Shown here: positions 1-64,000 of the stretch, piece by piece
Layout: each line of letters opens with the position of its first letter
Numbering within the stretch: the stretch's first letter is position 1
Origin: Spirochaetia bacterium
GTDB lineage: Bacteria; Spirochaetota; Spirochaetia; CADAEX01
Direction of reading: 5' to 3'
Assembly (NCBI GenBank): GCA_045606105.1
Contig: JAZURI010000011.1
Coordinates: 70,836-134,835, forward strand
DNA: 64,000 nucleotides
The notes under the pieces: model-generated
What the model saw: only the letters and a program-made list of their open reading frames with translations
What the model was told of the DNA's origin: nothing
Database searches by the model: none
Position numbers and translations under genes: made by a program

Positions 1-4
1 AAAA

Positions 5-934
5 ATGGAAACAACAGCTGATCTCATCATAGCGGGAGCAGGCCCGGCCGGTCTTTCCGCGGCTCAGTACGGTGCAAGGGCAAATCTCCGTACCATAGTA
101 CTGGAAGAGGCTTCGGTGGGAGGGCAGAGTCTCCAGATTACCGAACTTGAAAATTATCCCGGTTTTGACAGACCTGTCACCGGACAGGAGCTGGCAGAGC
201 ACATGCGCCGCCAGGCTGAGAATTTCGGCGTCAGCTTTCTCTCCGCTTCGGTGATATCCGTAAGCAAGGAAGGTGACATCATCACTGTCAGGACCGATTC
301 CGGAACACTTACCGCCTATGCCCTGATAATTGCCACCGGAGCCACCCACAGGAAGCTTGGGGTAAAGGGAGAAGCAGAATTTACCGGAAGAGGGGTTTCC
401 TACTGTGCCTCCTGCGACGGAGCTTTTTTCAGGGACAGGAAGATACTGGTAATAGGGGGAGGCGATTCTGCCTGTGCGGAGGCCCTCTACCTTTCAAATC
501 TCTCGGACAGGATAATAATGATTCACAGAAAAGATCGTTTCCGTGCCCAGAAAGCCCTGGCCGACCGGGTTCTTGCCAACAGGAACATAGAGGTACGCTT
601 CAATACCGTATGCAGGGAAATAACCGGAAGCATGGGGGTGGAGGGAGTCGTACTTGAGGAAAACGGCATAAGCTACAGCCAGGATACAGATGCGGTTTTC
701 ATATTCACCGGTACGGTTCCCAGAAGCGAAAGCTTTCCGGACCTTGAAAAGGAGAGCAGCGGAGCCATTATCACGGACGAAAGGATGGAGACCTCGGTAA
801 AGGGAATCTTTGCTGCAGGCGATGTGAGGAACACCCCTTTCAGACAGGTGGTTACAGCCTGCGGAGACGGAGCCGTGGCAGCCCATTATGCCGGTGAGCA
901 TGTCTACGGGATAAAAGGGGAAGCCTACATCTGA
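5..934 (+). CDS. trxB: thioredoxin-disulfide reductase
   Basis: N-terminal FAD-binding GxGxxG (IIAGAGPAG), redox-active CASC motif (CASCDGAFF), second dinucleotide fold (VIGGGDSA); length 309 aa typical of TrxB. Confidence 0.9.
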   Translation: METTADLIIAGAGPAGLSAAQYGARANLRTIVLEEASVGGQSLQITELENYPGFDRPVTGQELAEHMRRQAENFGVSFLSASVISVSKEGDIITVRTDSGTLTAYALIIATGATHRKLGVKGEAEFTGRGVSYCASCDGAFFRDRKILVIGGGDSACAEALYLSNLSDRIIMIHRKDRFRAQKALADRVLANRNIEVRFNTVCREITGSMGVEGVVLEENGISYSQDTDAVFIFTGTVPRSESFPDLEKESSGAIITDERMETSVKGIFAAGDVRNTPFRQVVTACGDGAVAAHYAGEHVYGIKGEAYI

Positions 935-935
935 A

Positions 936-1805
936 ATGAGCTGGATACTTACAGAGGATTTCTTTGCATCTCCGCTGCACCGGGAGCTGAAGGCCTTTCT
1001 TACAGCCGAGGAATACAGCTGCATTGACATTACATCCCTTCTGGCCGCCCCGGACTACAATGATAAAAAGGGTGAATATACCCTTCTTGTACATGTGAGG
1101 GACAACGGAAGCCCGGATGCCGTCATATTCATTACAGCCTTCGGGAAGATGATCCCGGTTTTTGCCGATGATTTCCTGTACAGAAGAAGATATACGGAGG
1201 AGCTGCTCCGGCTGGCAGGAGAACGGCTGGAAACAGTTACGGTGATTTCAGGCAAGCCCAGGGCAGTTGAAACCGCGGCACGGGAATTCAATCCCATGGG
1301 AAACCGTATTTTCATCGATTACTACATAATGCAGCTCAGGAAGGAGAATCTTGTCCGGCCGGCCGCTGCCGAAAACACCAGGGCCCACAAGGGCTCCCTG
1401 GTTCACCTCCCCTTTCTCATACCGCTGCAGAAGGAGTATGAAATGGAGGAGGTGCTTCTGAATCCCGACTATTTTGACCAGATGGAATCAATCCGGTGGC
1501 TGAAGGCAATACTGACCAGGGAAATATGCTTTTATTCCATGACCGGACTGAAGTATACCTCCAAGGCCAATACCAATGCCAGGGGCTTCTGCCATTTCCA
1601 GATAGGGGGAGTCTTTACCCACAGGGACTTCAGGGGCCGTGGAATAGGAAAAAATACCGTCCATGCCCTGTGCAGCCACATTTTCTCACACCACGACATG
1701 CATGTATCACTTTTCGTCAAGCAGGACAACGCCTCTGCCATAAAGGCATATACAGACCTGGGTTTCAGGAACATGAACAGGATGAGAACTATCTATTATT
1801 ACTGA
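936..1805 (+). CDS. GNAT-family acetyltransferase domain protein
   Basis: C-terminal GNAT acetyl-CoA-binding motif (HRDFRGRGIGKNTVHALC); starts 2 nt after the trxB stop. Confidence 0.5.
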   Translation: MSWILTEDFFASPLHRELKAFLTAEEYSCIDITSLLAAPDYNDKKGEYTLLVHVRDNGSPDAVIFITAFGKMIPVFADDFLYRRRYTEELLRLAGERLETVTVISGKPRAVETAAREFNPMGNRIFIDYYIMQLRKENLVRPAAAENTRAHKGSLVHLPFLIPLQKEYEMEEVLLNPDYFDQMESIRWLKAILTREICFYSMTGLKYTSKANTNARGFCHFQIGGVFTHRDFRGRGIGKNTVHALCSHIFSHHDMHVSLFVKQDNASAIKAYTDLGFRNMNRMRTIYYY

Positions 1806-1816
1806 TTTATCCGATA

Positions 1817-2326
1817 TTACCAGCGGTTGAAGGAAATGACCTGATCGGTGCTTTTTCTTGCCTGCTTCCGGTTTTCATCATCTTTCTCCCCCACAACAAG
1901 CAGCATTACCGCCCGCATGGAATAAGGAAGACTGAGAATCTTCATGACAGAGGACTCGTTGAAGGTGGTAATGACACAGCTGCCGTACCCCTCCTTTTCG
2001 GCCTGAAGCATCATGAACGAAACTGCAAATGAAATATCAATGGGATATGAAAGCTGACCGTTGGGCATGACATATTCCACATTTGTGGAGCAGGCCACGA
2101 TTACCGCACCGGCATCCCGCACATGTGACTGACCGTATGCAGCCTCTGCTATCCTTTCCTTGAGCTCAGGATTATCTATAACCACAAAACGCCACGGCTG
2201 ACGGTTCTTGGCCGACGGAGCAAGCCTTCCGGCTTCGAGAATTCTGCTTAATTTTGAAGGATCCAGCTCTGTTTTCTTGAATTTTCTGACACTGGACCGA
2301 TTTTCAATTTCTGGCAACAGTCCCAT
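1817..2326 (-). CDS. nitroreductase family protein
   Basis: N-terminal SVRKF...LAPSAKNRQPWRFVVI motif characteristic of the NfsA/NfsB-like nitroreductase fold. Confidence 0.8.
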   Translation of the reverse strand: MGLLPEIENRSSVRKFKKTELDPSKLSRILEAGRLAPSAKNRQPWRFVVIDNPELKERIAEAAYGQSHVRDAGAVIVACSTNVEYVMPNGQLSYPIDISFAVSFMMLQAEKEGYGSCVITTFNESSVMKILSLPYSMRAVMLLVVGEKDDENRKQARKSTDQVISFNRW

Positions 2327-2361
2327 AATTCATTATAATCCTTTATTTTATTTGTAGTCAA

Positions 2362-3462
2362 TCATCTGAACTGCTCCGGCGGATTGAAAAGCTCCTTTAC
2401 CGAATCGATGGCAAAGGTATCTGTCATTCCCGAAACATAATCCTGGATAATGTTTTCATGGCTTTTTTCCACATTCATGTAAAAATTTTTCATTTTACCC
2501 AGATAATGACCGAATTCTCCTGCCAGTGTCGTTTTTTCAGAAGCATATTTTTCGGTATCAAAGCCGTGCCTGTCAAAGATTTCCGAAAGATAGTGCCACA
2601 GGGTACGGATAATCCTTTCGATATACTGATGATAGTTCACCAGATGACTGCTGGTATATATCCTACTGATATTGAACTTGTGGAGGCTCAGCATTGCCTC
2701 GTAGACAGGGTCTGAAAAACCTATCATTCCATGGGTTCCGGCATTGGTTATGACATCCTTCACCATGGTATCTATCATTTCTCCGTTCTTGGCACCGAGA
2801 TTCTTCAGTACAGGAGCCGGAATATCATCCTTGCTGACAATCCTGAGGCTTATAGCATCCTCCAGGTCCCTGCCCATATAGGCTATCTTATCCGACATCC
2901 TGACCACTATTCCCTCCCAGGTACACGGAAGAAAGGTTCTGGTCCTGATACCGTCCAGCTCTGCCGGCCGGGATGAAGGGGAAAGAAACTGCTCGAACTT
3001 CTCGCCGCAGTGATTGATTATTCCGTCCCTTACCCCGTAGGAGAGGTTGATTCCCTTTCCGTCGTTGATAAGATAATCCACCACCCTGAGGGAATTTATC
3101 TCGTGACAGAAGCCGTAACCGCCGTTTTTCCTTATAAGATCTGAAATTATGCTCTCTCCGGTATGACCGAAGGGGGTATGTCCCAGATCGTGCCCCACGC
3201 TGATGGCCCATGCCAGGTCCGTATTGAGCCCCAGCTTGTTGCAGATGGTTACCGCAATGGTGGCCACATGCATCACATGCTCGATTCTTGTACAGATATG
3301 ATCGTTCTGAGGAGCAAAGAAAACCTGTGTCTTGTGCTTCAGTCTTCTGAAGGGATATGAATGGATTATGGCTGTCAGGTCACGGAAAAAAGGCTCCCGC
3401 ACATCATCTGCACGGGAGTCTCTGCGTCTGTATAAATCCTTGAGATCTATATGATTCTGCAT
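2362..3462 (-). CDS. dGTPase-like HD-domain phosphohydrolase
   Basis: HD motif (HVMHVATIA ... VGHDLGHTPFGHTGE) typical of the dGTP triphosphohydrolase-like family; 366 aa. Confidence 0.8.
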   Translation of the reverse strand: MQNHIDLKDLYRRRDSRADDVREPFFRDLTAIIHSYPFRRLKHKTQVFFAPQNDHICTRIEHVMHVATIAVTICNKLGLNTDLAWAISVGHDLGHTPFGHTGESIISDLIRKNGGYGFCHEINSLRVVDYLINDGKGINLSYGVRDGIINHCGEKFEQFLSPSSRPAELDGIRTRTFLPCTWEGIVVRMSDKIAYMGRDLEDAISLRIVSKDDIPAPVLKNLGAKNGEMIDTMVKDVITNAGTHGMIGFSDPVYEAMLSLHKFNISRIYTSSHLVNYHQYIERIIRTLWHYLSEIFDRHGFDTEKYASEKTTLAGEFGHYLGKMKNFYMNVEKSHENIIQDYVSGMTDTFAIDSVKELFNPPEQFR

Positions 3463-3467
3463 CTTTA

Positions 3468-4532
3468 TCAGAATGAAATACCGCCGACAACACCTGCGGA
3501 GCAGCTGATTGCATCTTCAAAATAGATTGCGAAAGGAACCTCAAGATGTACCGGACCGAGAGAGAGTCCCAGACCTGCCATAGCCTTGAATCTGATGAAA
3601 TCATCATCGCCCTCAACCTTTCCGGAAGCGCTTACATCTCCCTGAAGAGCATCCCACCCTGAACCTGTTCCGTCATCGTAGCGGATAATACCCTTACCGG
3701 TATATTCAAGCTCGCTGTCTCTTCCGAACATGATATCGGCACCGAGACCTGCGTAAACATCAAGAACCTTCAAAGCGCTTACACCTGTGATGATTTCAAC
3801 AGGAACAACAAATCCTGAAACCTCTGCCTTTGTTTCAAGCTCAGGCTTCATGTTGATCTTCTTTGTTATGGAACCGTCTGTCCATGAATGGGAGATACTT
3901 CCGAGACCGTCATCCTTCCAGTCCATTTCACTGTGATAATAGGTAAGTCCGGCACCCACATTGATACCGTTCCATCCGAAGCCTAACTTTGAAGCAGGCT
4001 TGATAAGCTGATAGTTGACCATGACACCGAACAGATGGGATTCAAAATCGATATCCTCGGCCTCCATTGTTGACTTTCCTGCCTTGAGAGTAACATAAAG
4101 TCCCTTCTCCATTCCCAGCATGTGTCCCAGGTTGAAGCCTACTGTTCCCACAAGAGCCTGAAGACCGGCACCTGCATAGATATCACCCTTGCTGTGGTAA
4201 TCATCCAGAAATTCATCAATACCGGTATCATCGAAAACAACAGCTCCGTTGCAGGCAAGACTTACGGAAATCCACTTGTAGTCCATTGCAGACCTGAGAT
4301 ATCCGCCGTCGGAAGCATAAGCTGATGCATTCCCGAGACCTCTGGCTACATCCTCGGCTTCTCCGTATTTATTGAAGAATTCGCCGAATTCACTGTTAAT
4401 ATCATCAATACGGCTTGTAATATCTGTCTCAATACCCCAGCCGCTGTCAGGAAGAGTGATATGGAAATCTGCCGCAGAGGCTGTTCCGGCTGCAAAAAAC
4501 AGAATAAAAAGAACTGCCAAAAACTTTTTCAC
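3468..4532 (-). CDS. putative outer-membrane beta-barrel protein
   Basis: Signal peptide MKKFLAVLFILFFAAGTASAA, glycine/aromatic-rich alternating segments, C-terminal aromatic residue (…GGISF). Confidence 0.5.
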   Translation of the reverse strand: MKKFLAVLFILFFAAGTASAADFHITLPDSGWGIETDITSRIDDINSEFGEFFNKYGEAEDVARGLGNASAYASDGGYLRSAMDYKWISVSLACNGAVVFDDTGIDEFLDDYHSKGDIYAGAGLQALVGTVGFNLGHMLGMEKGLYVTLKAGKSTMEAEDIDFESHLFGVMVNYQLIKPASKLGFGWNGINVGAGLTYYHSEMDWKDDGLGSISHSWTDGSITKKINMKPELETKAEVSGFVVPVEIITGVSALKVLDVYAGLGADIMFGRDSELEYTGKGIIRYDDGTGSGWDALQGDVSASGKVEGDDDFIRFKAMAGLGLSLGPVHLEVPFAIYFEDAISCSAGVVGGISF

Positions 4533-4639
4533 ATTTTTCTCCTTTTATCAGTTTGTGTACTTCTATATTATACATTCATTTATTTAAAACTCAAAGTATT
4601 TTGTTGTTTTTTAGTAAAAATTATTATATATATAAAAAT

Positions 4640-5509
4640 ATGGATATAAACAGAATCATTTCCTCCACCGCAGACCGGCTGGAGGAGAGCATAACAAAAA
4701 AATATCATGTGGAAACCAGCGAAGAGCTGGGCTTTTCGGGAAGACAGGGTGTCTATGAAATCCTGGACAACATCCTTTCCATCCTTTTTCCGGGCTGTTA
4801 CAGCGAGAACAAGATAAGAGAGGGGGAAATCAACTACTTCCTCAATGAAAAGCTCCGCTTTATCAGCTACCGCTTTCTCAGGTACATAAAGGACTGTCTC
4901 AAATACAACTGTCAGGAAGCAAGATGCAACAGCTGCTGCTGCAACGAAAGAGCCGAAGCCATACTGGCCCGTTTCCTCGAGGCACTTCCCAGCATAAGAA
5001 ATCTTCTCATTACAGATATCAATGCTGCAAAGAACGGAGACCCTGCGGCAGAATCACTGGATGAGATTGTTTTCAGCTACCCTTTTCTTGAGGCCATAGC
5101 TACTCACCGCATTGCCCATGTCCTTTATAACGAAAAGCTTCCTATCATTCCGAGAATGATGAGTGAAAGGGCCCACTCCAGAACCGGAATCGACATTCAT
5201 CCCGGTGCCTCCATCGGAGAAAGCTTCTTTATCGACCACGGGACAGGTGTGGTAATCGGCGAGACCACCACCATAGGAAACAGGGTAAAGATATATCAGG
5301 GTGTGACATTGGGAGCCCTTTCCCCTTTCGACAAGAAGGGAGCACCGCTGGTGGGAAAGAAAAGGCATCCTGACATACAGGATGATGTGATCATCTATGC
5401 CAATGCCACTATTCTGGGAGGAAGCACCGTCATAGGGGCCGGCTCCATTATCGGCGGTAACACCTGGATAACAAAATCGGTTCCCCCTAACAGCATGGTT
5501 TACAAATAA
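4640..5509 (+). CDS. cysE: serine O-acetyltransferase
   Basis: Left-handed beta-helix hexapeptide repeats (DIHPGASIGESFFIDHGTGVVIGETTTIGNRVKIYQGVTLGA). The start was moved to the internal ATG (MDINRI) because the ORF-track N-terminal extension is AT-rich leader. Confidence 0.8.
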   Translation: MDINRIISSTADRLEESITKKYHVETSEELGFSGRQGVYEILDNILSILFPGCYSENKIREGEINYFLNEKLRFISYRFLRYIKDCLKYNCQEARCNSCCCNERAEAILARFLEALPSIRNLLITDINAAKNGDPAAESLDEIVFSYPFLEAIATHRIAHVLYNEKLPIIPRMMSERAHSRTGIDIHPGASIGESFFIDHGTGVVIGETTTIGNRVKIYQGVTLGALSPFDKKGAPLVGKKRHPDIQDDVIIYANATILGGSTVIGAGSIIGGNTWITKSVPPNSMVYK

Positions 5510-6213
5510 GGGTCAAATTCCCTGTATTCACCGGGTCCCAGGGCAGAATCCAGCTCCCAGGGGCCTATTTTTTTTCTTATGAGCCTGACAACATTGTTTT
5601 CCATGACAGAAAACATCCGTCGTACCTGCCTGAACTTCCCCTCCTCCACCGTTACGGTACAGAAGAAGCTGTTTTTCCACTCAAGAACCGCACTTTTACA
5701 AAGAAAAGCTTTTCCCTTCTTCTCTTCCGGCAGATAAAGCCCTTCCCTGAATTTTTCCGTATATTCCATCTGCTCCCAGGGTGAGACACCGAATTCCAGC
5801 TCCACCTCGTAGGTCTTGGAAACAGAAGCCTCCGGAGAGGTTATGTAATGGGAAAAGCTGCCGTTGTCGGTAAGCAGGAGAAGCCCCTCGGAATCCTTGT
5901 CCAGGCGCCCTACCGTAAAAAGGGAACCGTATCTTTCATCCAGCAGGGAAAAGACTGTGGGACTCCGGTCTGAAACGGTGGAACAGACATAACCGGCCGG
6001 CTTGTTCATCATGAGATAGGTATAGCGGGGATTGGGAATCCCGGTTCCGTTTACAAGAACCTCATCCCGTTCCGGATCCAAAGCATAATTCCAGTCGGTA
6101 ATCCGGATACCGTTGACTGAAACCAGGTTCTTTTCAAGAAAGCTGTATGCCCTCCTGGGAGAGCATACCTTACGTTCAGATAAAAAATGTCTGAGAGGCT
6201 CTTCTATCCGCAT
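5500..6213 (-). CDS. rsuA: 16S rRNA pseudouridine synthase (RsuA family)
   Basis: N-terminal S4 domain followed by the catalytic GRLDKDSEGLLLLTDNG motif; recalled E. coli RsuA (MRLDKF…) shows the start at MRIEEPL (6213) rather than the ORF-track start at 6315. Confidence 0.75.
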   Translation of the reverse strand: MRIEEPLRHFLSERKVCSPRRAYSFLEKNLVSVNGIRITDWNYALDPERDEVLVNGTGIPNPRYTYLMMNKPAGYVCSTVSDRSPTVFSLLDERYGSLFTVGRLDKDSEGLLLLTDNGSFSHYITSPEASVSKTYEVELEFGVSPWEQMEYTEKFREGLYLPEEKKGKAFLCKSAVLEWKNSFFCTVTVEEGKFRQVRRMFSVMENNVVRLIRKKIGPWELDSALGPGEYREFDPYL

Positions 6214-6742
6214 ATTTTTCCATAAGATGTAAAGCAAGAGGTAAAACACATAACTGCAGGATAAGTCCGGGATAACCGGCCCTGACTGCAGCCCAGACCA
6301 TTTCGGCCGGTGCATCGGTCAGGAGAAGGATACAGCCCAGATAAAGGATCCTTCCCGCAAGCTGTGCCCAGAGGACCTTGAAAAAGAGAGGAATGCGTAC
6401 ATTGTATACGATTCCGGCCATAAGCCCCAGGGAAGCAAGTTCAGCCATCATGAACGGAACTTTTGCCGCCTCAGGCATACCTGAAATCAGGCAGCTGACA
6501 ACCGGGCTGGCTGCTCCGATGATTCCTCCGGCAACGGGACCGGCTGCAATACCGGCTATTATTACCGGGATATGCATAGGGAGCCAGGTCTTCCCGGGAA
6601 ATGCTCCCGTGCCGGTAAGTACACCGGCAAGATGAAAGAGCTGGGGAAGAAGAACTGCGGCTGTCACGGCCAGCAGGGCTGTGACAGTCTGCTTCCGCAG
6701 GGAAGGAAATGGCTTCTCCGTAAAGATTGAGGAAAAGGTCAT
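6176..6742 (-). CDS. small polytopic membrane protein (ECF S-component/BioY-like)
   Basis: 188 aa and almost entirely hydrophobic, with G/A/P-rich helices (IIAGIAAGPVAGGIIGAASP); the family assignment is tentative. Confidence 0.45.
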   Translation of the reverse strand: MTFSSIFTEKPFPSLRKQTVTALLAVTAAVLLPQLFHLAGVLTGTGAFPGKTWLPMHIPVIIAGIAAGPVAGGIIGAASPVVSCLISGMPEAAKVPFMMAELASLGLMAGIVYNVRIPLFFKVLWAQLAGRILYLGCILLLTDAPAEMVWAAVRAGYPGLILQLCVLPLALHLMEKYADRRASQTFFI

Positions 6743-6756
6743 GGATTCTTATCCTG

Positions 6757-7128
6757 TTATTTTGCAGCCCAGAGGCTGTGAAGGTTGCAGTATTCGTAAA
6801 CTGCCACGATCTCATCATCATCCATGAGAGCGAAAACTGCTTCAGGCTTGTCACCCGGCTTCAGGATTTTTCTCTGGTTTCCGTTCTTTGTCTGGAGTGC
6901 AATCCACTGGATATAGTGTTCTTCAGCCATAGGATGTTCAACGGAACCGATTTTTACTGTTACCTTGTTTCCCTCTTTTGTAACTACAGGAACATGTTTT
7001 TCCTGTGCTGCATCGGTGGTTCCCGGAACAAGCAGCTGCATTGCCTCGCCGCAGCAGATTGTAGGAACAGGTGTCTCGTTAACCATTGCAACGATTTTTC
7101 CGCAGATTCTGCATCTATAAAATTTCAT
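6757..7128 (-). CDS. dfx: desulfoferrodoxin (superoxide reductase)
   Basis: N-terminal desulforedoxin CxxC…CC (MKFYRCRICGKIV…ICCGEAM) plus the C-terminal SOR domain; the start was placed at MEMKFY, the internal ATG. Confidence 0.8.
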   Translation of the reverse strand: MKFYRCRICGKIVAMVNETPVPTICCGEAMQLLVPGTTDAAQEKHVPVVTKEGNKVTVKIGSVEHPMAEEHYIQWIALQTKNGNQRKILKPGDKPEAVFALMDDDEIVAVYEYCNLHSLWAAK

Positions 7129-7190
7129 TTCCATAATATTCTCCTTATATTTATAGAATAAATAAAACAATCCGAAATTGCAAGCTTTTT

Positions 7191-7598
7191 TTACTTGTCA
7201 AGACGACCGTTGTAATCAAGGATTCCTCCGATTTCTATAACCTTGGTATATCCCATTTCCGCCAGCTTACGGGACGCCTCCTTGCTTCTCCGACCGCTTC
7301 TGCAGTAGACATATACCTCCGTTCCCTTGTCGGGAATAAGCTTTTCTGCCTTGGCAAGGGACATTGTCTCATTTGTGAGAAGAAGAGCCCCGGGAATGTG
7401 TCCCCCCTTATATTCATCGGGACGGCGTACATCCAGAAGGACAAAATCCTCTGACTCTGCCATCATTTTCATTCCCGAGGCCATGGAGACCGACTTGAAG
7501 GAGGCCTTTTCCCCTTTGTTTTTTCCGGCATGGCAGCCGCTGAATATACAGACTGCCAGAAACAGCACCAGAACTACGATAATAAGATTCTTTGTCAT
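7191..7598 (-). CDS. rhodanese-domain lipoprotein
   Basis: Signal peptide with lipobox (…CIFSGC); rhodanese active-site loop YCRSGRRS preceded by VLLDVRRPDEY. Confidence 0.75.
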   Translation of the reverse strand: MTKNLIIVVLVLFLAVCIFSGCHAGKNKGEKASFKSVSMASGMKMMAESEDFVLLDVRRPDEYKGGHIPGALLLTNETMSLAKAEKLIPDKGTEVYVYCRSGRRSKEASRKLAEMGYTKVIEIGGILDYNGRLDK

Positions 7599-8866
7599 TT
7601 CTTACCTCTCATAAAATAATCTGCCACCGCCTCGTATGCCGGTATGGACAACGGGTCGATGTACTTGTTTGAAGCCAGCGGATTAGATGCAAAACGGACT
7701 ATAACCATCTCTGCCGCAGGATCGATATAAATAGCCTGTCCGTGAACACCTCTGGCCATATATGCTCCGTGGCTGTTGTTTGTTATCCACCACATGTTAT
7801 GGTAGCTCCAGCCTTCAAGAAGCGGATATTCCCCGGAATCGGCAAAAGCCTTCCGGCTTCCCCCTCCCGATACCTCAAGAACGGCTGCCTCAGGGATAAT
7901 CTGTTTCCGCCCCACTTTGCCTCCGTTTCTGAGCATTTCACCGAAGGCAGCCATATCACGGAGATTAAGGGAGAAGCCGCCGCCTGCCGATGCCTTTCCT
8001 GCAGGATCCACAAGGTAATATCCATCATGGCGGGCTCCCATAGGAATCCAGATTCTTTCCGAAATAAGCTCGGTAATACATTTTCCGGTAACCCTGGAGA
8101 TTATCCAGCCCATTACCTCTGTATTTACGGTCTTGTATCCGAATACAGCTCCGTGCTCCCGGTCCGGAAGCTTCTTTACTGTCTTCAGATACTCATAATA
8201 GTTTGCAGGCCCCTTGTATCCGGCAGGCCGGAACGGGTTACCGGCTGCGGAATAGGCCCAAACTTCAGCCTTCGGGTTGTTGTAATCCTCGCTGTAGCTG
8301 ACAGCGGAGGTCATGTTCAGCAGCTGCTGTACCGTTGCATCCCCGAAGCCTGAACCGGCCAGCTCGGGAAGATACTCCCTGACAAGCCGGGAAGGATCAA
8401 TCTTTCCCTCAGCTATGAGTATAGAAGCAAGAATCCCGGTGAAGGACTTGCTTACCGACATTGCGGCATGGGTTCCGTTACGGTTAAGCCCTGCCGGATA
8501 TTTTTCATAGACAATCTTTCCCTTGTGAAGAATGATTATTCCGTCCGTATAGTTCTTTTCAAGAGATTCCTCCCAGGTCATGGGATGCTCCGAATTCCAC
8601 GGAACAAAAGTGATTTCATCTATCCTGTTGTCAATGTTTTCCTTGAAAACATAATAATTTCCCTCAGCAGCCGGAACAGCCCTTGAAGGGAAAAACTCTC
8701 TCATGTGATTTACACTGTAACGAATTGCGGGAAACTCGAAAAAGGAGCCGTCCGATGCTGAAATTATCTTGTCTTTTTCAGGAGGGAAGCCCTTCATCCA
8801 GTCCTGTGCATAAATACTTTCCATACCTATACCTGCCATCAGAATAAAAGCAACAAATTTTTTCAT
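7595..8866 (-). CDS. serine hydrolase, beta-lactamase/transpeptidase-like family
   Basis: Signal peptide; SxxK active-site motif (AMSVSKSF); 423 aa is typical of class-C-like esterases. Confidence 0.8.
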   Translation of the reverse strand: MKKFVAFILMAGIGMESIYAQDWMKGFPPEKDKIISASDGSFFEFPAIRYSVNHMREFFPSRAVPAAEGNYYVFKENIDNRIDEITFVPWNSEHPMTWEESLEKNYTDGIIILHKGKIVYEKYPAGLNRNGTHAAMSVSKSFTGILASILIAEGKIDPSRLVREYLPELAGSGFGDATVQQLLNMTSAVSYSEDYNNPKAEVWAYSAAGNPFRPAGYKGPANYYEYLKTVKKLPDREHGAVFGYKTVNTEVMGWIISRVTGKCITELISERIWIPMGARHDGYYLVDPAGKASAGGGFSLNLRDMAAFGEMLRNGGKVGRKQIIPEAAVLEVSGGGSRKAFADSGEYPLLEGWSYHNMWWITNNSHGAYMARGVHGQAIYIDPAAEMVIVRFASNPLASNKYIDPLSIPAYEAVADYFMRGKK

Positions 8867-8911
8867 TTCCTGCCTCCTTACTTAAAAAATACTTACGGCA
8901 GGCAGATAGGG

Positions 8912-9772
8912 TCAACTTAAAAAGCTTTTTATCTTTCCGAGAATATTTTCTGCATCCCTGCGCCCAAGCTCATAGGTACGGAGAATCTTTCCCCGGTTTC
9001 TTTCGGTACGCCCGGCCTCAGGTTTTTCGGAAGGTCTGATAATGATGACGTTTCCCTTTCTTTCCTCTTCCTCAAGATAATCCAGCTGGGCATTGTAAAC
9101 GTTGTGCCTGTTTTCGACCGCCTTTACAAACTCGGGAAAAGCCTTGTAGATGAACCGTATCATCGGAAGCATGGAGTTCGGTTTCTTCCTGTAGCCCTTT
9201 TCCTGGGTCAGGATTACCACATTTTTTCCGTAGCCCATTTCCTGCATCTTCTTTATAGGGATGGAATCGGCAATTCCTCCGTCCAGATAGAAACGGTTAT
9301 CGATATTCACCACCGCCGCAGCCAGAGGCATGGATGATGAGGCCTGAAGCCATTTTATCTTTCTTCCCCGGAGAGAATCGCAGAGATGATAATCTGCTTT
9401 TCCGGTCTTTATATCTGTAGCAACTGTATAGAAAGGAACAGGATTGGCATCGAAGGTATCGTTGTCAAAAGGGTCCAGTTCATCGGGGAGCCTGTAGTAA
9501 CAGAACTTCACATTGAAATAATTTCCTGTGGTAAAAAGGGATTTGAGTCCCATGTATGCAGGATCGTTGCAGTAACGGGAGGTATATCTGACAGAACGGC
9601 CCGGCTGTCCCGAAAGATAGCTTGCGGCATGGATAGCTCCGGCAGAAACGCCCATTATTCCGTCAAAGGAGATTTTGTTCTCGGCAAAAACATCAAGAAC
9701 ACCGGCTGTATAGATACCCCTGTGGCCACCCCCTTCAAGGACAAGACCTGTTGAATTGACAAGCTGTTCCAA
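8912..9772 (-). CDS. patatin-like phospholipase
   Basis: Oxyanion GGGxRG (LEGGGHRG) and nucleophile GxSxG (GVSAGA) motifs. Confidence 0.8.
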   Translation of the reverse strand: MEQLVNSTGLVLEGGGHRGIYTAGVLDVFAENKISFDGIMGVSAGAIHAASYLSGQPGRSVRYTSRYCNDPAYMGLKSLFTTGNYFNVKFCYYRLPDELDPFDNDTFDANPVPFYTVATDIKTGKADYHLCDSLRGRKIKWLQASSSMPLAAAVVNIDNRFYLDGGIADSIPIKKMQEMGYGKNVVILTQEKGYRKKPNSMLPMIRFIYKAFPEFVKAVENRHNVYNAQLDYLEEEERKGNVIIIRPSEKPEAGRTERNRGKILRTYELGRRDAENILGKIKSFLS

Positions 9773-9773
9773 T

Positions 9774-11372
9774 TTATTCTCCTATTACTTTTATTCGTCC
9801 CTGCGGATCGGCATATTCCTTTCCTATTTTCCCGCCGAGACATTCCGTTATGTACATTTCCAGAATATCTGTATCTGCAATCCCTGTATTGACCTTGTTC
9901 ACGGCATCCTTAAACATTGAAGCGCCCCCACCCATGGATTCGATAAGATAATCTGTTGAAGCAATTGAATACATGTGTGATTTTCTGAGTTTTCTGTATT
10001 TTCCCGATTCCGGATCCAGAATCCTTATATCCCTGATTCGCCTTTTTCCGTCAATACCGGTGAAAAATCCGTTCTCATCAAGCTGCACGGGAGAGGGAAC
10101 TGATGGATCGAAGCTGAACGTAAGCCCCGAAAAATGATAGAAGCTTCCTGTCTCCTCCGGATAATTCCTGACTGAAAACTCAAGAAAGTCCCTGAGCTGA
10201 CGGCCGGTTATCTCAGCTGTGCATATGTTGTTTTCGAAAGGGATAGCATTGACAATATCGAGATGGGTCACATTTCCGGCACTGATCCCTTTCCTGATCC
10301 CTCCGCCGTTCATGGCCCCGATACAGGCTCCTGTCATGATACGGTAGGAATCAGACACCAGGTTTCCTATATTTGTTTCCCGGCATCTTACGATTCTCTT
10401 TCCATCTTTGGAATTTACCTCAAGATCTGCTTCAGAAACCGCAAAGGCACGCTGTCCGTTTAATTCATTTTCCCGGTTGATTCCTGCTATGAAATCATCC
10501 ACGGCCCGGTCCCGGCGGGGGTACTTTTCCACGGAAACAAGTTCAGTAGTAACGCGCCCGGGGGTCAGGGTAAGCTTTCCCATATATGCAAATCCGGAGC
10601 CGGTAGAGGAAAGGACCACCTCCTTGCCTGACCTGTCGGTGATTCTCCTGTGTTCCATAACGGTGTGGGAATGGGCATCCAGCACTGCCGAAAGACCGGA
10701 TGTATTTTTTATAAGCTCTATGGAGCTCAATTTTTCAGGAACATCCTCACTGCCAAGATGGGCAAGGGCAACCACGTAATCGGCACCGGCGGCCTTGGCT
10801 GCATCTATGCTTTTCTGCACATTCTCAAACAGGTTATCGGAACAGAAGCTGTAGTAAACAACACCGTTCCTGGTATAAAATGTGGAGCGGGTCGACTTAT
10901 ATGTATCAGGAGTAATGACCCCCACAAAGGCAACATCGGCATCCCCGCAGCGGACAATCGTATAAGGACTGAAAACATGCTTGTTTTCCCGATCCAGGAA
11001 ATTACAGCAGACAAAGGGAGCCTTGGACATATCGGCAAGCTCCTTGAGCCGGGCCACTCCGTAATCAAACTCATGGTTTCCGGGAGCCACCGCATCGTAA
11101 CCCACTATATCCATTATCCCGGTAATGTATTCCCCTTTGGAAACAGCCCCATACCAGCCCCCCTGAATAAAGTCGCCCACAGAGACAGCCGCCACTTTTC
11201 CGTGCTTTGCTTCGAGCTCCTGCCTGAAGGCAGAAAATTTGGAATATCCGTCCACGGCACAGTGGACATCGTTTTCGTACAGAATTACCGCCTCGGACTG
11301 CTGAGCAAAGGCAGGAGCGGAAAAAAACAGTACCAGTAAGGAAACAATCAGTAAAGCAAGCTTTTTCTTCAT
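9774..11372 (-). CDS. secreted 5'-nucleotidase / metallophosphoesterase (UshA-like)
   Basis: Signal peptide MKKKLALLIVSLLVLFFSAPAFA; metallophosphatase motifs (NDVHC…GNHEFD); C-terminal 5'-nucleotidase domain. The start was moved to MKKKL. Confidence 0.8.
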   Translation of the reverse strand: MKKKLALLIVSLLVLFFSAPAFAQQSEAVILYENDVHCAVDGYSKFSAFRQELEAKHGKVAAVSVGDFIQGGWYGAVSKGEYITGIMDIVGYDAVAPGNHEFDYGVARLKELADMSKAPFVCCNFLDRENKHVFSPYTIVRCGDADVAFVGVITPDTYKSTRSTFYTRNGVVYYSFCSDNLFENVQKSIDAAKAAGADYVVALAHLGSEDVPEKLSSIELIKNTSGLSAVLDAHSHTVMEHRRITDRSGKEVVLSSTGSGFAYMGKLTLTPGRVTTELVSVEKYPRRDRAVDDFIAGINRENELNGQRAFAVSEADLEVNSKDGKRIVRCRETNIGNLVSDSYRIMTGACIGAMNGGGIRKGISAGNVTHLDIVNAIPFENNICTAEITGRQLRDFLEFSVRNYPEETGSFYHFSGLTFSFDPSVPSPVQLDENGFFTGIDGKRRIRDIRILDPESGKYRKLRKSHMYSIASTDYLIESMGGGASMFKDAVNKVNTGIADTDILEMYITECLGGKIGKEYADPQGRIKVIGE

Positions 11373-11382
11373 ATCAGAAATT

Positions 11383-12801
11383 TCACTTTTTTCTGTATAC
11401 CGCAGAAAGTTTAAAAAGATAGAATACAAAGGAGGCTGCCGCTAACAGGATTCCTGCCGGATATGAAACCGATGCACCCAATGCAAAACCCTCCCTGGCC
11501 ATAAGAATGTATGTAACACAGACTCCTGTCATGAACGCAGCAGGAACTGCAGTAATAAGCGAGCTGAATTTTCCCTTTCCTTTCCTGATGAAATAGGCGG
11601 TAGCAACCCATAAGGTAATCATGGCAAGAGTCTGGTTGCCCCATGCGAAATAACGCCACAGAATATTGAAATCAATCTGGGTGAGAATACCGCAGACTGC
11701 AAGGACAGGAATTGTAATGATAAGCCGGTTCTTTACGGATGACTGGTCAAGTCCGGTACATTCGGAAAGGATAAGCCTGGCACTCCGGCAGGCAGTGTCC
11801 CCTGAAGTAATCGGACAGACCACCACACCTATGACAGCAAGAATACCGCCCAGGGGACCGAGGAGAGTACAGGAGATATCATAAACCACCCCGGACTGTC
11901 CCATGCGGACAAGTGCATCACCCAATGCATCCGTAGCCCCGTAGAATGCCACACCTGCCGCCGCCCAGACAAGGGCAATAACAGATTCGATAATCATGGC
12001 ACCGTAGAAAATACTGCGGCCCAGATGCTCTCCGGTAATGCATTTGGCAATCATCGGAGACTGAGTGGCATGAAAACCCGATATGGCGCCGCAGGCTACC
12101 GTAATAAACATAAACGGCCATATAGGGAGGTTATCGGGATGAAGATCTGCAAAGGTGATTTCGGGAATATGATATTCGCCGGAAAAGCAGATACCCACAA
12201 AAATTCCCAGAGCCATAACTATAAGGATTACCCCGAAAACCGGATATATCTTTCCGATTACTTTGTCGATAGGCAGAAGGGTTGCAAGCAGATAGTAGAT
12301 AAAAATCACAACAGCCCAGAATCCCACATTCAGTTTCTCGGGGGTGAGCATGGCAAGAAGAACAGCAGGACTGGTAATGAATACTGCTCCCACCAGGATA
12401 AGCATCGGAACGGAAAAAAGCCTCATGAACCACTTTATCGGTTTTCCGCAGTAGATTCCGGCAAGTTCGGCAATGGACTCCCCGTTATGCCTTATGGAAA
12501 TCATACCTGAAACATAGTCATGAACCGCACCGGCAAAGACAGATCCCAGTACAATCCAGAGAAATACCACAGGGCCGAACATGGCACCCATAAGAGCCCC
12601 GAAGATAGGGCCTGTACCTGCAATATTCAGAAGCTGGATAAGGAAAGCCTTCCAGGTCTTAATAGGAACCCTGTCGACACCGTCCGGATGGGCAATGGCA
12701 GGAGTAGGTCGGTTATCAGCACCAAATATCTTTTCCGTAAAACGGCTGTATACCAGATATCCGACAAGAAGAACCATAAAAGATAAAATCAATGATACCA
12801 T
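11383..12801 (-). CDS. cstA: carbon starvation protein A
   Basis: N-terminus matches CstA (…NIAGTGPIFGALMGAMFGPV…AGAVHDY…) and the protein is polytopic. Confidence 0.8.
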   Translation of the reverse strand: MVSLILSFMVLLVGYLVYSRFTEKIFGADNRPTPAIAHPDGVDRVPIKTWKAFLIQLLNIAGTGPIFGALMGAMFGPVVFLWIVLGSVFAGAVHDYVSGMISIRHNGESIAELAGIYCGKPIKWFMRLFSVPMLILVGAVFITSPAVLLAMLTPEKLNVGFWAVVIFIYYLLATLLPIDKVIGKIYPVFGVILIVMALGIFVGICFSGEYHIPEITFADLHPDNLPIWPFMFITVACGAISGFHATQSPMIAKCITGEHLGRSIFYGAMIIESVIALVWAAAGVAFYGATDALGDALVRMGQSGVVYDISCTLLGPLGGILAVIGVVVCPITSGDTACRSARLILSECTGLDQSSVKNRLIITIPVLAVCGILTQIDFNILWRYFAWGNQTLAMITLWVATAYFIRKGKGKFSSLITAVPAAFMTGVCVTYILMAREGFALGASVSYPAGILLAAASFVFYLFKLSAVYRKK

Positions 12802-12863
12802 AATTTATGATATAACACAGAAGTTTTATTTTGTCTTGCGGAATATGAATTATTTCAGGAAAA

Positions 12864-13583
12864 CTAAACCAAAATCACGGGAACGGAAGCATCGGCAGTC
12901 ACAGTACCCGGAACAACCCGGCAGTCCACAGCCATGATCCGTACCCCAGCCTCGGAAGCGGCTTTCAGGGCATCGGCAAAGGCAGGATCGGTTTCCCGGT
13001 TGGGTATAAAACGTCTGCACCCCTTCATCTGGATGACAATGAGAACCCCGCACAGGTATGAACCGGACAGAGCCAGCTCAGTCAGCTCCTTCACATGCTT
13101 TACCCCTCTTTCGGTGGGAGCATCGGGAAACATGGCCACACCGTCCCTTTCCAGAGTGCACCCCTTTACCTCCAGAAGCATTTTTCTTTCGGTACCTGAA
13201 ACATCCCTGTATCTTATAAAGAAATCAAATCTGGATTTTCCGACCTTGAATTCGGGCCGGAGTTCAATGATTCCGGGAAAAAGCTCCCGGTTTCCGGAAA
13301 TCCACTCTGCAGCAATCCTGTTGGGAGCCTGGCTGTCCATGTTTACGGGATTTGTACTGCCGTCCGGCATGATCTTTTCCACCGTAACCAGGTCAAAGGC
13401 TGTCTTTCTGGCAGGATTGCTTCCCCTTTCCAGGTAGACGGCCGCCCCGGGAACCAGCAGCTCCCTGCACCGCCCCGTATTCTTGACATGGACTGTCTCT
13501 TCCCGGCCGTCCAACAGGACACGGGCTATGAAGCGGTTGGGTCTGCTTATGAATTCTGCTTTAACTATATTTTCATACTTCAT
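12864..13583 (-). CDS. sfsA: sugar fermentation stimulation protein SfsA
   Basis: N-terminal signature AEFISRPNRFIARV…HVKNTGRCREL. Confidence 0.85.
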   Translation of the reverse strand: MKYENIVKAEFISRPNRFIARVLLDGREETVHVKNTGRCRELLVPGAAVYLERGSNPARKTAFDLVTVEKIMPDGSTNPVNMDSQAPNRIAAEWISGNRELFPGIIELRPEFKVGKSRFDFFIRYRDVSGTERKMLLEVKGCTLERDGVAMFPDAPTERGVKHVKELTELALSGSYLCGVLIVIQMKGCRRFIPNRETDPAFADALKAASEAGVRIMAVDCRVVPGTVTADASVPVILV

Positions 13584-13659
13584 GTTTTTTTATTGCCTAA
13601 TCAAACCAAATCTGATAATTTCATTTATTATATATAAATTCAATTCCAAGGAAAAGCTT

Positions 13660-14886
13660 ATGTCAGGAAAGAAAATGCCGCTGGCCGTCAGAATCTTCAT
13701 CGGTCTTACGGTAGGTATTGCCGCAGGTATCATACTTATAAACATTGACGGCGGTATTGAAATCGCAAACAAATATATCAAACCTTGGGGAACCATATTC
13801 CTTAATCTGCTGAAGTTCGTGGTTGTTCCGATAGTACTTCTTTCTATCATCTCGGGTGTAATTTCCATGAGGGATATACGCAAGGTGGGAAGCGTAGGTA
13901 TCAAGACCCTGATCTACTATATAGTCACAACAGCATTTGCCATTGCACTGGCCCTTTTACTTTCCACCCTGGCAAAGAGTATGCATATTTTTACTCCTAT
14001 CAATACTTCGGATCTCGCCTATAAAGCTCCTGCAAATCAGGATTTTATCACCACTATCATTAACCTTTTTCCGTCTAACATAGTAGCACCGCTTCTTAAC
14101 GCCAACATGCTTCAGGTAATCATGGTTGCCCTTTTCATAGGATTCGGGATCCTGTCTGTGGGAGAAAAAGGAAAACCGGCTGCTGCTGTCATCGAAAGCT
14201 TCAACGAGGTTTTTGTCAATATTATCGATACCATCCTGAATATAAGCCCTTTCGCGGTCGCATGTCTCATCTGCCCGGTGGTAGCTGCAAACGGAGCCGA
14301 CATTCTAGGGAACCTTGCGATTGTCATACTGGTCACATACATCGGATACATAACTCATGCCGCAGTGGTATACTCGATAACAGTAAAGACACTGGGAAAT
14401 ATTTCTCCGCTGAAATTCTTCAAGGAAATGATTCCTGCCATAATCTTTGCATTCTCCTCATCATCTTCCGTAAGTACACTTCCTATCAACAGGGAATGTA
14501 CCGAAAAGCTGGGTGCTGACAAGAATATCACATCTTTCGTTCTTCCTCTGGGAGCAACCATAAACATGGATGGAACTGCAATCTACCAGGGAGTATGTGC
14601 CGTATTTATCGCATGCTGCTTCGGAATCGACCTGACCTTGTGGCAGATGATTACCATTATCATCACCACTACCCTGGCTTCTGTGGGAACTGCAGGTGTA
14701 CCGGGAGCCGGAGTGATAATGCTGACCATGGTTCTTCAGAGTGTTAACATACCGCTGGAGGGAATTGCCATTGTAGCCGGAGTAGACCGTATCTTTGACA
14801 TGGGACGTACCGTAATCAACATTACAGGGGATGCCGCATGTACCATAGTAGTTTCGGGACTGGAGAAAAAATCAGAAAAAATTTGA
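13660..14886 (+). CDS. dicarboxylate/amino acid:cation symporter (GltP/DAACS family)
   Basis: Family motif FLNLLKFVVVPIVLLSIISG; the start was moved to MSGKK (ATG at 13660), past a non-coding AT-rich leader. Confidence 0.8.
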   Translation: MSGKKMPLAVRIFIGLTVGIAAGIILINIDGGIEIANKYIKPWGTIFLNLLKFVVVPIVLLSIISGVISMRDIRKVGSVGIKTLIYYIVTTAFAIALALLLSTLAKSMHIFTPINTSDLAYKAPANQDFITTIINLFPSNIVAPLLNANMLQVIMVALFIGFGILSVGEKGKPAAAVIESFNEVFVNIIDTILNISPFAVACLICPVVAANGADILGNLAIVILVTYIGYITHAAVVYSITVKTLGNISPLKFFKEMIPAIIFAFSSSSSVSTLPINRECTEKLGADKNITSFVLPLGATINMDGTAIYQGVCAVFIACCFGIDLTLWQMITIIITTTLASVGTAGVPGAGVIMLTMVLQSVNIPLEGIAIVAGVDRIFDMGRTVINITGDAACTIVVSGLEKKSEKI

Positions 14887-14893
14887 TGCTGAA

Positions 14894-16078
14894 TCAGCCT
14901 TTGGTCTGCTTCCTTCCGTGGAAAAACCAGTAAACCGGCAGAGCAATAAAGGAAAGAAAAGCCCCTGCAAAATAGAGGGCATGAAAGCCTGAAGCCTCTG
15001 CCACAAATCCCAGAAGAGCAGGCGCCACCCCTACTCCCAGATCGGAAAAGGCCCAGTATGTGGTAACGGCAAAAGGACGGCGTTCATTATCCACCTGCCG
15101 GTTAACAATGACATTCAGAGTGGAATTAAGGGTTCCGTATCCCAGAGCGCCGCATACGGCACAGATTACAATGGTTGCCATACAGGGTTTCCAGGCCAGA
15201 AGTGCTATACCTACAGCCTGTGCCGTGATACAGGGATAACAGATTATATTATCACCGTAAATATCCTGAAGCTTTCCTGCAAACGGACGGGAAAATACAA
15301 GTACTCCGGCATATATCAGGAAAAAGTATGAAAACTCCTCTGCCATATCCAGATATACGGCATAAAGACGATAGAATGACATGAGGGCCGCATAACCGAA
15401 GCAGAGAAAGAAGATACAGAGAGAAACAGGAACTGCCTTCGGCTCCAGCAGGGAAAGGATTGAAAAAGGCTTTTTTTCTGCAGGAGAAGGATTATTACGA
15501 GTCTCATACCATGGATCGATACTGCGGGTTTCGGCCCCTGAAATGAAAATTACAATCAGCAGCGAAAGAACAGAAGCTGTAATGAAGCAGCCGTTGCCTC
15601 CGAAGAAATCATATATAAGACCGCCGAAGAAAGGGCCCAGGGCAATACCGAGAGCAGTAGAAAGCATGAAATAGCCGGCTGCCTCACCGAAACGGCTTTT
15701 GGGAAGAGAGGCCATCCCAATCAGCATTATGGCATTGGCGGTAGCACCGAATCCGATTCCGTGTATGAATCTGATAATCATGAGCCAGAGCGCATTTCCG
15801 GCCAGCATATAGCAGCTGCCGGCGATGAAGTGAAGGACACCGAAAACCAGGGCCACATGCTTCCAGCCGTATTTTTTCATGACCGAACCGGAAAACATAC
15901 GGGAGACAAGCCCTCCCACTACATAAATCCCGGAAATGAAACCGGCAAGAGAAGCAGCAACTCCCATTCCGGCAGCATATTCGGTAACGGTGGACATCAT
16001 TGTATACAAAACCAGGGCCAGACAGAGCTGTGCCATGAAAGTACAGATAAAATTCCGGGTTACAATTCTTTCCTTCAT
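14894..16078 (-). CDS. MFS transporter
   Basis: 12-helix hydrophobicity pattern; conserved GxxxDRxGRK-like loop region between TM2 and TM3. Confidence 0.7.
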   Translation of the reverse strand: MKERIVTRNFICTFMAQLCLALVLYTMMSTVTEYAAGMGVAASLAGFISGIYVVGGLVSRMFSGSVMKKYGWKHVALVFGVLHFIAGSCYMLAGNALWLMIIRFIHGIGFGATANAIMLIGMASLPKSRFGEAAGYFMLSTALGIALGPFFGGLIYDFFGGNGCFITASVLSLLIVIFISGAETRSIDPWYETRNNPSPAEKKPFSILSLLEPKAVPVSLCIFFLCFGYAALMSFYRLYAVYLDMAEEFSYFFLIYAGVLVFSRPFAGKLQDIYGDNIICYPCITAQAVGIALLAWKPCMATIVICAVCGALGYGTLNSTLNVIVNRQVDNERRPFAVTTYWAFSDLGVGVAPALLGFVAEASGFHALYFAGAFLSFIALPVYWFFHGRKQTKG

Positions 16079-16151
16079 AATGGGGCATTATAGCAGAAAA
16101 CAGTTTTTTTGTTTAATAAGATATGAAAGGAAAAAGATGTCAGAAAAGGGA

Positions 16152-16186
16152 AATTAGGGGAAATTAGTGGAAAATTTCCCCTAATT
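16152..16186. promoter_or_regulatory. nested palindrome / candidate operator between divergent MFS and fic genes
   Basis: AATTAGGGG-A-AATTAGTGG-AAAATTT-CCCCTAATT: outer inverted repeat AATTAGGGG/CCCCTAATT and inner GGGGAAATT/AATTTCCCC, 39 bp upstream of the fic ATG. Confidence 0.3.
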
Positions 16187-16224
16187 CAGTTGTCAGTACA
16201 CGAATTAGATGATATATTTAAAAC

Positions 16225-17526
16225 ATGATTGAAAAAACACCCAAAAACAAAGATGTTACTTTTCAAAAAATATCTGAAATTCTGCTGAATCCCGAATATC
16301 GGGCAAATCTTGAGGAAATAGAAAAAGAATATCTTTATTGGGACAAGGCAAAGTTTTATAAGCCGCAGAAAATAAATGACCATGATTACTGGGCAGCAAT
16401 AAAATTTTCAAGAATAGGTGAATCTGTTTCATTTCATAATAAAGTTTTCAAATTCAGAATAACTAAATATATGCAGAAATATCTCCATGATTTTGATATG
16501 TATTCCGGAGGCACACTCCCGTCAGCTGATATAATCTCACAGAAAAAAAGGCAATATTATCTGCTTAGTTCTCTGATGGAAGAAGCTATTGCATCCAGCC
16601 AGATGGAGGGGGCAAATACCACAAGAAAAATCGCAAAAGATATGCTCAGAAAAAAATCAAAGCCATGCAACAAAGATCAACAGATGATTGTAAACAATTA
16701 TAACACAATAAGATTTTTGTCTGAAAACAAAGATAGGAGCCTTTCCCCAGAGTTCCTGTCTGAAATACACAAAAAAATTTCAGAGCACACACTTGAAAAT
16801 CCTTTGGATGAAGGAAATTTCAGAACTGATGACAATATAGTTGTCATGGATGCCCTTCAGGGAGAAATTGCACATACCCCGCCAATACATACAGAAATAA
16901 AACAATACATTACGGATTTATGTAATTTTGCCAATAATGATGATCAGTACATACATCCGGTGGTTAAAGCAATCATCATTCATTTTATGATTTCATATCT
17001 GCACCCGTTTACTGACGGAAACGGAAGGACAGCCCGTTCATTATTCTATTGGTATATGCTGAAAAAAGGATATTGGTTTACAGAATTTCTTTCCATCTCA
17101 AGGATTATTTACAAAAGTAAAAGGCAATATGAACGCTCTTTCTTATATGTAGAAAACGATGATATGGATTTAGGATATTTCATCAATTATAATATAAAAA
17201 TAATCGATAAATCACTTAATGATCTGAAAGAATACCTGAACAGAAAAACTCTGGAAGAAGAATCTCTTCTTAAGTTTAAAATCATTGATGATATAAACGA
17301 GAGACAGGCCGGAATCTTAAAAATTGCCTCTGAGAGACCATCTACAATTTTTATTGCAAAAGAGCTGGAAACCATATTTTCTGTTTCGGTAAAAACAATC
17401 AGAAACGACCTGAAAAAATTAACCGAAGCGGGTTTTCTGGATATTGTACCGTTAAATCTTCGTTTACAAGGATATGTAAGAAGTAAACATTTTGAAGAAA
17501 AAATAAAGTTCCTAAAAGAAAACTGA
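16225..17526 (+). CDS. Fic family protein (FIC domain plus C-terminal winged-helix)
   Basis: Canonical Fic motif HPFTDGNGRTAR; 433 aa. Confidence 0.85.
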   Translation: MIEKTPKNKDVTFQKISEILLNPEYRANLEEIEKEYLYWDKAKFYKPQKINDHDYWAAIKFSRIGESVSFHNKVFKFRITKYMQKYLHDFDMYSGGTLPSADIISQKKRQYYLLSSLMEEAIASSQMEGANTTRKIAKDMLRKKSKPCNKDQQMIVNNYNTIRFLSENKDRSLSPEFLSEIHKKISEHTLENPLDEGNFRTDDNIVVMDALQGEIAHTPPIHTEIKQYITDLCNFANNDDQYIHPVVKAIIIHFMISYLHPFTDGNGRTARSLFYWYMLKKGYWFTEFLSISRIIYKSKRQYERSFLYVENDDMDLGYFINYNIKIIDKSLNDLKEYLNRKTLEEESLLKFKIIDDINERQAGILKIASERPSTIFIAKELETIFSVSVKTIRNDLKKLTEAGFLDIVPLNLRLQGYVRSKHFEEKIKFLKEN

Positions 17527-17561
17527 ATTAAAAAAGGCTGCCTTTTCAGACAGCCTTTATT
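17527..17561. terminator. bidirectional intrinsic terminator between convergent fic and gpmI
   Basis: AAAAAAGGCTGCC-TTTTCAGA-CAGCCTTTATTTT hairpin flanked by A and T runs. Confidence 0.45.
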
Positions 17562-19220
17562 TTATTTCATGTTGATGATTGACTTGTCGTATTCCTCAGG
17601 CGGGAAATAACCCATGAGGCTGAGCAGGGTTGCAGGCCATGAGCTGATTCCAAGGCCTTCGTTCAGGTTCTCGGTATCATATTCACCCTGATATTCAGGG
17701 TCGTAGATAATGGCCGGCACCAGGTTCAGGGAATGGGAGGTCTTGGTTCTCGGTTCCCCGTTCTCGTCAGTCTTGATTCTTCCGTCCTTGGCGTGGACAA
17801 ACATGTCGTCGGAGTTTCCGTGATCTGCTGTAAGGCACAGGATTCCCCCTGCCTCCTCAATGGCAGCCTTCAGACGACCCAGCTGCAGGTCAAGAGCCTC
17901 CATGGAGCAGACTACGGCATTGAATACTCCGGTATGTCCCACCATATCTCCGTTGGGATAATTGAGGCGGATATGCTCATATTTTCCTGATTTAATTGCT
18001 TCTATTACCTTGTCGGTGATTTCGGCACACTTCATCCACGGTCTCTGCTCGAACGGAACCACATCGGACGGTACCTCTACATAATCCTCCAGCTCCTCGC
18101 TGAATTTGCCTTGTCTGTTTCCGTTGAAGAAATAGGTAACATGGCCGAATTTCTGGGTTTCGCTGATTGCCATAAGGTGAACTCCGCTGTTTGTCAGATA
18201 TTCTCCCATGGTACGGTCTATGCATGGCGGGCTTACCAGGAACTGTGCAGGAATATGGGCATCTCCGTCATATTCCATCATTCCGGCATACTCAACCGCA
18301 GGTACTCTCTTTCTGTCGAAGTACGGGAAATCTCCCTCTGCCGGGGTCTCAAAGGCGGCTGTCATTTCCAGTGCACGGTCTCCCCTGAAATTGAAAAGAA
18401 CAACGCTGTCGCCGTCATTTATGGTTCCTACCGGCTTTCCGTTTTCGGTAATGACAAATTCATGCATATCCTGATCCAGAAGCTCAGGATTTTCCTTCCG
18501 ATAGGTCTCAATGGCCTCTGCTGCGCTGCTGAAAGCTCTTCCCTCCCCCAGCACATGGGTATACCATCCCCGCTGAACCATGCTCCAGTCTGCATTGTAG
18601 CGGTCCATGGTCAGGTACATACGTCCTCCGCCGCTGGCAATCCGGTAATCACGGTATACAAATGAAGCAAGATACTCCTCAAGAGGTCTGATATAATCAA
18701 GGGCACTGACAGGATCCACATCACGACCGTCAAGAACGGCATGGACACGGAGCTTTTCGATACCTTCCTTGTCTGCCTGTGCAATCATGGCCTTCAGATG
18801 ATCTATATGTGAATGAACGTTTCCGTCTGAAACAAGTCCGATAAAATGAAGTACGGAGTCCTTTCTGATAACATTGAGGGTAAGCTTCTGCCAGGTCTTG
18901 TCCCTGAACATGCTGCCCGAAGTGATGGAATCGCTTACCAGCTTGGCACCCTGGGCGAAAACCCGTCCGCAGCCCATGGCATTGTGTCCTACCTCGCTGT
19001 TTCCCATATCGCTGTCCCCCGGAAGCCCGACTGCTGTTCCGTGAGCCTTCAGCTTGGTGAAAGGGCTGTTTGCCATAAACCAGTTCAGATACTTCATACG
19101 GGCTGCCTGAACCGCATCACCTTCAACATATTTTCCGCATCCCACACCATCCATTACAACCAGGACTACAGGACCGCGGCGTCCCTTCCATGCAGGATTT
19201 TTACTTAATACTTCTTTCAT
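17562..19220 (-). CDS. gpmI: 2,3-bisphosphoglycerate-independent phosphoglycerate mutase
   Basis: N-terminal VVLVVMDGVG…MGNSEVGHNAMGCGR metal-binding motifs; 552 aa. Confidence 0.9.
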   Translation of the reverse strand: MKEVLSKNPAWKGRRGPVVLVVMDGVGCGKYVEGDAVQAARMKYLNWFMANSPFTKLKAHGTAVGLPGDSDMGNSEVGHNAMGCGRVFAQGAKLVSDSITSGSMFRDKTWQKLTLNVIRKDSVLHFIGLVSDGNVHSHIDHLKAMIAQADKEGIEKLRVHAVLDGRDVDPVSALDYIRPLEEYLASFVYRDYRIASGGGRMYLTMDRYNADWSMVQRGWYTHVLGEGRAFSSAAEAIETYRKENPELLDQDMHEFVITENGKPVGTINDGDSVVLFNFRGDRALEMTAAFETPAEGDFPYFDRKRVPAVEYAGMMEYDGDAHIPAQFLVSPPCIDRTMGEYLTNSGVHLMAISETQKFGHVTYFFNGNRQGKFSEELEDYVEVPSDVVPFEQRPWMKCAEITDKVIEAIKSGKYEHIRLNYPNGDMVGHTGVFNAVVCSMEALDLQLGRLKAAIEEAGGILCLTADHGNSDDMFVHAKDGRIKTDENGEPRTKTSHSLNLVPAIIYDPEYQGEYDTENLNEGLGISSWPATLLSLMGYFPPEEYDKSIINMK

Positions 19221-19318
19221 ACTTAAAATATATACGATTTTCCGCGGTTTTACAATGATTGATTTACCTTACTTTTATCTTGACTTTTATATATTAAAAA
19301 ATATAATGACTATTCCTT

Positions 19319-20662
19319 ATGAAAGCAGTTTCGGATTTTACCCAAGGCAGAATTCTTTTTCCTCTGATAAAATTTACCCTTCCTTTGATGCTGGCTATCT
19401 TTCTCCAGACCATGTACGGGGCAATCGACCTGCTGGTGGTGGGTCAGTTCGGAACTGCGGCTGATGTGTCGGCCATCTCCACAGGCTCCTATATAATGAT
19501 GGCGATAACCTTTATCATTGCAGATACGGCAATGGGGCTGACCATTCTCCTGGGACGGAAGATCGGGGCAAGGGAAACCGAAGAGGCAGGTAATGTTATC
19601 GGCTCGGGAATTCTCCTTTTTACAGTAATTTCACTGATAATCACAGTCGTGATGCTTCTTTCCGCACCTCTTCTTTCAAGAGCCATGATGATACCGGACG
19701 AAGCCTTTGCTTCATGCAACAACTATACCAGGATCTGCTCCTCAGGGGCTCTCTTCATAGTAGGCTATAACCTGATAGGGGCAATTTTCCGAGGTCTGGG
19801 AAATTCCAGGCTTCCGCTGATAGTAGTTGCCATTGCCTGCTTTTTCAATATAGTCGGGGATCTGATTTTTGTGGCAGTTTTTGGCATGGGAGCTGAAGGA
19901 GCTGCCCTGGCTACGGTAATTTCCCAGGGTCTCAGCGTGATTATCTCTTTTTTCATTGTAAAAAAGATGAAAAAGCCTTTTTCCTTCGGCATCCATTCAC
20001 TCAGGTGGAACAGGCTTTATAACAATACTGTTCTCAGACTCGGTTTTCCTCTGGCAATCCAGGAAATAATGGTAAATGTTTCATATCTGGTAATTGCCGC
20101 AATAGTAAACACCTTCGGAGTGATTCCTTCTGCCGGGGTAGGAATTGCCGACAAGCTGGTAGGCTTCATATTCATTGTTCCGGTAAGCTTTATGCAGGCC
20201 ATGGCTGCCTTTGTTGCACAGAATCATGGGGCAAGGAAGCCTGAAAGGGCTGAAAAGGCACTGGTTTACGGTATAGAATGCTCGATTTTACTGGGATTGA
20301 TGATCGGATACATGACATTTTTCCACGGAGACCATTTCCTGCGCCTCTTCTCTCCGGACCATCAGATTATAGCGGTGGGATTTGAATATCTGAGAGCATT
20401 CTCCCTTGAATGCCTTATCATAGCGGTTCTTTTCTCGTTCCTGGGATATTTCAACGGAATGGGAAAAACAAACTTTGTCATGTGGCAGGGAATATCAGGA
20501 GCGACTCTGGCAAGAATACCTCTGGCATTCCTTATAAACGCACTGATGCCGGGTAACATTTTCATGCTGACCCTGGCTATACCGTTTTCATCCTTTCTGC
20601 AGATTATCCTGTGCATCTTCTACATGAAGAGATTAAAGCGGAAGCAAGCTCAACAATCTTAG
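19319..20662 (+). CDS. MATE family efflux transporter
   Basis: 12 TM helices; N-terminal FTLPLMLAIFLQTMYGAIDLLVVGQFG typical of the MATE/NorM family. Confidence 0.8.
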   Translation: MKAVSDFTQGRILFPLIKFTLPLMLAIFLQTMYGAIDLLVVGQFGTAADVSAISTGSYIMMAITFIIADTAMGLTILLGRKIGARETEEAGNVIGSGILLFTVISLIITVVMLLSAPLLSRAMMIPDEAFASCNNYTRICSSGALFIVGYNLIGAIFRGLGNSRLPLIVVAIACFFNIVGDLIFVAVFGMGAEGAALATVISQGLSVIISFFIVKKMKKPFSFGIHSLRWNRLYNNTVLRLGFPLAIQEIMVNVSYLVIAAIVNTFGVIPSAGVGIADKLVGFIFIVPVSFMQAMAAFVAQNHGARKPERAEKALVYGIECSILLGLMIGYMTFFHGDHFLRLFSPDHQIIAVGFEYLRAFSLECLIIAVLFSFLGYFNGMGKTNFVMWQGISGATLARIPLAFLINALMPGNIFMLTLAIPFSSFLQIILCIFYMKRLKRKQAQQS

Positions 20663-21485
20663 AGGGTGAAAGGATTTCTCCCCTGTCTCCCGGCTTCACC
20701 CCTACCGATTCGCAGGCAGCCTGAACATTTTCCGCACCGAAATGACGGAGATTGTTGAGAATAGTCTTTCTTCTTGAAGAAAAGATATCACGGATTATTC
20801 CCAGAACCTCTTTCCTGTTTTCCATGGTAAAGAAATCATCCCTGGGGCTGAAGGTCACTATTCCGGAAACCACTTCAGGTACGGGATAGAAGCATCCCCC
20901 CTTGATATCCCCTTTATAAGCCACATCGCAGGAGAGCTGGCACAGAACCGAAAATGAGGAATAATCACTGCATCCCGGCTTTGCCGCAATACGCTGTCCC
21001 GCCTCCTTCTGGACGGTAAAAACCATCTCCGGAGCCAGACAATCCCCTTCAATCAGGGAGCTGATCATTGCAGAAGCGCTGTTATAGGGAAGATTACCGA
21101 AAATGACATCCGGCTTTCCGTATTTTTCAAAAATACCTTTCCATGTCTTCACCATATCCCCTTCCGCAATCTCGAAACCGGGATTGGCACCGAACTGCTC
21201 TCCGAGAAATGAAATATAGCCCCTGTCGATCTCAAAAACCACAAGACGACCTGTATCCCCCACCCTTTTCAGGGCCATGGAGGTCATGGAGCCCAGACCG
21301 CCGCCGATTTCCCAGACATAGCTTCCCTCTTTTATGTTGACGAAGCTGAGAACCTTTTCACGGGCTGAAGGAGAAATCATGAAGTTCTGACCGAATTTCT
21401 TGGTGGGGCTGAGTCCCCTTTCCTTAAGGAGGGCACATATTTCACTTTTTGAATCGTAGTTCAACGGTATCTGCATGGAAAACAT
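20604..21485 (-). CDS. rsmA: 16S rRNA (adenine1518/1519-N6)-dimethyltransferase
   Basis: KsgA signature KKFGQNFM and SAM motif EIGGGLGSMT. Confidence 0.85.
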   Translation of the reverse strand: MFSMQIPLNYDSKSEICALLKERGLSPTKKFGQNFMISPSAREKVLSFVNIKEGSYVWEIGGGLGSMTSMALKRVGDTGRLVVFEIDRGYISFLGEQFGANPGFEIAEGDMVKTWKGIFEKYGKPDVIFGNLPYNSASAMISSLIEGDCLAPEMVFTVQKEAGQRIAAKPGCSDYSSFSVLCQLSCDVAYKGDIKGGCFYPVPEVVSGIVTFSPRDDFFTMENRKEVLGIIRDIFSSRRKTILNNLRHFGAENVQAACESVGVKPGDRGEILSPSKIVELASALISSCRRCTG

Positions 21486-22807
21486 ATCAATACAATAACA
21501 ATTAACTGAAAAAATAGTAATACCCCGAAGGAAATATTTCCGTTTAAAGGTAGCCCCGGAACCATGGCTGCCGTATCGGTGATAAGGTAGATTCCTCGGG
21601 TAAGAAGGGCAAAAAGCTGCTGCTCAAAGGGAAAAAGGGGGAGAAATACACAGGCAAGCCCGGCGCACATGTAAACAGTCACCAGCGGAGAAACGACCAT
21701 GGAGGCGATAATCCCGGCGGGATAGATAATACCGAAATTCCACAGCACCACGGCCGATGTCATTATCACGGCACCCAGGGAACAGGCTATGGCAGAGCCC
21801 ACATACCGGGCCAGGGGCTTGGTCAGGATCAGTATGCCGGCAAGCGCCAGAAACGAAAGCTGAAAGGAAATGGAAAAGAAGTATGAAGGAAAAATCATCA
21901 GTGAAACAGAGTATGCAAAAAAAAGTACCTGAAGCAGATCGGTCTTACGGCCGGTCATCTTTCCCAGAGAAACAATGAAAAACATCAGCACGGCCCGGAA
22001 AAGGGAGGGAGAGATGCCGGCAAGCAGTAGATAGAGTACATTTATCACATTTACAGCAATCAGCGACGGGATGGGACCGGCCACCCTGCGGGCCAGAAAG
22101 AAGACGAAAAAAGAAATGATACCCAGATGCATGCCGGAAAGGGCCAGCACATGGGAAAGTCCTGCCATCCGGAACTTATCCCGTATCTCTACCGGCAGAT
22201 GATCCCGGTTTCCCAGGAAAAGGGCCTCTGCCAGGGAGCTTTCCCGGCCGAACACCCGGTTTATCTTTTCGGTAAAACAGGCAACGCCCCTTTTACGAAG
22301 CCGGAAGAATGGGCCGGGGACTCCCGCAGAGGAAGCTTTTCCGGCGGAAAAGCTTGATCCGTCCCTGCCGGGACGGACCTTTTCAAAGCATACACTTTCG
22401 CCCCAGAAGAATTTTTCCCCACGGGCAAATACCGTTATTTCGGCAGGGTACTCCATAAAAAGGTTGCCGCAGACGATACGGGTTACCGACAGGTCGTAAA
22501 GGTAGCTTCCTCCCGATATCATCCTTCCGTCTCCCTTCAGGACACCCTCCACTGCCGTGATATTTTTAAGTCCGGGAGGAAGCCCCTTTGCTGCAGGCTC
22601 GTACCTTACGGCTGTAATCCCGGCGGAAACCAATCCCCATATAATGAAAACTGCAAGCCTCTGACAACGGAGAACCTTTTTGTTCAGAATCCATGCAGCT
22701 CCGGAAAAAATGATGAGCCACGGAAAGAACAGCCCCCTGTCCGTAAAGAACAGGGGAACTGAACTAAAAAGAATGACTATGTAGGGTAGAAAATTTATTA
22801 CGCCCAC
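21461..22807 (-). CDS. ComEC/Rec2 family competence membrane protein
   Basis: Polytopic; conserved LSHVLALSGMHLGII competence-domain motif. Confidence 0.75.
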   Translation of the reverse strand: MGVINFLPYIVILFSSVPLFFTDRGLFFPWLIIFSGAAWILNKKVLRCQRLAVFIIWGLVSAGITAVRYEPAAKGLPPGLKNITAVEGVLKGDGRMISGGSYLYDLSVTRIVCGNLFMEYPAEITVFARGEKFFWGESVCFEKVRPGRDGSSFSAGKASSAGVPGPFFRLRKRGVACFTEKINRVFGRESSLAEALFLGNRDHLPVEIRDKFRMAGLSHVLALSGMHLGIISFFVFFLARRVAGPIPSLIAVNVINVLYLLLAGISPSLFRAVLMFFIVSLGKMTGRKTDLLQVLFFAYSVSLMIFPSYFFSISFQLSFLALAGILILTKPLARYVGSAIACSLGAVIMTSAVVLWNFGIIYPAGIIASMVVSPLVTVYMCAGLACVFLPLFPFEQQLFALLTRGIYLITDTAAMVPGLPLNGNISFGVLLFFQLIVIVLICFPCRYR

Positions 22808-22866
22808 GCCCTTTATAAAGGACGAAAGCGCATTTCTGCTTCAAGATAAGAAAAAAAAGTCAGAAA

Positions 22867-25389
22867 TCAGTCTGCACGAGGCCCGGCAACAAACTCGTAT
22901 TCGTTTGCACTTGAATAGAAGATGTCATTGAGCGTATCGTACATACCCACCTTTCCGTCAGACAGCCTTCTGCAAGGATACAGGTCTCCGATCAGCGTAT
23001 GGTCATGGTGCAGCTGCAGGTAATACAGCTTTCCGTGAGCCGATTCCGGAGTTGAGTTGTCCCTGAATACAAGAAGTACGTCATCGTTGAACGATCCTAC
23101 CGGTGACACATCAATGTTGAATGCATTGGACTCATTTTCGGCATTGATTACACCGAATCCGTGATAACGGCACAGATGCATCTTGCAAGGACCCTGGTCA
23201 AACCTTACCTCAAGACCCTGGTATGTTGTAGGTCCGTAATCAGCCTCAAAGATACGGAGAATACTGTTTCCGCGGAGTCTGAGGTCCGAGCTTCCGAATA
23301 TGGTTCTGGAGTGATGTCCGCCGTACCAGAACTTGATATCCACTCCTGTCTTTTCGTTAGGAGTATACGGAATGATAAAGTACGCATCATTTCCGTCCAC
23401 GTTCTCGATATATTCCAGCCTCTCGTACCAAAGGGCATAGATGGTTGTGTTGCTGTTGATCACTTCGGTATTGAAGTCAAACTTTTCTGTCTTGGCCGGG
23501 TTCTTGTACCAGCCGGCAAAGATATATCCTGATTTAACCGGGTCTGTCGGAACAGGAGCCGATTCACCTTCCAATACATTGATTGAAGAAGGATTAAGTG
23601 TACCACCGTCGGTATCATAGGTAACTTTATAGACACTACTGCTGCTGGACCATTCGCCGTAAAGGGTCATATCCTGGGTTACAGGCTGAGTGAAATCCCA
23701 TTTATTATTCCAATCAAACAATGCACCAAGGGCAGATCCGTACCAGCCTCTGAAAGCCTTGCCTGCCTCCAGGCTGACCTTAGGAATCTCCAGATAACCT
23801 CCCGTAGGAACAATCTGTGTATCTACCGTTGTTGTAGAAAGTGACCATCCGCTGTCCCTGATTACAAATGAAACTGTACATGTTGTATCATTTCCGTCGT
23901 CAACGCTGCCACCAAAGATACTTGTAGGAACAGCAATCCACTGCGCATAGTATGTGGTATTCTCTGTCAGTGCAGTATGTTCATGAACTCTGGTTCCGCC
24001 GTTTACTTCAGTACCCCATCCGTTGAGTACGAAGGTAACCCACCTGAGGCCTGCGGCATTTACCGTTGCTTCAGGAAGCAGTCCGATATGGTCTCCCTTG
24101 TATCCGCTTACAGTTGCAGGTGTAACATTTGTAGTATATGTGTTACCGTTATAGGAAGGCCTGTTTCCGTCAAATGTTACTGTAATCCATTCCCTGTGGG
24201 CATAGAGATTCATGTCTTCGGTAAAAGGCTCCATGGAAGTGAATCTTGTACCGCCGCCTCCGTTACCGTCTTCAGGTGCTGTATACCAGTATCCGTCCGA
24301 AAGTTCTCCCAGAGGAGGAAGGTCTGTCTGATCGGAAACTCCGCTGTAGGTCCTGAAACGCTGAGGTGTAGGATTATTGAAATAATAGAGGTTTATTTCT
24401 ATGGCATCAGCTATTTTCAGATAGCATACGGCCGGAGATACCGTATCTCCGTCCACGATACATTTTATTTCAAAGTTTCCGTATTCGTCCGCTTCATAGA
24501 GAAAGTTCCTGTTTGATCCGAACTGTACCAGAACTTCGTCCACATACCAGTCAAAATTTTCTCCCTGGCTTCCGCAGAGCAGACTGATTATTTCATCAAG
24601 GTCATTCTCCATGACTGTGGTTTTGCCCTTGAGCAGGAGGTTCCCCGAAGTAAACTCACCGGAAACCACGGCCTGATGATCCTCAAGCACCTCTACGGTG
24701 ATTACCTCTCCGTAGTGATATCCCACATATTCATCCCCGAATGTGAATGCCAGAGTATAGAATCCCACTTCAAGATCGTCAAGTGTTCCTGTAAACCTGA
24801 GAATTCCGTCGCTTCTGGTCATTGCAAAATCGGTGAAGAACTGTGTTTTTTCTCCCACAAGGGTATAGTTTACCGTAAGGTGTCCCCCCTGGCTTGAGAC
24901 CTGAGGAATAGTAACATCCATACGGATGGAGCCGGTTCCCATAGAGAGTTCCAGATCCACATCCACAAAATTGATTCCCATATTGATGTAGGTCTCGCAC
25001 TCACCATACATCAGTATATGGTCACTGCTGTCAAAGGCTGCAACGGTAAAATGCCATAATCCCTGGGAAAGTCCCACGGCATCCCCTATTGTAAAAGGCT
25101 GCCATTCGCGTACGGTACCGAAAGGAGTCAGCCCCGAGTCAAGCTCGAACAGAGGTTCTGCCTTATATTTGTAGGAAATTACCTCAGCACCCGGATCCGC
25201 ACTCAGGCTGGCATTGATCTTGCGCATAGGTCCGCCGTCAGAACCGGGAGCAGAGAGCCCGAAAATGATTTCGGAAGTTTTAATATTGGAGGCAGAAGCA
25301 TCCAGTGCCTTATCCACGCTGCCGTTGTCACAGGAAAAAAACATAGGAATGAGTAATAGAGATAATATTAAAAAAAGAAATCGTCTCAA
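22867..25389 (-). CDS. large surface lipoprotein with Listeria-Bacteroides (InlB B-repeat/Flg_new-like) repeats
   Basis: Lipoprotein signal (LLIPMFFSC); at least three repeats of the GWY…F-F-T-V…Y-A-W type (GYIFAGWYKNPAKTEKFDFNTEVINSNTTIYALW; FRGWYGS…DMTLYGEW; YWYTAPEDGNGGGGTRF…NLYAHREW). Apparent TTG start 8 nt downstream of AAGGAGG. Confidence 0.6.
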   Translation of the reverse strand: MRRFLFLILSLLLIPMFFSCDNGSVDKALDASASNIKTSEIIFGLSAPGSDGGPMRKINASLSADPGAEVISYKYKAEPLFELDSGLTPFGTVREWQPFTIGDAVGLSQGLWHFTVAAFDSSDHILMYGECETYINMGINFVDVDLELSMGTGSIRMDVTIPQVSSQGGHLTVNYTLVGEKTQFFTDFAMTRSDGILRFTGTLDDLEVGFYTLAFTFGDEYVGYHYGEVITVEVLEDHQAVVSGEFTSGNLLLKGKTTVMENDLDEIISLLCGSQGENFDWYVDEVLVQFGSNRNFLYEADEYGNFEIKCIVDGDTVSPAVCYLKIADAIEINLYYFNNPTPQRFRTYSGVSDQTDLPPLGELSDGYWYTAPEDGNGGGGTRFTSMEPFTEDMNLYAHREWITVTFDGNRPSYNGNTYTTNVTPATVSGYKGDHIGLLPEATVNAAGLRWVTFVLNGWGTEVNGGTRVHEHTALTENTTYYAQWIAVPTSIFGGSVDDGNDTTCTVSFVIRDSGWSLSTTTVDTQIVPTGGYLEIPKVSLEAGKAFRGWYGSALGALFDWNNKWDFTQPVTQDMTLYGEWSSSSSVYKVTYDTDGGTLNPSSINVLEGESAPVPTDPVKSGYIFAGWYKNPAKTEKFDFNTEVINSNTTIYALWYERLEYIENVDGNDAYFIIPYTPNEKTGVDIKFWYGGHHSRTIFGSSDLRLRGNSILRIFEADYGPTTYQGLEVRFDQGPCKMHLCRYHGFGVINAENESNAFNIDVSPVGSFNDDVLLVFRDNSTPESAHGKLYYLQLHHDHTLIGDLYPCRRLSDGKVGMYDTLNDIFYSSANEYEFVAGPRAD

Positions 25390-25446
25390 CTGTCTGCCTC
25401 CTTAAAAAAAACCTGTCCCGCAAGACGGGTTATACTTTTTAAAAGA

Positions 25447-26496
25447 TTAGTCTGTTACTGTAAAATCCATATTAATTGACATTGCGATGTTTCCGCTGGT
25501 TACGCCGCATGCGATGTTTGCAAACTGTGCTGCAGAAGGTGTCCAGCTGTAAGTTGCTTCATTGCCCGGCATAGGAGCTCCGTTGATGAACCACTGGTAA
25601 GTTGCACCGTCGGCAGGCACTGCTGTACAGGTGAATGTTACAGTCTGATTCTTGGCAATCTGTGTTACTGCCTCATCAGAATTATTTTTGGCTGCAAGTG
25701 TAAGAGTCAGCACTGCAAGACCGTTTACAGAAAGGGAAGGAGTCTGGAACAGACCGTAATCAAGGGTACCTGTAATGGCTGCTGTCTCTCCGCCGTCCAC
25801 TGTTACATAAAGAGGTACTGTTCCTACAGGGTTGTCGCCGTTCTTATATTCAAGATTTACCCAATACATGCCGGCTGCGAGGTTATCAATTGTCTCCTTA
25901 TCAAAATCTGCCTTTTCGGCTGTGCTTGATCCGTTAGGCACTACAGTGATAGTTTCGATTGCATTGGCTGTGTCTTCCACGGAACCGTAGGAAATTACAA
26001 GCTTGTCTCCGGAAGCTACTACTCTTTTTGCATCCACATCCACTGTGATTGTACCTTTCATTGTATCGTCAAATGCAGGTGATACATCAAATACAACCGG
26101 TGTGCCTGAGGCATTTACATAAGCTGTTTCGGTTCCTGTATAGAGCACGGCACCTTTTGCTGACCTTACCTGAATATCGAATGTCCACTGTCCCTGCTGG
26201 AAAAGACCGATGGTTCCGGTGGTTCCTCCAAATTCAGTAACCTGAGTCCATGCATCTCTCTTTCCGTAGGCATTTTCGCTGCCGGCCCACTGAGGTGTTG
26301 CCTTGTAATATATAGAGCTTACTGAACCGCGTCCTCCTGTAACGGATACGGCATAGGATGGGCCGTAGGAAGATATGTCAAATGATACACTTACAAGAGA
26401 CGGACCTGATGCAAGATCGTCAGAGCCGCCGTTCTGACAGGAACATACGAATATCATAGCCAGACAAAGCATTAATATTGTAAATTTTCTTTTCAT
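25447..26496 (-). CDS. lipoprotein, paralog A (C-terminal Ig-like domain)
   Basis: Signal peptide and lipobox MKRKFTILMLCLAMIFVCSCQNGGSDD; about 40% identical by eye to the 26778-27821 product, including the FQQGQWTFD and VTFTCTA-PA…TYQW-ING blocks. Confidence 0.6.
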   Translation of the reverse strand: MKRKFTILMLCLAMIFVCSCQNGGSDDLASGPSLVSVSFDISSYGPSYAVSVTGGRGSVSSIYYKATPQWAGSENAYGKRDAWTQVTEFGGTTGTIGLFQQGQWTFDIQVRSAKGAVLYTGTETAYVNASGTPVVFDVSPAFDDTMKGTITVDVDAKRVVASGDKLVISYGSVEDTANAIETITVVPNGSSTAEKADFDKETIDNLAAGMYWVNLEYKNGDNPVGTVPLYVTVDGGETAAITGTLDYGLFQTPSLSVNGLAVLTLTLAAKNNSDEAVTQIAKNQTVTFTCTAVPADGATYQWFINGAPMPGNEATYSWTPSAAQFANIACGVTSGNIAMSINMDFTVTD

Positions 26497-26561
26497 GTCT
26501 GTTCTCCGTCAAAATTGGAAATACAAAAAAATGTTATTCCTAACAAAATAATAAAAGAAAA

Positions 26562-26634
26562 TCGGGCAAGGCGGACTCGAACCGCCGGTCTCAACGTCCC
26601 GAACGTTGCGCGCTACCAACTGCGCTATTGCCCG
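26562..26634 (-). tRNA. tRNA-Pro (anticodon CGG)
   Basis: Manually folded reverse complement: acceptor CGGGCAA/TTGCCCG with the bacterial tRNA-Pro C1:G72 pair and A73; D-stem GCGC/GCGC; anticodon stem CAACG/CGTTG with loop TTCGGGA; 5-nt variable loop; T-arm GGCGG-TTCGAGT-CCGCC. CCA is not encoded. Confidence 0.8.
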
Positions 26635-26732
26635 AAAGAGTTACGGACTCCCCGCCGTCCAGGATAAATGATACGCTGGCTCCGCCTACGGGAGTTATAC
26701 CGTTCTTGTACATCTGCCGCCGTGACCGAAGA

Positions 26733-26766
26733 CAAAAAACCTGTCCCGCCGGGGACAGGTTTTACT
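26733..26766. terminator. bidirectional intrinsic terminator
   Basis: AAAAAA-CCTGTCCC-GCCG-GGGACAGG-TTTTACT: 8-bp GC-rich stem with flanking A and T runs, downstream of the lipoprotein gene ending at 26778. Confidence 0.6.
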
Positions 26767-26777
26767 ATATCATATCA

Positions 26778-27821
26778 TTAAGGCAATTCTGTTACCTGAT
26801 ATGTAATTGACTTGCTGACAACAATGTTTCCGCGGGTTGCTGTACAAGTAATGCTTGCATTCTGATATGCAGTCGGAGACCATTCATATGATGGTACTGT
26901 TGTTGCACTGCCTACAGCATCTCCGTTTATATACCACTGGTATGTTGTTTCGCCGGCAGGAGTTGCAGTACAGGTGAAAGTAACCACTCCGGCGTCGACA
27001 CTGCTCTCTATCTCGGAAAGGGTAAAGGATGATGAAATTCCGTTGATTGTAATGAGTGCTGTCTGGAATTCTCCTTCTACAAGGTTTCCGGAAATAGTTG
27101 CTGTCTGACCGGCATCAAGTGTAAAGTTGACGATTGCGCTACCTACTTCAGCTGTATTGTTCAGATATGTAAGCTTAACCCAGTAGTTGCCTGCTGCAAG
27201 GCCTTCCACATCATCAATCTCAAATGAAAGGCTTGGGCTGTCTGCTGCACATGTTTTTGTCTGATTTGTTTCTAGGTCAGCATCCTGTCCCACAAGTCCG
27301 TACTCCATAAGTACCTTGTTGAGATTCAAGGTCGGATTTATCTTGGCTGCTGTGATTGTATCAAATGCGATTGTACCTGTACCTACACCAGCTCCGCCGC
27401 GTGTTACAGTTACTTCTACAGGTGTATTTGCAGCATTGATGTATACTGTGGTTGCTGCTCCTGTATAAACAACGTTTGCACCACTTTTTACCTGAACATC
27501 GAATGTCCACTGTCCCTGCTGGAAGTATCCGAGATCCTTTTCTGCTGCATAATCTTCAATTTCGACAAATCCAGCTGTCTTTCCGAATACATTTTCGTTT
27601 GTCCAATTAGGAGTTGCCTTGTACCAGTAAGTAAGTTCGCCTGAAACACTTCCGCCGCTTACGGAAATGGTTCTCTGAGGTCCGTCTGCAGGAAGTTCTA
27701 CAGAAAGGTTTACTTTATATAAAGCGCCGCCTGCAATATCGTCGGAACCGGTTCCGTTCTGACATGAGCATACAAAAATCATTGCCATACAAAGCAAAAG
27801 TACGATTAAATTTTTTTTCAT
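26778..27821 (-). CDS. lipoprotein, paralog B (C-terminal Ig-like domain)
   Basis: Signal peptide MKKNLIVLLLCMAMIFVCSCQNGTGSDD is nearly identical to paralog A; shares the VTFTCTATPAGETTYQWYING C-terminal domain. Confidence 0.6.
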   Translation of the reverse strand: MKKNLIVLLLCMAMIFVCSCQNGTGSDDIAGGALYKVNLSVELPADGPQRTISVSGGSVSGELTYWYKATPNWTNENVFGKTAGFVEIEDYAAEKDLGYFQQGQWTFDVQVKSGANVVYTGAATTVYINAANTPVEVTVTRGGAGVGTGTIAFDTITAAKINPTLNLNKVLMEYGLVGQDADLETNQTKTCAADSPSLSFEIDDVEGLAAGNYWVKLTYLNNTAEVGSAIVNFTLDAGQTATISGNLVEGEFQTALITINGISSSFTLSEIESSVDAGVVTFTCTATPAGETTYQWYINGDAVGSATTVPSYEWSPTAYQNASITCTATRGNIVVSKSITYQVTELP

Positions 27822-27952
27822 AAAATTCTCCCTTTTTTTACGTAGATATTATCTGCGTAAAAAATATATATTGTAATATATATTCCTCTCATATTAAATT
27901 GTCAAATATTTTTTTATTGATTTATATAATTAAATTGAAGTAATATATAAGT

Positions 27953-29137
27953 ATGAAGCTTTATACTAAAAATCAGGTCATTACATATATTATTATCACT
28001 GCAGCTGTTTTCATCTTTGCATTTTTTGCTGCATACTCCTTTTTTCTGCCTGAAAAAAAGGAAACTGAAACAGGCAGAACCGCCGCCGGAACAGAGGCGG
28101 AATCTCCGTCCCCGTCACCGGCTCCTACCCTGACCCATGACGAGCAGGAAAACATACTTATCTACGAAAGGCTGAACCGGGCTGTGGTAAACATCTCCAC
28201 CGAAGTAATGACCTGGAACTGGTTTTTCGAATCGGTACCTCAGGAGGGGGGAAGCGGATCCGGTGCCATCATAGATAAGGAAGGATATATCCTGACCAAC
28301 AAGCACGTGGTGGAAAAGGCCTACAAGGTTTATGTGACCATAGCCGACGGTACCACCTTCGAAGGCAAGGTGGTGGGTGTGGATTACGAGAACGACCTGG
28401 CCGTGGTAAAGATAGAGCCGGGAGACCGGGATCTTACCGTAATAGAGTTCGGAGATTCGTCGGCCCTGAGGGTGGGACAGAAGGTGCTGGCCATAGGAAA
28501 CCCTTTCGGCTATGAAAGAACCCTTACCACCGGCGTCATCTCGGGTCTGGGACGCCCCATGGTCACTTCTGCCGAGAACAAGTACATAATCAAGGACATG
28601 ATCCAGACCGACGCCTCCATAAATCCGGGTAACTCCGGAGGGCCCATGATAGATTCGGGAGGAAAGCTCATCGGTATCAATACAGTTATCTATTCTCCGT
28701 CGGGAGGCTCCGTGGGAATAGGTTTTGCGGTTCCCGTAAATACAGCCAAGCGTGTAATTCCTGACCTGATAGCACACGGAAAAGTCAACAGAGGCTGGAT
28801 AGACATGGAATTTATAACCCTGTTTCCAAAGCTGGTGGAATATGCCAAGCTTCCCGTATCCAGAGGAATTCTGGTTTCCAGGGTAGAACGGGGAAGCAAT
28901 GCGGATAAAGCCGGCCTTAAAGGGGGCACCGATCAGGTACGCTACAGAAATTCTTCCTTCTATCTGGGAGGAGACATAATCACCGGCATCAACGGAAATG
29001 CAATCTCTTCCGTGGCTGACGTGTACAGCGCACTGGAAAATACCCGGCCCGGAGACAAGGCCAAGCTTACGGTAATCAGAAAAGGGAAGGAAATGATTCT
29101 GGAAACAGAGCTTTCCGAAAGAAGAAACCTGAAATGA
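27953..29137 (+). CDS. HtrA/DegP-family serine protease with PDZ domain
   Basis: N-terminal TM anchor; catalytic triad context (TNKHVV … DLAVVKI … GNSGGPM); C-terminal PDZ. Confidence 0.85.
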
Positions 29138-31116
29138 AGAAATTCAGGACTGCAGCCCCCTACGAGCCGGCCGGAGACCAGATCAAGGCCATAAAGGAGC
29201 TGACCGAGGGGATAGAAAAGGGGTACAGGAAACAGATTCTCAAAGGGGTTACCGGCTCGGGCAAGACCTTTACCATGGCCAAGATCATAGAGAACGTGAA
29301 CAAGCCTACCCTTGTGCTTTCCCACAACAAGACCCTGGCAGCCCAGCTTTACAGGGAGTTCAAGGATTTCTTTCCCGACAATGCGGTGGAATACTTTGTT
29401 TCCTATTACGACTACTACCAGCCGGAAGCCTATGTTCCCTCCAAGGATCTCTACATAGAAAAGGATGCCAGTATAAACGAGGAGATAGAAAGGCTCAGGC
29501 TATCTGCCACCTCTTCCCTTCTGGAGCGGAAGGATGTAATCATAGTCTCCACCGTCTCCTGCATCTACGGTCTGGGAAGCCCGGACACCTACAAGGATAT
29601 GAGACTGATGCTCAGGGTGGGAGAAGAAAGGAACATCACAGCCATAGCCAGACAGCTGGTCTCCATGCAGTATGACAGGAATGACAATATAGGAGAGCGG
29701 GGAAATTTTCGTATCCACGGTGATACCGTAGACATTTTCCCGGCCTATACAAAGCACGGCTACAGAATAAACCTGGACTGGGACGAAATAGCATCCATCA
29801 CCGAATTTGACCCTGTTACCGGAAACACTGTAGAAACCTACGACTTTATCACCGTATATCCGGCAAAGCATTTCGTGGTTCCCGAAGCAGATCTGAAAAA
29901 AGCCATAGAGGGTATCAGGGAGGAGATGGAAGAAAGGTACAGGGAGCTGACCGAGGCAGGAAAGCTGCTGGAGGCACAGAGAATAAAATCCCGCACCGAG
30001 TACGATATGGAAATGCTGGAGGAAATGGGATACTGTACCGGAATCGAAAACTATTCCAGACACATAACCGGAAGAAAGGAGGGGGAACGCCCTTATGTTC
30101 TTCTGGATTATTTTCCCAAGGATTTTCTCCTGTTTGTGGACGAATCCCATGTTACCCTTTCCCAGGTCAGGGCCATGTACGAGGGGGACCGTTCCAGAAA
30201 GACCACACTCTACGACCATGGCTTCAGGCTGAAATCGGCCCTGGATAACAGACCGCTGGTTTACAGCGAGTTCGAGGCCATGCAGGATAAGGTTATCTAT
30301 GTTTCCGCCACCCCCGGCAAGGAGGAGTACGAGAAGGGAGAAAATACCGTGGAACAGATTATCCGCCCTACAGGACTTCTGGATCCTGAAATCACCGTAA
30401 GGGGAACAAAGGGACAGATTGAAGATCTTTACAGCGAGATAAAGGAAAGGATAAAGGCTGACGAAAGGGTTCTCATCACCACTCTGACCAAGAAAATGGC
30501 GGAGGATCTTACCGATTACCTCAGCGGACTGGGACTGAAGGTCCGATATATGCATTCCGAAATCGAAACCTTTGAACGGGTGGAGATTATCAAGGAGCTC
30601 AGGACAGGAAAGTGCGATATAATAGTAGGAATCAACCTGCTGAGAGAGGGACTTGATATTCCGGAGGTCTCACTGATTGCCATCATGGATGCGGACAAGA
30701 TAGGCTTTCTCCGCTCTGCCACATCCCTTATCCAGACCATAGGAAGGGCTGCAAGAAATGTGAACGGCAAGGTAATAATGTATGCCGACAGGATGACCGA
30801 AGCCATGGAGGAGGCCATAAAGGAGACACAGCGCCGCCGCGAAATCCAGCAGAAATACAACGAAGAGCACGGAATCACCCCTGTTACCGTAAAAAAGGCA
30901 GTTCAGGATATCCTTATCAGGAAGCATGCAGACAAGGTAAAAGGGGGAGAAACCAATGTTGAGGTTATCAAGAACAGCTATAATATGGTTAATCCTAAGG
31001 AAAGGAAAAAGCTGATAAAGGCCCTGGAAAAGGAGATGCTGGAGCATGCCAAGAATCTTGAGTTTGAGGAAGCGGCCATACTGAGGGATGAAATAGAAAA
31101 GCTCAGTGCTTTCTGA
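29134..31116 (+). CDS. uvrB: excinuclease ABC subunit B
   Basis: Walker [13 protein letters not shown], helicase motifs, C-terminal UvrB/UvrC interaction helix; 660 aa. Confidence 0.95.
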
Positions 31117-32347
31117 AAATTTCCACCGGTTTTATCCTGCCGCCCTGTCGAGCCGGCAGCCATGATGCAGCCACCGAGAAAAATACCGCAAGAAGGGCAA
31201 ATACCGCCAGCTTACCCGGATCAATATCCACAGGAATACTCTCCAGATAGAACTGTGAATCAAAGAGCGAAATATTGCATACCCCTTCCAGAAAGGCGAT
31301 AATTCCGTTTATGTTTACAGCGGCCAGCACACCGACCGCTGTACCCAGCACTGCAGCACAGACCCCGATAAAAAGGGCGGTAAGCATGAAAATGGAGGAG
31401 ATGTCCCTGTCTGTGGCCCCTGCACTTTTCAGCACCGCAATATCCTGCTTCTTGGAAATGACCATCATTATCATGGAGGATGAGATATTTACCGAAGCTA
31501 CGGCCAGAATCAGGATCATTATGAAAATCAGAAACTTCCTTGTGGTATCCAGGGATGCCACCAGACTGTCGTTAAGGGTTTCCCAGCCAGACAACCGGAC
31601 TCCCGGTACGGAGCTGTAGATTTCATCCATTACCGAATAAAGCTCATCGCCGAAAGGATCGGAAACCGTTACTCCCAGCATCCGGCTGTTCTTTTCCTTG
31701 AAAAGGGAGCTGCCGCACTCCAGAGAAATGAAGGCTGAAAGCATGTCCAGGTCCTGATATCCCGATGTATATATTCCTGTTACCCTGAAGCTTGTAGGCC
31801 TGAGCAGCACCGGTCTTCCCGGCACCACCCTGGCTGTCAGGAGCTTGATGGAATCGCCGGGAGCCACCTTAAGCTTGTCTGCAGTTTCGGAGCTGATGAC
31901 TATGCTGTCCCTTTCAGCCAGGGAGAAATCGCCATCCTTTACCGTTATGTACTGCCGGAAACCATGGTTCTCGCTGTATACGGAATCGGGAATACCCCGT
32001 ACCGTAATACCGGTCCTGCCATCCTCGGCATAAAGTATACCGCCTCCCTGAACGCATGGAAAAACATTTTCCACATTTTCAAGAGAAGAGATCTGTTCCA
32101 TTATATCGGCCTCTTCTTCGGCCCCGGTATCAGCCGGGAGGCGTACCTGAATATGGAAGCTGCCTACCTCGATGTACCGGCTTACAATTCCCTCTATCAT
32201 TCCGTCTGCAATCACGGATACCACAATCAGGGGAACCAGGCTGATGGCCGCCCCTATTACGGCACCCCGGATATGCCTGAACATACCTGCCTTGCTTTTA
32301 TTGAAGAGAATCCTGAATGCAAAGAAGAAAGGGAAAAGCCTGATCAT
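31103..32347 (-). CDS. ABC transporter permease, FtsX/LolE-like
   Basis: Four TM helices with a large periplasmic loop (MacB/LolCE topology); adjacent to the LolD-like ATPase. Confidence 0.75.
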
Positions 32348-33021
32348 ATCTGCACGAAACCGCCGTTTTCAAGCTTTACCGTAATGTCGCCCCGGGCTGC
32401 AATACCGGGATCGTGGGTTACCAGAATCAGGGATTTTCCCTTTTCGGCGGTAAGCTCAAAGAGTAGATTTTCTATGTTTCTGGAATTTTTTTCATCAAGG
32501 TTTCCTGTAGGCTCATCAGCCAGAATCAGCATGGGATTGTTTACCAATGCCCTGGCTACCGCTATTCTCTGCCTCTCGCCGCCGGAAAGACGGGAGGGAT
32601 ATGAATTCCGCTTATGGATCATGTTGACCCTTTCCAGAAGCTCCTCACCCATCTCCCTTGCCTCTTTTTTAGGGATGCCGGAAATAAGGGCAGGAATCAT
32701 GATATTTTCAAGGGCATTCAGCTCCTTGAGGAGATAATGGAACTGGAAAATGAAGCCTATGGTACTGTTACGGTAGCTGCAGAGCCCCTTTCTGCCCAGT
32801 TTTGTGATATCGGTACCGTTTACAATGACGCTTCCGCTGTCGCAGAAGTCCAGGGAACCGATAATGTTGAGCAGAGTACTTTTACCGCAGCCGCTTTCCC
32901 CGGTTATGATAAGCTGTTTTCCGGCCTCCAGGGAAAAGTTCATATCCTTTATGATTTCAAGCCTTTCATCGCCGTTCTTATAGCTTTTGTTTAGATTTTT
33001 CAATTCAAGAATATTCATCAT
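32344..33021 (-). CDS. ABC transporter ATP-binding protein, LolD-like
   Basis: Walker A GESGCGKST, signature LSGGERQRIAVARAL, Walker B ILADEPTGNLD. Confidence 0.85.
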   Translation of the reverse strand: MMNILELKNLNKSYKNGDERLEIIKDMNFSLEAGKQLIITGESGCGKSTLLNIIGSLDFCDSGSVIVNGTDITKLGRKGLCSYRNSTIGFIFQFHYLLKELNALENIMIPALISGIPKKEAREMGEELLERVNMIHKRNSYPSRLSGGERQRIAVARALVNNPMLILADEPTGNLDEKNSRNIENLLFELTAEKGKSLILVTHDPGIAARGDITVKLENGGFVQI

Positions 33022-34256
33022 TCACACCTCAGAACCGAAGCCGGATTCTTTACATCAAGCCTTCTGACTGCTGCCAGAGCCGAAAACACCGAAGAGAGAA
33101 ATGCAAAAAGAAATGCTGCCAGAACCTCTCCCGGCATGATTTTTACCGGAATCTCCATTATATAGAAATAGGAGCGGGGAAAAAGCTGGAAACCGGATGC
33201 AATGCTGCCTACAAAATCAAAGATGGCATTGACATTGGAGGCCACCAGTATACCCAGTACCACCCCCAGCACACCCCCTGCCAGTCCGGTTATTATCCCT
33301 TCCGTTACAAATATTTTTCTCACCTCTTTTTCAGAAACTCCGATGGAATAGAGAATAGCTATATCCTCCATCTTTTCAGACACCGAGCGCTTCATGAAAT
33401 TGAATATATTTACACCGATAACCACAAAAATCAGGGAGATTACAAACATCATGGCAAACTTCTCCATCCTGAGAGCTCCGAAAAATGCCTTGTTGTATTC
33501 CCGCCATGAGACTATCTTTCCGTCGGTGACCTCCCGGAGCCTTTTTTCAGCCCTCTTGTCACGGTACTGGTTACTGAGCTTGACCCCCAGCTTTATATCC
33601 GGTGTACCGGCCTGAAGCAGAGGGGCGCTTTCCAGCGACATGATAACCAGGTTCCTGTCGTATTCGTAATAGCCGCTTTTGAAGATGCCTGTTACTTTAA
33701 AAGGTATATTCTGCGGCTTCAGCTTGTTGAAGCTCTCTCCTGCCAGGGCCATTACGGAAAATGTATCGCCAGGCTCCAGACGAAGGTATCTGGCAAGCTC
33801 GCTTCCGAGAATAACACCTTCACCGTTCTCAAGGGAGAATTTTCCCCTGATTATGTTCAGATGCTCCATGAAAAGCCTGTCCTCAGCCGCAGCCGCAGGA
33901 TCCACACAACGTACGTTTATAGGGGCCAGCCTGGAAAGGGAGCCTTCGGAAAGAACCTGAATATCGGTAAACGGAACACAGCTCCTGATACCGCGGACCT
34001 CTGAAACCTTTTCCGGAATTGAAGGATCCTTTCCGTCATAATCTATCCGCATGTGGTATGAGCCGATTTCAAGGATGTCGGAAATATAACCGAACTGCAG
34101 TCCGTTCATTATGGAAATGACGGTAATGAGGGTCATGACTCCTACTGCCAGACCAAGTACGGAGAGTAGCTGGGTAATGTTGCGGTTTTCCCTTTCCCGG
34201 CCCATGAGATAACGGCCGGAAAGAAAGGTTATCCATCTGAAGCTGCGTTTTCCCAT
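33018..34256 (-). CDS. ABC transporter permease, FtsX/LolC-like
   Basis: Same topology as the 31103-32347 product; the 4-nt overlap with the ATPase gene suggests a permease-ATPase-permease operon. Confidence 0.75.
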   Translation of the reverse strand: MGKRSFRWITFLSGRYLMGRERENRNITQLLSVLGLAVGVMTLITVISIMNGLQFGYISDILEIGSYHMRIDYDGKDPSIPEKVSEVRGIRSCVPFTDIQVLSEGSLSRLAPINVRCVDPAAAAEDRLFMEHLNIIRGKFSLENGEGVILGSELARYLRLEPGDTFSVMALAGESFNKLKPQNIPFKVTGIFKSGYYEYDRNLVIMSLESAPLLQAGTPDIKLGVKLSNQYRDKRAEKRLREVTDGKIVSWREYNKAFFGALRMEKFAMMFVISLIFVVIGVNIFNFMKRSVSEKMEDIAILYSIGVSEKEVRKIFVTEGIITGLAGGVLGVVLGILVASNVNAIFDFVGSIASGFQLFPRSYFYIMEIPVKIMPGEVLAAFLFAFLSSVFSALAAVRRLDVKNPASVLRCE

Positions 34257-35356
34257 TCTTCCTTCTTCACCCTCTCCCTGTTCAGGTAATAGTATGTGGC
34301 AATAATGCCTCCGCCGGACATGATATCTTCCACAAAATCATTATCAGTCCTATAAGTTATTATTTTATAAAGAGTTCCGTTTCTGTATCTTGTTTCGGTT
34401 TTTACATGGTCCCCTTCATAGGTATAAAGAATCTTCTCCATTCCGCCGGGAAAGGACTCCACTGATGATATGAGATTGGAGGCCTCATCATAGCCGAAAA
34501 CCCTCTTTCTTGTAAGACGGTCCCCTTCAAGTTCCTCTTCCGATTCTGTCCTTCCTGAGCTGTCGTACCTGCTTATAACCCGTGTATTCAGATCGTGGTT
34601 TACCAACTCCGATGACTCAAGACCCTTTTCGCCGTAGACAAAGGATTCTGATGTTACCTCCCGACCTTCAAGCCATTCCGTACAGCCGGCAACCCTTCCG
34701 TCACGGTCGTATCTGACAGAGGTTCCCGTATAATCGGCATTTCCGTGCCACTCCATGATAAGCCGGCCGCCGGAGAATACATACCTTGTATCCTCCCTCC
34801 CCTCTTCCTCGCTGCCTGAAAAAACCGCACCTGAAATACGGCCGATGCTGTCACGGTTCAGGGTGGTGGAGCCTATCTTGTTTCCTTCGCCGTCAAAGCT
34901 GAGGATCTCCCCGAGAATACCCCCGTCATAGATAAAAACCTCCCGGCCGGTAAGAATGTCATCCTTGTAGAAGCTCTCCTCCAGTATGCCTGAACCGTCG
35001 TACACTGTCTCGGTTCTTGCGTTCCCTTCGGTAACAACCTCCTTAAGCATTCCGCCGTCGCTGCCGTAGAAGATTTCCCTGGTATTTATCAGTTCTCCGT
35101 TCCTGCCGTACAGTGTCCTCAGAACCCTGTTGTCCTCCCGCTCCAGCTTTATGTACCGGTCAAATTCACCGGTCCTGTACCTGCTTATCTTTTCCAGAAG
35201 CATGCCTGAGCTGTTGGAGGCAAAATATTCCTCCCCGAAAAGAGAGACGGCAAGAAATAGGAAAAAGGCAATACTAATCTGTTTCAAGCAATGTTTCCAG
35301 ATATTTTTTCTTGTCAAACCTTGCAAAATCGCCGTATTTTTCACCGGTTCCCACAA
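34229..35356 (-). CDS. hypothetical secreted protein with YD-like repeats
   Basis: Hydrophobic N-terminus; repeated Y-D/G-x-x-G-R motifs (VYDGSG, RYDRDGRV, RYDSSGRT). The ORF-track start overlaps ftsY by 83 nt, so a downstream TTG (LKQISIAFF…) is a likelier start. Confidence 0.45.
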   Translation of the reverse strand: MWEPVKNTAILQGLTRKNIWKHCLKQISIAFFLFLAVSLFGEEYFASNSSGMLLEKISRYRTGEFDRYIKLEREDNRVLRTLYGRNGELINTREIFYGSDGGMLKEVVTEGNARTETVYDGSGILEESFYKDDILTGREVFIYDGGILGEILSFDGEGNKIGSTTLNRDSIGRISGAVFSGSEEEGREDTRYVFSGGRLIMEWHGNADYTGTSVRYDRDGRVAGCTEWLEGREVTSESFVYGEKGLESSELVNHDLNTRVISRYDSSGRTESEEELEGDRLTRKRVFGYDEASNLISSVESFPGGMEKILYTYEGDHVKTETRYRNGTLYKIITYRTDNDFVEDIMSGGGIIATYYYLNRERVKKEEWENAASDG

Positions 35357-36140
35357 AGGCTACAGGAATTCCCAGCTTACCGGAAATGGAAATAAGGCTT
35401 CCCCCCTTGGCTGCGGAATCGTATTTGGCCAGGACGATACCGTCGATATTCATGGCCTCGTTGAAGATCTCCACCTGGCTTACGCCGTTCTGACCGGTGG
35501 TAGCATCGATAACGATGAATTTCTTGTAGTTCTCTGCCGGAATCTTGCTTGTGATGATCTTATCGATCTTCTGCAGCTCCTTGATAAGGTTTGTCTTGTT
35601 GTGCATTCTTCCTGCAGTATCTGCGAGAATCACATCCTCACCCCTGGACCTCACGCTGTCGATGGCATCATAGATTACGGCACCCGGATCTGAGCCGTGC
35701 TGCTGGTTAACAACCCTGATTCCCAGTCTTTCGCCGTGGATTCCGATCTGCTCGATGGCAGCTGCACGGAAGGTATCTCCTGCCGCAAAAACCACCTTCT
35801 TTCCCATGGTGTTCTTGATATAATTTCCCAGCTTGGCAATGGATGTGGTCTTTCCTACCCCGTTTACTCCGAGGAACAGATAAAGGTTTATCCCCTCGTT
35901 GAGGCGGAAGTCATATTCAACCACCTTGTTGTCCAGTATCCTTTTAAGAGCCTCCTTCAGGGTCTCAAAATCATCTATCTTTTCCTTTGAAGCCACTTCC
36001 CTCAGCTCGTCCACAATGGACACAGCCATGGAAGCACCCACATCCCCCTCTATAAGAGCATCCTCAAGATCCTCAAACGCACTTTCGTCAATCCTTGTCT
36101 TCTTGAAAAGCTTCTTGAACAAATTTCCCAATGATTTCAT
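35274..36140 (-). CDS. ftsY: signal recognition particle receptor
   Basis: NG-domain GTPase motifs ([10 protein letters not shown]; DTFRAAA; LADTAGR; NK-D-like); short-form FtsY, 288 aa. Confidence 0.9.
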
Positions 36141-36143
36141 ATT

Positions 36144-37571
36144 TCAACTCCTGTCGTCGTTATAGGCTTCTCCGGTCCTTATGTAATCCTTCAGATGAAA
36201 CATGGCGTTTACAAAAAGGGTTACAGACAGGAACAGTGAGCCGTAATACATACCTCTGCTGTAATTCCTGATTCTTTTATTCTTGCGCTGCTCATGGCTG
36301 CTGCCCGATGCAACGCTTCTCTTGTATAAATCATCGTAAGACTGATAATTGGCATAGGAAAAGAAAGCCACAGGTATGGAGAGAACGAAAAATGTAAGGT
36401 TCTTGTAGAAATCGTTCCTCTTCTCCAGCAGATATCCGTCCCTGTCGAAAAGCTCCTTCTGAGGATAAAATTCCAGGCTGTTTCCCTCTGCATCCTCCAG
36501 GAAGCCCCTGGAGCTGAGATACCCCTCCTTGGATATAACTACTTCACCCTCATCCCCCTCAATTACCATAGGGGTTTTTCCCTGCCACACGGAGCGGTAA
36601 TAGATGTCGGCACCCGGCGGATCCGATGAAATGACAACATGGCGGCCCGGCTTTGGGCTCACCTCCATGTCCAGCTCCAGGACACCGCCGCTATCCAGGG
36701 TAATCTCCCTTTCGGCAATATCTGTGCCGGCTCCGAAAACCGTTACCTTGTGCACTCCCGGCTCCACTATTATGTCGGTTGAGCTGCCTGTAGCCTTGTA
36801 TTCACCGTCCACATAGATATCTGCATCGGGATCGTTCAGGTTCAGGCTGATCCTGGCCCAGTCGGTTCCCAGCATGAAACCGTTGAAGCTGTCCAGCGCC
36901 CTGGCTACGGAATCGTAGATCCTGTCCAGGCTGTCAGTAACCCGTATGGAATGGACATTCCTGTTTTCCAGCCGGCTGTAAAGGCTGATTTCTGTTGCAG
37001 CAGTATCCTCCACCACAGTTACGGTACCCCAGATTATATAATCCAGTTTCCTGGAAACTGCCTCGGTATAAAGGTCAGCCGGGCTTTTCAGCTCTGTATC
37101 CTCCTTCTCGTCCTGATTCAGGAGAACTATTTCCTTTTCCTTCTCTATGTAAATCCTTTCAGTCTTGTATCTTTCTGCTTTCTTCAGCTTCTTCTTCCCC
37201 TTCCTGATATTGTTAAGGGCACTTTTTTCGGAGCTGTTGTCCGCAGATTCGGAAAAGAGCAGTTCGTCATATTTCTTGTAATATCCCGAAAGCTCCTTCC
37301 TGCACTTTATTATATATTCTTCCTTAAGGAAATTTCTCATGCTTTCCGCTTCCTTATCGCTCATGAGGTGGGTCCTGAAGGCAGAGAAATGTCTGGCCGC
37401 AGTACTGCTCAGGGTTGTACTTACACCGGAGCTGCTGCCGGAATGGGGGCTGCTGATCAGGTCTGTAACCAGCACACGCCACTCATCCGACTTGTCCCGA
37501 AGCACATCCTCCTGACCGAAAACCCAAAGAGGCATCAGAAAAAGCAGAAAAGCAAGAAAAATCCTAGCCAT
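36144..37571 (-). CDS. PEGA-domain protein, secreted/membrane-anchored
   Basis: Signal peptide; two PEGA-like motifs (DPDADIYVDGEYKATG…; DPPGADIYYRSVWQGKTP); C-terminal TM segment. Confidence 0.5.
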   Translation of the reverse strand: MARIFLAFLLFLMPLWVFGQEDVLRDKSDEWRVLVTDLISSPHSGSSSGVSTTLSSTAARHFSAFRTHLMSDKEAESMRNFLKEEYIIKCRKELSGYYKKYDELLFSESADNSSEKSALNNIRKGKKKLKKAERYKTERIYIEKEKEIVLLNQDEKEDTELKSPADLYTEAVSRKLDYIIWGTVTVVEDTAATEISLYSRLENRNVHSIRVTDSLDRIYDSVARALDSFNGFMLGTDWARISLNLNDPDADIYVDGEYKATGSSTDIIVEPGVHKVTVFGAGTDIAEREITLDSGGVLELDMEVSPKPGRHVVISSDPPGADIYYRSVWQGKTPMVIEGDEGEVVISKEGYLSSRGFLEDAEGNSLEFYPQKELFDRDGYLLEKRNDFYKNLTFFVLSIPVAFFSYANYQSYDDLYKRSVASGSSHEQRKNKRIRNYSRGMYYGSLFLSVTLFVNAMFHLKDYIRTGEAYNDDRS

Positions 37572-38674
37572 TATCCTTGTTCTGCCACATGTATTTGAGG
37601 TATTCCTCGATAAAGTAATCTATGTTACCGTCCATTACGCTCTGGATATTTCCGATTTCAGCCTTGGTCCTGTGATCCTTTACCATGGTGTATGGCTGGA
37701 AAACGTAGGAACGGATCTGGCTTCCGAAGTTGATGTCCTTCTTTTCCTGGGAATTCTTCTCGTTTTCCTCGTCCTGCTTGGCCTTGTAATATTCGTAGAG
37801 CCTGGAACGGAGAACCTTCATTGCCATGGCCCTGTTCTTGATCTGGCTTCTTTCGTTCTGGCACTGAACCACGATTCCTGTCTCGAAGTGGGTGATGCGG
37901 ACTGCCGAGTCGGTCTTGTTTACATGCTGACCGCCGGCACCTGATGCACGGTAGGTATCCACCCTGATATCCTCAGGTCTGATATCGATATCGATATTGT
38001 CATCCACAACCGGTGAAACGTAGATTGATGAGAAGGATGTATGACGGCGGGCGTTGGAATCGAACGGAGAAATACGTACCAGACGGTGGATTCCCGATTC
38101 ACACTTGAGAAATCCGTGGGCATATTCACCGTTGACCTGCATGGTTACCGACTTGATTCCCCCTTCAGCCTCCTGAAGATCCGCAATCTCTGTCTTGAAT
38201 CCCTTTCTTTCGGCCCATCTCAGGTACATCCTGTAAAGCATGCTGGCCCAGTCACAGGCCTCTGTTCCGCCGGCTCCCGCATGGATGGTCATGAATGCAT
38301 CGTTGCGGTCTGTAGGCTCGCTGAAAAGCTCCAGTGTCCTGAGTCTTCCGTATTCAGCCTTCATTCTGGTAATGGCATCGGCAATATCTGCCTCAAAGGA
38401 TTCGTCATTCTCTGCCACAGCCATTTCGTAAAGGTCAGTTGTGTCCTCGATCTGTGTCTTGAGCTCCTGCCAGGGATAGAGAATATCCTTCTTCTGCTTG
38501 ATTTCTCCCATAACCTTTTCAGCTTTCTTTGTATCGTTCCAGAAGCCTTCGGCAGCAGTGGATGCCTCCAGTGCTTCAATCTCGGATGCTATCTTATCCG
38601 AGTCAAAGATGCCTCCAGGTTTCAAATATATCTTCTTTGAGCTGTACAAGCTCCAGCTTATAATCTTCCAGCAT
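37564..38674 (-). CDS. prfB: peptide chain release factor 2, with programmed +1 ribosomal frameshift
   Basis: SPF and GGQ motifs in the main ORF. The upstream frame begins at the ATG at 38674 (GGAGG RBS) and encodes MLEDYKLELVQLKEDIFETWRHL. The slippery site CTT TGA C lies at 38608-38602, with an internal GGAGG 3 nt upstream. Coding is join(38674..38606, 38604..37564). Confidence 0.85.
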
Positions 38675-38781
38675 AGTTTCCTCCAATATAAATAATATAA
38701 TAATTATGTTGTTTCCGCAATACTTTAGCCCGATGCTTGAAAAAGCAGTTTTTTTTATATATATTATTTTCGGAGAATACT

Positions 38782-39276
38782 ATGAGTCTTAATGTTGTTA
38801 CTTTAGGAAAAGAAGTCCTGCGGGAAAAAGCAAAGCCTGTGGAGACCTTCGATGCCGAGCTTGAAAATATCATAAACGAAATGTTTGTTCTCATGGATGA
38901 AAGAAGAGGAGTGGGACTGGCCGCACCTCAGGTGGGAATCAGCAGACGTTTTTTTATTACCAATGCTCCCGACGACAAGAAAAGGGTTTTCATCAACCCT
39001 GAAATCATTGCCACCTCCCAGGAAACAGTAAAGGCGGAAGAGGGCTGTCTCAGTCTGCCGGGTGTATGGGGAAACGTGGAACGCTCCGTTGCCATAAGTA
39101 TTCAGGCATACGATGTAAAGGGAAAGATCTTCAGACTGAATGCAGAGGATTGGCTGGCCAGAGTGATCCAGCACGAATACGACCATCTGGACGGAAAGCT
39201 TTTCGTGGACAGAATGTCTGACAATGCAAGAAACAAGCTTATTTCACAGTATGAAAGGATGAACCAGAACAAATGA
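38782..39276 (+). CDS. def: peptide deformylase
   Basis: Motifs GVGLAAPQ, EGCLS, HEYDH; start placed at the ATG (MSLNV), preceded by GGAG. Confidence 0.9.
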   Translation: MSLNVVTLGKEVLREKAKPVETFDAELENIINEMFVLMDERRGVGLAAPQVGISRRFFITNAPDDKKRVFINPEIIATSQETVKAEEGCLSLPGVWGNVERSVAISIQAYDVKGKIFRLNAEDWLARVIQHEYDHLDGKLFVDRMSDNARNKLISQYERMNQNK

Positions 39277-40220
39277 AGATTCTCTTTGCAGGAACACCGG
39301 CCATAGCGGTACCGGCTCTCAGGGCCCTTGCGGAAAAGGGATATGCTGCGGGAGTCCTTACCAATCCCGACAGACCCTCAGGAAGAAAACGGATTCCTGA
39401 GCCATCACCTGTAAAGCAGTGTGCCCTGGAGTACGGAATCAAGGTATTTCAGCCGGAAAAACCTGACGAGGAATTCATCTCCCTCCTCAAAGAGGAAAAT
39501 TTTGATGTTCTCATAACCTTTGCATACGGAAAAATATTCAAGGAAAATTTCCTGGCCCTTTTCAAGGATGGGGCCTATAACATACATCCTTCACTTCTGC
39601 CCCGCTTCAGGGGTGCATCTCCCATCAACGCAGCCATTCTGGCCGGAGAAAGCGAAACCGGTATCTCCATACAGAAAATGGCCCTTAAAATGGATGCCGG
39701 AGATATAGTCATGCAGTTCAGGTTTCCTCTGAACGGCACCGAAAACAGCGAAACGCTTTCGGAATTCGTGGCAGCAAAAAGCGGGGAAATGATATCCGAG
39801 TTTGCAGACAGGCTTACCGAAGGAAATATTACCGGAACACCTCAGGATGATTCCAAGGCCACCTACTGCCGCATCATAGGCAAGGAGGAGGGAAAAATCG
39901 ACTGGAACGAGGATGCCCGGATCATAGAACGTAAAATCAGAGGCTATTTCCCGTGGCCCGGCAGTTATACAGCTTTCGGAGACAAAACCCTTACCGTAAC
40001 CGAGGGAGCAGTATACACGGGGGAGGATTTCGCCGATGCCGACAAAACTCCCGGCAAGGTACTGGGAAGCGACAGGCAGCAGGGAATAATCATTGCCGCC
40101 GGAGCAGGTAAGCTGGCGGTAACAAGGCTCAAGCCCCAGGCAAAGAATGAAATGGACTGGAAATCCTTTCTCAACGGCAACAGAAACTTCATCGGAACCC
40201 AACTGGGAGAAAATAAATGA
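39273..40220 (+). CDS. fmt: methionyl-tRNA formyltransferase
   Basis: MKILFAGTP N-terminus, formyltransferase HPSLLP motif; 4-nt overlap with def in the classic def-fmt arrangement. Confidence 0.9.
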   Translation: MKILFAGTPAIAVPALRALAEKGYAAGVLTNPDRPSGRKRIPEPSPVKQCALEYGIKVFQPEKPDEEFISLLKEENFDVLITFAYGKIFKENFLALFKDGAYNIHPSLLPRFRGASPINAAILAGESETGISIQKMALKMDAGDIVMQFRFPLNGTENSETLSEFVAAKSGEMISEFADRLTEGNITGTPQDDSKATYCRIIGKEEGKIDWNEDARIIERKIRGYFPWPGSYTAFGDKTLTVTEGAVYTGEDFADADKTPGKVLGSDRQQGIIIAAGAGKLAVTRLKPQAKNEMDWKSFLNGNRNFIGTQLGENK

Positions 40221-41200
40221 AAGAGACCAATCCTGAAAAAAAATATTTCAAGATAACCATAATCACCCTTATCGGAATAATCATACTGGCTGCAGCCTCT
40301 GCCCTTACCGGCTTCTTTGTAATGATCCGCGGGGCCGAGATCACCGTAGTTCCGGATGTAAAGGGAATGCAGCTGGAGGAAGCGCTGATAGAGATCCAGG
40401 ACAAGGGACTCAATTCCTTTATCCAGCTCAAATACTCACAGGAACCGGGAGACAAGGGGGCGATCCTGGACCAGAAGCCTAATCCGGGTTCCATTCTCAG
40501 GGCCGGCAGCAAGATGACCCTCAGTGTCAGCCGCGGTGCGGTTATCGACAAGGTAGGAGACTACAGAGGCTGGGATATACAGGACCTGAGATCCCATTTC
40601 ATGTCCATGTTCTCCACATACGGTACCCTTATCAGCATCAAGGAGCCGATAGTAACCATCTATAACGAAGCGCCTGAAGGGACTATCCTGGAGCAGAAGC
40701 CGCTGCCCGAAACACCCCTTACATCCTTTACCGAACTGGAGCTTATAGTCAGCCTCGGACCGGGAGATTCCATCTTCAAGGTGCCTGACTTCATTGAATT
40801 TGACTTCATGAGTGCCATGCTCTATGCGGCAGATGAAAACATTCCGTTCACCTTCAGCCACAGAGCTGCAAAAAAGGATGAGCTCAAGGGTGTGATAGTG
40901 TCACAGACCCCTACAGAGGAGTCCGAGGTCCCTAAGGGAACCATCCTTCAGTTTGTAATGACCACTCCGGAAACAAGCGACAATATCTCCTTCGGTATTC
41001 TTGAAAGGACATTGCCTGACTATCCGGTAAGTGTTAATCTGAAATATGAAATCATAAATCCGCGGGGAGAGAGAAACGAAGTCTTCTCCATGTATCACAA
41101 GGGTGGTGTAATAGCTATTCCTTATATGGTGGAAACAGGCTCTACCCTTATTCTTTCCGCAGAAGATAAGGAACTTGTTAATTTCCTGGTGAAAAACTAA
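40217..41200 (+). CDS. PASTA-domain membrane protein
   Basis: N-terminal TM helix followed by repeated PASTA-like units (VPDVKGMQLEEALIEIQDKGL…); translationally coupled to fmt. Confidence 0.6.
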   Translation: MKETNPEKKYFKITIITLIGIIILAAASALTGFFVMIRGAEITVVPDVKGMQLEEALIEIQDKGLNSFIQLKYSQEPGDKGAILDQKPNPGSILRAGSKMTLSVSRGAVIDKVGDYRGWDIQDLRSHFMSMFSTYGTLISIKEPIVTIYNEAPEGTILEQKPLPETPLTSFTELELIVSLGPGDSIFKVPDFIEFDFMSAMLYAADENIPFTFSHRAAKKDELKGVIVSQTPTEESEVPKGTILQFVMTTPETSDNISFGILERTLPDYPVSVNLKYEIINPRGERNEVFSMYHKGGVIAIPYMVETGSTLILSAEDKELVNFLVKN

Positions 41201-41223
41201 TTATTTAAAAACGGAGATATAAA

Positions 41224-42054
41224 ATGAGTGAATGTAATCATGACTGCTCAAGCTGCGGCAGCAACTGCAGTGAAAGAACAGAACCTCAGAGCTTCCTGGA
41301 GAAGCCGCATGAGCTTTCAAAAATCAAAAAAGTAATTGCAGTAGTCAGCGGAAAGGGAGGTGTAGGAAAATCCCTGGTAACCTCTATCCTTGCCGTTATG
41401 ATGAACAACAAAGGATATAAGACAGCAATTCTTGATGCCGATATCACAGGTCCTTCAATTCCAAAGGCTTTCGGCGTATGCGACAGACCTAAGCAGGACG
41501 GCGACGGATTCCTCCCTGTAAAGAGCAGAACCGGCGTAAATATCATGTCACTGAACCTTCTTCTGGAAAACGAAAGCGATCCTGTAATCTGGAGAGGTCC
41601 GGTTATCGCAGGTGCGGTAAAGCAGTTCTGGACAGATGTTATCTGGGGAGATGTGGACTATATGTTCATCGACATGCCTCCCGGAACAGGCGATGTTGCC
41701 CTGACAGTATTCCAGAGCATTCCTATCGACGGTATCGTTATCGTCACATCACCTCAGGAGCTGGTTTCCATGATTGTTGAGAAGGCTGTAAACATGGCAA
41801 AGACCATGGATATTCCTATCCTCGGCATGGTGGAAAACATGAGCTATGTAAAGTGTCCTGACTGCAACAAGGAAATCAGGATTTTCGGCGAGAGTCATCT
41901 TGAAGAGACTGCAAAGAAGTACGGAATCGAGGTTACAGACAAGCTTCCTATGGCACCGGTAATTGCTACCGCATGTGACAGAGGTATGGCAGAATTCCTC
42001 GAAGGAAGATTCCTCCCTGACCACATCAAGATGCTTGAAGAGCTTATCAAATAA
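41224..42054 (+). CDS. Mrp/ApbC-family Fe-S cluster carrier ATPase
   Basis: N-terminal CxxC cluster, deviant Walker A SGKGGVGKS, conserved CPxC (VKCPDC). Confidence 0.85.
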   Translation: MSECNHDCSSCGSNCSERTEPQSFLEKPHELSKIKKVIAVVSGKGGVGKSLVTSILAVMMNNKGYKTAILDADITGPSIPKAFGVCDRPKQDGDGFLPVKSRTGVNIMSLNLLLENESDPVIWRGPVIAGAVKQFWTDVIWGDVDYMFIDMPPGTGDVALTVFQSIPIDGIVIVTSPQELVSMIVEKAVNMAKTMDIPILGMVENMSYVKCPDCNKEIRIFGESHLEETAKKYGIEVTDKLPMAPVIATACDRGMAEFLEGRFLPDHIKMLEELIK

Positions 42055-42514
42055 GTTTCTTTTTTAAGGACTGCGCTACTGTTTCCAGAGCTCTCGGATC
42101 TGTTTTTCCGGCACTGAACAGAAGGCGCAGTATCTCTTTTCTAATATCCTCAGGATAAAGAGCCAGAACCTGACGGCTTTTTTCCTTTCCCGCATGCTTC
42201 AGAACCACAGCCGCAATTACGGCAGACTCCCCTTCAAGAGCTGCAAAAAGCCTGTCGGCATCGGTATTTTCCAGAAAGTCCATTGAATTCCTTTCCTTTT
42301 CGAAAGGGGTGTTATCCAATACGTTATGCCAGGTGAATCTCCTGTTTTTTGCAGAAAAGCTTTTGAGCTCCCTTAGTACTGAGTTATCTCCCTTGGGAGC
42401 AGCAGCACTTTTCAGCTTTTCCACCTCTTCGGAATCCAGATATGAAACTATTTCCCTGCATCTCTCCTCCCCCAGAAGGAACAGCAGTCCGGCAGCCTTT
42501 TCTTTTTTATCCAT
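42047..42514 (-). CDS. hypothetical protein (FliG/MgtE-N-like helical domain)
   Basis: 155 aa, all-helical composition; LFLLGEE…LDSEEVEKL resembles the FliG/MgtE N-terminal fold, with low confidence. Confidence 0.4.
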   Translation of the reverse strand: MDKKEKAAGLLFLLGEERCREIVSYLDSEEVEKLKSAAAPKGDNSVLRELKSFSAKNRRFTWHNVLDNTPFEKERNSMDFLENTDADRLFAALEGESAVIAAVVLKHAGKEKSRQVLALYPEDIRKEILRLLFSAGKTDPRALETVAQSLKKKLI

Positions 42515-42515
42515 A

Positions 42516-42575
42516 ATCAGATTATATTATACCCTTTTTTCCTCGTCCACCGTTTTTATAAAAAAGGGAATTGCC
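42516..42575. repeat. 60-bp direct repeat, copy 1 (orphan 3' end of the MFS gene)
   Basis: Identical over 60 bp to 43949-44008; read on the minus strand it encodes …AIPFFIKTVDEEKRV* without an upstream gene body. Confidence 0.9.
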
Positions 42576-42706
42576 AGGAATGAAAGATAATCTTGTAAAT
42601 AAATACTATCTATTAGGTAGTTATAAAGGTATTTAAATTTCTTCCAAAAAAAATTTTTTTATGATACTATCAAAAATACCTAAAACTACCAATGGAAAAA
42701 ATATAA

Positions 42707-43945
42707 ATGAATATTTTTATAAAAACAATAATAAAGAAAATTTGGAAATTCATTTTTAGAATCTGGAGATTTTTAAACAAAAAAGCAGAAGGACTAAATA
42801 GGAGAATTGATAAACCTAAAAGAATACTTCCCGAAACTGTTTTTATCGATAAAACATACAAAAATATTATTTCATCCCAAGGATTTTTATATAGCGGTTC
42901 TTCTACTTTGATAGGACTGTTTCAAGAATTTAATAATACAACAACATTAGGCATGCCTGATTATGTATATTCAGGAAAAAAAGTAAAGAAAGGAGCTGAA
43001 GTTCGTTTTTTTGCCGACTCAAATGTTTTTAACTTTATTGAAGCTTTTTACTCAGATAATGAAGTTTACCAAGATGCAGTTATAAAAAAATTTATTCGCT
43101 TTATAAACGTTGCATATTATAATAAAGGATTATACTCCTGGGATAAAAATCCTCTTGTTTATAATGAATTTTTTCTTAAGAATGCTTTAGATTTTCTTTT
43201 TGCCACATTGGAACTTGATGATAAATCAAAAATTCTGGCTGAAAAAAATCATCTTCCTCTCACCTGGAATTCAGCGGATGAAAAATATAAAGGCTATTCA
43301 TTTATGTTTGGAGAGGGCATTCATCAATATATATTTTATAAATATAAAAAAATAGAACCTAAGGTTTTTGAATTTCATGTAAAAAATTTCTTTTCTAATT
43401 TTTTTAATTCTGTACAAAGTAAAGATTATTTAATATGTGACCAATTACTAAACACTGTTAAACTTGATAAATTAGCAAAAATAAACCAATACCTAGATAC
43501 CCCTATTAAAACAATTAGTGTTATAAGGGATCCAAGAGATCAATATATTTCAGCTTTCAGACATAATGATACTTTTTATTTAAGTGATACATTAGACGGT
43601 TATGTAAACTTTTATTTATCAATGGTTCAACCTGTAATAAACAGTAACAACCCACATAGATTGGTACTCAGATTTGAAGATATTGTACTTAAATATGATG
43701 AATCAGTTCAAAAAATAATAGATTTTGTCGGCATAGATAAATCATGTCATATTGCCCCGAAATCAGTTTTCAATCCGGCATTATCGGTAGTTAATATAGG
43801 TGGATATAAAAAATTCCACAATCAGGATTTTATGAAACAAATTGAAGAGCGGTTACCTAACTTCTGTTATTATCCTGAAAAAGAAAATCTATCCGAAGAA
43901 GCATGGAAAATGCTTAAGGAAAATAATTTTAAAGAGCTGGAATAA
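42707..43945 (+). CDS. sulfotransferase-family protein (putative), in a strongly AT-rich insert
   Basis: 3'-phosphate-binding-like motif VIRDPRDQYISAF and a 5'-PSB-like YSGSSTL; the composition (Lys/Asn/Phe/Tyr-rich) matches the low G+C of the insert. Confidence 0.5.
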   Translation: MNIFIKTIIKKIWKFIFRIWRFLNKKAEGLNRRIDKPKRILPETVFIDKTYKNIISSQGFLYSGSSTLIGLFQEFNNTTTLGMPDYVYSGKKVKKGAEVRFFADSNVFNFIEAFYSDNEVYQDAVIKKFIRFINVAYYNKGLYSWDKNPLVYNEFFLKNALDFLFATLELDDKSKILAEKNHLPLTWNSADEKYKGYSFMFGEGIHQYIFYKYKKIEPKVFEFHVKNFFSNFFNSVQSKDYLICDQLLNTVKLDKLAKINQYLDTPIKTISVIRDPRDQYISAFRHNDTFYLSDTLDGYVNFYLSMVQPVINSNNPHRLVLRFEDIVLKYDESVQKIIDFVGIDKSCHIAPKSVFNPALSVVNIGGYKKFHNQDFMKQIEERLPNFCYYPEKENLSEEAWKMLKENNFKELE

Positions 43946-43948
43946 ATA

Positions 43949-44008
43949 ATTATACCCTTTTTTCCTCGTCCACCGTTTTTATAAAAAAGGGAATTGCCAG
44001 GAATGAAA
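43949..44008. repeat. 60-bp direct repeat, copy 2 (native 3' end of the MFS gene)
   Basis: Identical to 42516-42575; covers the stop codon and last 19 codons of the 43950-45170 gene. Confidence 0.9.
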
Positions 44009-45170
44009 AACCGCCTGTTACGGCAGGAATAAGCCAGTACAGAGTGTAGGATCCGCCGGTTCCGTCCATGACTGCGCCGCCCAGCATATAGCCCAGCAGA
44101 GATGCAGGGGCCGATATGGCCAGAGAATAGAACTGATGGAAGGCAGCCCTGTTTTCGGGCCGGCTGAAGGAGTCCAGATGGATGAAGGTACAGGAAAGGA
44201 ACAGAGCTGAAACCAGACCGTGACACAGGATTCCCGGTATTACGGCCCCCGGTCCGGGAGCAGCTGCAAAGATAAGATATTTGATCATGCAGAAAAAAGC
44301 TCCGGCCCCCATGACCTTTCCCACTCCGAATCGGTTCAGGAAATGTCCCATGAAAACCATGACCGCCACCTCGGTTATCATTCCCAGAGAAATGACCAGG
44401 GCTATGTTTCCCTCCGGAAGTCCCATATCCTTAAGAAAAGGGGCAGCTCCCATAAAATAATAGTGATCCTGCATTGTCATGAAAATACAGATTACCATGA
44501 ATCCCAGGAACTGAAGCTTCACTCCCCGCTCCATACTGCAGAGACTGCGGAAAAAATTCTCCCCTTTCACCCTTCCCTGCTGGCTTCTGTCCTGCCTGAA
44601 ATGACAAAGTCCCCTGAAAATGATCAGTGCACTGAGAAAAGCGGCCCCTCCGGCCACATGGAAAAGTCCTCCGAAGTTTCTTTCAAAGGGGAGCGCCACT
44701 GCAGGATTCATCCAGATACAGGAAAAAAATACTGCAGCTCCTATCCAGCCCAGAGTTCCCCAGACACGGAATTTTCCGTAGTCGTTTCTTCCCCTGCCGG
44801 AAAGATTTCTGAAGGTCAGTGCATTTATAAGGGCAAAATCGGGTTTGTGAAAAATATTGAATATGAAAAAAAGGAAAAATACCGGAGCAAAGGAGCGGAA
44901 GAAGGGAATAAGTGACAGAACCAGGAAAACTGCCAGCTCGTTCATCATCAGCAGCCTTTCCACCCTGATTACCCGGTCAGCAAGAAAAATCAGTATCAGC
45001 GGCGAAAGGAATGCAGCTATGGTTTCAGTGGTCAGTATCAGACCGGTCTGAATGCCCCCGAAGCCCAGATAATCCCGGCAGTAAAGACTGGTAAGGGAAA
45101 GCAATGTCCCCTTGATTACAAATTCGAGAAAAAAAAGTGAGGATAGAACAGCTGCAGTTCTTTTATTCAT
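43950..45170 (-). CDS. MFS transporter
   Basis: 12 predicted TM helices; MFS loop motif region (FLADRVIR). Confidence 0.7.
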   Translation of the reverse strand: MNKRTAAVLSSLFFLEFVIKGTLLSLTSLYCRDYLGFGGIQTGLILTTETIAAFLSPLILIFLADRVIRVERLLMMNELAVFLVLSLIPFFRSFAPVFFLFFIFNIFHKPDFALINALTFRNLSGRGRNDYGKFRVWGTLGWIGAAVFFSCIWMNPAVALPFERNFGGLFHVAGGAAFLSALIIFRGLCHFRQDRSQQGRVKGENFFRSLCSMERGVKLQFLGFMVICIFMTMQDHYYFMGAAPFLKDMGLPEGNIALVISLGMITEVAVMVFMGHFLNRFGVGKVMGAGAFFCMIKYLIFAAAPGPGAVIPGILCHGLVSALFLSCTFIHLDSFSRPENRAAFHQFYSLAISAPASLLGYMLGGAVMDGTGGSYTLYWLIPAVTGGFSFLAIPFFIKTVDEEKRV

Positions 45171-45172
45171 CC

Positions 45173-47368
45173 CTATTCCCTGAACTTATCAGGCAGGTGG
45201 AGAATTTCCCTTGGCTTGCTTCCGTTGGCCGGGCCTATTATCCCCCTGGCCTCCATCTCTTCTATAAGGCGTGCCGCCCTGTTATAGCCTATGGAGAGCC
45301 GGCGCTGGAGATATGATGCAGAGGCTTTTCCCGTGGAGGCCACAACACCCAGGGCCCTGTCGAAAAGGGAATCCCCTTCTGAGCCGGTATAGCAGTCACT
45401 GTCACCCAGATCGTCATCATCCATGAATATCTCATCATCGATATATTCCGGTTCACCCATTTTCCTGACCTCGGAAACAAGTCTTTCAACCTCTTCGTCG
45501 GAAAGGAAGGCACTCTGGATTCTTGTTATGTTCGGATCCCATGAGGATTTGAAAAGCATGTCACCCTTGCCCAGCAGCATTTCGGCACCGCCGCTGTCCA
45601 GAATAACCCTGGAATCGGTATAGCTGGCTACCATGAAGGCAATTCTCGACGGAATATTGGCCTTGATGACACCGGTAATGACATCAACGGAAGGTCTCTG
45701 GGTTGCCAGCACCAGATGGATACCTACTGCCCTGGCCTTGGCTGTAAGGCGTGAAACCGCAGGCTCAAGCTCCTTTCCGGAGGTAAGCATGAGATCGGCA
45801 AACTCATCTATGATAACCAGGATATAAGGAAGCGGTTCCAATGCTATCCTGTTGGCCTTGATTTTCTTGTTGAAAGCTTCAATATTGCGGACATCGATGG
45901 TTTCAAGCAGCGAATAACGCCTTTCCATTTCGGCAATACAGTAATTCAGGGCCTGAAGTGCCTTTTTCGGATCGGTGATAACCGGTGTAAGCAGATGCGG
46001 TACACCGTTGTACATCTTCAGCTCAACCACCTTAGGGTCGATAAGTATCATCTTCACATCATCGGGATGCTTCTTGTAGAGAATGGTGGAAATCAGGGCA
46101 TTTACACAGACCGATTTTCCTGAGCCTGTGGCACCGGCTATAAGAATATGAGGTGTCCTGGCCAGATCGATAACCTGGGCATCTCCCTCAATATCCCTTC
46201 CCAGAATGAACGGAACCGCCGCCTTGTCAAGGTCGGGATTCTTCCGGCTTATAAGCTCCTTGAAGCCTACTATGCTCCTTTTCATGTTAGGGATTTCCAC
46301 CCCGACAGCCCTTTTTCCCGGTATCGGAGCCACTATTCTTACACTTCTGGCTGCCATGTTGAGGGCAATGTTGTCGGCCAATCCCGCAATCTTGGAAACA
46401 TTGACTCCCGATGCAGGAAGAATCTCGAACATGGTGATTACAGGCCCTTTCCTGATGCCTGTGATCTTGGCCTCTATCTTGAATTCACGGAGAGTGCCCA
46501 GAAGGATTTCCGCATCCTCACGGGTTTCGTCGGTTATATCAAAGGCCTGGTCGTTGCTTCTGTCCTCCAGCACCTCGTCCACCGGAATCTCATATTTTGC
46601 CCTTCTTTTACGGTGAACCATGGGTATCGGTTTATCATCGGACGGAATTTCGATAACAATGTCATCCTCTTCAGGCTCCGGAACAGGCCGGGCTTCAGGC
46701 AGCTGCTCAGGCTCTTCACGGTATCCGATGCCGGAATTGAATTCACTGAAACTGATATCAACCGGCTCATCATCAGCCTGCCCCTCTGGAACAGGTACCT
46801 TTTCAAAGCCCATCTTTATATAGGATTCGGGCGGAAGCTCAGGCTCAGGTGCTGCTTCGGTACTCTCTGCTTCCATATCGGAGAAAATGTCATTTTCGCG
46901 GAGCTTCTCCTCCCACTCATCAAGTTCCTCTTCGTATTTCTCATCTTCCTCTTCACGGGATGAACCGAAGCTGAAGGAGAAACGGTCCCTGAAAAAGAGA
47001 ACCAGGATTCCGTATATTTCTGCTATAAAAAAGAATGCAATCAGGATTGAGTAAACTACCTTCAGGGCATCATCGCCGGCTATTACACGGCAGAACCATG
47101 CGGCTGTGACAAACGGAATGACAGAGGAAAGCTGTATATATATAACTTTCCGGCTGAAGCCATCGAAAAGAAGGTATATTCCGCTGAACAGAAAGTAGAG
47201 GGGAACATAGAAGGAGGCCTGAAGAAAACGGTCGTAGAGAAAGGTTCCCACTGTAGTAAGGCTCAATACCCGGTTCCCTCCGGCTGCAGCTGCAATGGCA
47301 AGAGTCGTAAAAACTGACAGAAACAACAGCAAGGCAGAAGTTATGATTGTTTTTTTAGTTTTGTTCAA
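45173..47368 (-). CDS. ftsK: DNA translocase FtsK
   Basis: N-terminal TM helices, acidic/proline-rich linker, motor domain with Walker A GATGSGKS and C-terminal gamma (winged-helix) domain. Confidence 0.9.
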   Translation of the reverse strand: MNKTKKTIITSALLLFLSVFTTLAIAAAAGGNRVLSLTTVGTFLYDRFLQASFYVPLYFLFSGIYLLFDGFSRKVIYIQLSSVIPFVTAAWFCRVIAGDDALKVVYSILIAFFFIAEIYGILVLFFRDRFSFSFGSSREEEDEKYEEELDEWEEKLRENDIFSDMEAESTEAAPEPELPPESYIKMGFEKVPVPEGQADDEPVDISFSEFNSGIGYREEPEQLPEARPVPEPEEDDIVIEIPSDDKPIPMVHRKRRAKYEIPVDEVLEDRSNDQAFDITDETREDAEILLGTLREFKIEAKITGIRKGPVITMFEILPASGVNVSKIAGLADNIALNMAARSVRIVAPIPGKRAVGVEIPNMKRSIVGFKELISRKNPDLDKAAVPFILGRDIEGDAQVIDLARTPHILIAGATGSGKSVCVNALISTILYKKHPDDVKMILIDPKVVELKMYNGVPHLLTPVITDPKKALQALNYCIAEMERRYSLLETIDVRNIEAFNKKIKANRIALEPLPYILVIIDEFADLMLTSGKELEPAVSRLTAKARAVGIHLVLATQRPSVDVITGVIKANIPSRIAFMVASYTDSRVILDSGGAEMLLGKGDMLFKSSWDPNITRIQSAFLSDEEVERLVSEVRKMGEPEYIDDEIFMDDDDLGDSDCYTGSEGDSLFDRALGVVASTGKASASYLQRRLSIGYNRAARLIEEMEARGIIGPANGSKPREILHLPDKFRE

Positions 47369-47379
47369 AATTCCTCCGG

Positions 47380-48273
47380 TTATCGGACTCTGATCATCAG
47401 GATGGTTCCTGGGTAAATTTTAGTCGGATCGGCAATACGGTTTTCCCGTGCGATCTCAAGATACATGTACGGATCTATGCAGAAGGTTCTGGCTATGGAC
47501 CAGAGAGTATCACCGTACCTGACTTTATATCTGATATATTCAGGTACATAATATATCGGCTGAGGTGGTGTTGCAGGAGGCACAGGAGGTCTGTGGTACG
47601 GACATCCGTGATATACCGGCGGATAGCAATGTACAGGGGGCTGCGGTGCAGGCTCATGTACTGCCGGAGGGGGAGCAACAGGCTCTGATACAACCGGTTC
47701 CGGTATAGGTTCCGGCTCAGGTATCGGTTCAGGGGCTGCAGGGACAGGCTCCGGTGCAGGCTCGCTGAACATGACCACAGTTCCCTTTTCGGTTACGGCC
47801 GGCATGTTGACCACGGCATATACCACCACTCCCGAAAGGAATGCCAGTATTACGGTCATTACAAAAAGAAGAATCTGGAGATTACGGACAGTCCTGTCGA
47901 TAACCGGGCTGCAGGCAGCACCTGAAACAGGTCTGCTGACAGGAGCCGGCCTCTCTGCAGGCTCAGGTTCAGGCTTCTTTTCCGGTTCAGGTGCCGGCAG
48001 CACGGCATTGAGGATTCCCCTGTTTCCGGTACGGGTGTCGGTGGCTGTGGCTATGAGGGTCCGCCCCACACTTTCCATTATCAGCTCTATGTCGGAATCA
48101 TCCTTTATCCCGTCAAGAAATATGGAACCGAGGTGATAGTCATCGGACAAAAAATCAATCCTGACCTTTTCCTGCCCCTTGTTGGCGGCAGTCAGGACTA
48201 TTTTTCTGCGACCTGAATTTTCTTCGAGAACAGGAAAAAAGCTTCCGTCCGCGATTCTTATTCCTATCATCAC
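47380..48273 (-). CDS. LysM domain protein with proline-rich linker
   Basis: C-terminal LysM (YKVRYGDTLWSIAR…IYPGTILMI); PEP-repeat low-complexity middle region. Confidence 0.7.
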   Translation of the reverse strand: MMIGIRIADGSFFPVLEENSGRRKIVLTAANKGQEKVRIDFLSDDYHLGSIFLDGIKDDSDIELIMESVGRTLIATATDTRTGNRGILNAVLPAPEPEKKPEPEPAERPAPVSRPVSGAACSPVIDRTVRNLQILLFVMTVILAFLSGVVVYAVVNMPAVTEKGTVVMFSEPAPEPVPAAPEPIPEPEPIPEPVVSEPVAPPPAVHEPAPQPPVHCYPPVYHGCPYHRPPVPPATPPQPIYYVPEYIRYKVRYGDTLWSIARTFCIDPYMYLEIARENRIADPTKIYPGTILMIRVR

Positions 48274-48343
48274 CTCTCCTGTTTAAAAAATACATTGAGT
48301 TAAAGTTATTGTCAATCATTATATAATTCTATATTATAAAGCC

Positions 48344-49567
48344 ATGATCAGAATTAACGAAAACTATAACAGACTGCAGACTTCCTATCTGTTCTCAGAT
48401 ATTTCAAAGAAGATTGCAGCTTTCCAGAAAGAAAATCCTGAAAAGGAAATAATCAAGATGGGTATCGGAGATGTTACCCTTCCTCTTCCTGAAGTATGTA
48501 TCAAGGCACTTCACAAGGCTGCCGACGAGCTTTCATGCAAGGAGAGCTTCAAGGGCTACGGTCCTGAACAGGGCTACGATTTCCTCAGAAGCGCTGTGGC
48601 AGAAAACGATTTCAATTCCAGAGGAGCCGATATCAAGGCAGATGAGGTTTTCATCAGCGACGGTGCAAAATGCGATACAGGAAACTTCCAGGAGCTTTTC
48701 TCCAAGGATATCAAGGTAGCCATTCCCGATCCTGTTTACCCTGTATATTCAGATACAAACGTAATGGCAGGAAGAAGCGGCGAGTTCGTGAACGGCAGAT
48801 ATGCAGACTATATCTACCTGGATTCCACAGAAGCCAACAACTATGTTCCGGACCTTCCTAAGGAAAAGGCAGACCTTATCTATCTCTGCTTCCCTAACAA
48901 CCCTACAGGCTCAACAGCAACCAAGGAACAGCTGAAGAAATGGGTGGACTATGCAAGAGAAAACAAGTCACTTATCCTTTTCGATGCGGCATACGAATGC
49001 TTTATCAGGGACGAATCCCTTCCTAAATCCATTTTCGAGATCGAGGGTGCAAAGGAAGTGGCAGTAGAATTCAGAAGCTTCTCAAAGACAGCAGGCTTTA
49101 CCGGTGTAAGATGCGGATTCACCGTAATTCCAAAAGAATGCAAGGTTTGGGACGAAGCCGGAAAGGAATATTCTCTCCACGCACTCTGGAACAGAAGACA
49201 CACAACCAAGTTCAACGGTGCTTCATATCCTGTCCAGAAGGCTGCAGAGGCAGTCTACACTCCTGAAGGAAAGGCTCAGGTAAGAGCTCTTACCGATTAT
49301 TATCTGGGAAATGCAAAGCTTATCAAGGAAGCGGTTCTTTCAACAGGGCTCAGATGTACAGGCGGCGACAACTCCCCTTATGTATGGGTGAACACACAGA
49401 AGGATTCATGGGAATTTTTCGACCTTCTCCTGAAGGAATGCGGAATCGTATGTACTCCGGGTTCAGGCTTCGGAAGCTGCGGAAACGGCTATGTACGCTT
49501 CAGTGCCTTTAACTCCAGGGAGAACACAGAAAAGGCCATGGAGAAGCTGGTAAGATTTCTTAAATAA
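48344..49567 (+). CDS. dapL: LL-diaminopimelate aminotransferase
   Basis: DapL-type N-terminus (MIRINENYNRLQTSYLFSDI) and PLP lysine region (SFSKTAGFTGVRCG). Confidence 0.8.
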   Translation: MIRINENYNRLQTSYLFSDISKKIAAFQKENPEKEIIKMGIGDVTLPLPEVCIKALHKAADELSCKESFKGYGPEQGYDFLRSAVAENDFNSRGADIKADEVFISDGAKCDTGNFQELFSKDIKVAIPDPVYPVYSDTNVMAGRSGEFVNGRYADYIYLDSTEANNYVPDLPKEKADLIYLCFPNNPTGSTATKEQLKKWVDYARENKSLILFDAAYECFIRDESLPKSIFEIEGAKEVAVEFRSFSKTAGFTGVRCGFTVIPKECKVWDEAGKEYSLHALWNRRHTTKFNGASYPVQKAAEAVYTPEGKAQVRALTDYYLGNAKLIKEAVLSTGLRCTGGDNSPYVWVNTQKDSWEFFDLLLKECGIVCTPGSGFGSCGNGYVRFSAFNSRENTEKAMEKLVRFLK

Positions 49568-49604
49568 AACTTGATTTACGGACCGATAGGTTCTATAATC
49601 AAAA

Positions 49605-49740
49605 ATACAACGGGAGCTTGTGAGACAGGCTGAGATAAGGGTGTCACCCTTGACCGGTTACCTGATTTGGATAATGCCAACGTAGGGACATAAATTGCAG
49701 AAAAGCAGATATGCCATACAGGGCGGTCTGCTTTTTTTTT
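49605..49740 (+). promoter_or_regulatory. TPP (THI-box) riboswitch with terminator-type expression platform
   Basis: Conserved THI-box elements CTGAGA…ACCTGATTTGGATAATGCCAACGTAGGGA, followed by the AGCAGA…TCTGCTTTTTTTTT hairpin plus T-run, immediately upstream of thiM. Confidence 0.8.
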
Positions 49741-49783
49741 GCCCCGGTACCGGATCCCGATATTTACCTTTCAGGAGGAATAA

Positions 49784-50605
49784 ATGTTAGGAATTTACTT
49801 GGAAAACGTGAGAAAAAAAAGACCTCTGGTATGTAACATAACCAATTATGTTACAGTGAACGATGTGGCCAACATACTTCTGGCCTCGGGAGGAAGTCCC
49901 ATCATGACCGACGAGCCTGATGACCTGACCGATATCGTGACTATCTGCGGAGGACTGAACATAAACATAGGTACCCTCAACAAGAGAACCATCGAGGGGA
50001 TGCACAGAGCGGGAGAAACTGCCGTCAGGACCGGAATCCCGGTACTTCTGGACCCGGTGGGGGCAGGTGCAGGAAGATTGAGAACCGAAACTGCCCTGGA
50101 TATCATGGAAAAATACAGACCTGCCGTAATCAGGGGAAATGTATCGGAAATAAAGGCGCTGGCCATGGGCTCAGGCTCCACCAAGGGGGTGGATGCAGAT
50201 GCGGCAGATGCAGTGACAGAAGCCAATCTGGACTACATGGTCTCCTTTGCAAAGGGGCTTGCCGGAAAAACCGGAGCGGTAACAGTAATTACCGGAGCCA
50301 TTGACCTGGTGGCAGACAGCGGAAGATGCTACGTAATCCGTAACGGACGGCCCGAAATGAGCGGCATTACGGGAACAGGCTGCATGCTTTCCGGCATGAT
50401 GACAGCATATATAGCCGCAAACAGGGAAAACATTACCGAGGCGGCTGCCGCTGCAGTGGTTCTTATGGGCATTGCGGGGGAAATCGGATATGAGAACCTG
50501 CTTCCCGGGGAAGGAAACTCCACCTACAGGAACAGGATCATAGATGCAATCTGCCATATTGATGCAGAAACATTGGAGAAAAGAGCAAAATATGAAGTGC
50601 GGTAA
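49784..50605 (+). CDS. thiM: hydroxyethylthiazole kinase
   Basis: ThiM N-terminal signature (…RPLVCNITNYVTVNDVANILLASGGSPIM…); RBS AGGAGG. Confidence 0.85.
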   Translation: MLGIYLENVRKKRPLVCNITNYVTVNDVANILLASGGSPIMTDEPDDLTDIVTICGGLNINIGTLNKRTIEGMHRAGETAVRTGIPVLLDPVGAGAGRLRTETALDIMEKYRPAVIRGNVSEIKALAMGSGSTKGVDADAADAVTEANLDYMVSFAKGLAGKTGAVTVITGAIDLVADSGRCYVIRNGRPEMSGITGTGCMLSGMMTAYIAANRENITEAAAAAVVLMGIAGEIGYENLLPGEGNSTYRNRIIDAICHIDAETLEKRAKYEVR

Positions 50606-51233
50606 AAAGGAGCTTCTCCTTTATGCGGTAACAGACAGAAGCTGGCTCAGGGGAGCAAGCCTCAGGGAGCATACGGAGCTGGCAATCAAAGGGGGTGCAA
50701 CCTTTGTTCAGCTGAGGGAAAAGGAGCTGGAATACGGTGAATTTCTCAAGGAAGCAAGGGAGCTCAAGGAGCTGTGCGGAAGGTACGGTGTTCCGTTTGT
50801 GATAAACGACAATGTGAAGCTGGCCCTGGAAATGGATGCAGACGGTGTCCATGTGGGTCAGAGCGACATGGAGGCCGGCGATGTGCGCCGGCTTATCGGC
50901 CCGGACAAAATACTGGGAGTTTCGGCCCAGACAGTGGAGCAGGCTCTTCTGGCAGAAGCCAAGGGGGCCGATTACCTGGGTGTAGGGGCGGTTTTCCCTA
51001 CCGGTTCCAAGGCCGATGCCCAGGATGTCAGCTACGATACCCTCCGGGATATCTGCCGGGCGGTAAGTATTCCGGTAATAGCCATCGGAGGAATCGGAAA
51101 ACATAACGTAATGAAGCTATCCGGCAGCGGCATCTGCGGTGTGGCGGTAATAAGTGCCATATTTGCGGCAGATGACATTGAACAGGCAACCCGGGAGCTG
51201 AGAAAAACTACGGAGGAGATGGTTTCGGAATGA
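50592..51233 (+). CDS. thiE: thiamine-phosphate synthase
   Basis: LLYAVTD…GATFVQLREKEL…VPFVINDNV signature; start placed at MKCGKK. Confidence 0.85.
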   Translation: MKCGKKELLLYAVTDRSWLRGASLREHTELAIKGGATFVQLREKELEYGEFLKEARELKELCGRYGVPFVINDNVKLALEMDADGVHVGQSDMEAGDVRRLIGPDKILGVSAQTVEQALLAEAKGADYLGVGAVFPTGSKADAQDVSYDTLRDICRAVSIPVIAIGGIGKHNVMKLSGSGICGVAVISAIFAADDIEQATRELRKTTEEMVSE

Positions 51234-51865
51234 TAAAAGGGGCAATTTTCGATCTGGACGGCACACTGCTGGATTCCACCCCCATGTGGTATACCATCGG
51301 GAAGAAATATCTGGCCGGGCTGGGAAAAGAGGCGGCACCGGGACTGGACGACACCATCCATGCCATGAGCCTTTATCAGGCAGCCTGCTACCTCAGGGAT
51401 GAATACCATCTGGACAAGAGTGCGGAAGAAATAATGGCCGATATCAACAACATGATAAGCAGCTTTTATTTCGAGGAGCTGGAGCTGAAGGAGGGAGCCG
51501 GGGATTTTATCCGGTACATGGCAGAAAACGGCATAAGAATGTGCATTGCCACCGCCACAGACCGGCCTTATGTGGAGGCTGCCCTGACAAGATGCGGAAT
51601 CAGGGATTACTTTTCCGGAATCCTGACCTGCACCGAGGTGAGACACGGCAAGGATGAGCCCCACATATTCAGACAGGGACTTGAACTTCTGGGAACAGAC
51701 CGGGAAAACACCCTGGTATTCGAGGATTCCTGCTATGCGGTACTTACTGCCGTAAAGGACGGCTTCCGGGTAATCGGCATCCATGACAGTCAGGAAAAAA
51801 GACAGGAAGAGATAAAGGCAAATACAGAGAAATACATAAAGGATTTTTCCGAATTCAGTTTATAA
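51230..51865 (+). CDS. HAD-family hydrolase (candidate thiamine-phosphate phosphatase)
   Basis: HAD motif I FDLDGTLLDS; the proposed function is inferred from operon context only. Confidence 0.7.
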   Translation: MIKGAIFDLDGTLLDSTPMWYTIGKKYLAGLGKEAAPGLDDTIHAMSLYQAACYLRDEYHLDKSAEEIMADINNMISSFYFEELELKEGAGDFIRYMAENGIRMCIATATDRPYVEAALTRCGIRDYFSGILTCTEVRHGKDEPHIFRQGLELLGTDRENTLVFEDSCYAVLTAVKDGFRVIGIHDSQEKRQEEIKANTEKYIKDFSEFSL

Positions 51866-51941
51866 ACCGGAAACAGACCGGAGCGGCAGACCGGGGGCAC
51901 CACTCTCTGTCGCTATATAAAAATAATGCAAAGGAGCAGAT

Positions 51942-52757
51942 ATGAAAACAGCATTATCAATCGCAGGCAGTGACTGCAGCGGAGGCGCCGGAATTCAGGC
52001 AGATCTGAAGACCATGACCATGAACGGTGTTTACGGCATGAGTGCAGTAACAGCACTTACAGCCCAGAACACCACCGGCGTAACAGGTATATCGGAGGTA
52101 ACTCCCGATTTTCTTGCAAAACAGATAGAGATGATATTCAACGACATCCCGCCCCATGCGGTAAAGATAGGGATGGTGGCATCGGCCCCTCTCATCAGGG
52201 TCATTGCGGAAAAGCTCCGTTTCTACAAGGCGGTGAACATCGTGGTGGATCCTGTAATGGTGGCTACCAGCGGTTCAAGCCTTCTGGAATCGGATGCGGT
52301 GATTACCATGAAAAAGGAGCTTCTTCCCCTGGCAGACTTGGTTACACCCAACATACCGGAGGCAGAGGTCCTTTCAGGCATGAGCATAAAAGATAAGGCC
52401 GACATGGAAAAGGCGGCTGAAAAAATAGCTCTGGAAAACAGCTGCGCCGTCCTGCTGAAGGGGGGACACAGCATAAGCGATGCGGACGATCTTCTCTTTG
52501 CCGGCGGAAAGATGAGCTGGTTCAGGGGGCGGAGAATAGAGAATCCCAACACCCACGGCACCGGCTGTACATTATCCAGTGCCATAGCTTCCAACCTGGC
52601 CAAGGGATATTCCATGGAGGAATCGGTACGGCGTTCCAAGGACTACATCTCAGATGCCCTGGCAGCCATGCTGAATCTGGGAGCCGGCTCCGGCCCGCTG
52701 AATCACCTTTTTGACCTTAAGGGAAAGTATGCGGAACAAGTATCTGACAACAACTGA
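51942..52757 (+). CDS. thiD: hydroxymethylpyrimidine/phosphomethylpyrimidine kinase
   Basis: ThiD N-terminus LSIAGSDCSGGAGIQADLKT; ribokinase-fold GG motif. Confidence 0.85.
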   Translation: MKTALSIAGSDCSGGAGIQADLKTMTMNGVYGMSAVTALTAQNTTGVTGISEVTPDFLAKQIEMIFNDIPPHAVKIGMVASAPLIRVIAEKLRFYKAVNIVVDPVMVATSGSSLLESDAVITMKKELLPLADLVTPNIPEAEVLSGMSIKDKADMEKAAEKIALENSCAVLLKGGHSISDADDLLFAGGKMSWFRGRRIENPNTHGTGCTLSSAIASNLAKGYSMEESVRRSKDYISDALAAMLNLGAGSGPLNHLFDLKGKYAEQVSDNN

Positions 52758-53898
52758 AAACAGTCTTATCTGGTTCGGGGCCGGAGTTTCCATTGCGGAA
52801 ATACTTACGGGAACCTGCTTTGCCCCTCTCGGCTTCGTAAAAGGGACTGCAGCCATCCTGCTGGGACATGTTATCGGCTGCTTCCTGCTTTTTCTTTCGG
52901 GCTGCATAGGGGGAACCATAAGAAAAAGCTCCATGGATGCCGTAAAGATGAGCTTCGGTGACCGGGGAGGCCTTCTTTTTGCCCTTCTCAACATACTGCA
53001 GCTGGTGGGCTGGACCTCCATAATGATTTATGACGGGGCCCTGGCTGCAGACGGAATACTCAGCACGGGACGATGGCTGTGGTGCCTTGTTATCGGGGGA
53101 CTTATCACAATATGGCTTATCATAGGAATCAGAAGTCTGGGAAAGCTTAACATATGGATTATGTCATCCCTTTTCATACTTACGGTTATCCTGAGTTTTA
53201 TCGTTTTCGGCAGCAGCGGAAATACAATCCGGAATAACGGAATACTTACATTCGGTATGGCAGTGGAGCTTTCGGCAGCAATGCCCCTCTCCTGGCTGCC
53301 CCTGATCAGTGACTACACCAGGGATGCGGAAAAACCGGTGAAAGCATCAGCAGTAAGTGCTGTTGTCTACGGAATCGTAAGCTGCTGGATGTATATCATC
53401 GGAATGGGAGCCGCCATATTTACCGGAGAATCGGATATAGCACAGATCATGCTCAGGGCAGGACTGGGAACTGCAGGACTTTTCATCGTGGTTCTTTCCA
53501 CAGTATCCACAACCTTTCTGGATGCTTTCTCAGCCGGCATCTCCTGGGAATCGGTCTCCGGGGGGCGTAACGGCAGGAGCTTTGCCATCGGGGTTACAGT
53601 AATCAGTACGGCATGTGCTGTCTTCTTCCCGATTACAGACATTACCGACTTTTTATATCTGATAGGTTCCGTATTTGCACCTATGATTGCGGTTCAGATA
53701 GCCGATTTCTTTATAATCAGGCATTACAGCTGCAGCTGTGGATTCAACATACATAATCTGGGAATATGGCTTGCGGGATTCATAATTTACCGTTTCATGA
53801 TGAGAATGGATTTTGTGCTGGGTGTTACCTTACCGGCCATGCTTGTGACAATTCTGCTTTGTCTTTTCTTTCACAGAATCAAGAGAGGAAAAACATGA
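52729..53898 (+). CDS. NCS1/CytX-like permease (candidate HMP transporter)
   Basis: Polytopic; located between thiD and the TPK gene under the TPP riboswitch; the start is uncertain (52711 or 52729). Confidence 0.5.
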   Translation: MRNKYLTTTENSLIWFGAGVSIAEILTGTCFAPLGFVKGTAAILLGHVIGCFLLFLSGCIGGTIRKSSMDAVKMSFGDRGGLLFALLNILQLVGWTSIMIYDGALAADGILSTGRWLWCLVIGGLITIWLIIGIRSLGKLNIWIMSSLFILTVILSFIVFGSSGNTIRNNGILTFGMAVELSAAMPLSWLPLISDYTRDAEKPVKASAVSAVVYGIVSCWMYIIGMGAAIFTGESDIAQIMLRAGLGTAGLFIVVLSTVSTTFLDAFSAGISWESVSGGRNGRSFAIGVTVISTACAVFFPITDITDFLYLIGSVFAPMIAVQIADFFIIRHYSCSCGFNIHNLGIWLAGFIIYRFMMRMDFVLGVTLPAMLVTILLCLFFHRIKRGKT

Positions 53899-54518
53899 AA
53901 AAACGTTGTGTAATAGTGGGCGGGGCTCCGGTGGAAAACTATGCAAGACTCAAAAAGGAGCTGCGGAGTGATGATTTTGTAATCTACTGCGACTGCGGGC
54001 TTAAGCATGAAACGGGACTTGACCGGAGACCGGACCTTATAGTGGGGGATTTCGATTCCCACACCAGGCCCGAAACAGAGACCGAAACCATAGTTCTCCC
54101 CTGCGAAAAGGATGACACCGACACTGTCTTTGCCGTGAAGGAGGGGATGAAACGGGGTTTTTCAGACTTCCTGATGATGGGGGTTATCGGAGCCAGGCTG
54201 GATCATTCCCTGGGCAACGTGGCCATACTCGGCATGCTGGATAAGGCAGGCTGCCGGGGCAGGATCATGGATGACTATTCGGAAATGGAGACTGTATCTG
54301 CCTCCCCTGCCATTGTGGAGGATTCCTTTTCATACTTTTCCCTGCTGAACATAAGCGGAGAAGCGGCAGAAATAGACATCACCGGGGCCAAATACAACCT
54401 GTCGGGAGGAGAAATCACCTGTGACTATCCCTACGGAATAAGCAATGAGGTACTTCCCGGACACAGGGCACAGATAAAAGTGGGAAGGGGATCCCTCCTT
54501 TTGATAAAAGTTTATTAA
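53895..54518 (+). CDS. thiamine pyrophosphokinase
   Basis: TPK N-terminus (CVIVGGAP…VIYCDCG…IVGDFDS); ATGA overlap with the preceding gene. Confidence 0.75.
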   Translation: MKKRCVIVGGAPVENYARLKKELRSDDFVIYCDCGLKHETGLDRRPDLIVGDFDSHTRPETETETIVLPCEKDDTDTVFAVKEGMKRGFSDFLMMGVIGARLDHSLGNVAILGMLDKAGCRGRIMDDYSEMETVSASPAIVEDSFSYFSLLNISGEAAEIDITGAKYNLSGGEITCDYPYGISNEVLPGHRAQIKVGRGSLLLIKVY

Positions 54519-54582
54519 AAATATATTTACTGTTTAAAAGTTTCAAGTTATAGTTATACAAAGAAATATTTTGGAGGATCAA

Positions 54583-55833
54583 ATGGGATTTTTTGAAGAT
54601 CACCTTAAAGATACAGACCCTGAAGTCTGGGCTGCAATCGAAGCTGAAAAAGCCAGACAGAACCACAACATCGAGCTTATCGCATCAGAGAACAACGTTT
54701 CCATGGCAGTTCTTGAAGCAGACGGCTGTGTAATGACAAACAAGTATGCAGAAGGCTATCCTACAAAGCGCTATTACGGCGGATGCGAATGTGTTGACGT
54801 TGCAGAAGAGCTTGCAAGAGAAAGAGCAAAGAAGCTTTTCGGATGTGAATATGCCAACGTACAGCCTCATTCAGGTGCTCAGGCAAACATGGCAGTTCAG
54901 TTTGCAATCCTCAAGCCGGGCGATACAGTCATGGGTATGAATCTTGCTCACGGCGGACATCTTTCCCACGGTTCCCCGGTAAACTTCTCAGGTACATATT
55001 TCAACATCGTTCCTTACGGAGTAGATGAAACAGGATATATCGATTACGCAAAGGTAAGGGAGATTGCCCTTGAGTGCAAGCCTAAGATGATCATCGCAGG
55101 TGCTTCCGCATACCCAAGAGAAATCGATTTCAAGAAATTCAGGGAAATCGCAGACGAAGTGGGTGCAGTTCTCATGGTGGACATGGCACACATCGCAGGT
55201 CTGGTAGCAGCAGGTCTCCATCAGAGCCCAATCCCTTATGCTCACGTAGTAACCACAACCACACACAAGACACTCAGAGGTCCAAGAGGCGGTATGATCC
55301 TGGCAACACAGGAAGCTGCAGACACATTCAAGTTCAACAAGTGTGTATTCCCTGGTATCCAGGGGGGTCCTCTCATGCATATCGTGGCAGCAAAGGCAGT
55401 AGCTTTCGGCGAATGTCTCAAGCCTGAATTCAAGGAATATGCCGCACAGGTAAAGAAAAACGCACAGGTTCTGGCAGAAGAGCTTCTTAAAGCAGGTTTT
55501 GCCCTGGTATCCGGCGGTACAGACAACCATCTCATGCTGGTAGACGTATCAGTTCTCGGACTTACAGGAAAGGCTGTTGAACAGGCTCTGGACAAGGCAG
55601 GAATCAGCGTAAACAAGAACTCCATTCCTTTCGACAAGCAGAAGCCTACAGTTACCAGCGGTATCAGAATCGGTACCCCTTCCGTAACAACAAGAGGCAT
55701 GAAGGAAGCTGAAATGGTACAGATTGCTGCATTCATCAAGAGAGCCTGTGACAATATCGACAACGATGCTGCATTGGAAGAACTCAAGCAGGAAGTTTAC
55801 GCTTTTACAGCCAAGTTCCCTATGTATAAATGA
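54583..55833 (+). CDS. glyA: serine hydroxymethyltransferase
   Basis: PLP-lysine motif [14 protein letters not shown], with SHMT N- and C-termini conserved; start at the ATG after GGAGG. Confidence 0.95.
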
Positions 55834-55836
55834 TAT

Positions 55837-55865
55837 TTGACGGATATAAATTTATATATTATATT
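55837..55865 (+). promoter_or_regulatory. candidate sigma70-type promoter for rubrerythrin
   Basis: TTGACG-N17-TATATT, 19 nt upstream of the start codon with an AAGGAG RBS in between. Confidence 0.3.
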
Positions 55866-55884
55866 TTTTTATAAGGAGTAAAAA

Positions 55885-56424
55885 ATGGCAAACAAATACG
55901 CAGGTACAAAAACCGAACAGAATCTCTGGGCTGCATTTGCAGGAGAAAGCCAGGCTAGAAATAAATATACATATTTCGCATCAATCGCCAAGAAAGAGGG
56001 CTACGAACAGATTTCTGCCCTTTTCGAAAAAACAGCAAACAACGAAAAAGAGCATGCGAAACTCTGGTTCAAGGAGCTTGAAGGAATCGGCGACACAGCT
56101 GCAAACCTGGAAGCTGCCGCAGACGGCGAAAACTATGAATGGACAGATATGTACGAAAACTTTGCAAAGGATGCAGAGGCTGAAGGCTTCAAGGCTCTTG
56201 CTGCAAAATTCAGAGCAGTAGCTGCCATCGAAAAGCATCACGAAGAGAGATACCGCGCACTTCTCAAGAATGTGGAAACTGCTCAGGTATTCGAAAGAAG
56301 CGAAGTAAAGATCTGGGAATGCCGCAACTGCGGACACATCATCGTAGGAACAAAGGCTCCTGAGCTTTGTCCTGTATGTCTCCATCCAAAGGCATATTTC
56401 GAGCTTAACGCAGAAAACTACTGA
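55885..56424 (+). CDS. rbr: rubrerythrin
   Basis: Ferritin-like diiron E…ExxH motifs and C-terminal rubredoxin CxxC…CxxC (CRNCGH…CPVCLHP). Confidence 0.9.
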
Positions 56425-56445
56425 TTCGTTTTTTACGTACAATGA

Positions 56446-56476
56446 AAAAGGGCTTCGTCATGAAGCCCTTTTTTTG
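56446..56476. terminator. bidirectional intrinsic terminator
   Basis: AAAAA-GGGCTTC-GTCAT-GAAGCCC-TTTTTTT between the convergent rbr and DMT genes. Confidence 0.65.
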
Positions 56477-57346
56477 TCATTTGAAGAAAGTCATAAGCAG
56501 GGTGCCGACCACCATGAGGGAGAGCCCCAGAGCACCTTTCCGGGAAAGCTCTTCCTTGAACACCACATAGGAGAAGGCCACGGTAATAAGGATGCTGAGC
56601 TTGTCTATAGGAACTACCACGCTTACCTCTCCGTTCTGGATGGCATAGTAGTAGCAGAGCCAGGAGGCTCCTGTGGCCAGACCTGAGAGGGAGATAAAGA
56701 TAAGCTCCTTTCTGTCCAGATGCCGGAGACCGGTATGCTTTCCTTTGCCGAAAACAATAAGCCAGGCCATCAGCAGAACCACGCAGGTACGGATGGCGGT
56801 GCTCAGGTTGGATTCCACCCCGGTAATGCCCACCTTGGCCAGAATGGACTGAAGAGCGGCAAACACGGCTGCCAGTACGGCATAGAGCATCCAGCTTCTT
56901 CCCTGCACCTGATTGTCGGATTCCTTTTTTTCCACCATAAGAAAAATTCCTGTTCCCAGAATAAGGGTGGAGAGAAGCTTCATGGCCAGGTTGGAGGTTT
57001 CTCCGAAGCATATCATAGCCATGATAACGGTCAGTATTGTACTTGATTTGTCTATAGGGACTACCTTGTTCACGTCTCCCATGGAAAGAGCCTTGAAATA
57101 GCATATCCAGGAAGCACCTGTAGCCAGACCTGAAAGGATGAGAAAAATCAGGGATTCGGTCCTGATGTCCTGCAGTGTATCCTGGGACCCTACCACAAAA
57201 ACCATGATCCAGGCAAAAACCAGAACCACCACGGTACGGATTGCCGTAGCCAGATCGGAATCGGTATGTTTTATACCGCACTTGGCCAGAATGGATGTAA
57301 GTCCTGCAAAAAAAGCCGAAAGAACGGCGGCTGTCAACCAAAGCAT
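56477..57346 (-). CDS. DMT-superfamily (EamA-like) transporter
   Basis: Two EamA-like halves with 10 predicted TM helices; chosen over the overlapping arginine-rich frame 56433-57341. Confidence 0.7.
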   Translation of the reverse strand: MLWLTAAVLSAFFAGLTSILAKCGIKHTDSDLATAIRTVVVLVFAWIMVFVVGSQDTLQDIRTESLIFLILSGLATGASWICYFKALSMGDVNKVVPIDKSSTILTVIMAMICFGETSNLAMKLLSTLILGTGIFLMVEKKESDNQVQGRSWMLYAVLAAVFAALQSILAKVGITGVESNLSTAIRTCVVLLMAWLIVFGKGKHTGLRHLDRKELIFISLSGLATGASWLCYYYAIQNGEVSVVVPIDKLSILITVAFSYVVFKEELSRKGALGLSLMVVGTLLMTFFK

Positions 57347-57417
57347 ATGTTACCTCGGTTCTACTCTACTCCCTTTCAGCTTTTAAAACAATATGGTTAA
57401 GGGATATAAGAAAGGAA

Positions 57418-57870
57418 TCAGATAAACTCCAGAATCTCGGCGGCGTTGGTGTCCGGTTTTACCTTTTCCATTACCCGCTCTATATTGCCCTGTTCATCGA
57501 TGATGAATGTGGTACGAACCACTCCCATGGATACCTTACCGCACATCTTTTTTTCCTGCCATACGCCGAAGGGTTCGATGGCCTTCAGTTCAGGGTCTGA
57601 AAGGAGGATAAACGGGAGATCGTACTTGGCTGCAAATTTCTGATGGGATACCACGCTGTCCTTGCTGATGCCGATGACAACTACCCCTTTTTTCTCAAAT
57701 TCCTTGTAGATGCCGGCAAAAGCGCAGGCCTGACGGGTACAACCCGGTGTGTTGTCCTTTGGATAAAAATAGATAACTACCTTTTTTCCGAGAAAATCTG
57801 AAAGGGAAACATTGTTTCCGTCTTTGTCCTGAAGTGTAAAATCGGGTGCTTTCATCCCTTTTTCAAGCAT
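57418..57870 (-). CDS. bcp: thiol peroxidase (Bcp-type peroxiredoxin)
   Basis: Peroxidatic cysteine context PKDNTPGCT. Confidence 0.85.
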   Translation of the reverse strand: MLEKGMKAPDFTLQDKDGNNVSLSDFLGKKVVIYFYPKDNTPGCTRQACAFAGIYKEFEKKGVVVIGISKDSVVSHQKFAAKYDLPFILLSDPELKAIEPFGVWQEKKMCGKVSMGVVRTTFIIDEQGNIERVMEKVKPDTNAAEILEFI

Positions 57871-57915
57871 TTTGTACCTCCTGTCAATATAAATATAACA
57901 TCCAAACGGCAGAAT

Positions 57916-58302
57916 TCAAAACAGTTCCTTTACTTTTTCCAGAATCAGGATGTCGGCAGGAAGCCAGCCCGGGGTATGGATTTCATCCTTGGTAAGCCAG
58001 CGGAACGCACTGTGCTCGGAAAGAACGGGACTCCCCTGCTCCAATGTACATAGAAAACAATCCATGGAGAGGTGGAATGTGGGATAATCGTACTCCACGG
58101 TGCCGATAAGCCTTTCGGGGATAACGGTAACGGAAAGCTCCTCCCGAATTTCCCGGACAAGGGCTGCCTCCGGTGTCTCGCCGCTCTCTATCTTGCCGCC
58201 TGGAAATTCCCAGCCCCCCTTGAAATCGCCGCTGCCCCGCTGTGTGGCAAGAATCCGGCTGTTGTCCTTGATTACGGCTGCAACTACACGTACGGTTTTC
58301 AA
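57916..58302 (-). CDS. NUDIX hydrolase (MutT-like)
   Basis: Nudix box GGWEFPGGKIESGETPEAALVREIREEL. The start is reassigned to the TTG at 58302 (product MKTVRVVAAVI…), which overlaps the def2 stop; the ORF-track start at 58377 would overlap def2 by 79 nt. Confidence 0.6.
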   Translation of the reverse strand: MKTVRVVAAVIKDNSRILATQRGSGDFKGGWEFPGGKIESGETPEAALVREIREELSVTVIPERLIGTVEYDYPTFHLSMDCFLCTLEQGSPVLSEHSAFRWLTKDEIHTPGWLPADILILEKVKELF

Positions 58303-58712
58303 ATAAGGACTCCGTTGCAGTGATCTATCTCGTGCTGAATGATCTGTGCCGGAAAGCCCCGGTAGATTTTTTCGCATTCATTCAGATTCATATCCAGATA
58401 CCTGACCTTGACAGTTCTGAAGCGCTGGCAGGGTCTGGGTCCACCCAGGAGAGAAAGGCACCCTTCCTCGGTTTCGTAAGGACCCGACGAGGTGATAATT
58501 TCGGGATTAAGCATGACGGTGTAGCTGCTTCCGTCCTGAAAGGCGATGATGCATCTGCGTATGCCGATCATGTTGGCAGCCATTCCCACGCAGTTTTCCT
58601 TATGGGCAATCAAGGTATCCAGAAGGTCCTGTGCCGCAGCAAAATCGGCCTCTGTGGCAGGCTCTGATTTTTCGGCCAGAAATGCCGGGTCGTGGACAAG
58701 GGCTCGGATCAT
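58299..58712 (-). CDS. peptide deformylase paralog (non-canonical motif I)
   Basis: Motif II EEGCLSL and motif III QHEIDHCNG are present; motif I reads CVGMAANM instead of G-x-G-x-AA-x-Q; start placed at MIRALVHDP. Confidence 0.65.
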   Translation of the reverse strand: MIRALVHDPAFLAEKSEPATEADFAAAQDLLDTLIAHKENCVGMAANMIGIRRCIIAFQDGSSYTVMLNPEIITSSGPYETEEGCLSLLGGPRPCQRFRTVKVRYLDMNLNECEKIYRGFPAQIIQHEIDHCNGVLI

Positions 58713-58713
58713 G

Positions 58714-59106
58714 TCAGAACTCGACTGTTTCAGGAGCCTTGGCAAAGGAGCTGAAGGTGGCTACGCAGTTTTTCAGGTAGAATACCTGTGTGTTGCCGTC
58801 GTTCTCGTTATACATGCAGCGGAGCATAGGATAGGCATCCAGCATGGATTTGCGGGCTTCGAAGCGGTCATCCTCCACCAGAACGCAGGCAACACGGAGC
58901 CAGGTACCGTCGCAGAAGGCACAGAGCTCTGCCTTAGGGTTTGCAGCCAGCTGACGGCTGGTGGGCTTTATTTTTCCGGTCTGTATGTAGAGTTTTCCTT
59001 CAAATTCGTTGATTGTCCCGAAAGGGCGTACACGGGGCTGATCCCCCTCAACAGTAGCCAGATAATATGTTTCTGCTTTCTTCAAGAAATCGTAAACTCT
59101 TTTCAT
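58714..59106 (-). CDS. pyridoxamine 5'-phosphate oxidase-like FMN-binding protein
   Basis: Split-barrel signature (TYYLATVEGDQPRVRPFGT…GKLYIQT); 130 aa. Confidence 0.7.
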   Translation of the reverse strand: MKRVYDFLKKAETYYLATVEGDQPRVRPFGTINEFEGKLYIQTGKIKPTSRQLAANPKAELCAFCDGTWLRVACVLVEDDRFEARKSMLDAYPMLRCMYNENDGNTQVFYLKNCVATFSSFAKAPETVEF

Positions 59107-59120
59107 GTTATCTCCTTTTT

Positions 59121-59597
59121 TTATTCTGCCAGTTTTTTAAGGCTCTCTCCCGAAAAGCGGTAGGTGGTCCAGTCACTCATCTGCTCGGCTCCCAGGGAAA
59201 GGTAGAAATCGATGCTGGGCTTGTTCCAGTCAAGACACCACCACTCAAATCTTCCGCAGCCGCGCTCCAGTGCAATGCGGGCCAGTTCCCTGAGAATTCC
59301 CTTTCCGTGGCCGCGGCCTCTGTATTCAGGCAGGACATAAAGATCCTCCAGATAGATGCCGGCTTTTCCGAGAAATGTGGAGAAATTATGGAAAAACAGG
59401 GCAAAACCCACTTCCTTGCCATCCTCCATGGAGAAAATGACCTCAGCTATATGCTTTTCGAAAAGCCACTGACGGAGAATTTCCTTGTCGGCCACCACCA
59501 GATCGGACATTTTTTCGTACTCTGCCAGCTGCCGGATGAAGCTGAGAATCAGATCTGTATCTTTTTCCGTTGCAAAACGGTATTGGATTGTGTTCAT
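59121..59597 (-). CDS. GNAT family N-acetyltransferase
   Basis: Acetyl-CoA motif YRGRGHGKGIL; 158 aa. Confidence 0.8.
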   Translation of the reverse strand: MNTIQYRFATEKDTDLILSFIRQLAEYEKMSDLVVADKEILRQWLFEKHIAEVIFSMEDGKEVGFALFFHNFSTFLGKAGIYLEDLYVLPEYRGRGHGKGILRELARIALERGCGRFEWWCLDWNKPSIDFYLSLGAEQMSDWTTYRFSGESLKKLAE

Positions 59598-59676
59598 GTG
59601 GATATTATAGCACGGAATGGGAGGAATGGGGAAATTATTATTGTCAAATAGTAAAGACAGATGATAAAATTATAAT

Positions 59677-60399
59677 ATGTTAAATGATTTCTTTAATTGG
59701 TTGACCCTGAATACAAATCTTGCAAATTCATCAAAAGACCACTATAAAAATGGATTAAAATCCATATCAAAGGAAATGTTATCCAGAGATATAATTGATA
59801 AACCGTTGGAAGATATGTCTGTTCAAGAATTGGAAATCGCATATTTTTGCATCTTTCAAGACACTGTTTTTCTCGAAAAAAACAATCGGGGAAATAACAT
59901 GTACAGTAATTCATTAAAACATTATATGGCATTCGTAAAAGATGTTGCAAAAAATGATATAGAAGATAATTTTGTTAAATCAATCAAAAAAGATAATACT
60001 ATTTCAGAAACAGAAAAAGAAACCATTATACTGGCCAGATTGGGACAAGGAAAATTCAGAAAGCTGATATTAGAAAAATATAATTCCAGGTGTGTAATAT
60101 CAGGTATTTCCGACACCAGGCTTTTGATAGCCGGACACATTAAGCCTTGGGCAGTTTGCGATAACAATAACAGAATTGATCCCGAAAACGGTCTATTGTT
60201 CAATAACTTATATGACAAAATGTTTGATCTTGGAATAATGACATTTTCCGAAAAAGGGAAGATTCTTATTTCAAAAACATTCAAAGAAAAAAATATAAAG
60301 CTTATCGGCCTGGATACAGAACGTATTTATGACCTGCAATTGACCGATAAAATGAAACAAAATCTTGAATATCACAGAGATATTATATTTTTGAAGTAG
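59677..60399 (+). CDS. HNH endonuclease (COG3440-like predicted restriction endonuclease)
   Basis: C-terminal HNH-type motif CVISGISDTRLLIAGHIKPWAVCDNNNRIDPENGLLFNNLYDKMFDLG. Confidence 0.65.
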   Translation: MLNDFFNWLTLNTNLANSSKDHYKNGLKSISKEMLSRDIIDKPLEDMSVQELEIAYFCIFQDTVFLEKNNRGNNMYSNSLKHYMAFVKDVAKNDIEDNFVKSIKKDNTISETEKETIILARLGQGKFRKLILEKYNSRCVISGISDTRLLIAGHIKPWAVCDNNNRIDPENGLLFNNLYDKMFDLGIMTFSEKGKILISKTFKEKNIKLIGLDTERIYDLQLTDKMKQNLEYHRDIIFLK

Positions 60400-60400
60400 T

Positions 60401-61495
60401 TTATTTTAAGAATCTTATTTGCAGACATAATTTTAAATAATATTTTCCGTTTTCTTTAAAAATATTACCAAAATCATGCCTTGAAGTACTTGGTGTATCA
60501 AATTTTGTATTTTTAACCAAATAATCTTCAAATTCATTTCTGTTAAATAAGTGATAACAAAGAACTTCTCCATCTTCCCTGACTATAATATATCCGCCTG
60601 TTGCATCTGCTCTTCCGGTCCAAGGAGTCGAAGGCAACATACCTAAAGCACATTCGGAAATAAACTTTTTGAATTTATACTCATAAAAAGGCTGCCCGCT
60701 CTCAAGAGGGAATTTGCAAGGATTTTTTTTGGAAATATTTTTGAGCGATTCAGAAATTTTTTTAACACGGTGGGAATAATATTCCATAAGCATATAAGCA
60801 CAAATTTTAGGTAAGCTTCCGTCAAGCATTAGAAGATTGTTTTCAAAAATATCGTTATCAACTTTTATAAAGTTTAAACTACAGTCCTTTGATTTCAAAT
60901 AATCAAATCTGTCTTTAAATTTTTTAGAACAGGTGTTAAAACCATTTAACACTCCATCATCTATTTTTCCGACAACTTCATATAAAAAATTAGTTGTCTT
61001 ACCTGCATTGATAAGAGTGGAAGCTCCTCCTAATCTTGATTTAATACTGAAACCCTGGACATTTTCATATCCTGTATTAATATCGTGAATTCTTATAAAG
61101 ATATCAGCTTTATCTGTAGGTTTGGCTTTAATTGTGTCAACGGATATTTTTTGAAGAAATGCGTTGGTCGCTTCGGATGAAAAAGTTGTTTTTTTAGAGT
61201 TAATTATTTCTTTATATAAATTATTTGCACATCTTGTAAATTCCTCAGATTTTATAGATGCAAGTTCTGTTTTTTTGTCTACATTGAAAACTGTGATTAT
61301 TTTTTTATTTTGATTAATACGGAATTCAAGTTTTCCTATTGATTCATTTCTAACAATATTAATTATATTGTAAAAAGTACCATCTAGTTTATTTAAATCT
61401 TCATCTGCAGCGTACAATTTTCCTAATTCAAGTAAACGTAACAGCACATAAATTTCACTCCATTCACCTTTGTTATAGCCGGAAAGTTTTGGCAT
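60401..61495 (-). CDS. candidate type II restriction endonuclease (hypothetical protein downstream of the MTase)
   Basis: 364 aa, AT-rich, translationally coupled (23-nt overlap) to the C5-MTase gene; no recognisable catalytic motif confirmed by eye. Confidence 0.4.
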   Translation of the reverse strand: MPKLSGYNKGEWSEIYVLLRLLELGKLYAADEDLNKLDGTFYNIINIVRNESIGKLEFRINQNKKIITVFNVDKKTELASIKSEEFTRCANNLYKEIINSKKTTFSSEATNAFLQKISVDTIKAKPTDKADIFIRIHDINTGYENVQGFSIKSRLGGASTLINAGKTTNFLYEVVGKIDDGVLNGFNTCSKKFKDRFDYLKSKDCSLNFIKVDNDIFENNLLMLDGSLPKICAYMLMEYYSHRVKKISESLKNISKKNPCKFPLESGQPFYEYKFKKFISECALGMLPSTPWTGRADATGGYIIVREDGEVLCYHLFNRNEFEDYLVKNTKFDTPSTSRHDFGNIFKENGKYYLKLCLQIRFLK

Positions 61496-62492
61496 TATCT
61501 AGAACCTCCTTAATTCTTTCCGCAATTGCAGTAATTACACTAACGGTGACACTGTTTCCAAATTGTTTGTACAGGTGAGTATCTGCAAGAGGAAGAACAA
61601 AACTGTCAGGAAACCCCTGCAGTCTAGCCCATTCCCTCGGAGTCATTTTTCTGATTCCCTCTTTATTAATATTACCTTTTATATGAGTTACGGGAACAAG
61701 ATCCTTCTGTCTTTTGTCTATAACAAGATTTCTCTCTCTTCCCATACCACCGCAAACAATAGCCCCTGCTATATCACTCCAATCACGAATTTCAAATCCG
61801 AATCCATTACCTTTTGATTCGTGTCTTGCTTTGTGTCTGCGTAATGTTTCTACATACACTTCACTTAGATAATACTTCGCAGAAACAGCTTTTGCTTCTT
61901 TAATATCCCATAAACATTTAGAATTATCTGTTTTTTCAGGAAAAATAAAATTTTCCGGGGCAATATCAGCTCTGAATGCGACAATATAAATTCGTTCTCT
62001 GTTTTGAGGTACACCGAAATTTTTACTGTTTAGTACTTTATAAAAAACCTTATATCCCAAAGATTCAAAAGTATCATGTATAATTTTGAAAGTTCTTCCT
62101 TTATCATGAATGTATAAACCTTTAACATTTTCACAAAAAATTACCTTTGGCTTGTGGTAATCACAAATTCTTGCAACATCAAGAAAAAGATTCCCGCGAC
62201 ACATACCTTTGTAATTGTCTTCAAACCCCATACGTTGTCCTGCAAGACTGAATGCCTGACAAGGAAAACCGGCAAGACAAATATCAAATTCAGGAATATC
62301 TTTTTCTTCTATTTTGGTAATATCTCCCGCAATTTCAAATTCATCATTAAAGTTTGCTTTGTATGTTTTTTTTGCATTCTCATCCCATTCGCTGACAAAG
62401 ACCGTACTTATTTCATCCTTAAACGCACCGTCAAATCCCAAGCGAATTCCACCGATTCCCGCAAAAAGATCAATTGATTTATACTGATTCAT
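61473..62492 (-). CDS. DNA (cytosine-5)-methyltransferase
   Basis: Motif I DLFAGIGG, motif IV GFPCQAFS, motif VI ENVKGL, motif VIII QNRERIY, motif X FGNSV. Confidence 0.9.
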   Translation of the reverse strand: MNQYKSIDLFAGIGGIRLGFDGAFKDEISTVFVSEWDENAKKTYKANFNDEFEIAGDITKIEEKDIPEFDICLAGFPCQAFSLAGQRMGFEDNYKGMCRGNLFLDVARICDYHKPKVIFCENVKGLYIHDKGRTFKIIHDTFESLGYKVFYKVLNSKNFGVPQNRERIYIVAFRADIAPENFIFPEKTDNSKCLWDIKEAKAVSAKYYLSEVYVETLRRHKARHESKGNGFGFEIRDWSDIAGAIVCGGMGRERNLVIDKRQKDLVPVTHIKGNINKEGIRKMTPREWARLQGFPDSFVLPLADTHLYKQFGNSVTVSVITAIAERIKEVLDNAKTFRL

Positions 62493-62949
62493 TTGCTTTT
62501 ACCGCCATTTCAACTTTATCCGCACAAATGCTGATATTGTTTTTTATTTCTTTCCCCCAGAATCTAATAACCTGCCAACCTTCAGATTCCAGTTTTGATG
62601 TTACTTCAAAATCTCTTTTAATATTTCTTTCTATTTTAGGAATCCAAAAATCCTGATTTGATTTAAAATCATTTTTTCTGTTATCCCAATCATATCCATG
62701 CCAAAACTCACTATCGACAAAAACTGCTATTTTTTTTCTTAAAAAAACAATATCAGGCTTACCATATATTTTTCCGACATTTTTTCTATATCTAAGTCCC
62801 CTATTCCAGAGTTCTTTTCTTAATTTTAACTCTATTTCGGAATCTTTATTTTTCACCTGTTTCATATTAAAGTGAATTTGTTCTTTTGTTTTAGTCATTC
62901 TTTTTATCCGGAAATAACTTTCCAATTTAAAATTTATCATGAATTTCAT
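62479..62949 (-). CDS. vsr: very-short-patch-repair endonuclease
   Basis: Vsr signature (IVFLRKKIAVFVDSEFWHGY…WIPKIERNIKRD…GWQVIRFW); 14-nt overlap with the MTase gene. Confidence 0.85.
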   Translation of the reverse strand: MKFMINFKLESYFRIKRMTKTKEQIHFNMKQVKNKDSEIELKLRKELWNRGLRYRKNVGKIYGKPDIVFLRKKIAVFVDSEFWHGYDWDNRKNDFKSNQDFWIPKIERNIKRDFEVTSKLESEGWQVIRFWGKEIKNNISICADKVEMAVKANESV

Positions 62950-63024
62950 GAATTATAAACCACTTTCTATATCTTTTTTACCACATCCCATATCTCATGC
63001 AATGACACACTTCTAAAAATAAAT

Positions 63025-63059
63025 AAAAAAGACAGCCGAAGCTGTCCTTTTACCAATAT
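63025..63059 (-). terminator. intrinsic terminator hairpin, copy A
   Basis: On the minus strand GACAGCTTCGGCTGTC followed by TTTTTT; 35 bp identical to copy B. Confidence 0.5.
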
Positions 63060-63207
63060 CATTACAGACCTATGTTAAAATTTTCCCAATTTTTCAACAT
63101 AGATATTTTTTTCAAATTTTTGTCCACGTTATTTTTTCATTGACAAATTTTACCTTTTTCTGTCCATGTTATTCTAAGAAAAATCCTACTCCGTACACAC
63201 CGGCAAA

Positions 63208-63242
63208 AAAAAAGACAGCCGAAGCTGTCCTTTTACCAATAT
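63208..63242 (-). terminator. intrinsic terminator hairpin, copy B (downstream of the CoiA-like gene)
   Basis: Identical 35-bp element AAAAAAGACAGCCGAAGCTGTCCTTTTACCAATAT; on the minus strand a hairpin plus T-run immediately after the stop at 63254. Confidence 0.55.
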
Positions 63243-63253
63243 TTCACTTCCCA

Positions 63254-64000
63254 TCACCCTTTTCTTCTGCGGCGGGCGGGTTTTCTTTTTGCAGGTTTCT
63301 TGATTGCAGGGTTGTTTCTGCAGGATGGGCACACTTTTTCAAAGCTGTCCACTGTTATGCCGAACACGGAGATTCCTCCGGTATATCTGCTTCTGAAGCT
63401 TCTGCCGCAAAGGGCACATTCGGTGTCGGTTTCTCCCTCTTCCTTTTCCATGAGTCTGCAGCTGCTGTCCAGGCAGTAATCCACGCTGTACGGTTTTTCC
63501 AGTTTCTCTTCCACCCGGTCCAGATCCTTCAGATCCCAGAGCTTTATCTGTATGCAGGTTTCCTTGCTGTGTGGTCTGAAAAACAGTGCCTGCTCCTCCG
63601 GGGCATCGGTACAGATAATCTCTATTACCCCTATCCTGTTCCTGTTTATATCAAACAGTTCCACGGTTTCTGTCAGTTCCTTCACCGACGCCACCCGGTT
63701 CATCAGGTTCTTAGGGCCCCATTTGGCGCCGCATTCACGGCATTCCCAGCTTACTCCCAGCTCTCCCTTTTCCTTTATCCTGCTGTTCAGAAGGGCAGTA
63801 AGGCGTTTCTTGAACTCGCTGTGAAGAAAGGTTTCGCTTCCGCCGGCACAGCCGGTATCCTTCTTGTGGGCAAAATGCTTCTGTCTTTCGGGGCCTTCCC
63901 TGAGTATGAATTCCTGTCCGCATTCTACGCAACGGTAGTTTTTCCCCTTAAGGGCTTCTGAGATGGATACGATTTTTCCCTCGGAATTGAGGGCGTGCTG
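63254..64000 (-). CDS. CoiA-like zinc-ribbon protein (5' end outside the window)
   Basis: The reading frame stays open upstream of the ORF-track Met to the window edge; upstream part encodes YRCVECGQEFILREGPERQKHFAH (the C-x2-C…HFAH pattern of the CoiA family). Additional CxxC pairs follow, and the C-terminus is a basic tail. Confidence 0.5.
   Translation of the reverse strand, partial: QHALNSEGKIVSISEALKGKNYRCVECGQEFILREGPERQKHFAHKKDTGCAGGSETFLHSEFKKRLTALLNSRIKEKGELGVSWECRECGAKWGPKNLMNRVASVKELTETVELFDINRNRIGVIEIICTDAPEEQALFFRPHSKETCIQIKLWDLKDLDRVEEKLEKPYSVDYCLDSSCRLMEKEEGETDTECALCGRSFRSRYTGGISVFGITVDSFEKVCPSCRNNPAIKKPAKRKPARRRRKG

Follow-up and report, generated by a model that had tools for sequence, protein, structure and literature searches.

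How does a single gene of foreign base composition come to lie in a bacterial chromosome between two perfect copies of the 3' end of a neighbouring gene, with no mobility gene beside it? The question is raised by a locus in a Spirochaetia bacterium, considered here within a 64,000-nucleotide (64-kb) stretch of contig JAZURI010000011.1 that is referred to throughout as the window. An initial annotation of the window had described a 60-bp direct repeat on either side of an AT-rich, sulfotransferase-like gene and had taken the arrangement for the attL/attR scar of site-specific integration. The structure of the locus, the nature of the inserted gene, the distribution of the insert among strains, and the possible routes by which it arrived are considered in turn.

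The two copies of the repeat lie at 42526-42585 (copy 1) and 43949-44008 (copy 2) and agree at 60/60 positions; the initial annotation gave the identity and the position of copy 2 correctly, but its copy 1 (42516-42575) has to be moved 10 bp to the right. The 60-mer has two matches in the window, even with three mismatches allowed, and none in 100 shuffles; within the window, then, it is not a dispersed repeat. Copy 2 is the functional 3' end of the target gene, which encodes an MFS transporter of 406 amino acids (Nuc_H_symport/MFS_1_like; 43950-45170, minus strand) and is intact despite the duplication. This copy runs from 1 nt past the stop codon through the stop codon itself and the 18 codons before it, and takes in 2 nt of a further MFS codon; its earlier description as the stop codon and last 19 codons was therefore approximately right. 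Copy 1 is an orphan duplicate of the same 3' end and, as had been described, has no gene attached; it lies 11 nt upstream of the ATG (at 42514) of the downstream neighbour, which encodes a FliG_N/FliG_M-like protein of 155 amino acids (42047-42514, minus strand). The edges of the 60-bp repeat are arbitrary with respect to the target, one falling in the middle of a codon and the other 1 nt past the MFS stop codon. The end of the insert (GCTGGAATAAATA) is similar to the end of the repeat (GCCAGGAATGAAA), a resemblance judged compatible with chance in AT-rich DNA.

Sequences resembling transcription signals are found at both copies of the repeat. A promoter-like site (TGGACG-17-TATAAT; 42521-42549, minus strand), which is a match to the σ70 consensus only (10/12), has its -35 hexamer within copy 1 and its -10 hexamer across the repeat edge, and stops 6 nt short of the FliG-like ATG; the sister species shows partial conservation of this region. 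A terminator-like hairpin (44011-44026, minus strand), likewise only a consensus match, lies within the MFS coding region, and its T-run extends into the outer edge of copy 2. No Rfam family was found in 41500-45500.

Between the two copies are 1,363 bp of insert-specific DNA (42586-43948, plus strand) with a G+C content of 0.266, as compared to about 48% for the host and 0.46-0.49 for the neighbouring genes. The insert contains a single ORF (42707-43945, plus strand; 412 amino acids), the one with an RDPRD motif that the initial annotation had pointed out along with the low G+C of the surrounding DNA. Codon usage gives the same picture, with a G+C content of 0.274 and a GC3 of 0.19 for the ORF against a GC3 of 0.44-0.54 in the neighbouring genes; by this contrast in GC and GC3 with the host (0.27 and 0.19 vs 0.49 and 0.53), the insert is foreign DNA. 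The cargo gene is complete, and beyond it the insert holds only a 121-bp 5' non-coding region (42586-42706, plus strand; GC 0.19) and 3 bp between the stop codon and copy 2. The 5' region is where the native promoter and RBS of the cargo gene presumably lie; a σ70 scan of 42586-42706 called no site. The initial annotation had noted the lack of an integrase or other mobility gene at the locus, and indeed neither the insert nor the rest of the 64-kb window encodes an integrase, a transposase, or any other mobility function. The insert also has no visible integrase-gene remnants, no tRNA, and no terminal inverted repeats (best terminal match, 15/30), and no attC-like RYYYAAC...GTTRRRY pair was seen on reading the sequence. 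Phage and plasmid collections gave no match to the repeat-plus-insert, and the 60-mer is not present in viral contigs. The window does contain a gene for the competence channel ComEC.

The cargo protein has the fold of a sulfotransferase, as had been proposed from its RDPRD motif. The Pfam model Sulfotransfer_1 matches only residues 261-344 of the 412-residue protein, at 29.9 bits (cut-off 22), and Sulfotransfer_3 stays under its cut-off (21.6 vs 27); a PDB profile search matched sulfotransferases alone. With the AlphaFold model (pLDDT 88.8, pTM 0.82) as the query, the best 50 Foldseek matches in the PDB are without exception sulfotransferases, if the sulfotransferase-like retinol dehydratase is counted among them; TPST2 is matched with a target-normalised TM-score of 0.57. 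All 21 family sequences compared have R274-D-P-R-D278, and at least 90% of them have S282; this stretch aligns with the RDPRD/RNPKD..S of solved enzymes. The 5'-phosphosulfate-binding loop of sulfotransferases, (K/R)-S/T-G-T/S-T in its canonical form, carries a catalytic Lys/Arg. In the cargo protein the location of this loop, between strand 53-59 and helix 66-72, is occupied by Y-S-G-S-S-T, and an aromatic residue takes the Lys/Arg position before SG across the family. The protein shares the fold and the 3'-phosphate-binding motif (R274..S282) with PAPS-dependent sulfotransferases (structures of TPST2, CurM ST, and Stf1), but differs from them in lacking the usual Lys/Arg of the loop and in having sequence similarity that is confined to about 85 residues.

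The cargo family is small; 21 clusters were found, and they occur in glycan, teichoic-like, and phosphonate loci. Homologs of the cargo gene have 53% identity or less and are native to AT-rich genomes, in surface-glycan loci where the GC of the gene is at or somewhat under that of its flanks. No donor closer than the best homolog (53% identity) was found, the best in JGI metagenomes having 40%. An exact look-up of the 412-residue product gave no match, although a cluster table includes an NCBI copy of it. The cargo family was not found on mobile elements, and flanking repeats of at least 18 bp were present at 0/25 homolog loci; these loci without repeats, together with the GC near that of the flanks, speak against the family being itself a repeat-flanked cassette. 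The cargo protein most likely modifies a surface glycan, a putative activity that would give rise to strain-level variation of the cell surface.

The comparison with related genomes that the initial annotation had proposed as a check uncovered the empty site. In 13 metagenome contigs from 13 other samples, with 99-99.9% identity in the flanks, the MFS gene is followed by 12 bp and the FliG-like gene, whose start is 12 bp past the MFS stop codon, and the 60-mer is present as a single copy; the site is also empty in the sister species (2 contigs), and the insert-specific DNA is missing from all of these. Each copy of the repeat at the filled locus has exactly one flank in common with the empty allele, which for copy 1 is the left flank. 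The insert was assembled independently in another sample as a unitig (L005; SRR32918232) of 99.65% identity, with 5 SNPs, that is made up of 30 nt of the repeat, the insert, and 30 nt of the repeat; a k=31 graph is alike for integrated and circular forms, so L005 is compatible with either. SNP density in this second filled allele is like that of the flanks. One further contig, L001, ends exactly at the repeat edge, which is expected where two continuations exist. With 13 empty and at least two filled alleles, some strains carry the insert and most do not, and the filled allele is a minority variant. Together these alleles support a true insertion of foreign DNA with target duplication that has left the MFS gene intact. 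Variation within the 60-mer is slight (one SNP in 2 of 14 contigs), too little to indicate whether both copies originated in situ.

An integrase-free class of insertion that the initial annotation left unconsidered, the insertion with long target duplication (Nobusato et al., 2000, Gene 259:99; Furuta, Abe, and Kobayashi, 2010, PMC2853133), is the class that this locus matches, apart from the type of cargo. The published criteria ask for an insert of <20 kb that is free of mobile-element genes, a duplication of >30 bp, and a relative with an empty site (PMC2853133); the locus has an insert of 1,363 bp with no transposase or integrase, a duplication of 60 bp that is limited to its two copies within the window even at three mismatches, and an empty site with a single repeat copy. 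Published cases include some with 46-bp repeats over gene 3' ends and some with low-GC inserts, and come mostly from naturally competent species (PMC2853133); the present locus has in common with them the low-GC insert and DNA-uptake machinery in the host and, with the 46-bp cases of H. influenzae, a repeat that lies over a gene 3' end. It differs in its cargo, which is a sulfotransferase-fold gene instead of an RM gene. RM-gene content is, however, a criterion of the published screen, which looked at RM genes only, rather than of the mechanism, and the pattern has been stated to cover "RM systems and other DNAs" (PMC3457768). The host is also different, spirochaetes being absent from the published lists, as is the population-level evidence, with 13 empty and at least two filled alleles. 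The published hypothesis attributes the insertions to double-strand breaks made by a restriction enzyme that is carried as cargo, an idea that is inapplicable here because the cargo includes no restriction enzyme.

A one-off, recombinase-independent capture of a foreign fragment, with the repeat as a by-product of repair, is given about an even chance of being the correct account, the joining step being the part that we infer. Foreign DNA would have been taken up by the cell, possibly with the aid of the ComEC channel encoded in the window, and a fragment of 1,363 bp, derived from a bacterium with AT-rich DNA, would have been inserted once into the chromosome of a spirochaete lineage at the junction of the MFS and FliG-like genes, with duplication of 60 bp of the target. 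Capture would have required no dedicated recombinase; instead, the fragment may have been joined illegitimately to two chromosomal breakpoints 60 bp apart, arising from a staggered break that was filled in or from offset breaks on two sister duplexes behind a replication fork. The repeat would then be what repair left behind and not a recognition site. The survival of the insertion is proposed to follow from the duplication leaving both neighbours whole: the MFS gene would retain its last 18-19 codons and stop codon, and the FliG-like gene its native 60-bp upstream region, including the promoter-like -35 element. Descent and ordinary homologous exchange of flanks could have maintained the filled allele as a minority variant. 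Several observations weigh against capture of this kind: a tidy insert, consisting of a whole gene with 3 bp after its stop codon, would also suit a dedicated cassette system; the cargo lacks the nuclease of the published break hypothesis; and the search for a recombinase covered only 64 kb of the genome.

Site-specific integration, the explanation favoured by the initial annotation, is regarded as possible but doubtful. On this account the MFS gene would carry an att site, the 60-mer, at its 3' end, and a 1,423-bp circle (insert plus one repeat) would have integrated there with an integrase supplied in trans. The circle would represent a minimal cassette without an integrase or, alternatively, what remains, CIME-like, of a larger island that has lost its integrase. 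Direct repeats that restore a gene 3' end are the classic signature of such events, the empty site has a single copy of the repeat, the cargo is compactly arranged, 3 nt separating its stop codon from the repeat, and L005 is equally compatible with a circle. The 60-mer also includes an AT-rich imperfect dyad (CCCTTT-TTTATAA-AAACGG) arranged like the core site of a tyrosine recombinase, which counts in favour of integration and against one-off capture, although such dyads are estimated to occur by chance about 0.6 times per 60 bp. The attL/attR-like repeats with a single attB-like copy do not discriminate, since they are common to insertions with long target duplication, and an attL/attR scar is not established by the remaining evidence. 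Neither an integrase nor a visible remnant of one is found in the insert, and the 64-kb window encodes none; the 16 strain-level contigs and 2 sister-species contigs have no other element at the site; the phage, plasmid, and viral searches gave no matches; and members of the cargo family were found on no mobile elements and lack flanking repeats. The repeat itself folds no better than shuffles (z -0.8 to -1.1), with no significant secondary structure and no attC-like or hairpin fold.

CIMEs and decayed islands at gene 3' ends, such as those of the ICESt1/ICESt3 family at fda in Streptococcus thermophilus, provide the closest comparison for such a remnant. The locus shares with them integrase-less DNA, direct repeats that duplicate a gene 3' end, an intact target, and an empty site in relatives. 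It differs in that neither a related autonomous element nor an integrase is known to use the site and no integrase remnants are visible, in its 60-bp repeat, which is longer than typical core identities, and in an insert reduced to one gene with 3 bp of 3' flank; flanking repeats and one copy at the empty site are both present, but the insert and the window encode no cognate integrase, and the site has no other element in the 18 contigs. The more specific proposal, which makes the 60-mer a genuine site of recombination and the 1,423 bp (one repeat and one gene with its promoter) a minimal, integrase-less single-gene cassette that a recombinase encoded elsewhere shuttles as a circle, is unlikely. 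As a second choice the initial annotation had suggested a cassette moved by an unknown mechanism, and this wording comes close to where the evidence ends.

A route driven by homology is decidedly unlikely, whether by Campbell-type ("ends-in") RecA recombination of a molecule in which insert and 60-mer were already joined or by tandem duplication and subsequent homologous replacement, with a diverged relative as the source, the latter being the alternative pathway drawn in PMC3457768. Given a unit of insert plus repeat, a single crossover within the 60 bp would give the exact structure that is found; the occurrence of the filled allele in at least two samples with flank-like SNP density is consistent with homologous exchange, and ComEC is encoded in the window. 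Such a route leaves the first joining of insert to repeat unexplained, however, and RecA would have a short substrate in 60 bp. The gene was not found native at this locus in any relative, the sister species being empty, and the closest homolog, at 53% identity, is in unrelated contexts.

It is very improbable that the assembler threaded a separate, extrachromosomal AT-rich molecule through a common 60-mer, although the source contig of the window may be from a metagenome-assembled genome and the k=31 graph would be identical for the two forms. Such a molecule would need the exact 60-mer of the species at both ends of the insert in two independent samples, a 1.4-kb molecule with no replication gene is an implausible replicon, and the stop of L001 at the repeat edge fits the existence of two continuations. 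Some spirochaetes (Treponema) have chromosomal integrons, and the insert resembles an integron cassette in being a compact, single-gene unit of about 1.4 kb with a promoter-proximal ORF, able in principle to take circular form. Movement by a conventional transposase, as a transposon or MITE, or by IntI, as an integron cassette, is nonetheless effectively refuted by the missing defining features: there are no terminal inverted repeats (best match 15/30) and no transposase or IntI in the window; 60 bp is far above the target duplications of transposons, which are typically <10 bp and 19-26 bp for IS1630 (PMC2853133); and no attI or attC-like pair is seen, the fold of the repeat is weak, the repeat is host coding sequence, and integron recombination produces no 60-bp target duplication.

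Other loci in the window were considered as further instances. The repeat pair at 26166-26202 and 27488-27524 (36/37 identical) was rejected, as it encodes a conserved QQGQWTFD[IV]QV segment common to two paralogous lipoprotein genes on either side of a tRNA-Pro. Two other AT-rich islands, with a Fic gene (16225-17526) and an HNH/HpaII/MTase/Vsr cluster (59677-62949), are not flanked by direct repeats of at least 14 bp. The RM site formed by the latter cluster is an allelic-replacement hotspot, and the Fic gene is also present in L075, the other strain contig that reaches the Fic site, so that the comparison offers no empty allele there.

Insertion with long target duplication has been recognised from genome comparisons since 2000 with its mechanism still to be demonstrated, and it has so far been discussed almost entirely as a property of RM systems, for which a favoured idea is that a nuclease of the cargo makes the break. 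The present locus is a clean case with a cargo that cannot cut DNA, in a phylum that is off the published lists, and on these grounds it is argued that the pathway is independent of the cargo. Because both alleles, filled and empty, occur side by side in the natural populations sampled, read-level tests are feasible on public data. Were the cassette interpretation true instead, the locus would be an example of gene cassettes that move independently of integrons, inserting at the 3' end of a housekeeping transporter gene and leaving both neighbours restored. For the organism, the locus illustrates that a single glycan-tailoring gene can join the genome with neither neighbour damaged, and in this uncultured, gut-type spirochaete such an addition could alter the surface of certain strains.

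A 60-bp sequence (ATTATACCCTTTTTTCCTCGTCCACCGTTTTTATAAAAAAGGGAATTGCCAGGAATGAAA) occurs as a perfect direct repeat at 42526-42585 (copy 1) and 43949-44008 (copy 2), the copies lying 1,423 bp apart from start to start. Copy 2, whose coordinates in the initial annotation were correct, is indeed the genuine 3′ end of an MFS transporter gene (43950-45170, minus strand; 406 aa; Nuc_H_symport and MFS_1_like), comprising the final 18 codons with 2 nt ahead of them, the stop codon, and 1 nt beyond it. Copy 1, which had been placed 10 bp too far left (42516-42575), is the gene-less orphan it was taken for; 11 nt separate it from the start codon (ATG at 42514) of the downstream gene for a 155-aa FliG_N/FliG_M-like protein (42047-42514, minus strand). 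The 60-mer has only these two copies in the 64 kb with up to 3 mismatches allowed, which speaks against a dispersed repeat, and none in 100 dinucleotide-preserving shuffles of the window. The insert between the copies (42586-43948; 1,363 bp) contains one real gene, the cargo gene (42707-43945, plus strand; 412 aa), whose stop codon falls 3 nt short of copy 2. Its low G+C, first judged by eye, is borne out: 0.266 overall, 0.19 in the non-coding 5′ part (121 bp), and 0.274 in the ORF (GC3 0.19), against 0.46-0.49 (GC3 0.44-0.54) in the adjoining genes.

Short contigs from many public runs, retrieved by exact matches to the MFS and FliG-like proteins, were compared with the window by BLAST, direct inspection, and alignment. 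The empty site that had been predicted is present in 13 contigs from 13 samples (L002-L004, L008, L009, L011-L017, and L067), in which the MFS gene is followed by one 60-mer and then, 12 bp past the MFS stop, by the FliG-like gene; the flanks are 99-99.9% identical to the window. In alignment, copy 1 shares its flank with the empty contigs on the FliG side only and copy 2 on the MFS side only. A sister species (Spirochaetia MAG JAZNLX010000108; MFS 67% identical) has the order FtsK, MFS, FliG-like with the insert absent, as does a second contig of its lineage; thus, the ancestral state is empty. The filled allele is a minority variant, but it is not peculiar to the window's assembly: a Logan unitig (L005, from SRR32918232; 1,423 bp) corresponds to 42556-43978 and consists of 30 nt of repeat, the entire insert, and 30 nt of repeat, the shape expected for a k=31 unitig with the repeat bounding both sides. 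The 5 SNPs that separate it from the window (3 nonsynonymous, 2 synonymous) all fall in the ORF and leave it intact; this density (5 in 1,363 bp) is about the same as in the flanks. Another contig, L001 (SRR24145993), breaks off precisely where copy 2 meets the insert, the behavior expected of a contig at a point with two continuations. The locus is a true, strain-polymorphic insertion of a single foreign fragment between two perfect target copies.

The description of the cargo gene as sulfotransferase-like with an RDPRD motif holds. The protein matches Pfam Sulfotransfer_1 (29.9 bits; cut-off 22) over residues 261-344 only, and a profile of 21 family members finds only sulfotransferases in the PDB, through the same region. 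The AlphaFold model built from the family alignment is confident (pLDDT 88.8, pTM 0.82), and its top Foldseek matches are all PAPS-dependent sulfotransferases, including TPST2, the CurM ST, SULTs, and Stf1. R274-D-P-R-D278 is invariant in the family and S282 nearly so; the R274 motif and S282 correspond to the 3′-phosphate-binding Arg and Ser. A Y-S-G-S-S-T loop between the first strand and first helix has the position of the 5′-phosphosulfate loop, and this putative loop (residues 59-66) reads [FY]-[YW]-[ST]-G-S-S across the whole family (alignment A1). PAPS sulfotransferases typically carry Lys or Arg in the 5′-phosphosulfate loop, which the loop of the cargo family lacks; the donor substrate of the cargo enzyme may not be PAPS.

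The family is small (21 clusters among 5.8 billion proteins), and the best relative of the cargo protein, a 99% copy aside, is 53% identical. The contigs of the relatives are AT-rich (GC mostly 0.28-0.41, full range 0.25-0.51), the genes themselves equal their flanks in GC or fall somewhat lower, and the relatives sit among surface-glycan genes. Neighbors of one homolog (in contig L006) are glycosyltransferases, IspD, an epimerase, PEP mutase-cytidylyltransferase, a phosphonopyruvate decarboxylase-like protein, and Fe-ADH; those of others include CDP-glycerol glycerophosphotransferase, DegT aminotransferase, GT2-LicD, pyruvyl transferase, and an ABC exporter. Several homologs directly adjoin phosphonate-biosynthesis or LicD/glycerophosphotransferase genes. 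Given the AT-rich contigs and surface-glycan neighborhoods of its relatives, the cargo gene most likely encodes a glycan-tailoring enzyme acquired from an AT-rich donor. The cargo protein has an N-terminal helix motif (F/Y-R/K-I-W-x-x-L) in common with its homologs, so the gene came in whole.

Thanks to the 60-bp duplication, the MFS gene has its full reading frame and the FliG-like gene retains the 60 bp that natively precede it. A promoter-like TGGACG-17-TATAAT (42549-42521, minus strand; a consensus match only) has its -35 hexamer inside copy 1, and only 6 nt lie between the end of its -10 hexamer and the FliG-like ATG; alignment shows much of this region to be conserved in the sister species. 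Since the -10 is so close to the ATG and no Shine-Dalgarno sequence is evident before it (42514-42549, minus strand), the FliG-like protein might come from a leaderless transcript. Transcription of the cargo gene runs towards the MFS gene end, with the FliG-like gene behind it, and so interrupts the original read-through from MFS to FliG-like gene; the preserved promoter-like element may be of consequence. The 155-aa product, less than half the length of true FliG, scores 43.6 bits against TIGR00207 (cut-off 226.7); it is therefore a protein with FliG domains rather than the motor switch protein. A terminator-like hairpin (CTGCCGTAACAGGCGG, then a T-run; 44011-44026, minus strand) is located within the MFS coding sequence, and its T-run coincides with the outer boundary of copy 2; such a structure-prone site may have helped to set the breakpoint.

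Neither the insert nor the rest of the 64-kb window yielded an integrase, recombinase, or transposase, in agreement with the initial annotation. The insert lacks terminal inverted repeats (best 15/30 matches), and no attC-type boxes were seen on reading the sequence; a transposon or integron origin was rejected, the defining features of both classes being missing. The locus has no Rfam match and no nearby tRNA gene, the only one in the window, tRNA-Pro(CGG) (26561-26635), being far off. Flanking this tRNA gene are paralogous genes for two lipoproteins of 349 and 347 aa (25447-27821) with similar signal peptides and a common QQGQWTFD[IV]QV segment; a 37-nt near-perfect repeat pair, considered as an insertion scar, proved to be a conserved segment of these genes. 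As ssDNA, the 60-bp repeat shows no significant structure (z -0.8 to -1.1), repeat plus insert match nothing in phage and plasmid collections, and both the 60-mer and the cargo family are absent from IMG/VR viral contigs. Flanking repeats of at least 18 bp were found at none of 25 loci with cargo homologs, and no contig examined has another occupant at the 60-mer site. The initial reading of the repeats as a scar of site-specific integration keeps the duplicated MFS 3′ end and the empty site but lacks an integrase, another occupant, and any phage or plasmid match; it is possible but unsupported.

Our preferred reading, at roughly even chances, is that imported DNA was captured in a single event, independently of any recombinase, at two breakpoints separated by 60 bp. 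The breakpoints could stem from a staggered break with subsequent fill-in or from offset breaks on two sister duplexes bridged by the imported fragment; the 60-bp duplication would be a by-product, and selection would have kept an insertion that happens to spare both neighbors. Capture is favored because the repeat boundaries are arbitrary (mid-codon and 1 nt past the stop), the site is not reused, and the cargo family is non-mobile. A less probable course is that an integrase whose gene lies elsewhere inserted a 1,423-bp circle at a genuine att site, leaving a minimal cassette or a remnant like a cis-mobilizable element (CIME; integrase-less DNA bounded by att-type repeats). Such integration would suit the neat limits of the cargo and the AT-rich dyad found within the repeat (CCCTTT-TTTATAA-AAACGG), although by our estimate about 0.6 such dyads are expected by chance per 60 bp. 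Purely homology-driven routes, which leave the first meeting of insert and repeat unexplained, are improbable, and an assembly artefact is scarcely credible when two independent assemblies show both junctions. Identity between the copies cannot discriminate between mechanisms, because the 60-mer is nearly invariant among strains.

Other AT-rich islands in the window have no flanking direct repeats comparable to the 60-mer (at least 14 bp searched). A single-gene island (16225-17526; GC 0.33), with an MFS gene on one side and a phosphoglycerate-mutase-like gene on the other, encodes a 433-aa Fic/DOC and HTH_11 protein, and the gene is present (98.4% identity) in L075, the sole other-strain contig reaching it. 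A defense island (59600-63250; GC about 0.30) contains an HNH_2 nuclease (59677-60399, plus strand), an HpaII-type restriction enzyme (60401-61495, minus strand), a putative C5 cytosine methyltransferase identified by sequence motifs (61473-62492, minus strand), and Vsr (62479-62949, minus strand). Its site beside a GNAT gene (59121-59597) is hypervariable between strains, other contigs having there a directly adjacent Vsr with different partners, a NUDIX gene, a 544-aa ORF, or the HNH_2 gene again; lacking flanking repeats, the island is ascribed to allelic replacement, a mode other than that of the 60-bp insertion. At its edge, a 38-nt terminator-like hairpin (AAAAAAGACAGCCGAAGCTGTCCTTTTACCAATAT) occurs twice (63022-63059 and 63205-63242; 37/38 identical, 183 bp apart) around 145 bp of AT-rich DNA, the second copy just past the stop of a host gene at 63254-63703 (minus strand), for which an exact-protein look-up gave no match. 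The pair could be a remnant of another insertion with target duplication.

The first description of insertions with long target duplication is attributed to work in H. pylori (Nobusato et al., 2000). Furuta, Abe and Kobayashi (PMC2853133) systematised the class as inserts <20 kb that carry no further mobile-element genes, with a duplication >30 bp (a threshold chosen to keep out typical site-specific repeats) and a related genome in which the site is empty, the repeat being unique in the genome. In their H. influenzae cases 46-bp repeats overlap gene 3′ ends and one insert is low-GC; hosts are mostly naturally competent, the screen was limited to restriction-modification (RM) genes, and double-strand breakage was suggested as possibly involved. 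The present locus has every defining property, repeat uniqueness having been checked within the window, and its host has a DNA-uptake gene; unlike the published cases, its cargo is not RM. The uptake gene, encoding a ComEC homolog (21461-22807; Pfam Competence, 147.6 bits), suggests that the organism may take up DNA, a possible route for naked foreign DNA to the chromosome. The locus is thus not a new kind of element and is better filed as a non-RM, spirochaetal member of this known class. Public data contain both the filled and the empty allele, which makes direct read-level tests possible, and the locus is a clean natural case showing that insertions with long target duplication do not require a nuclease system as cargo.
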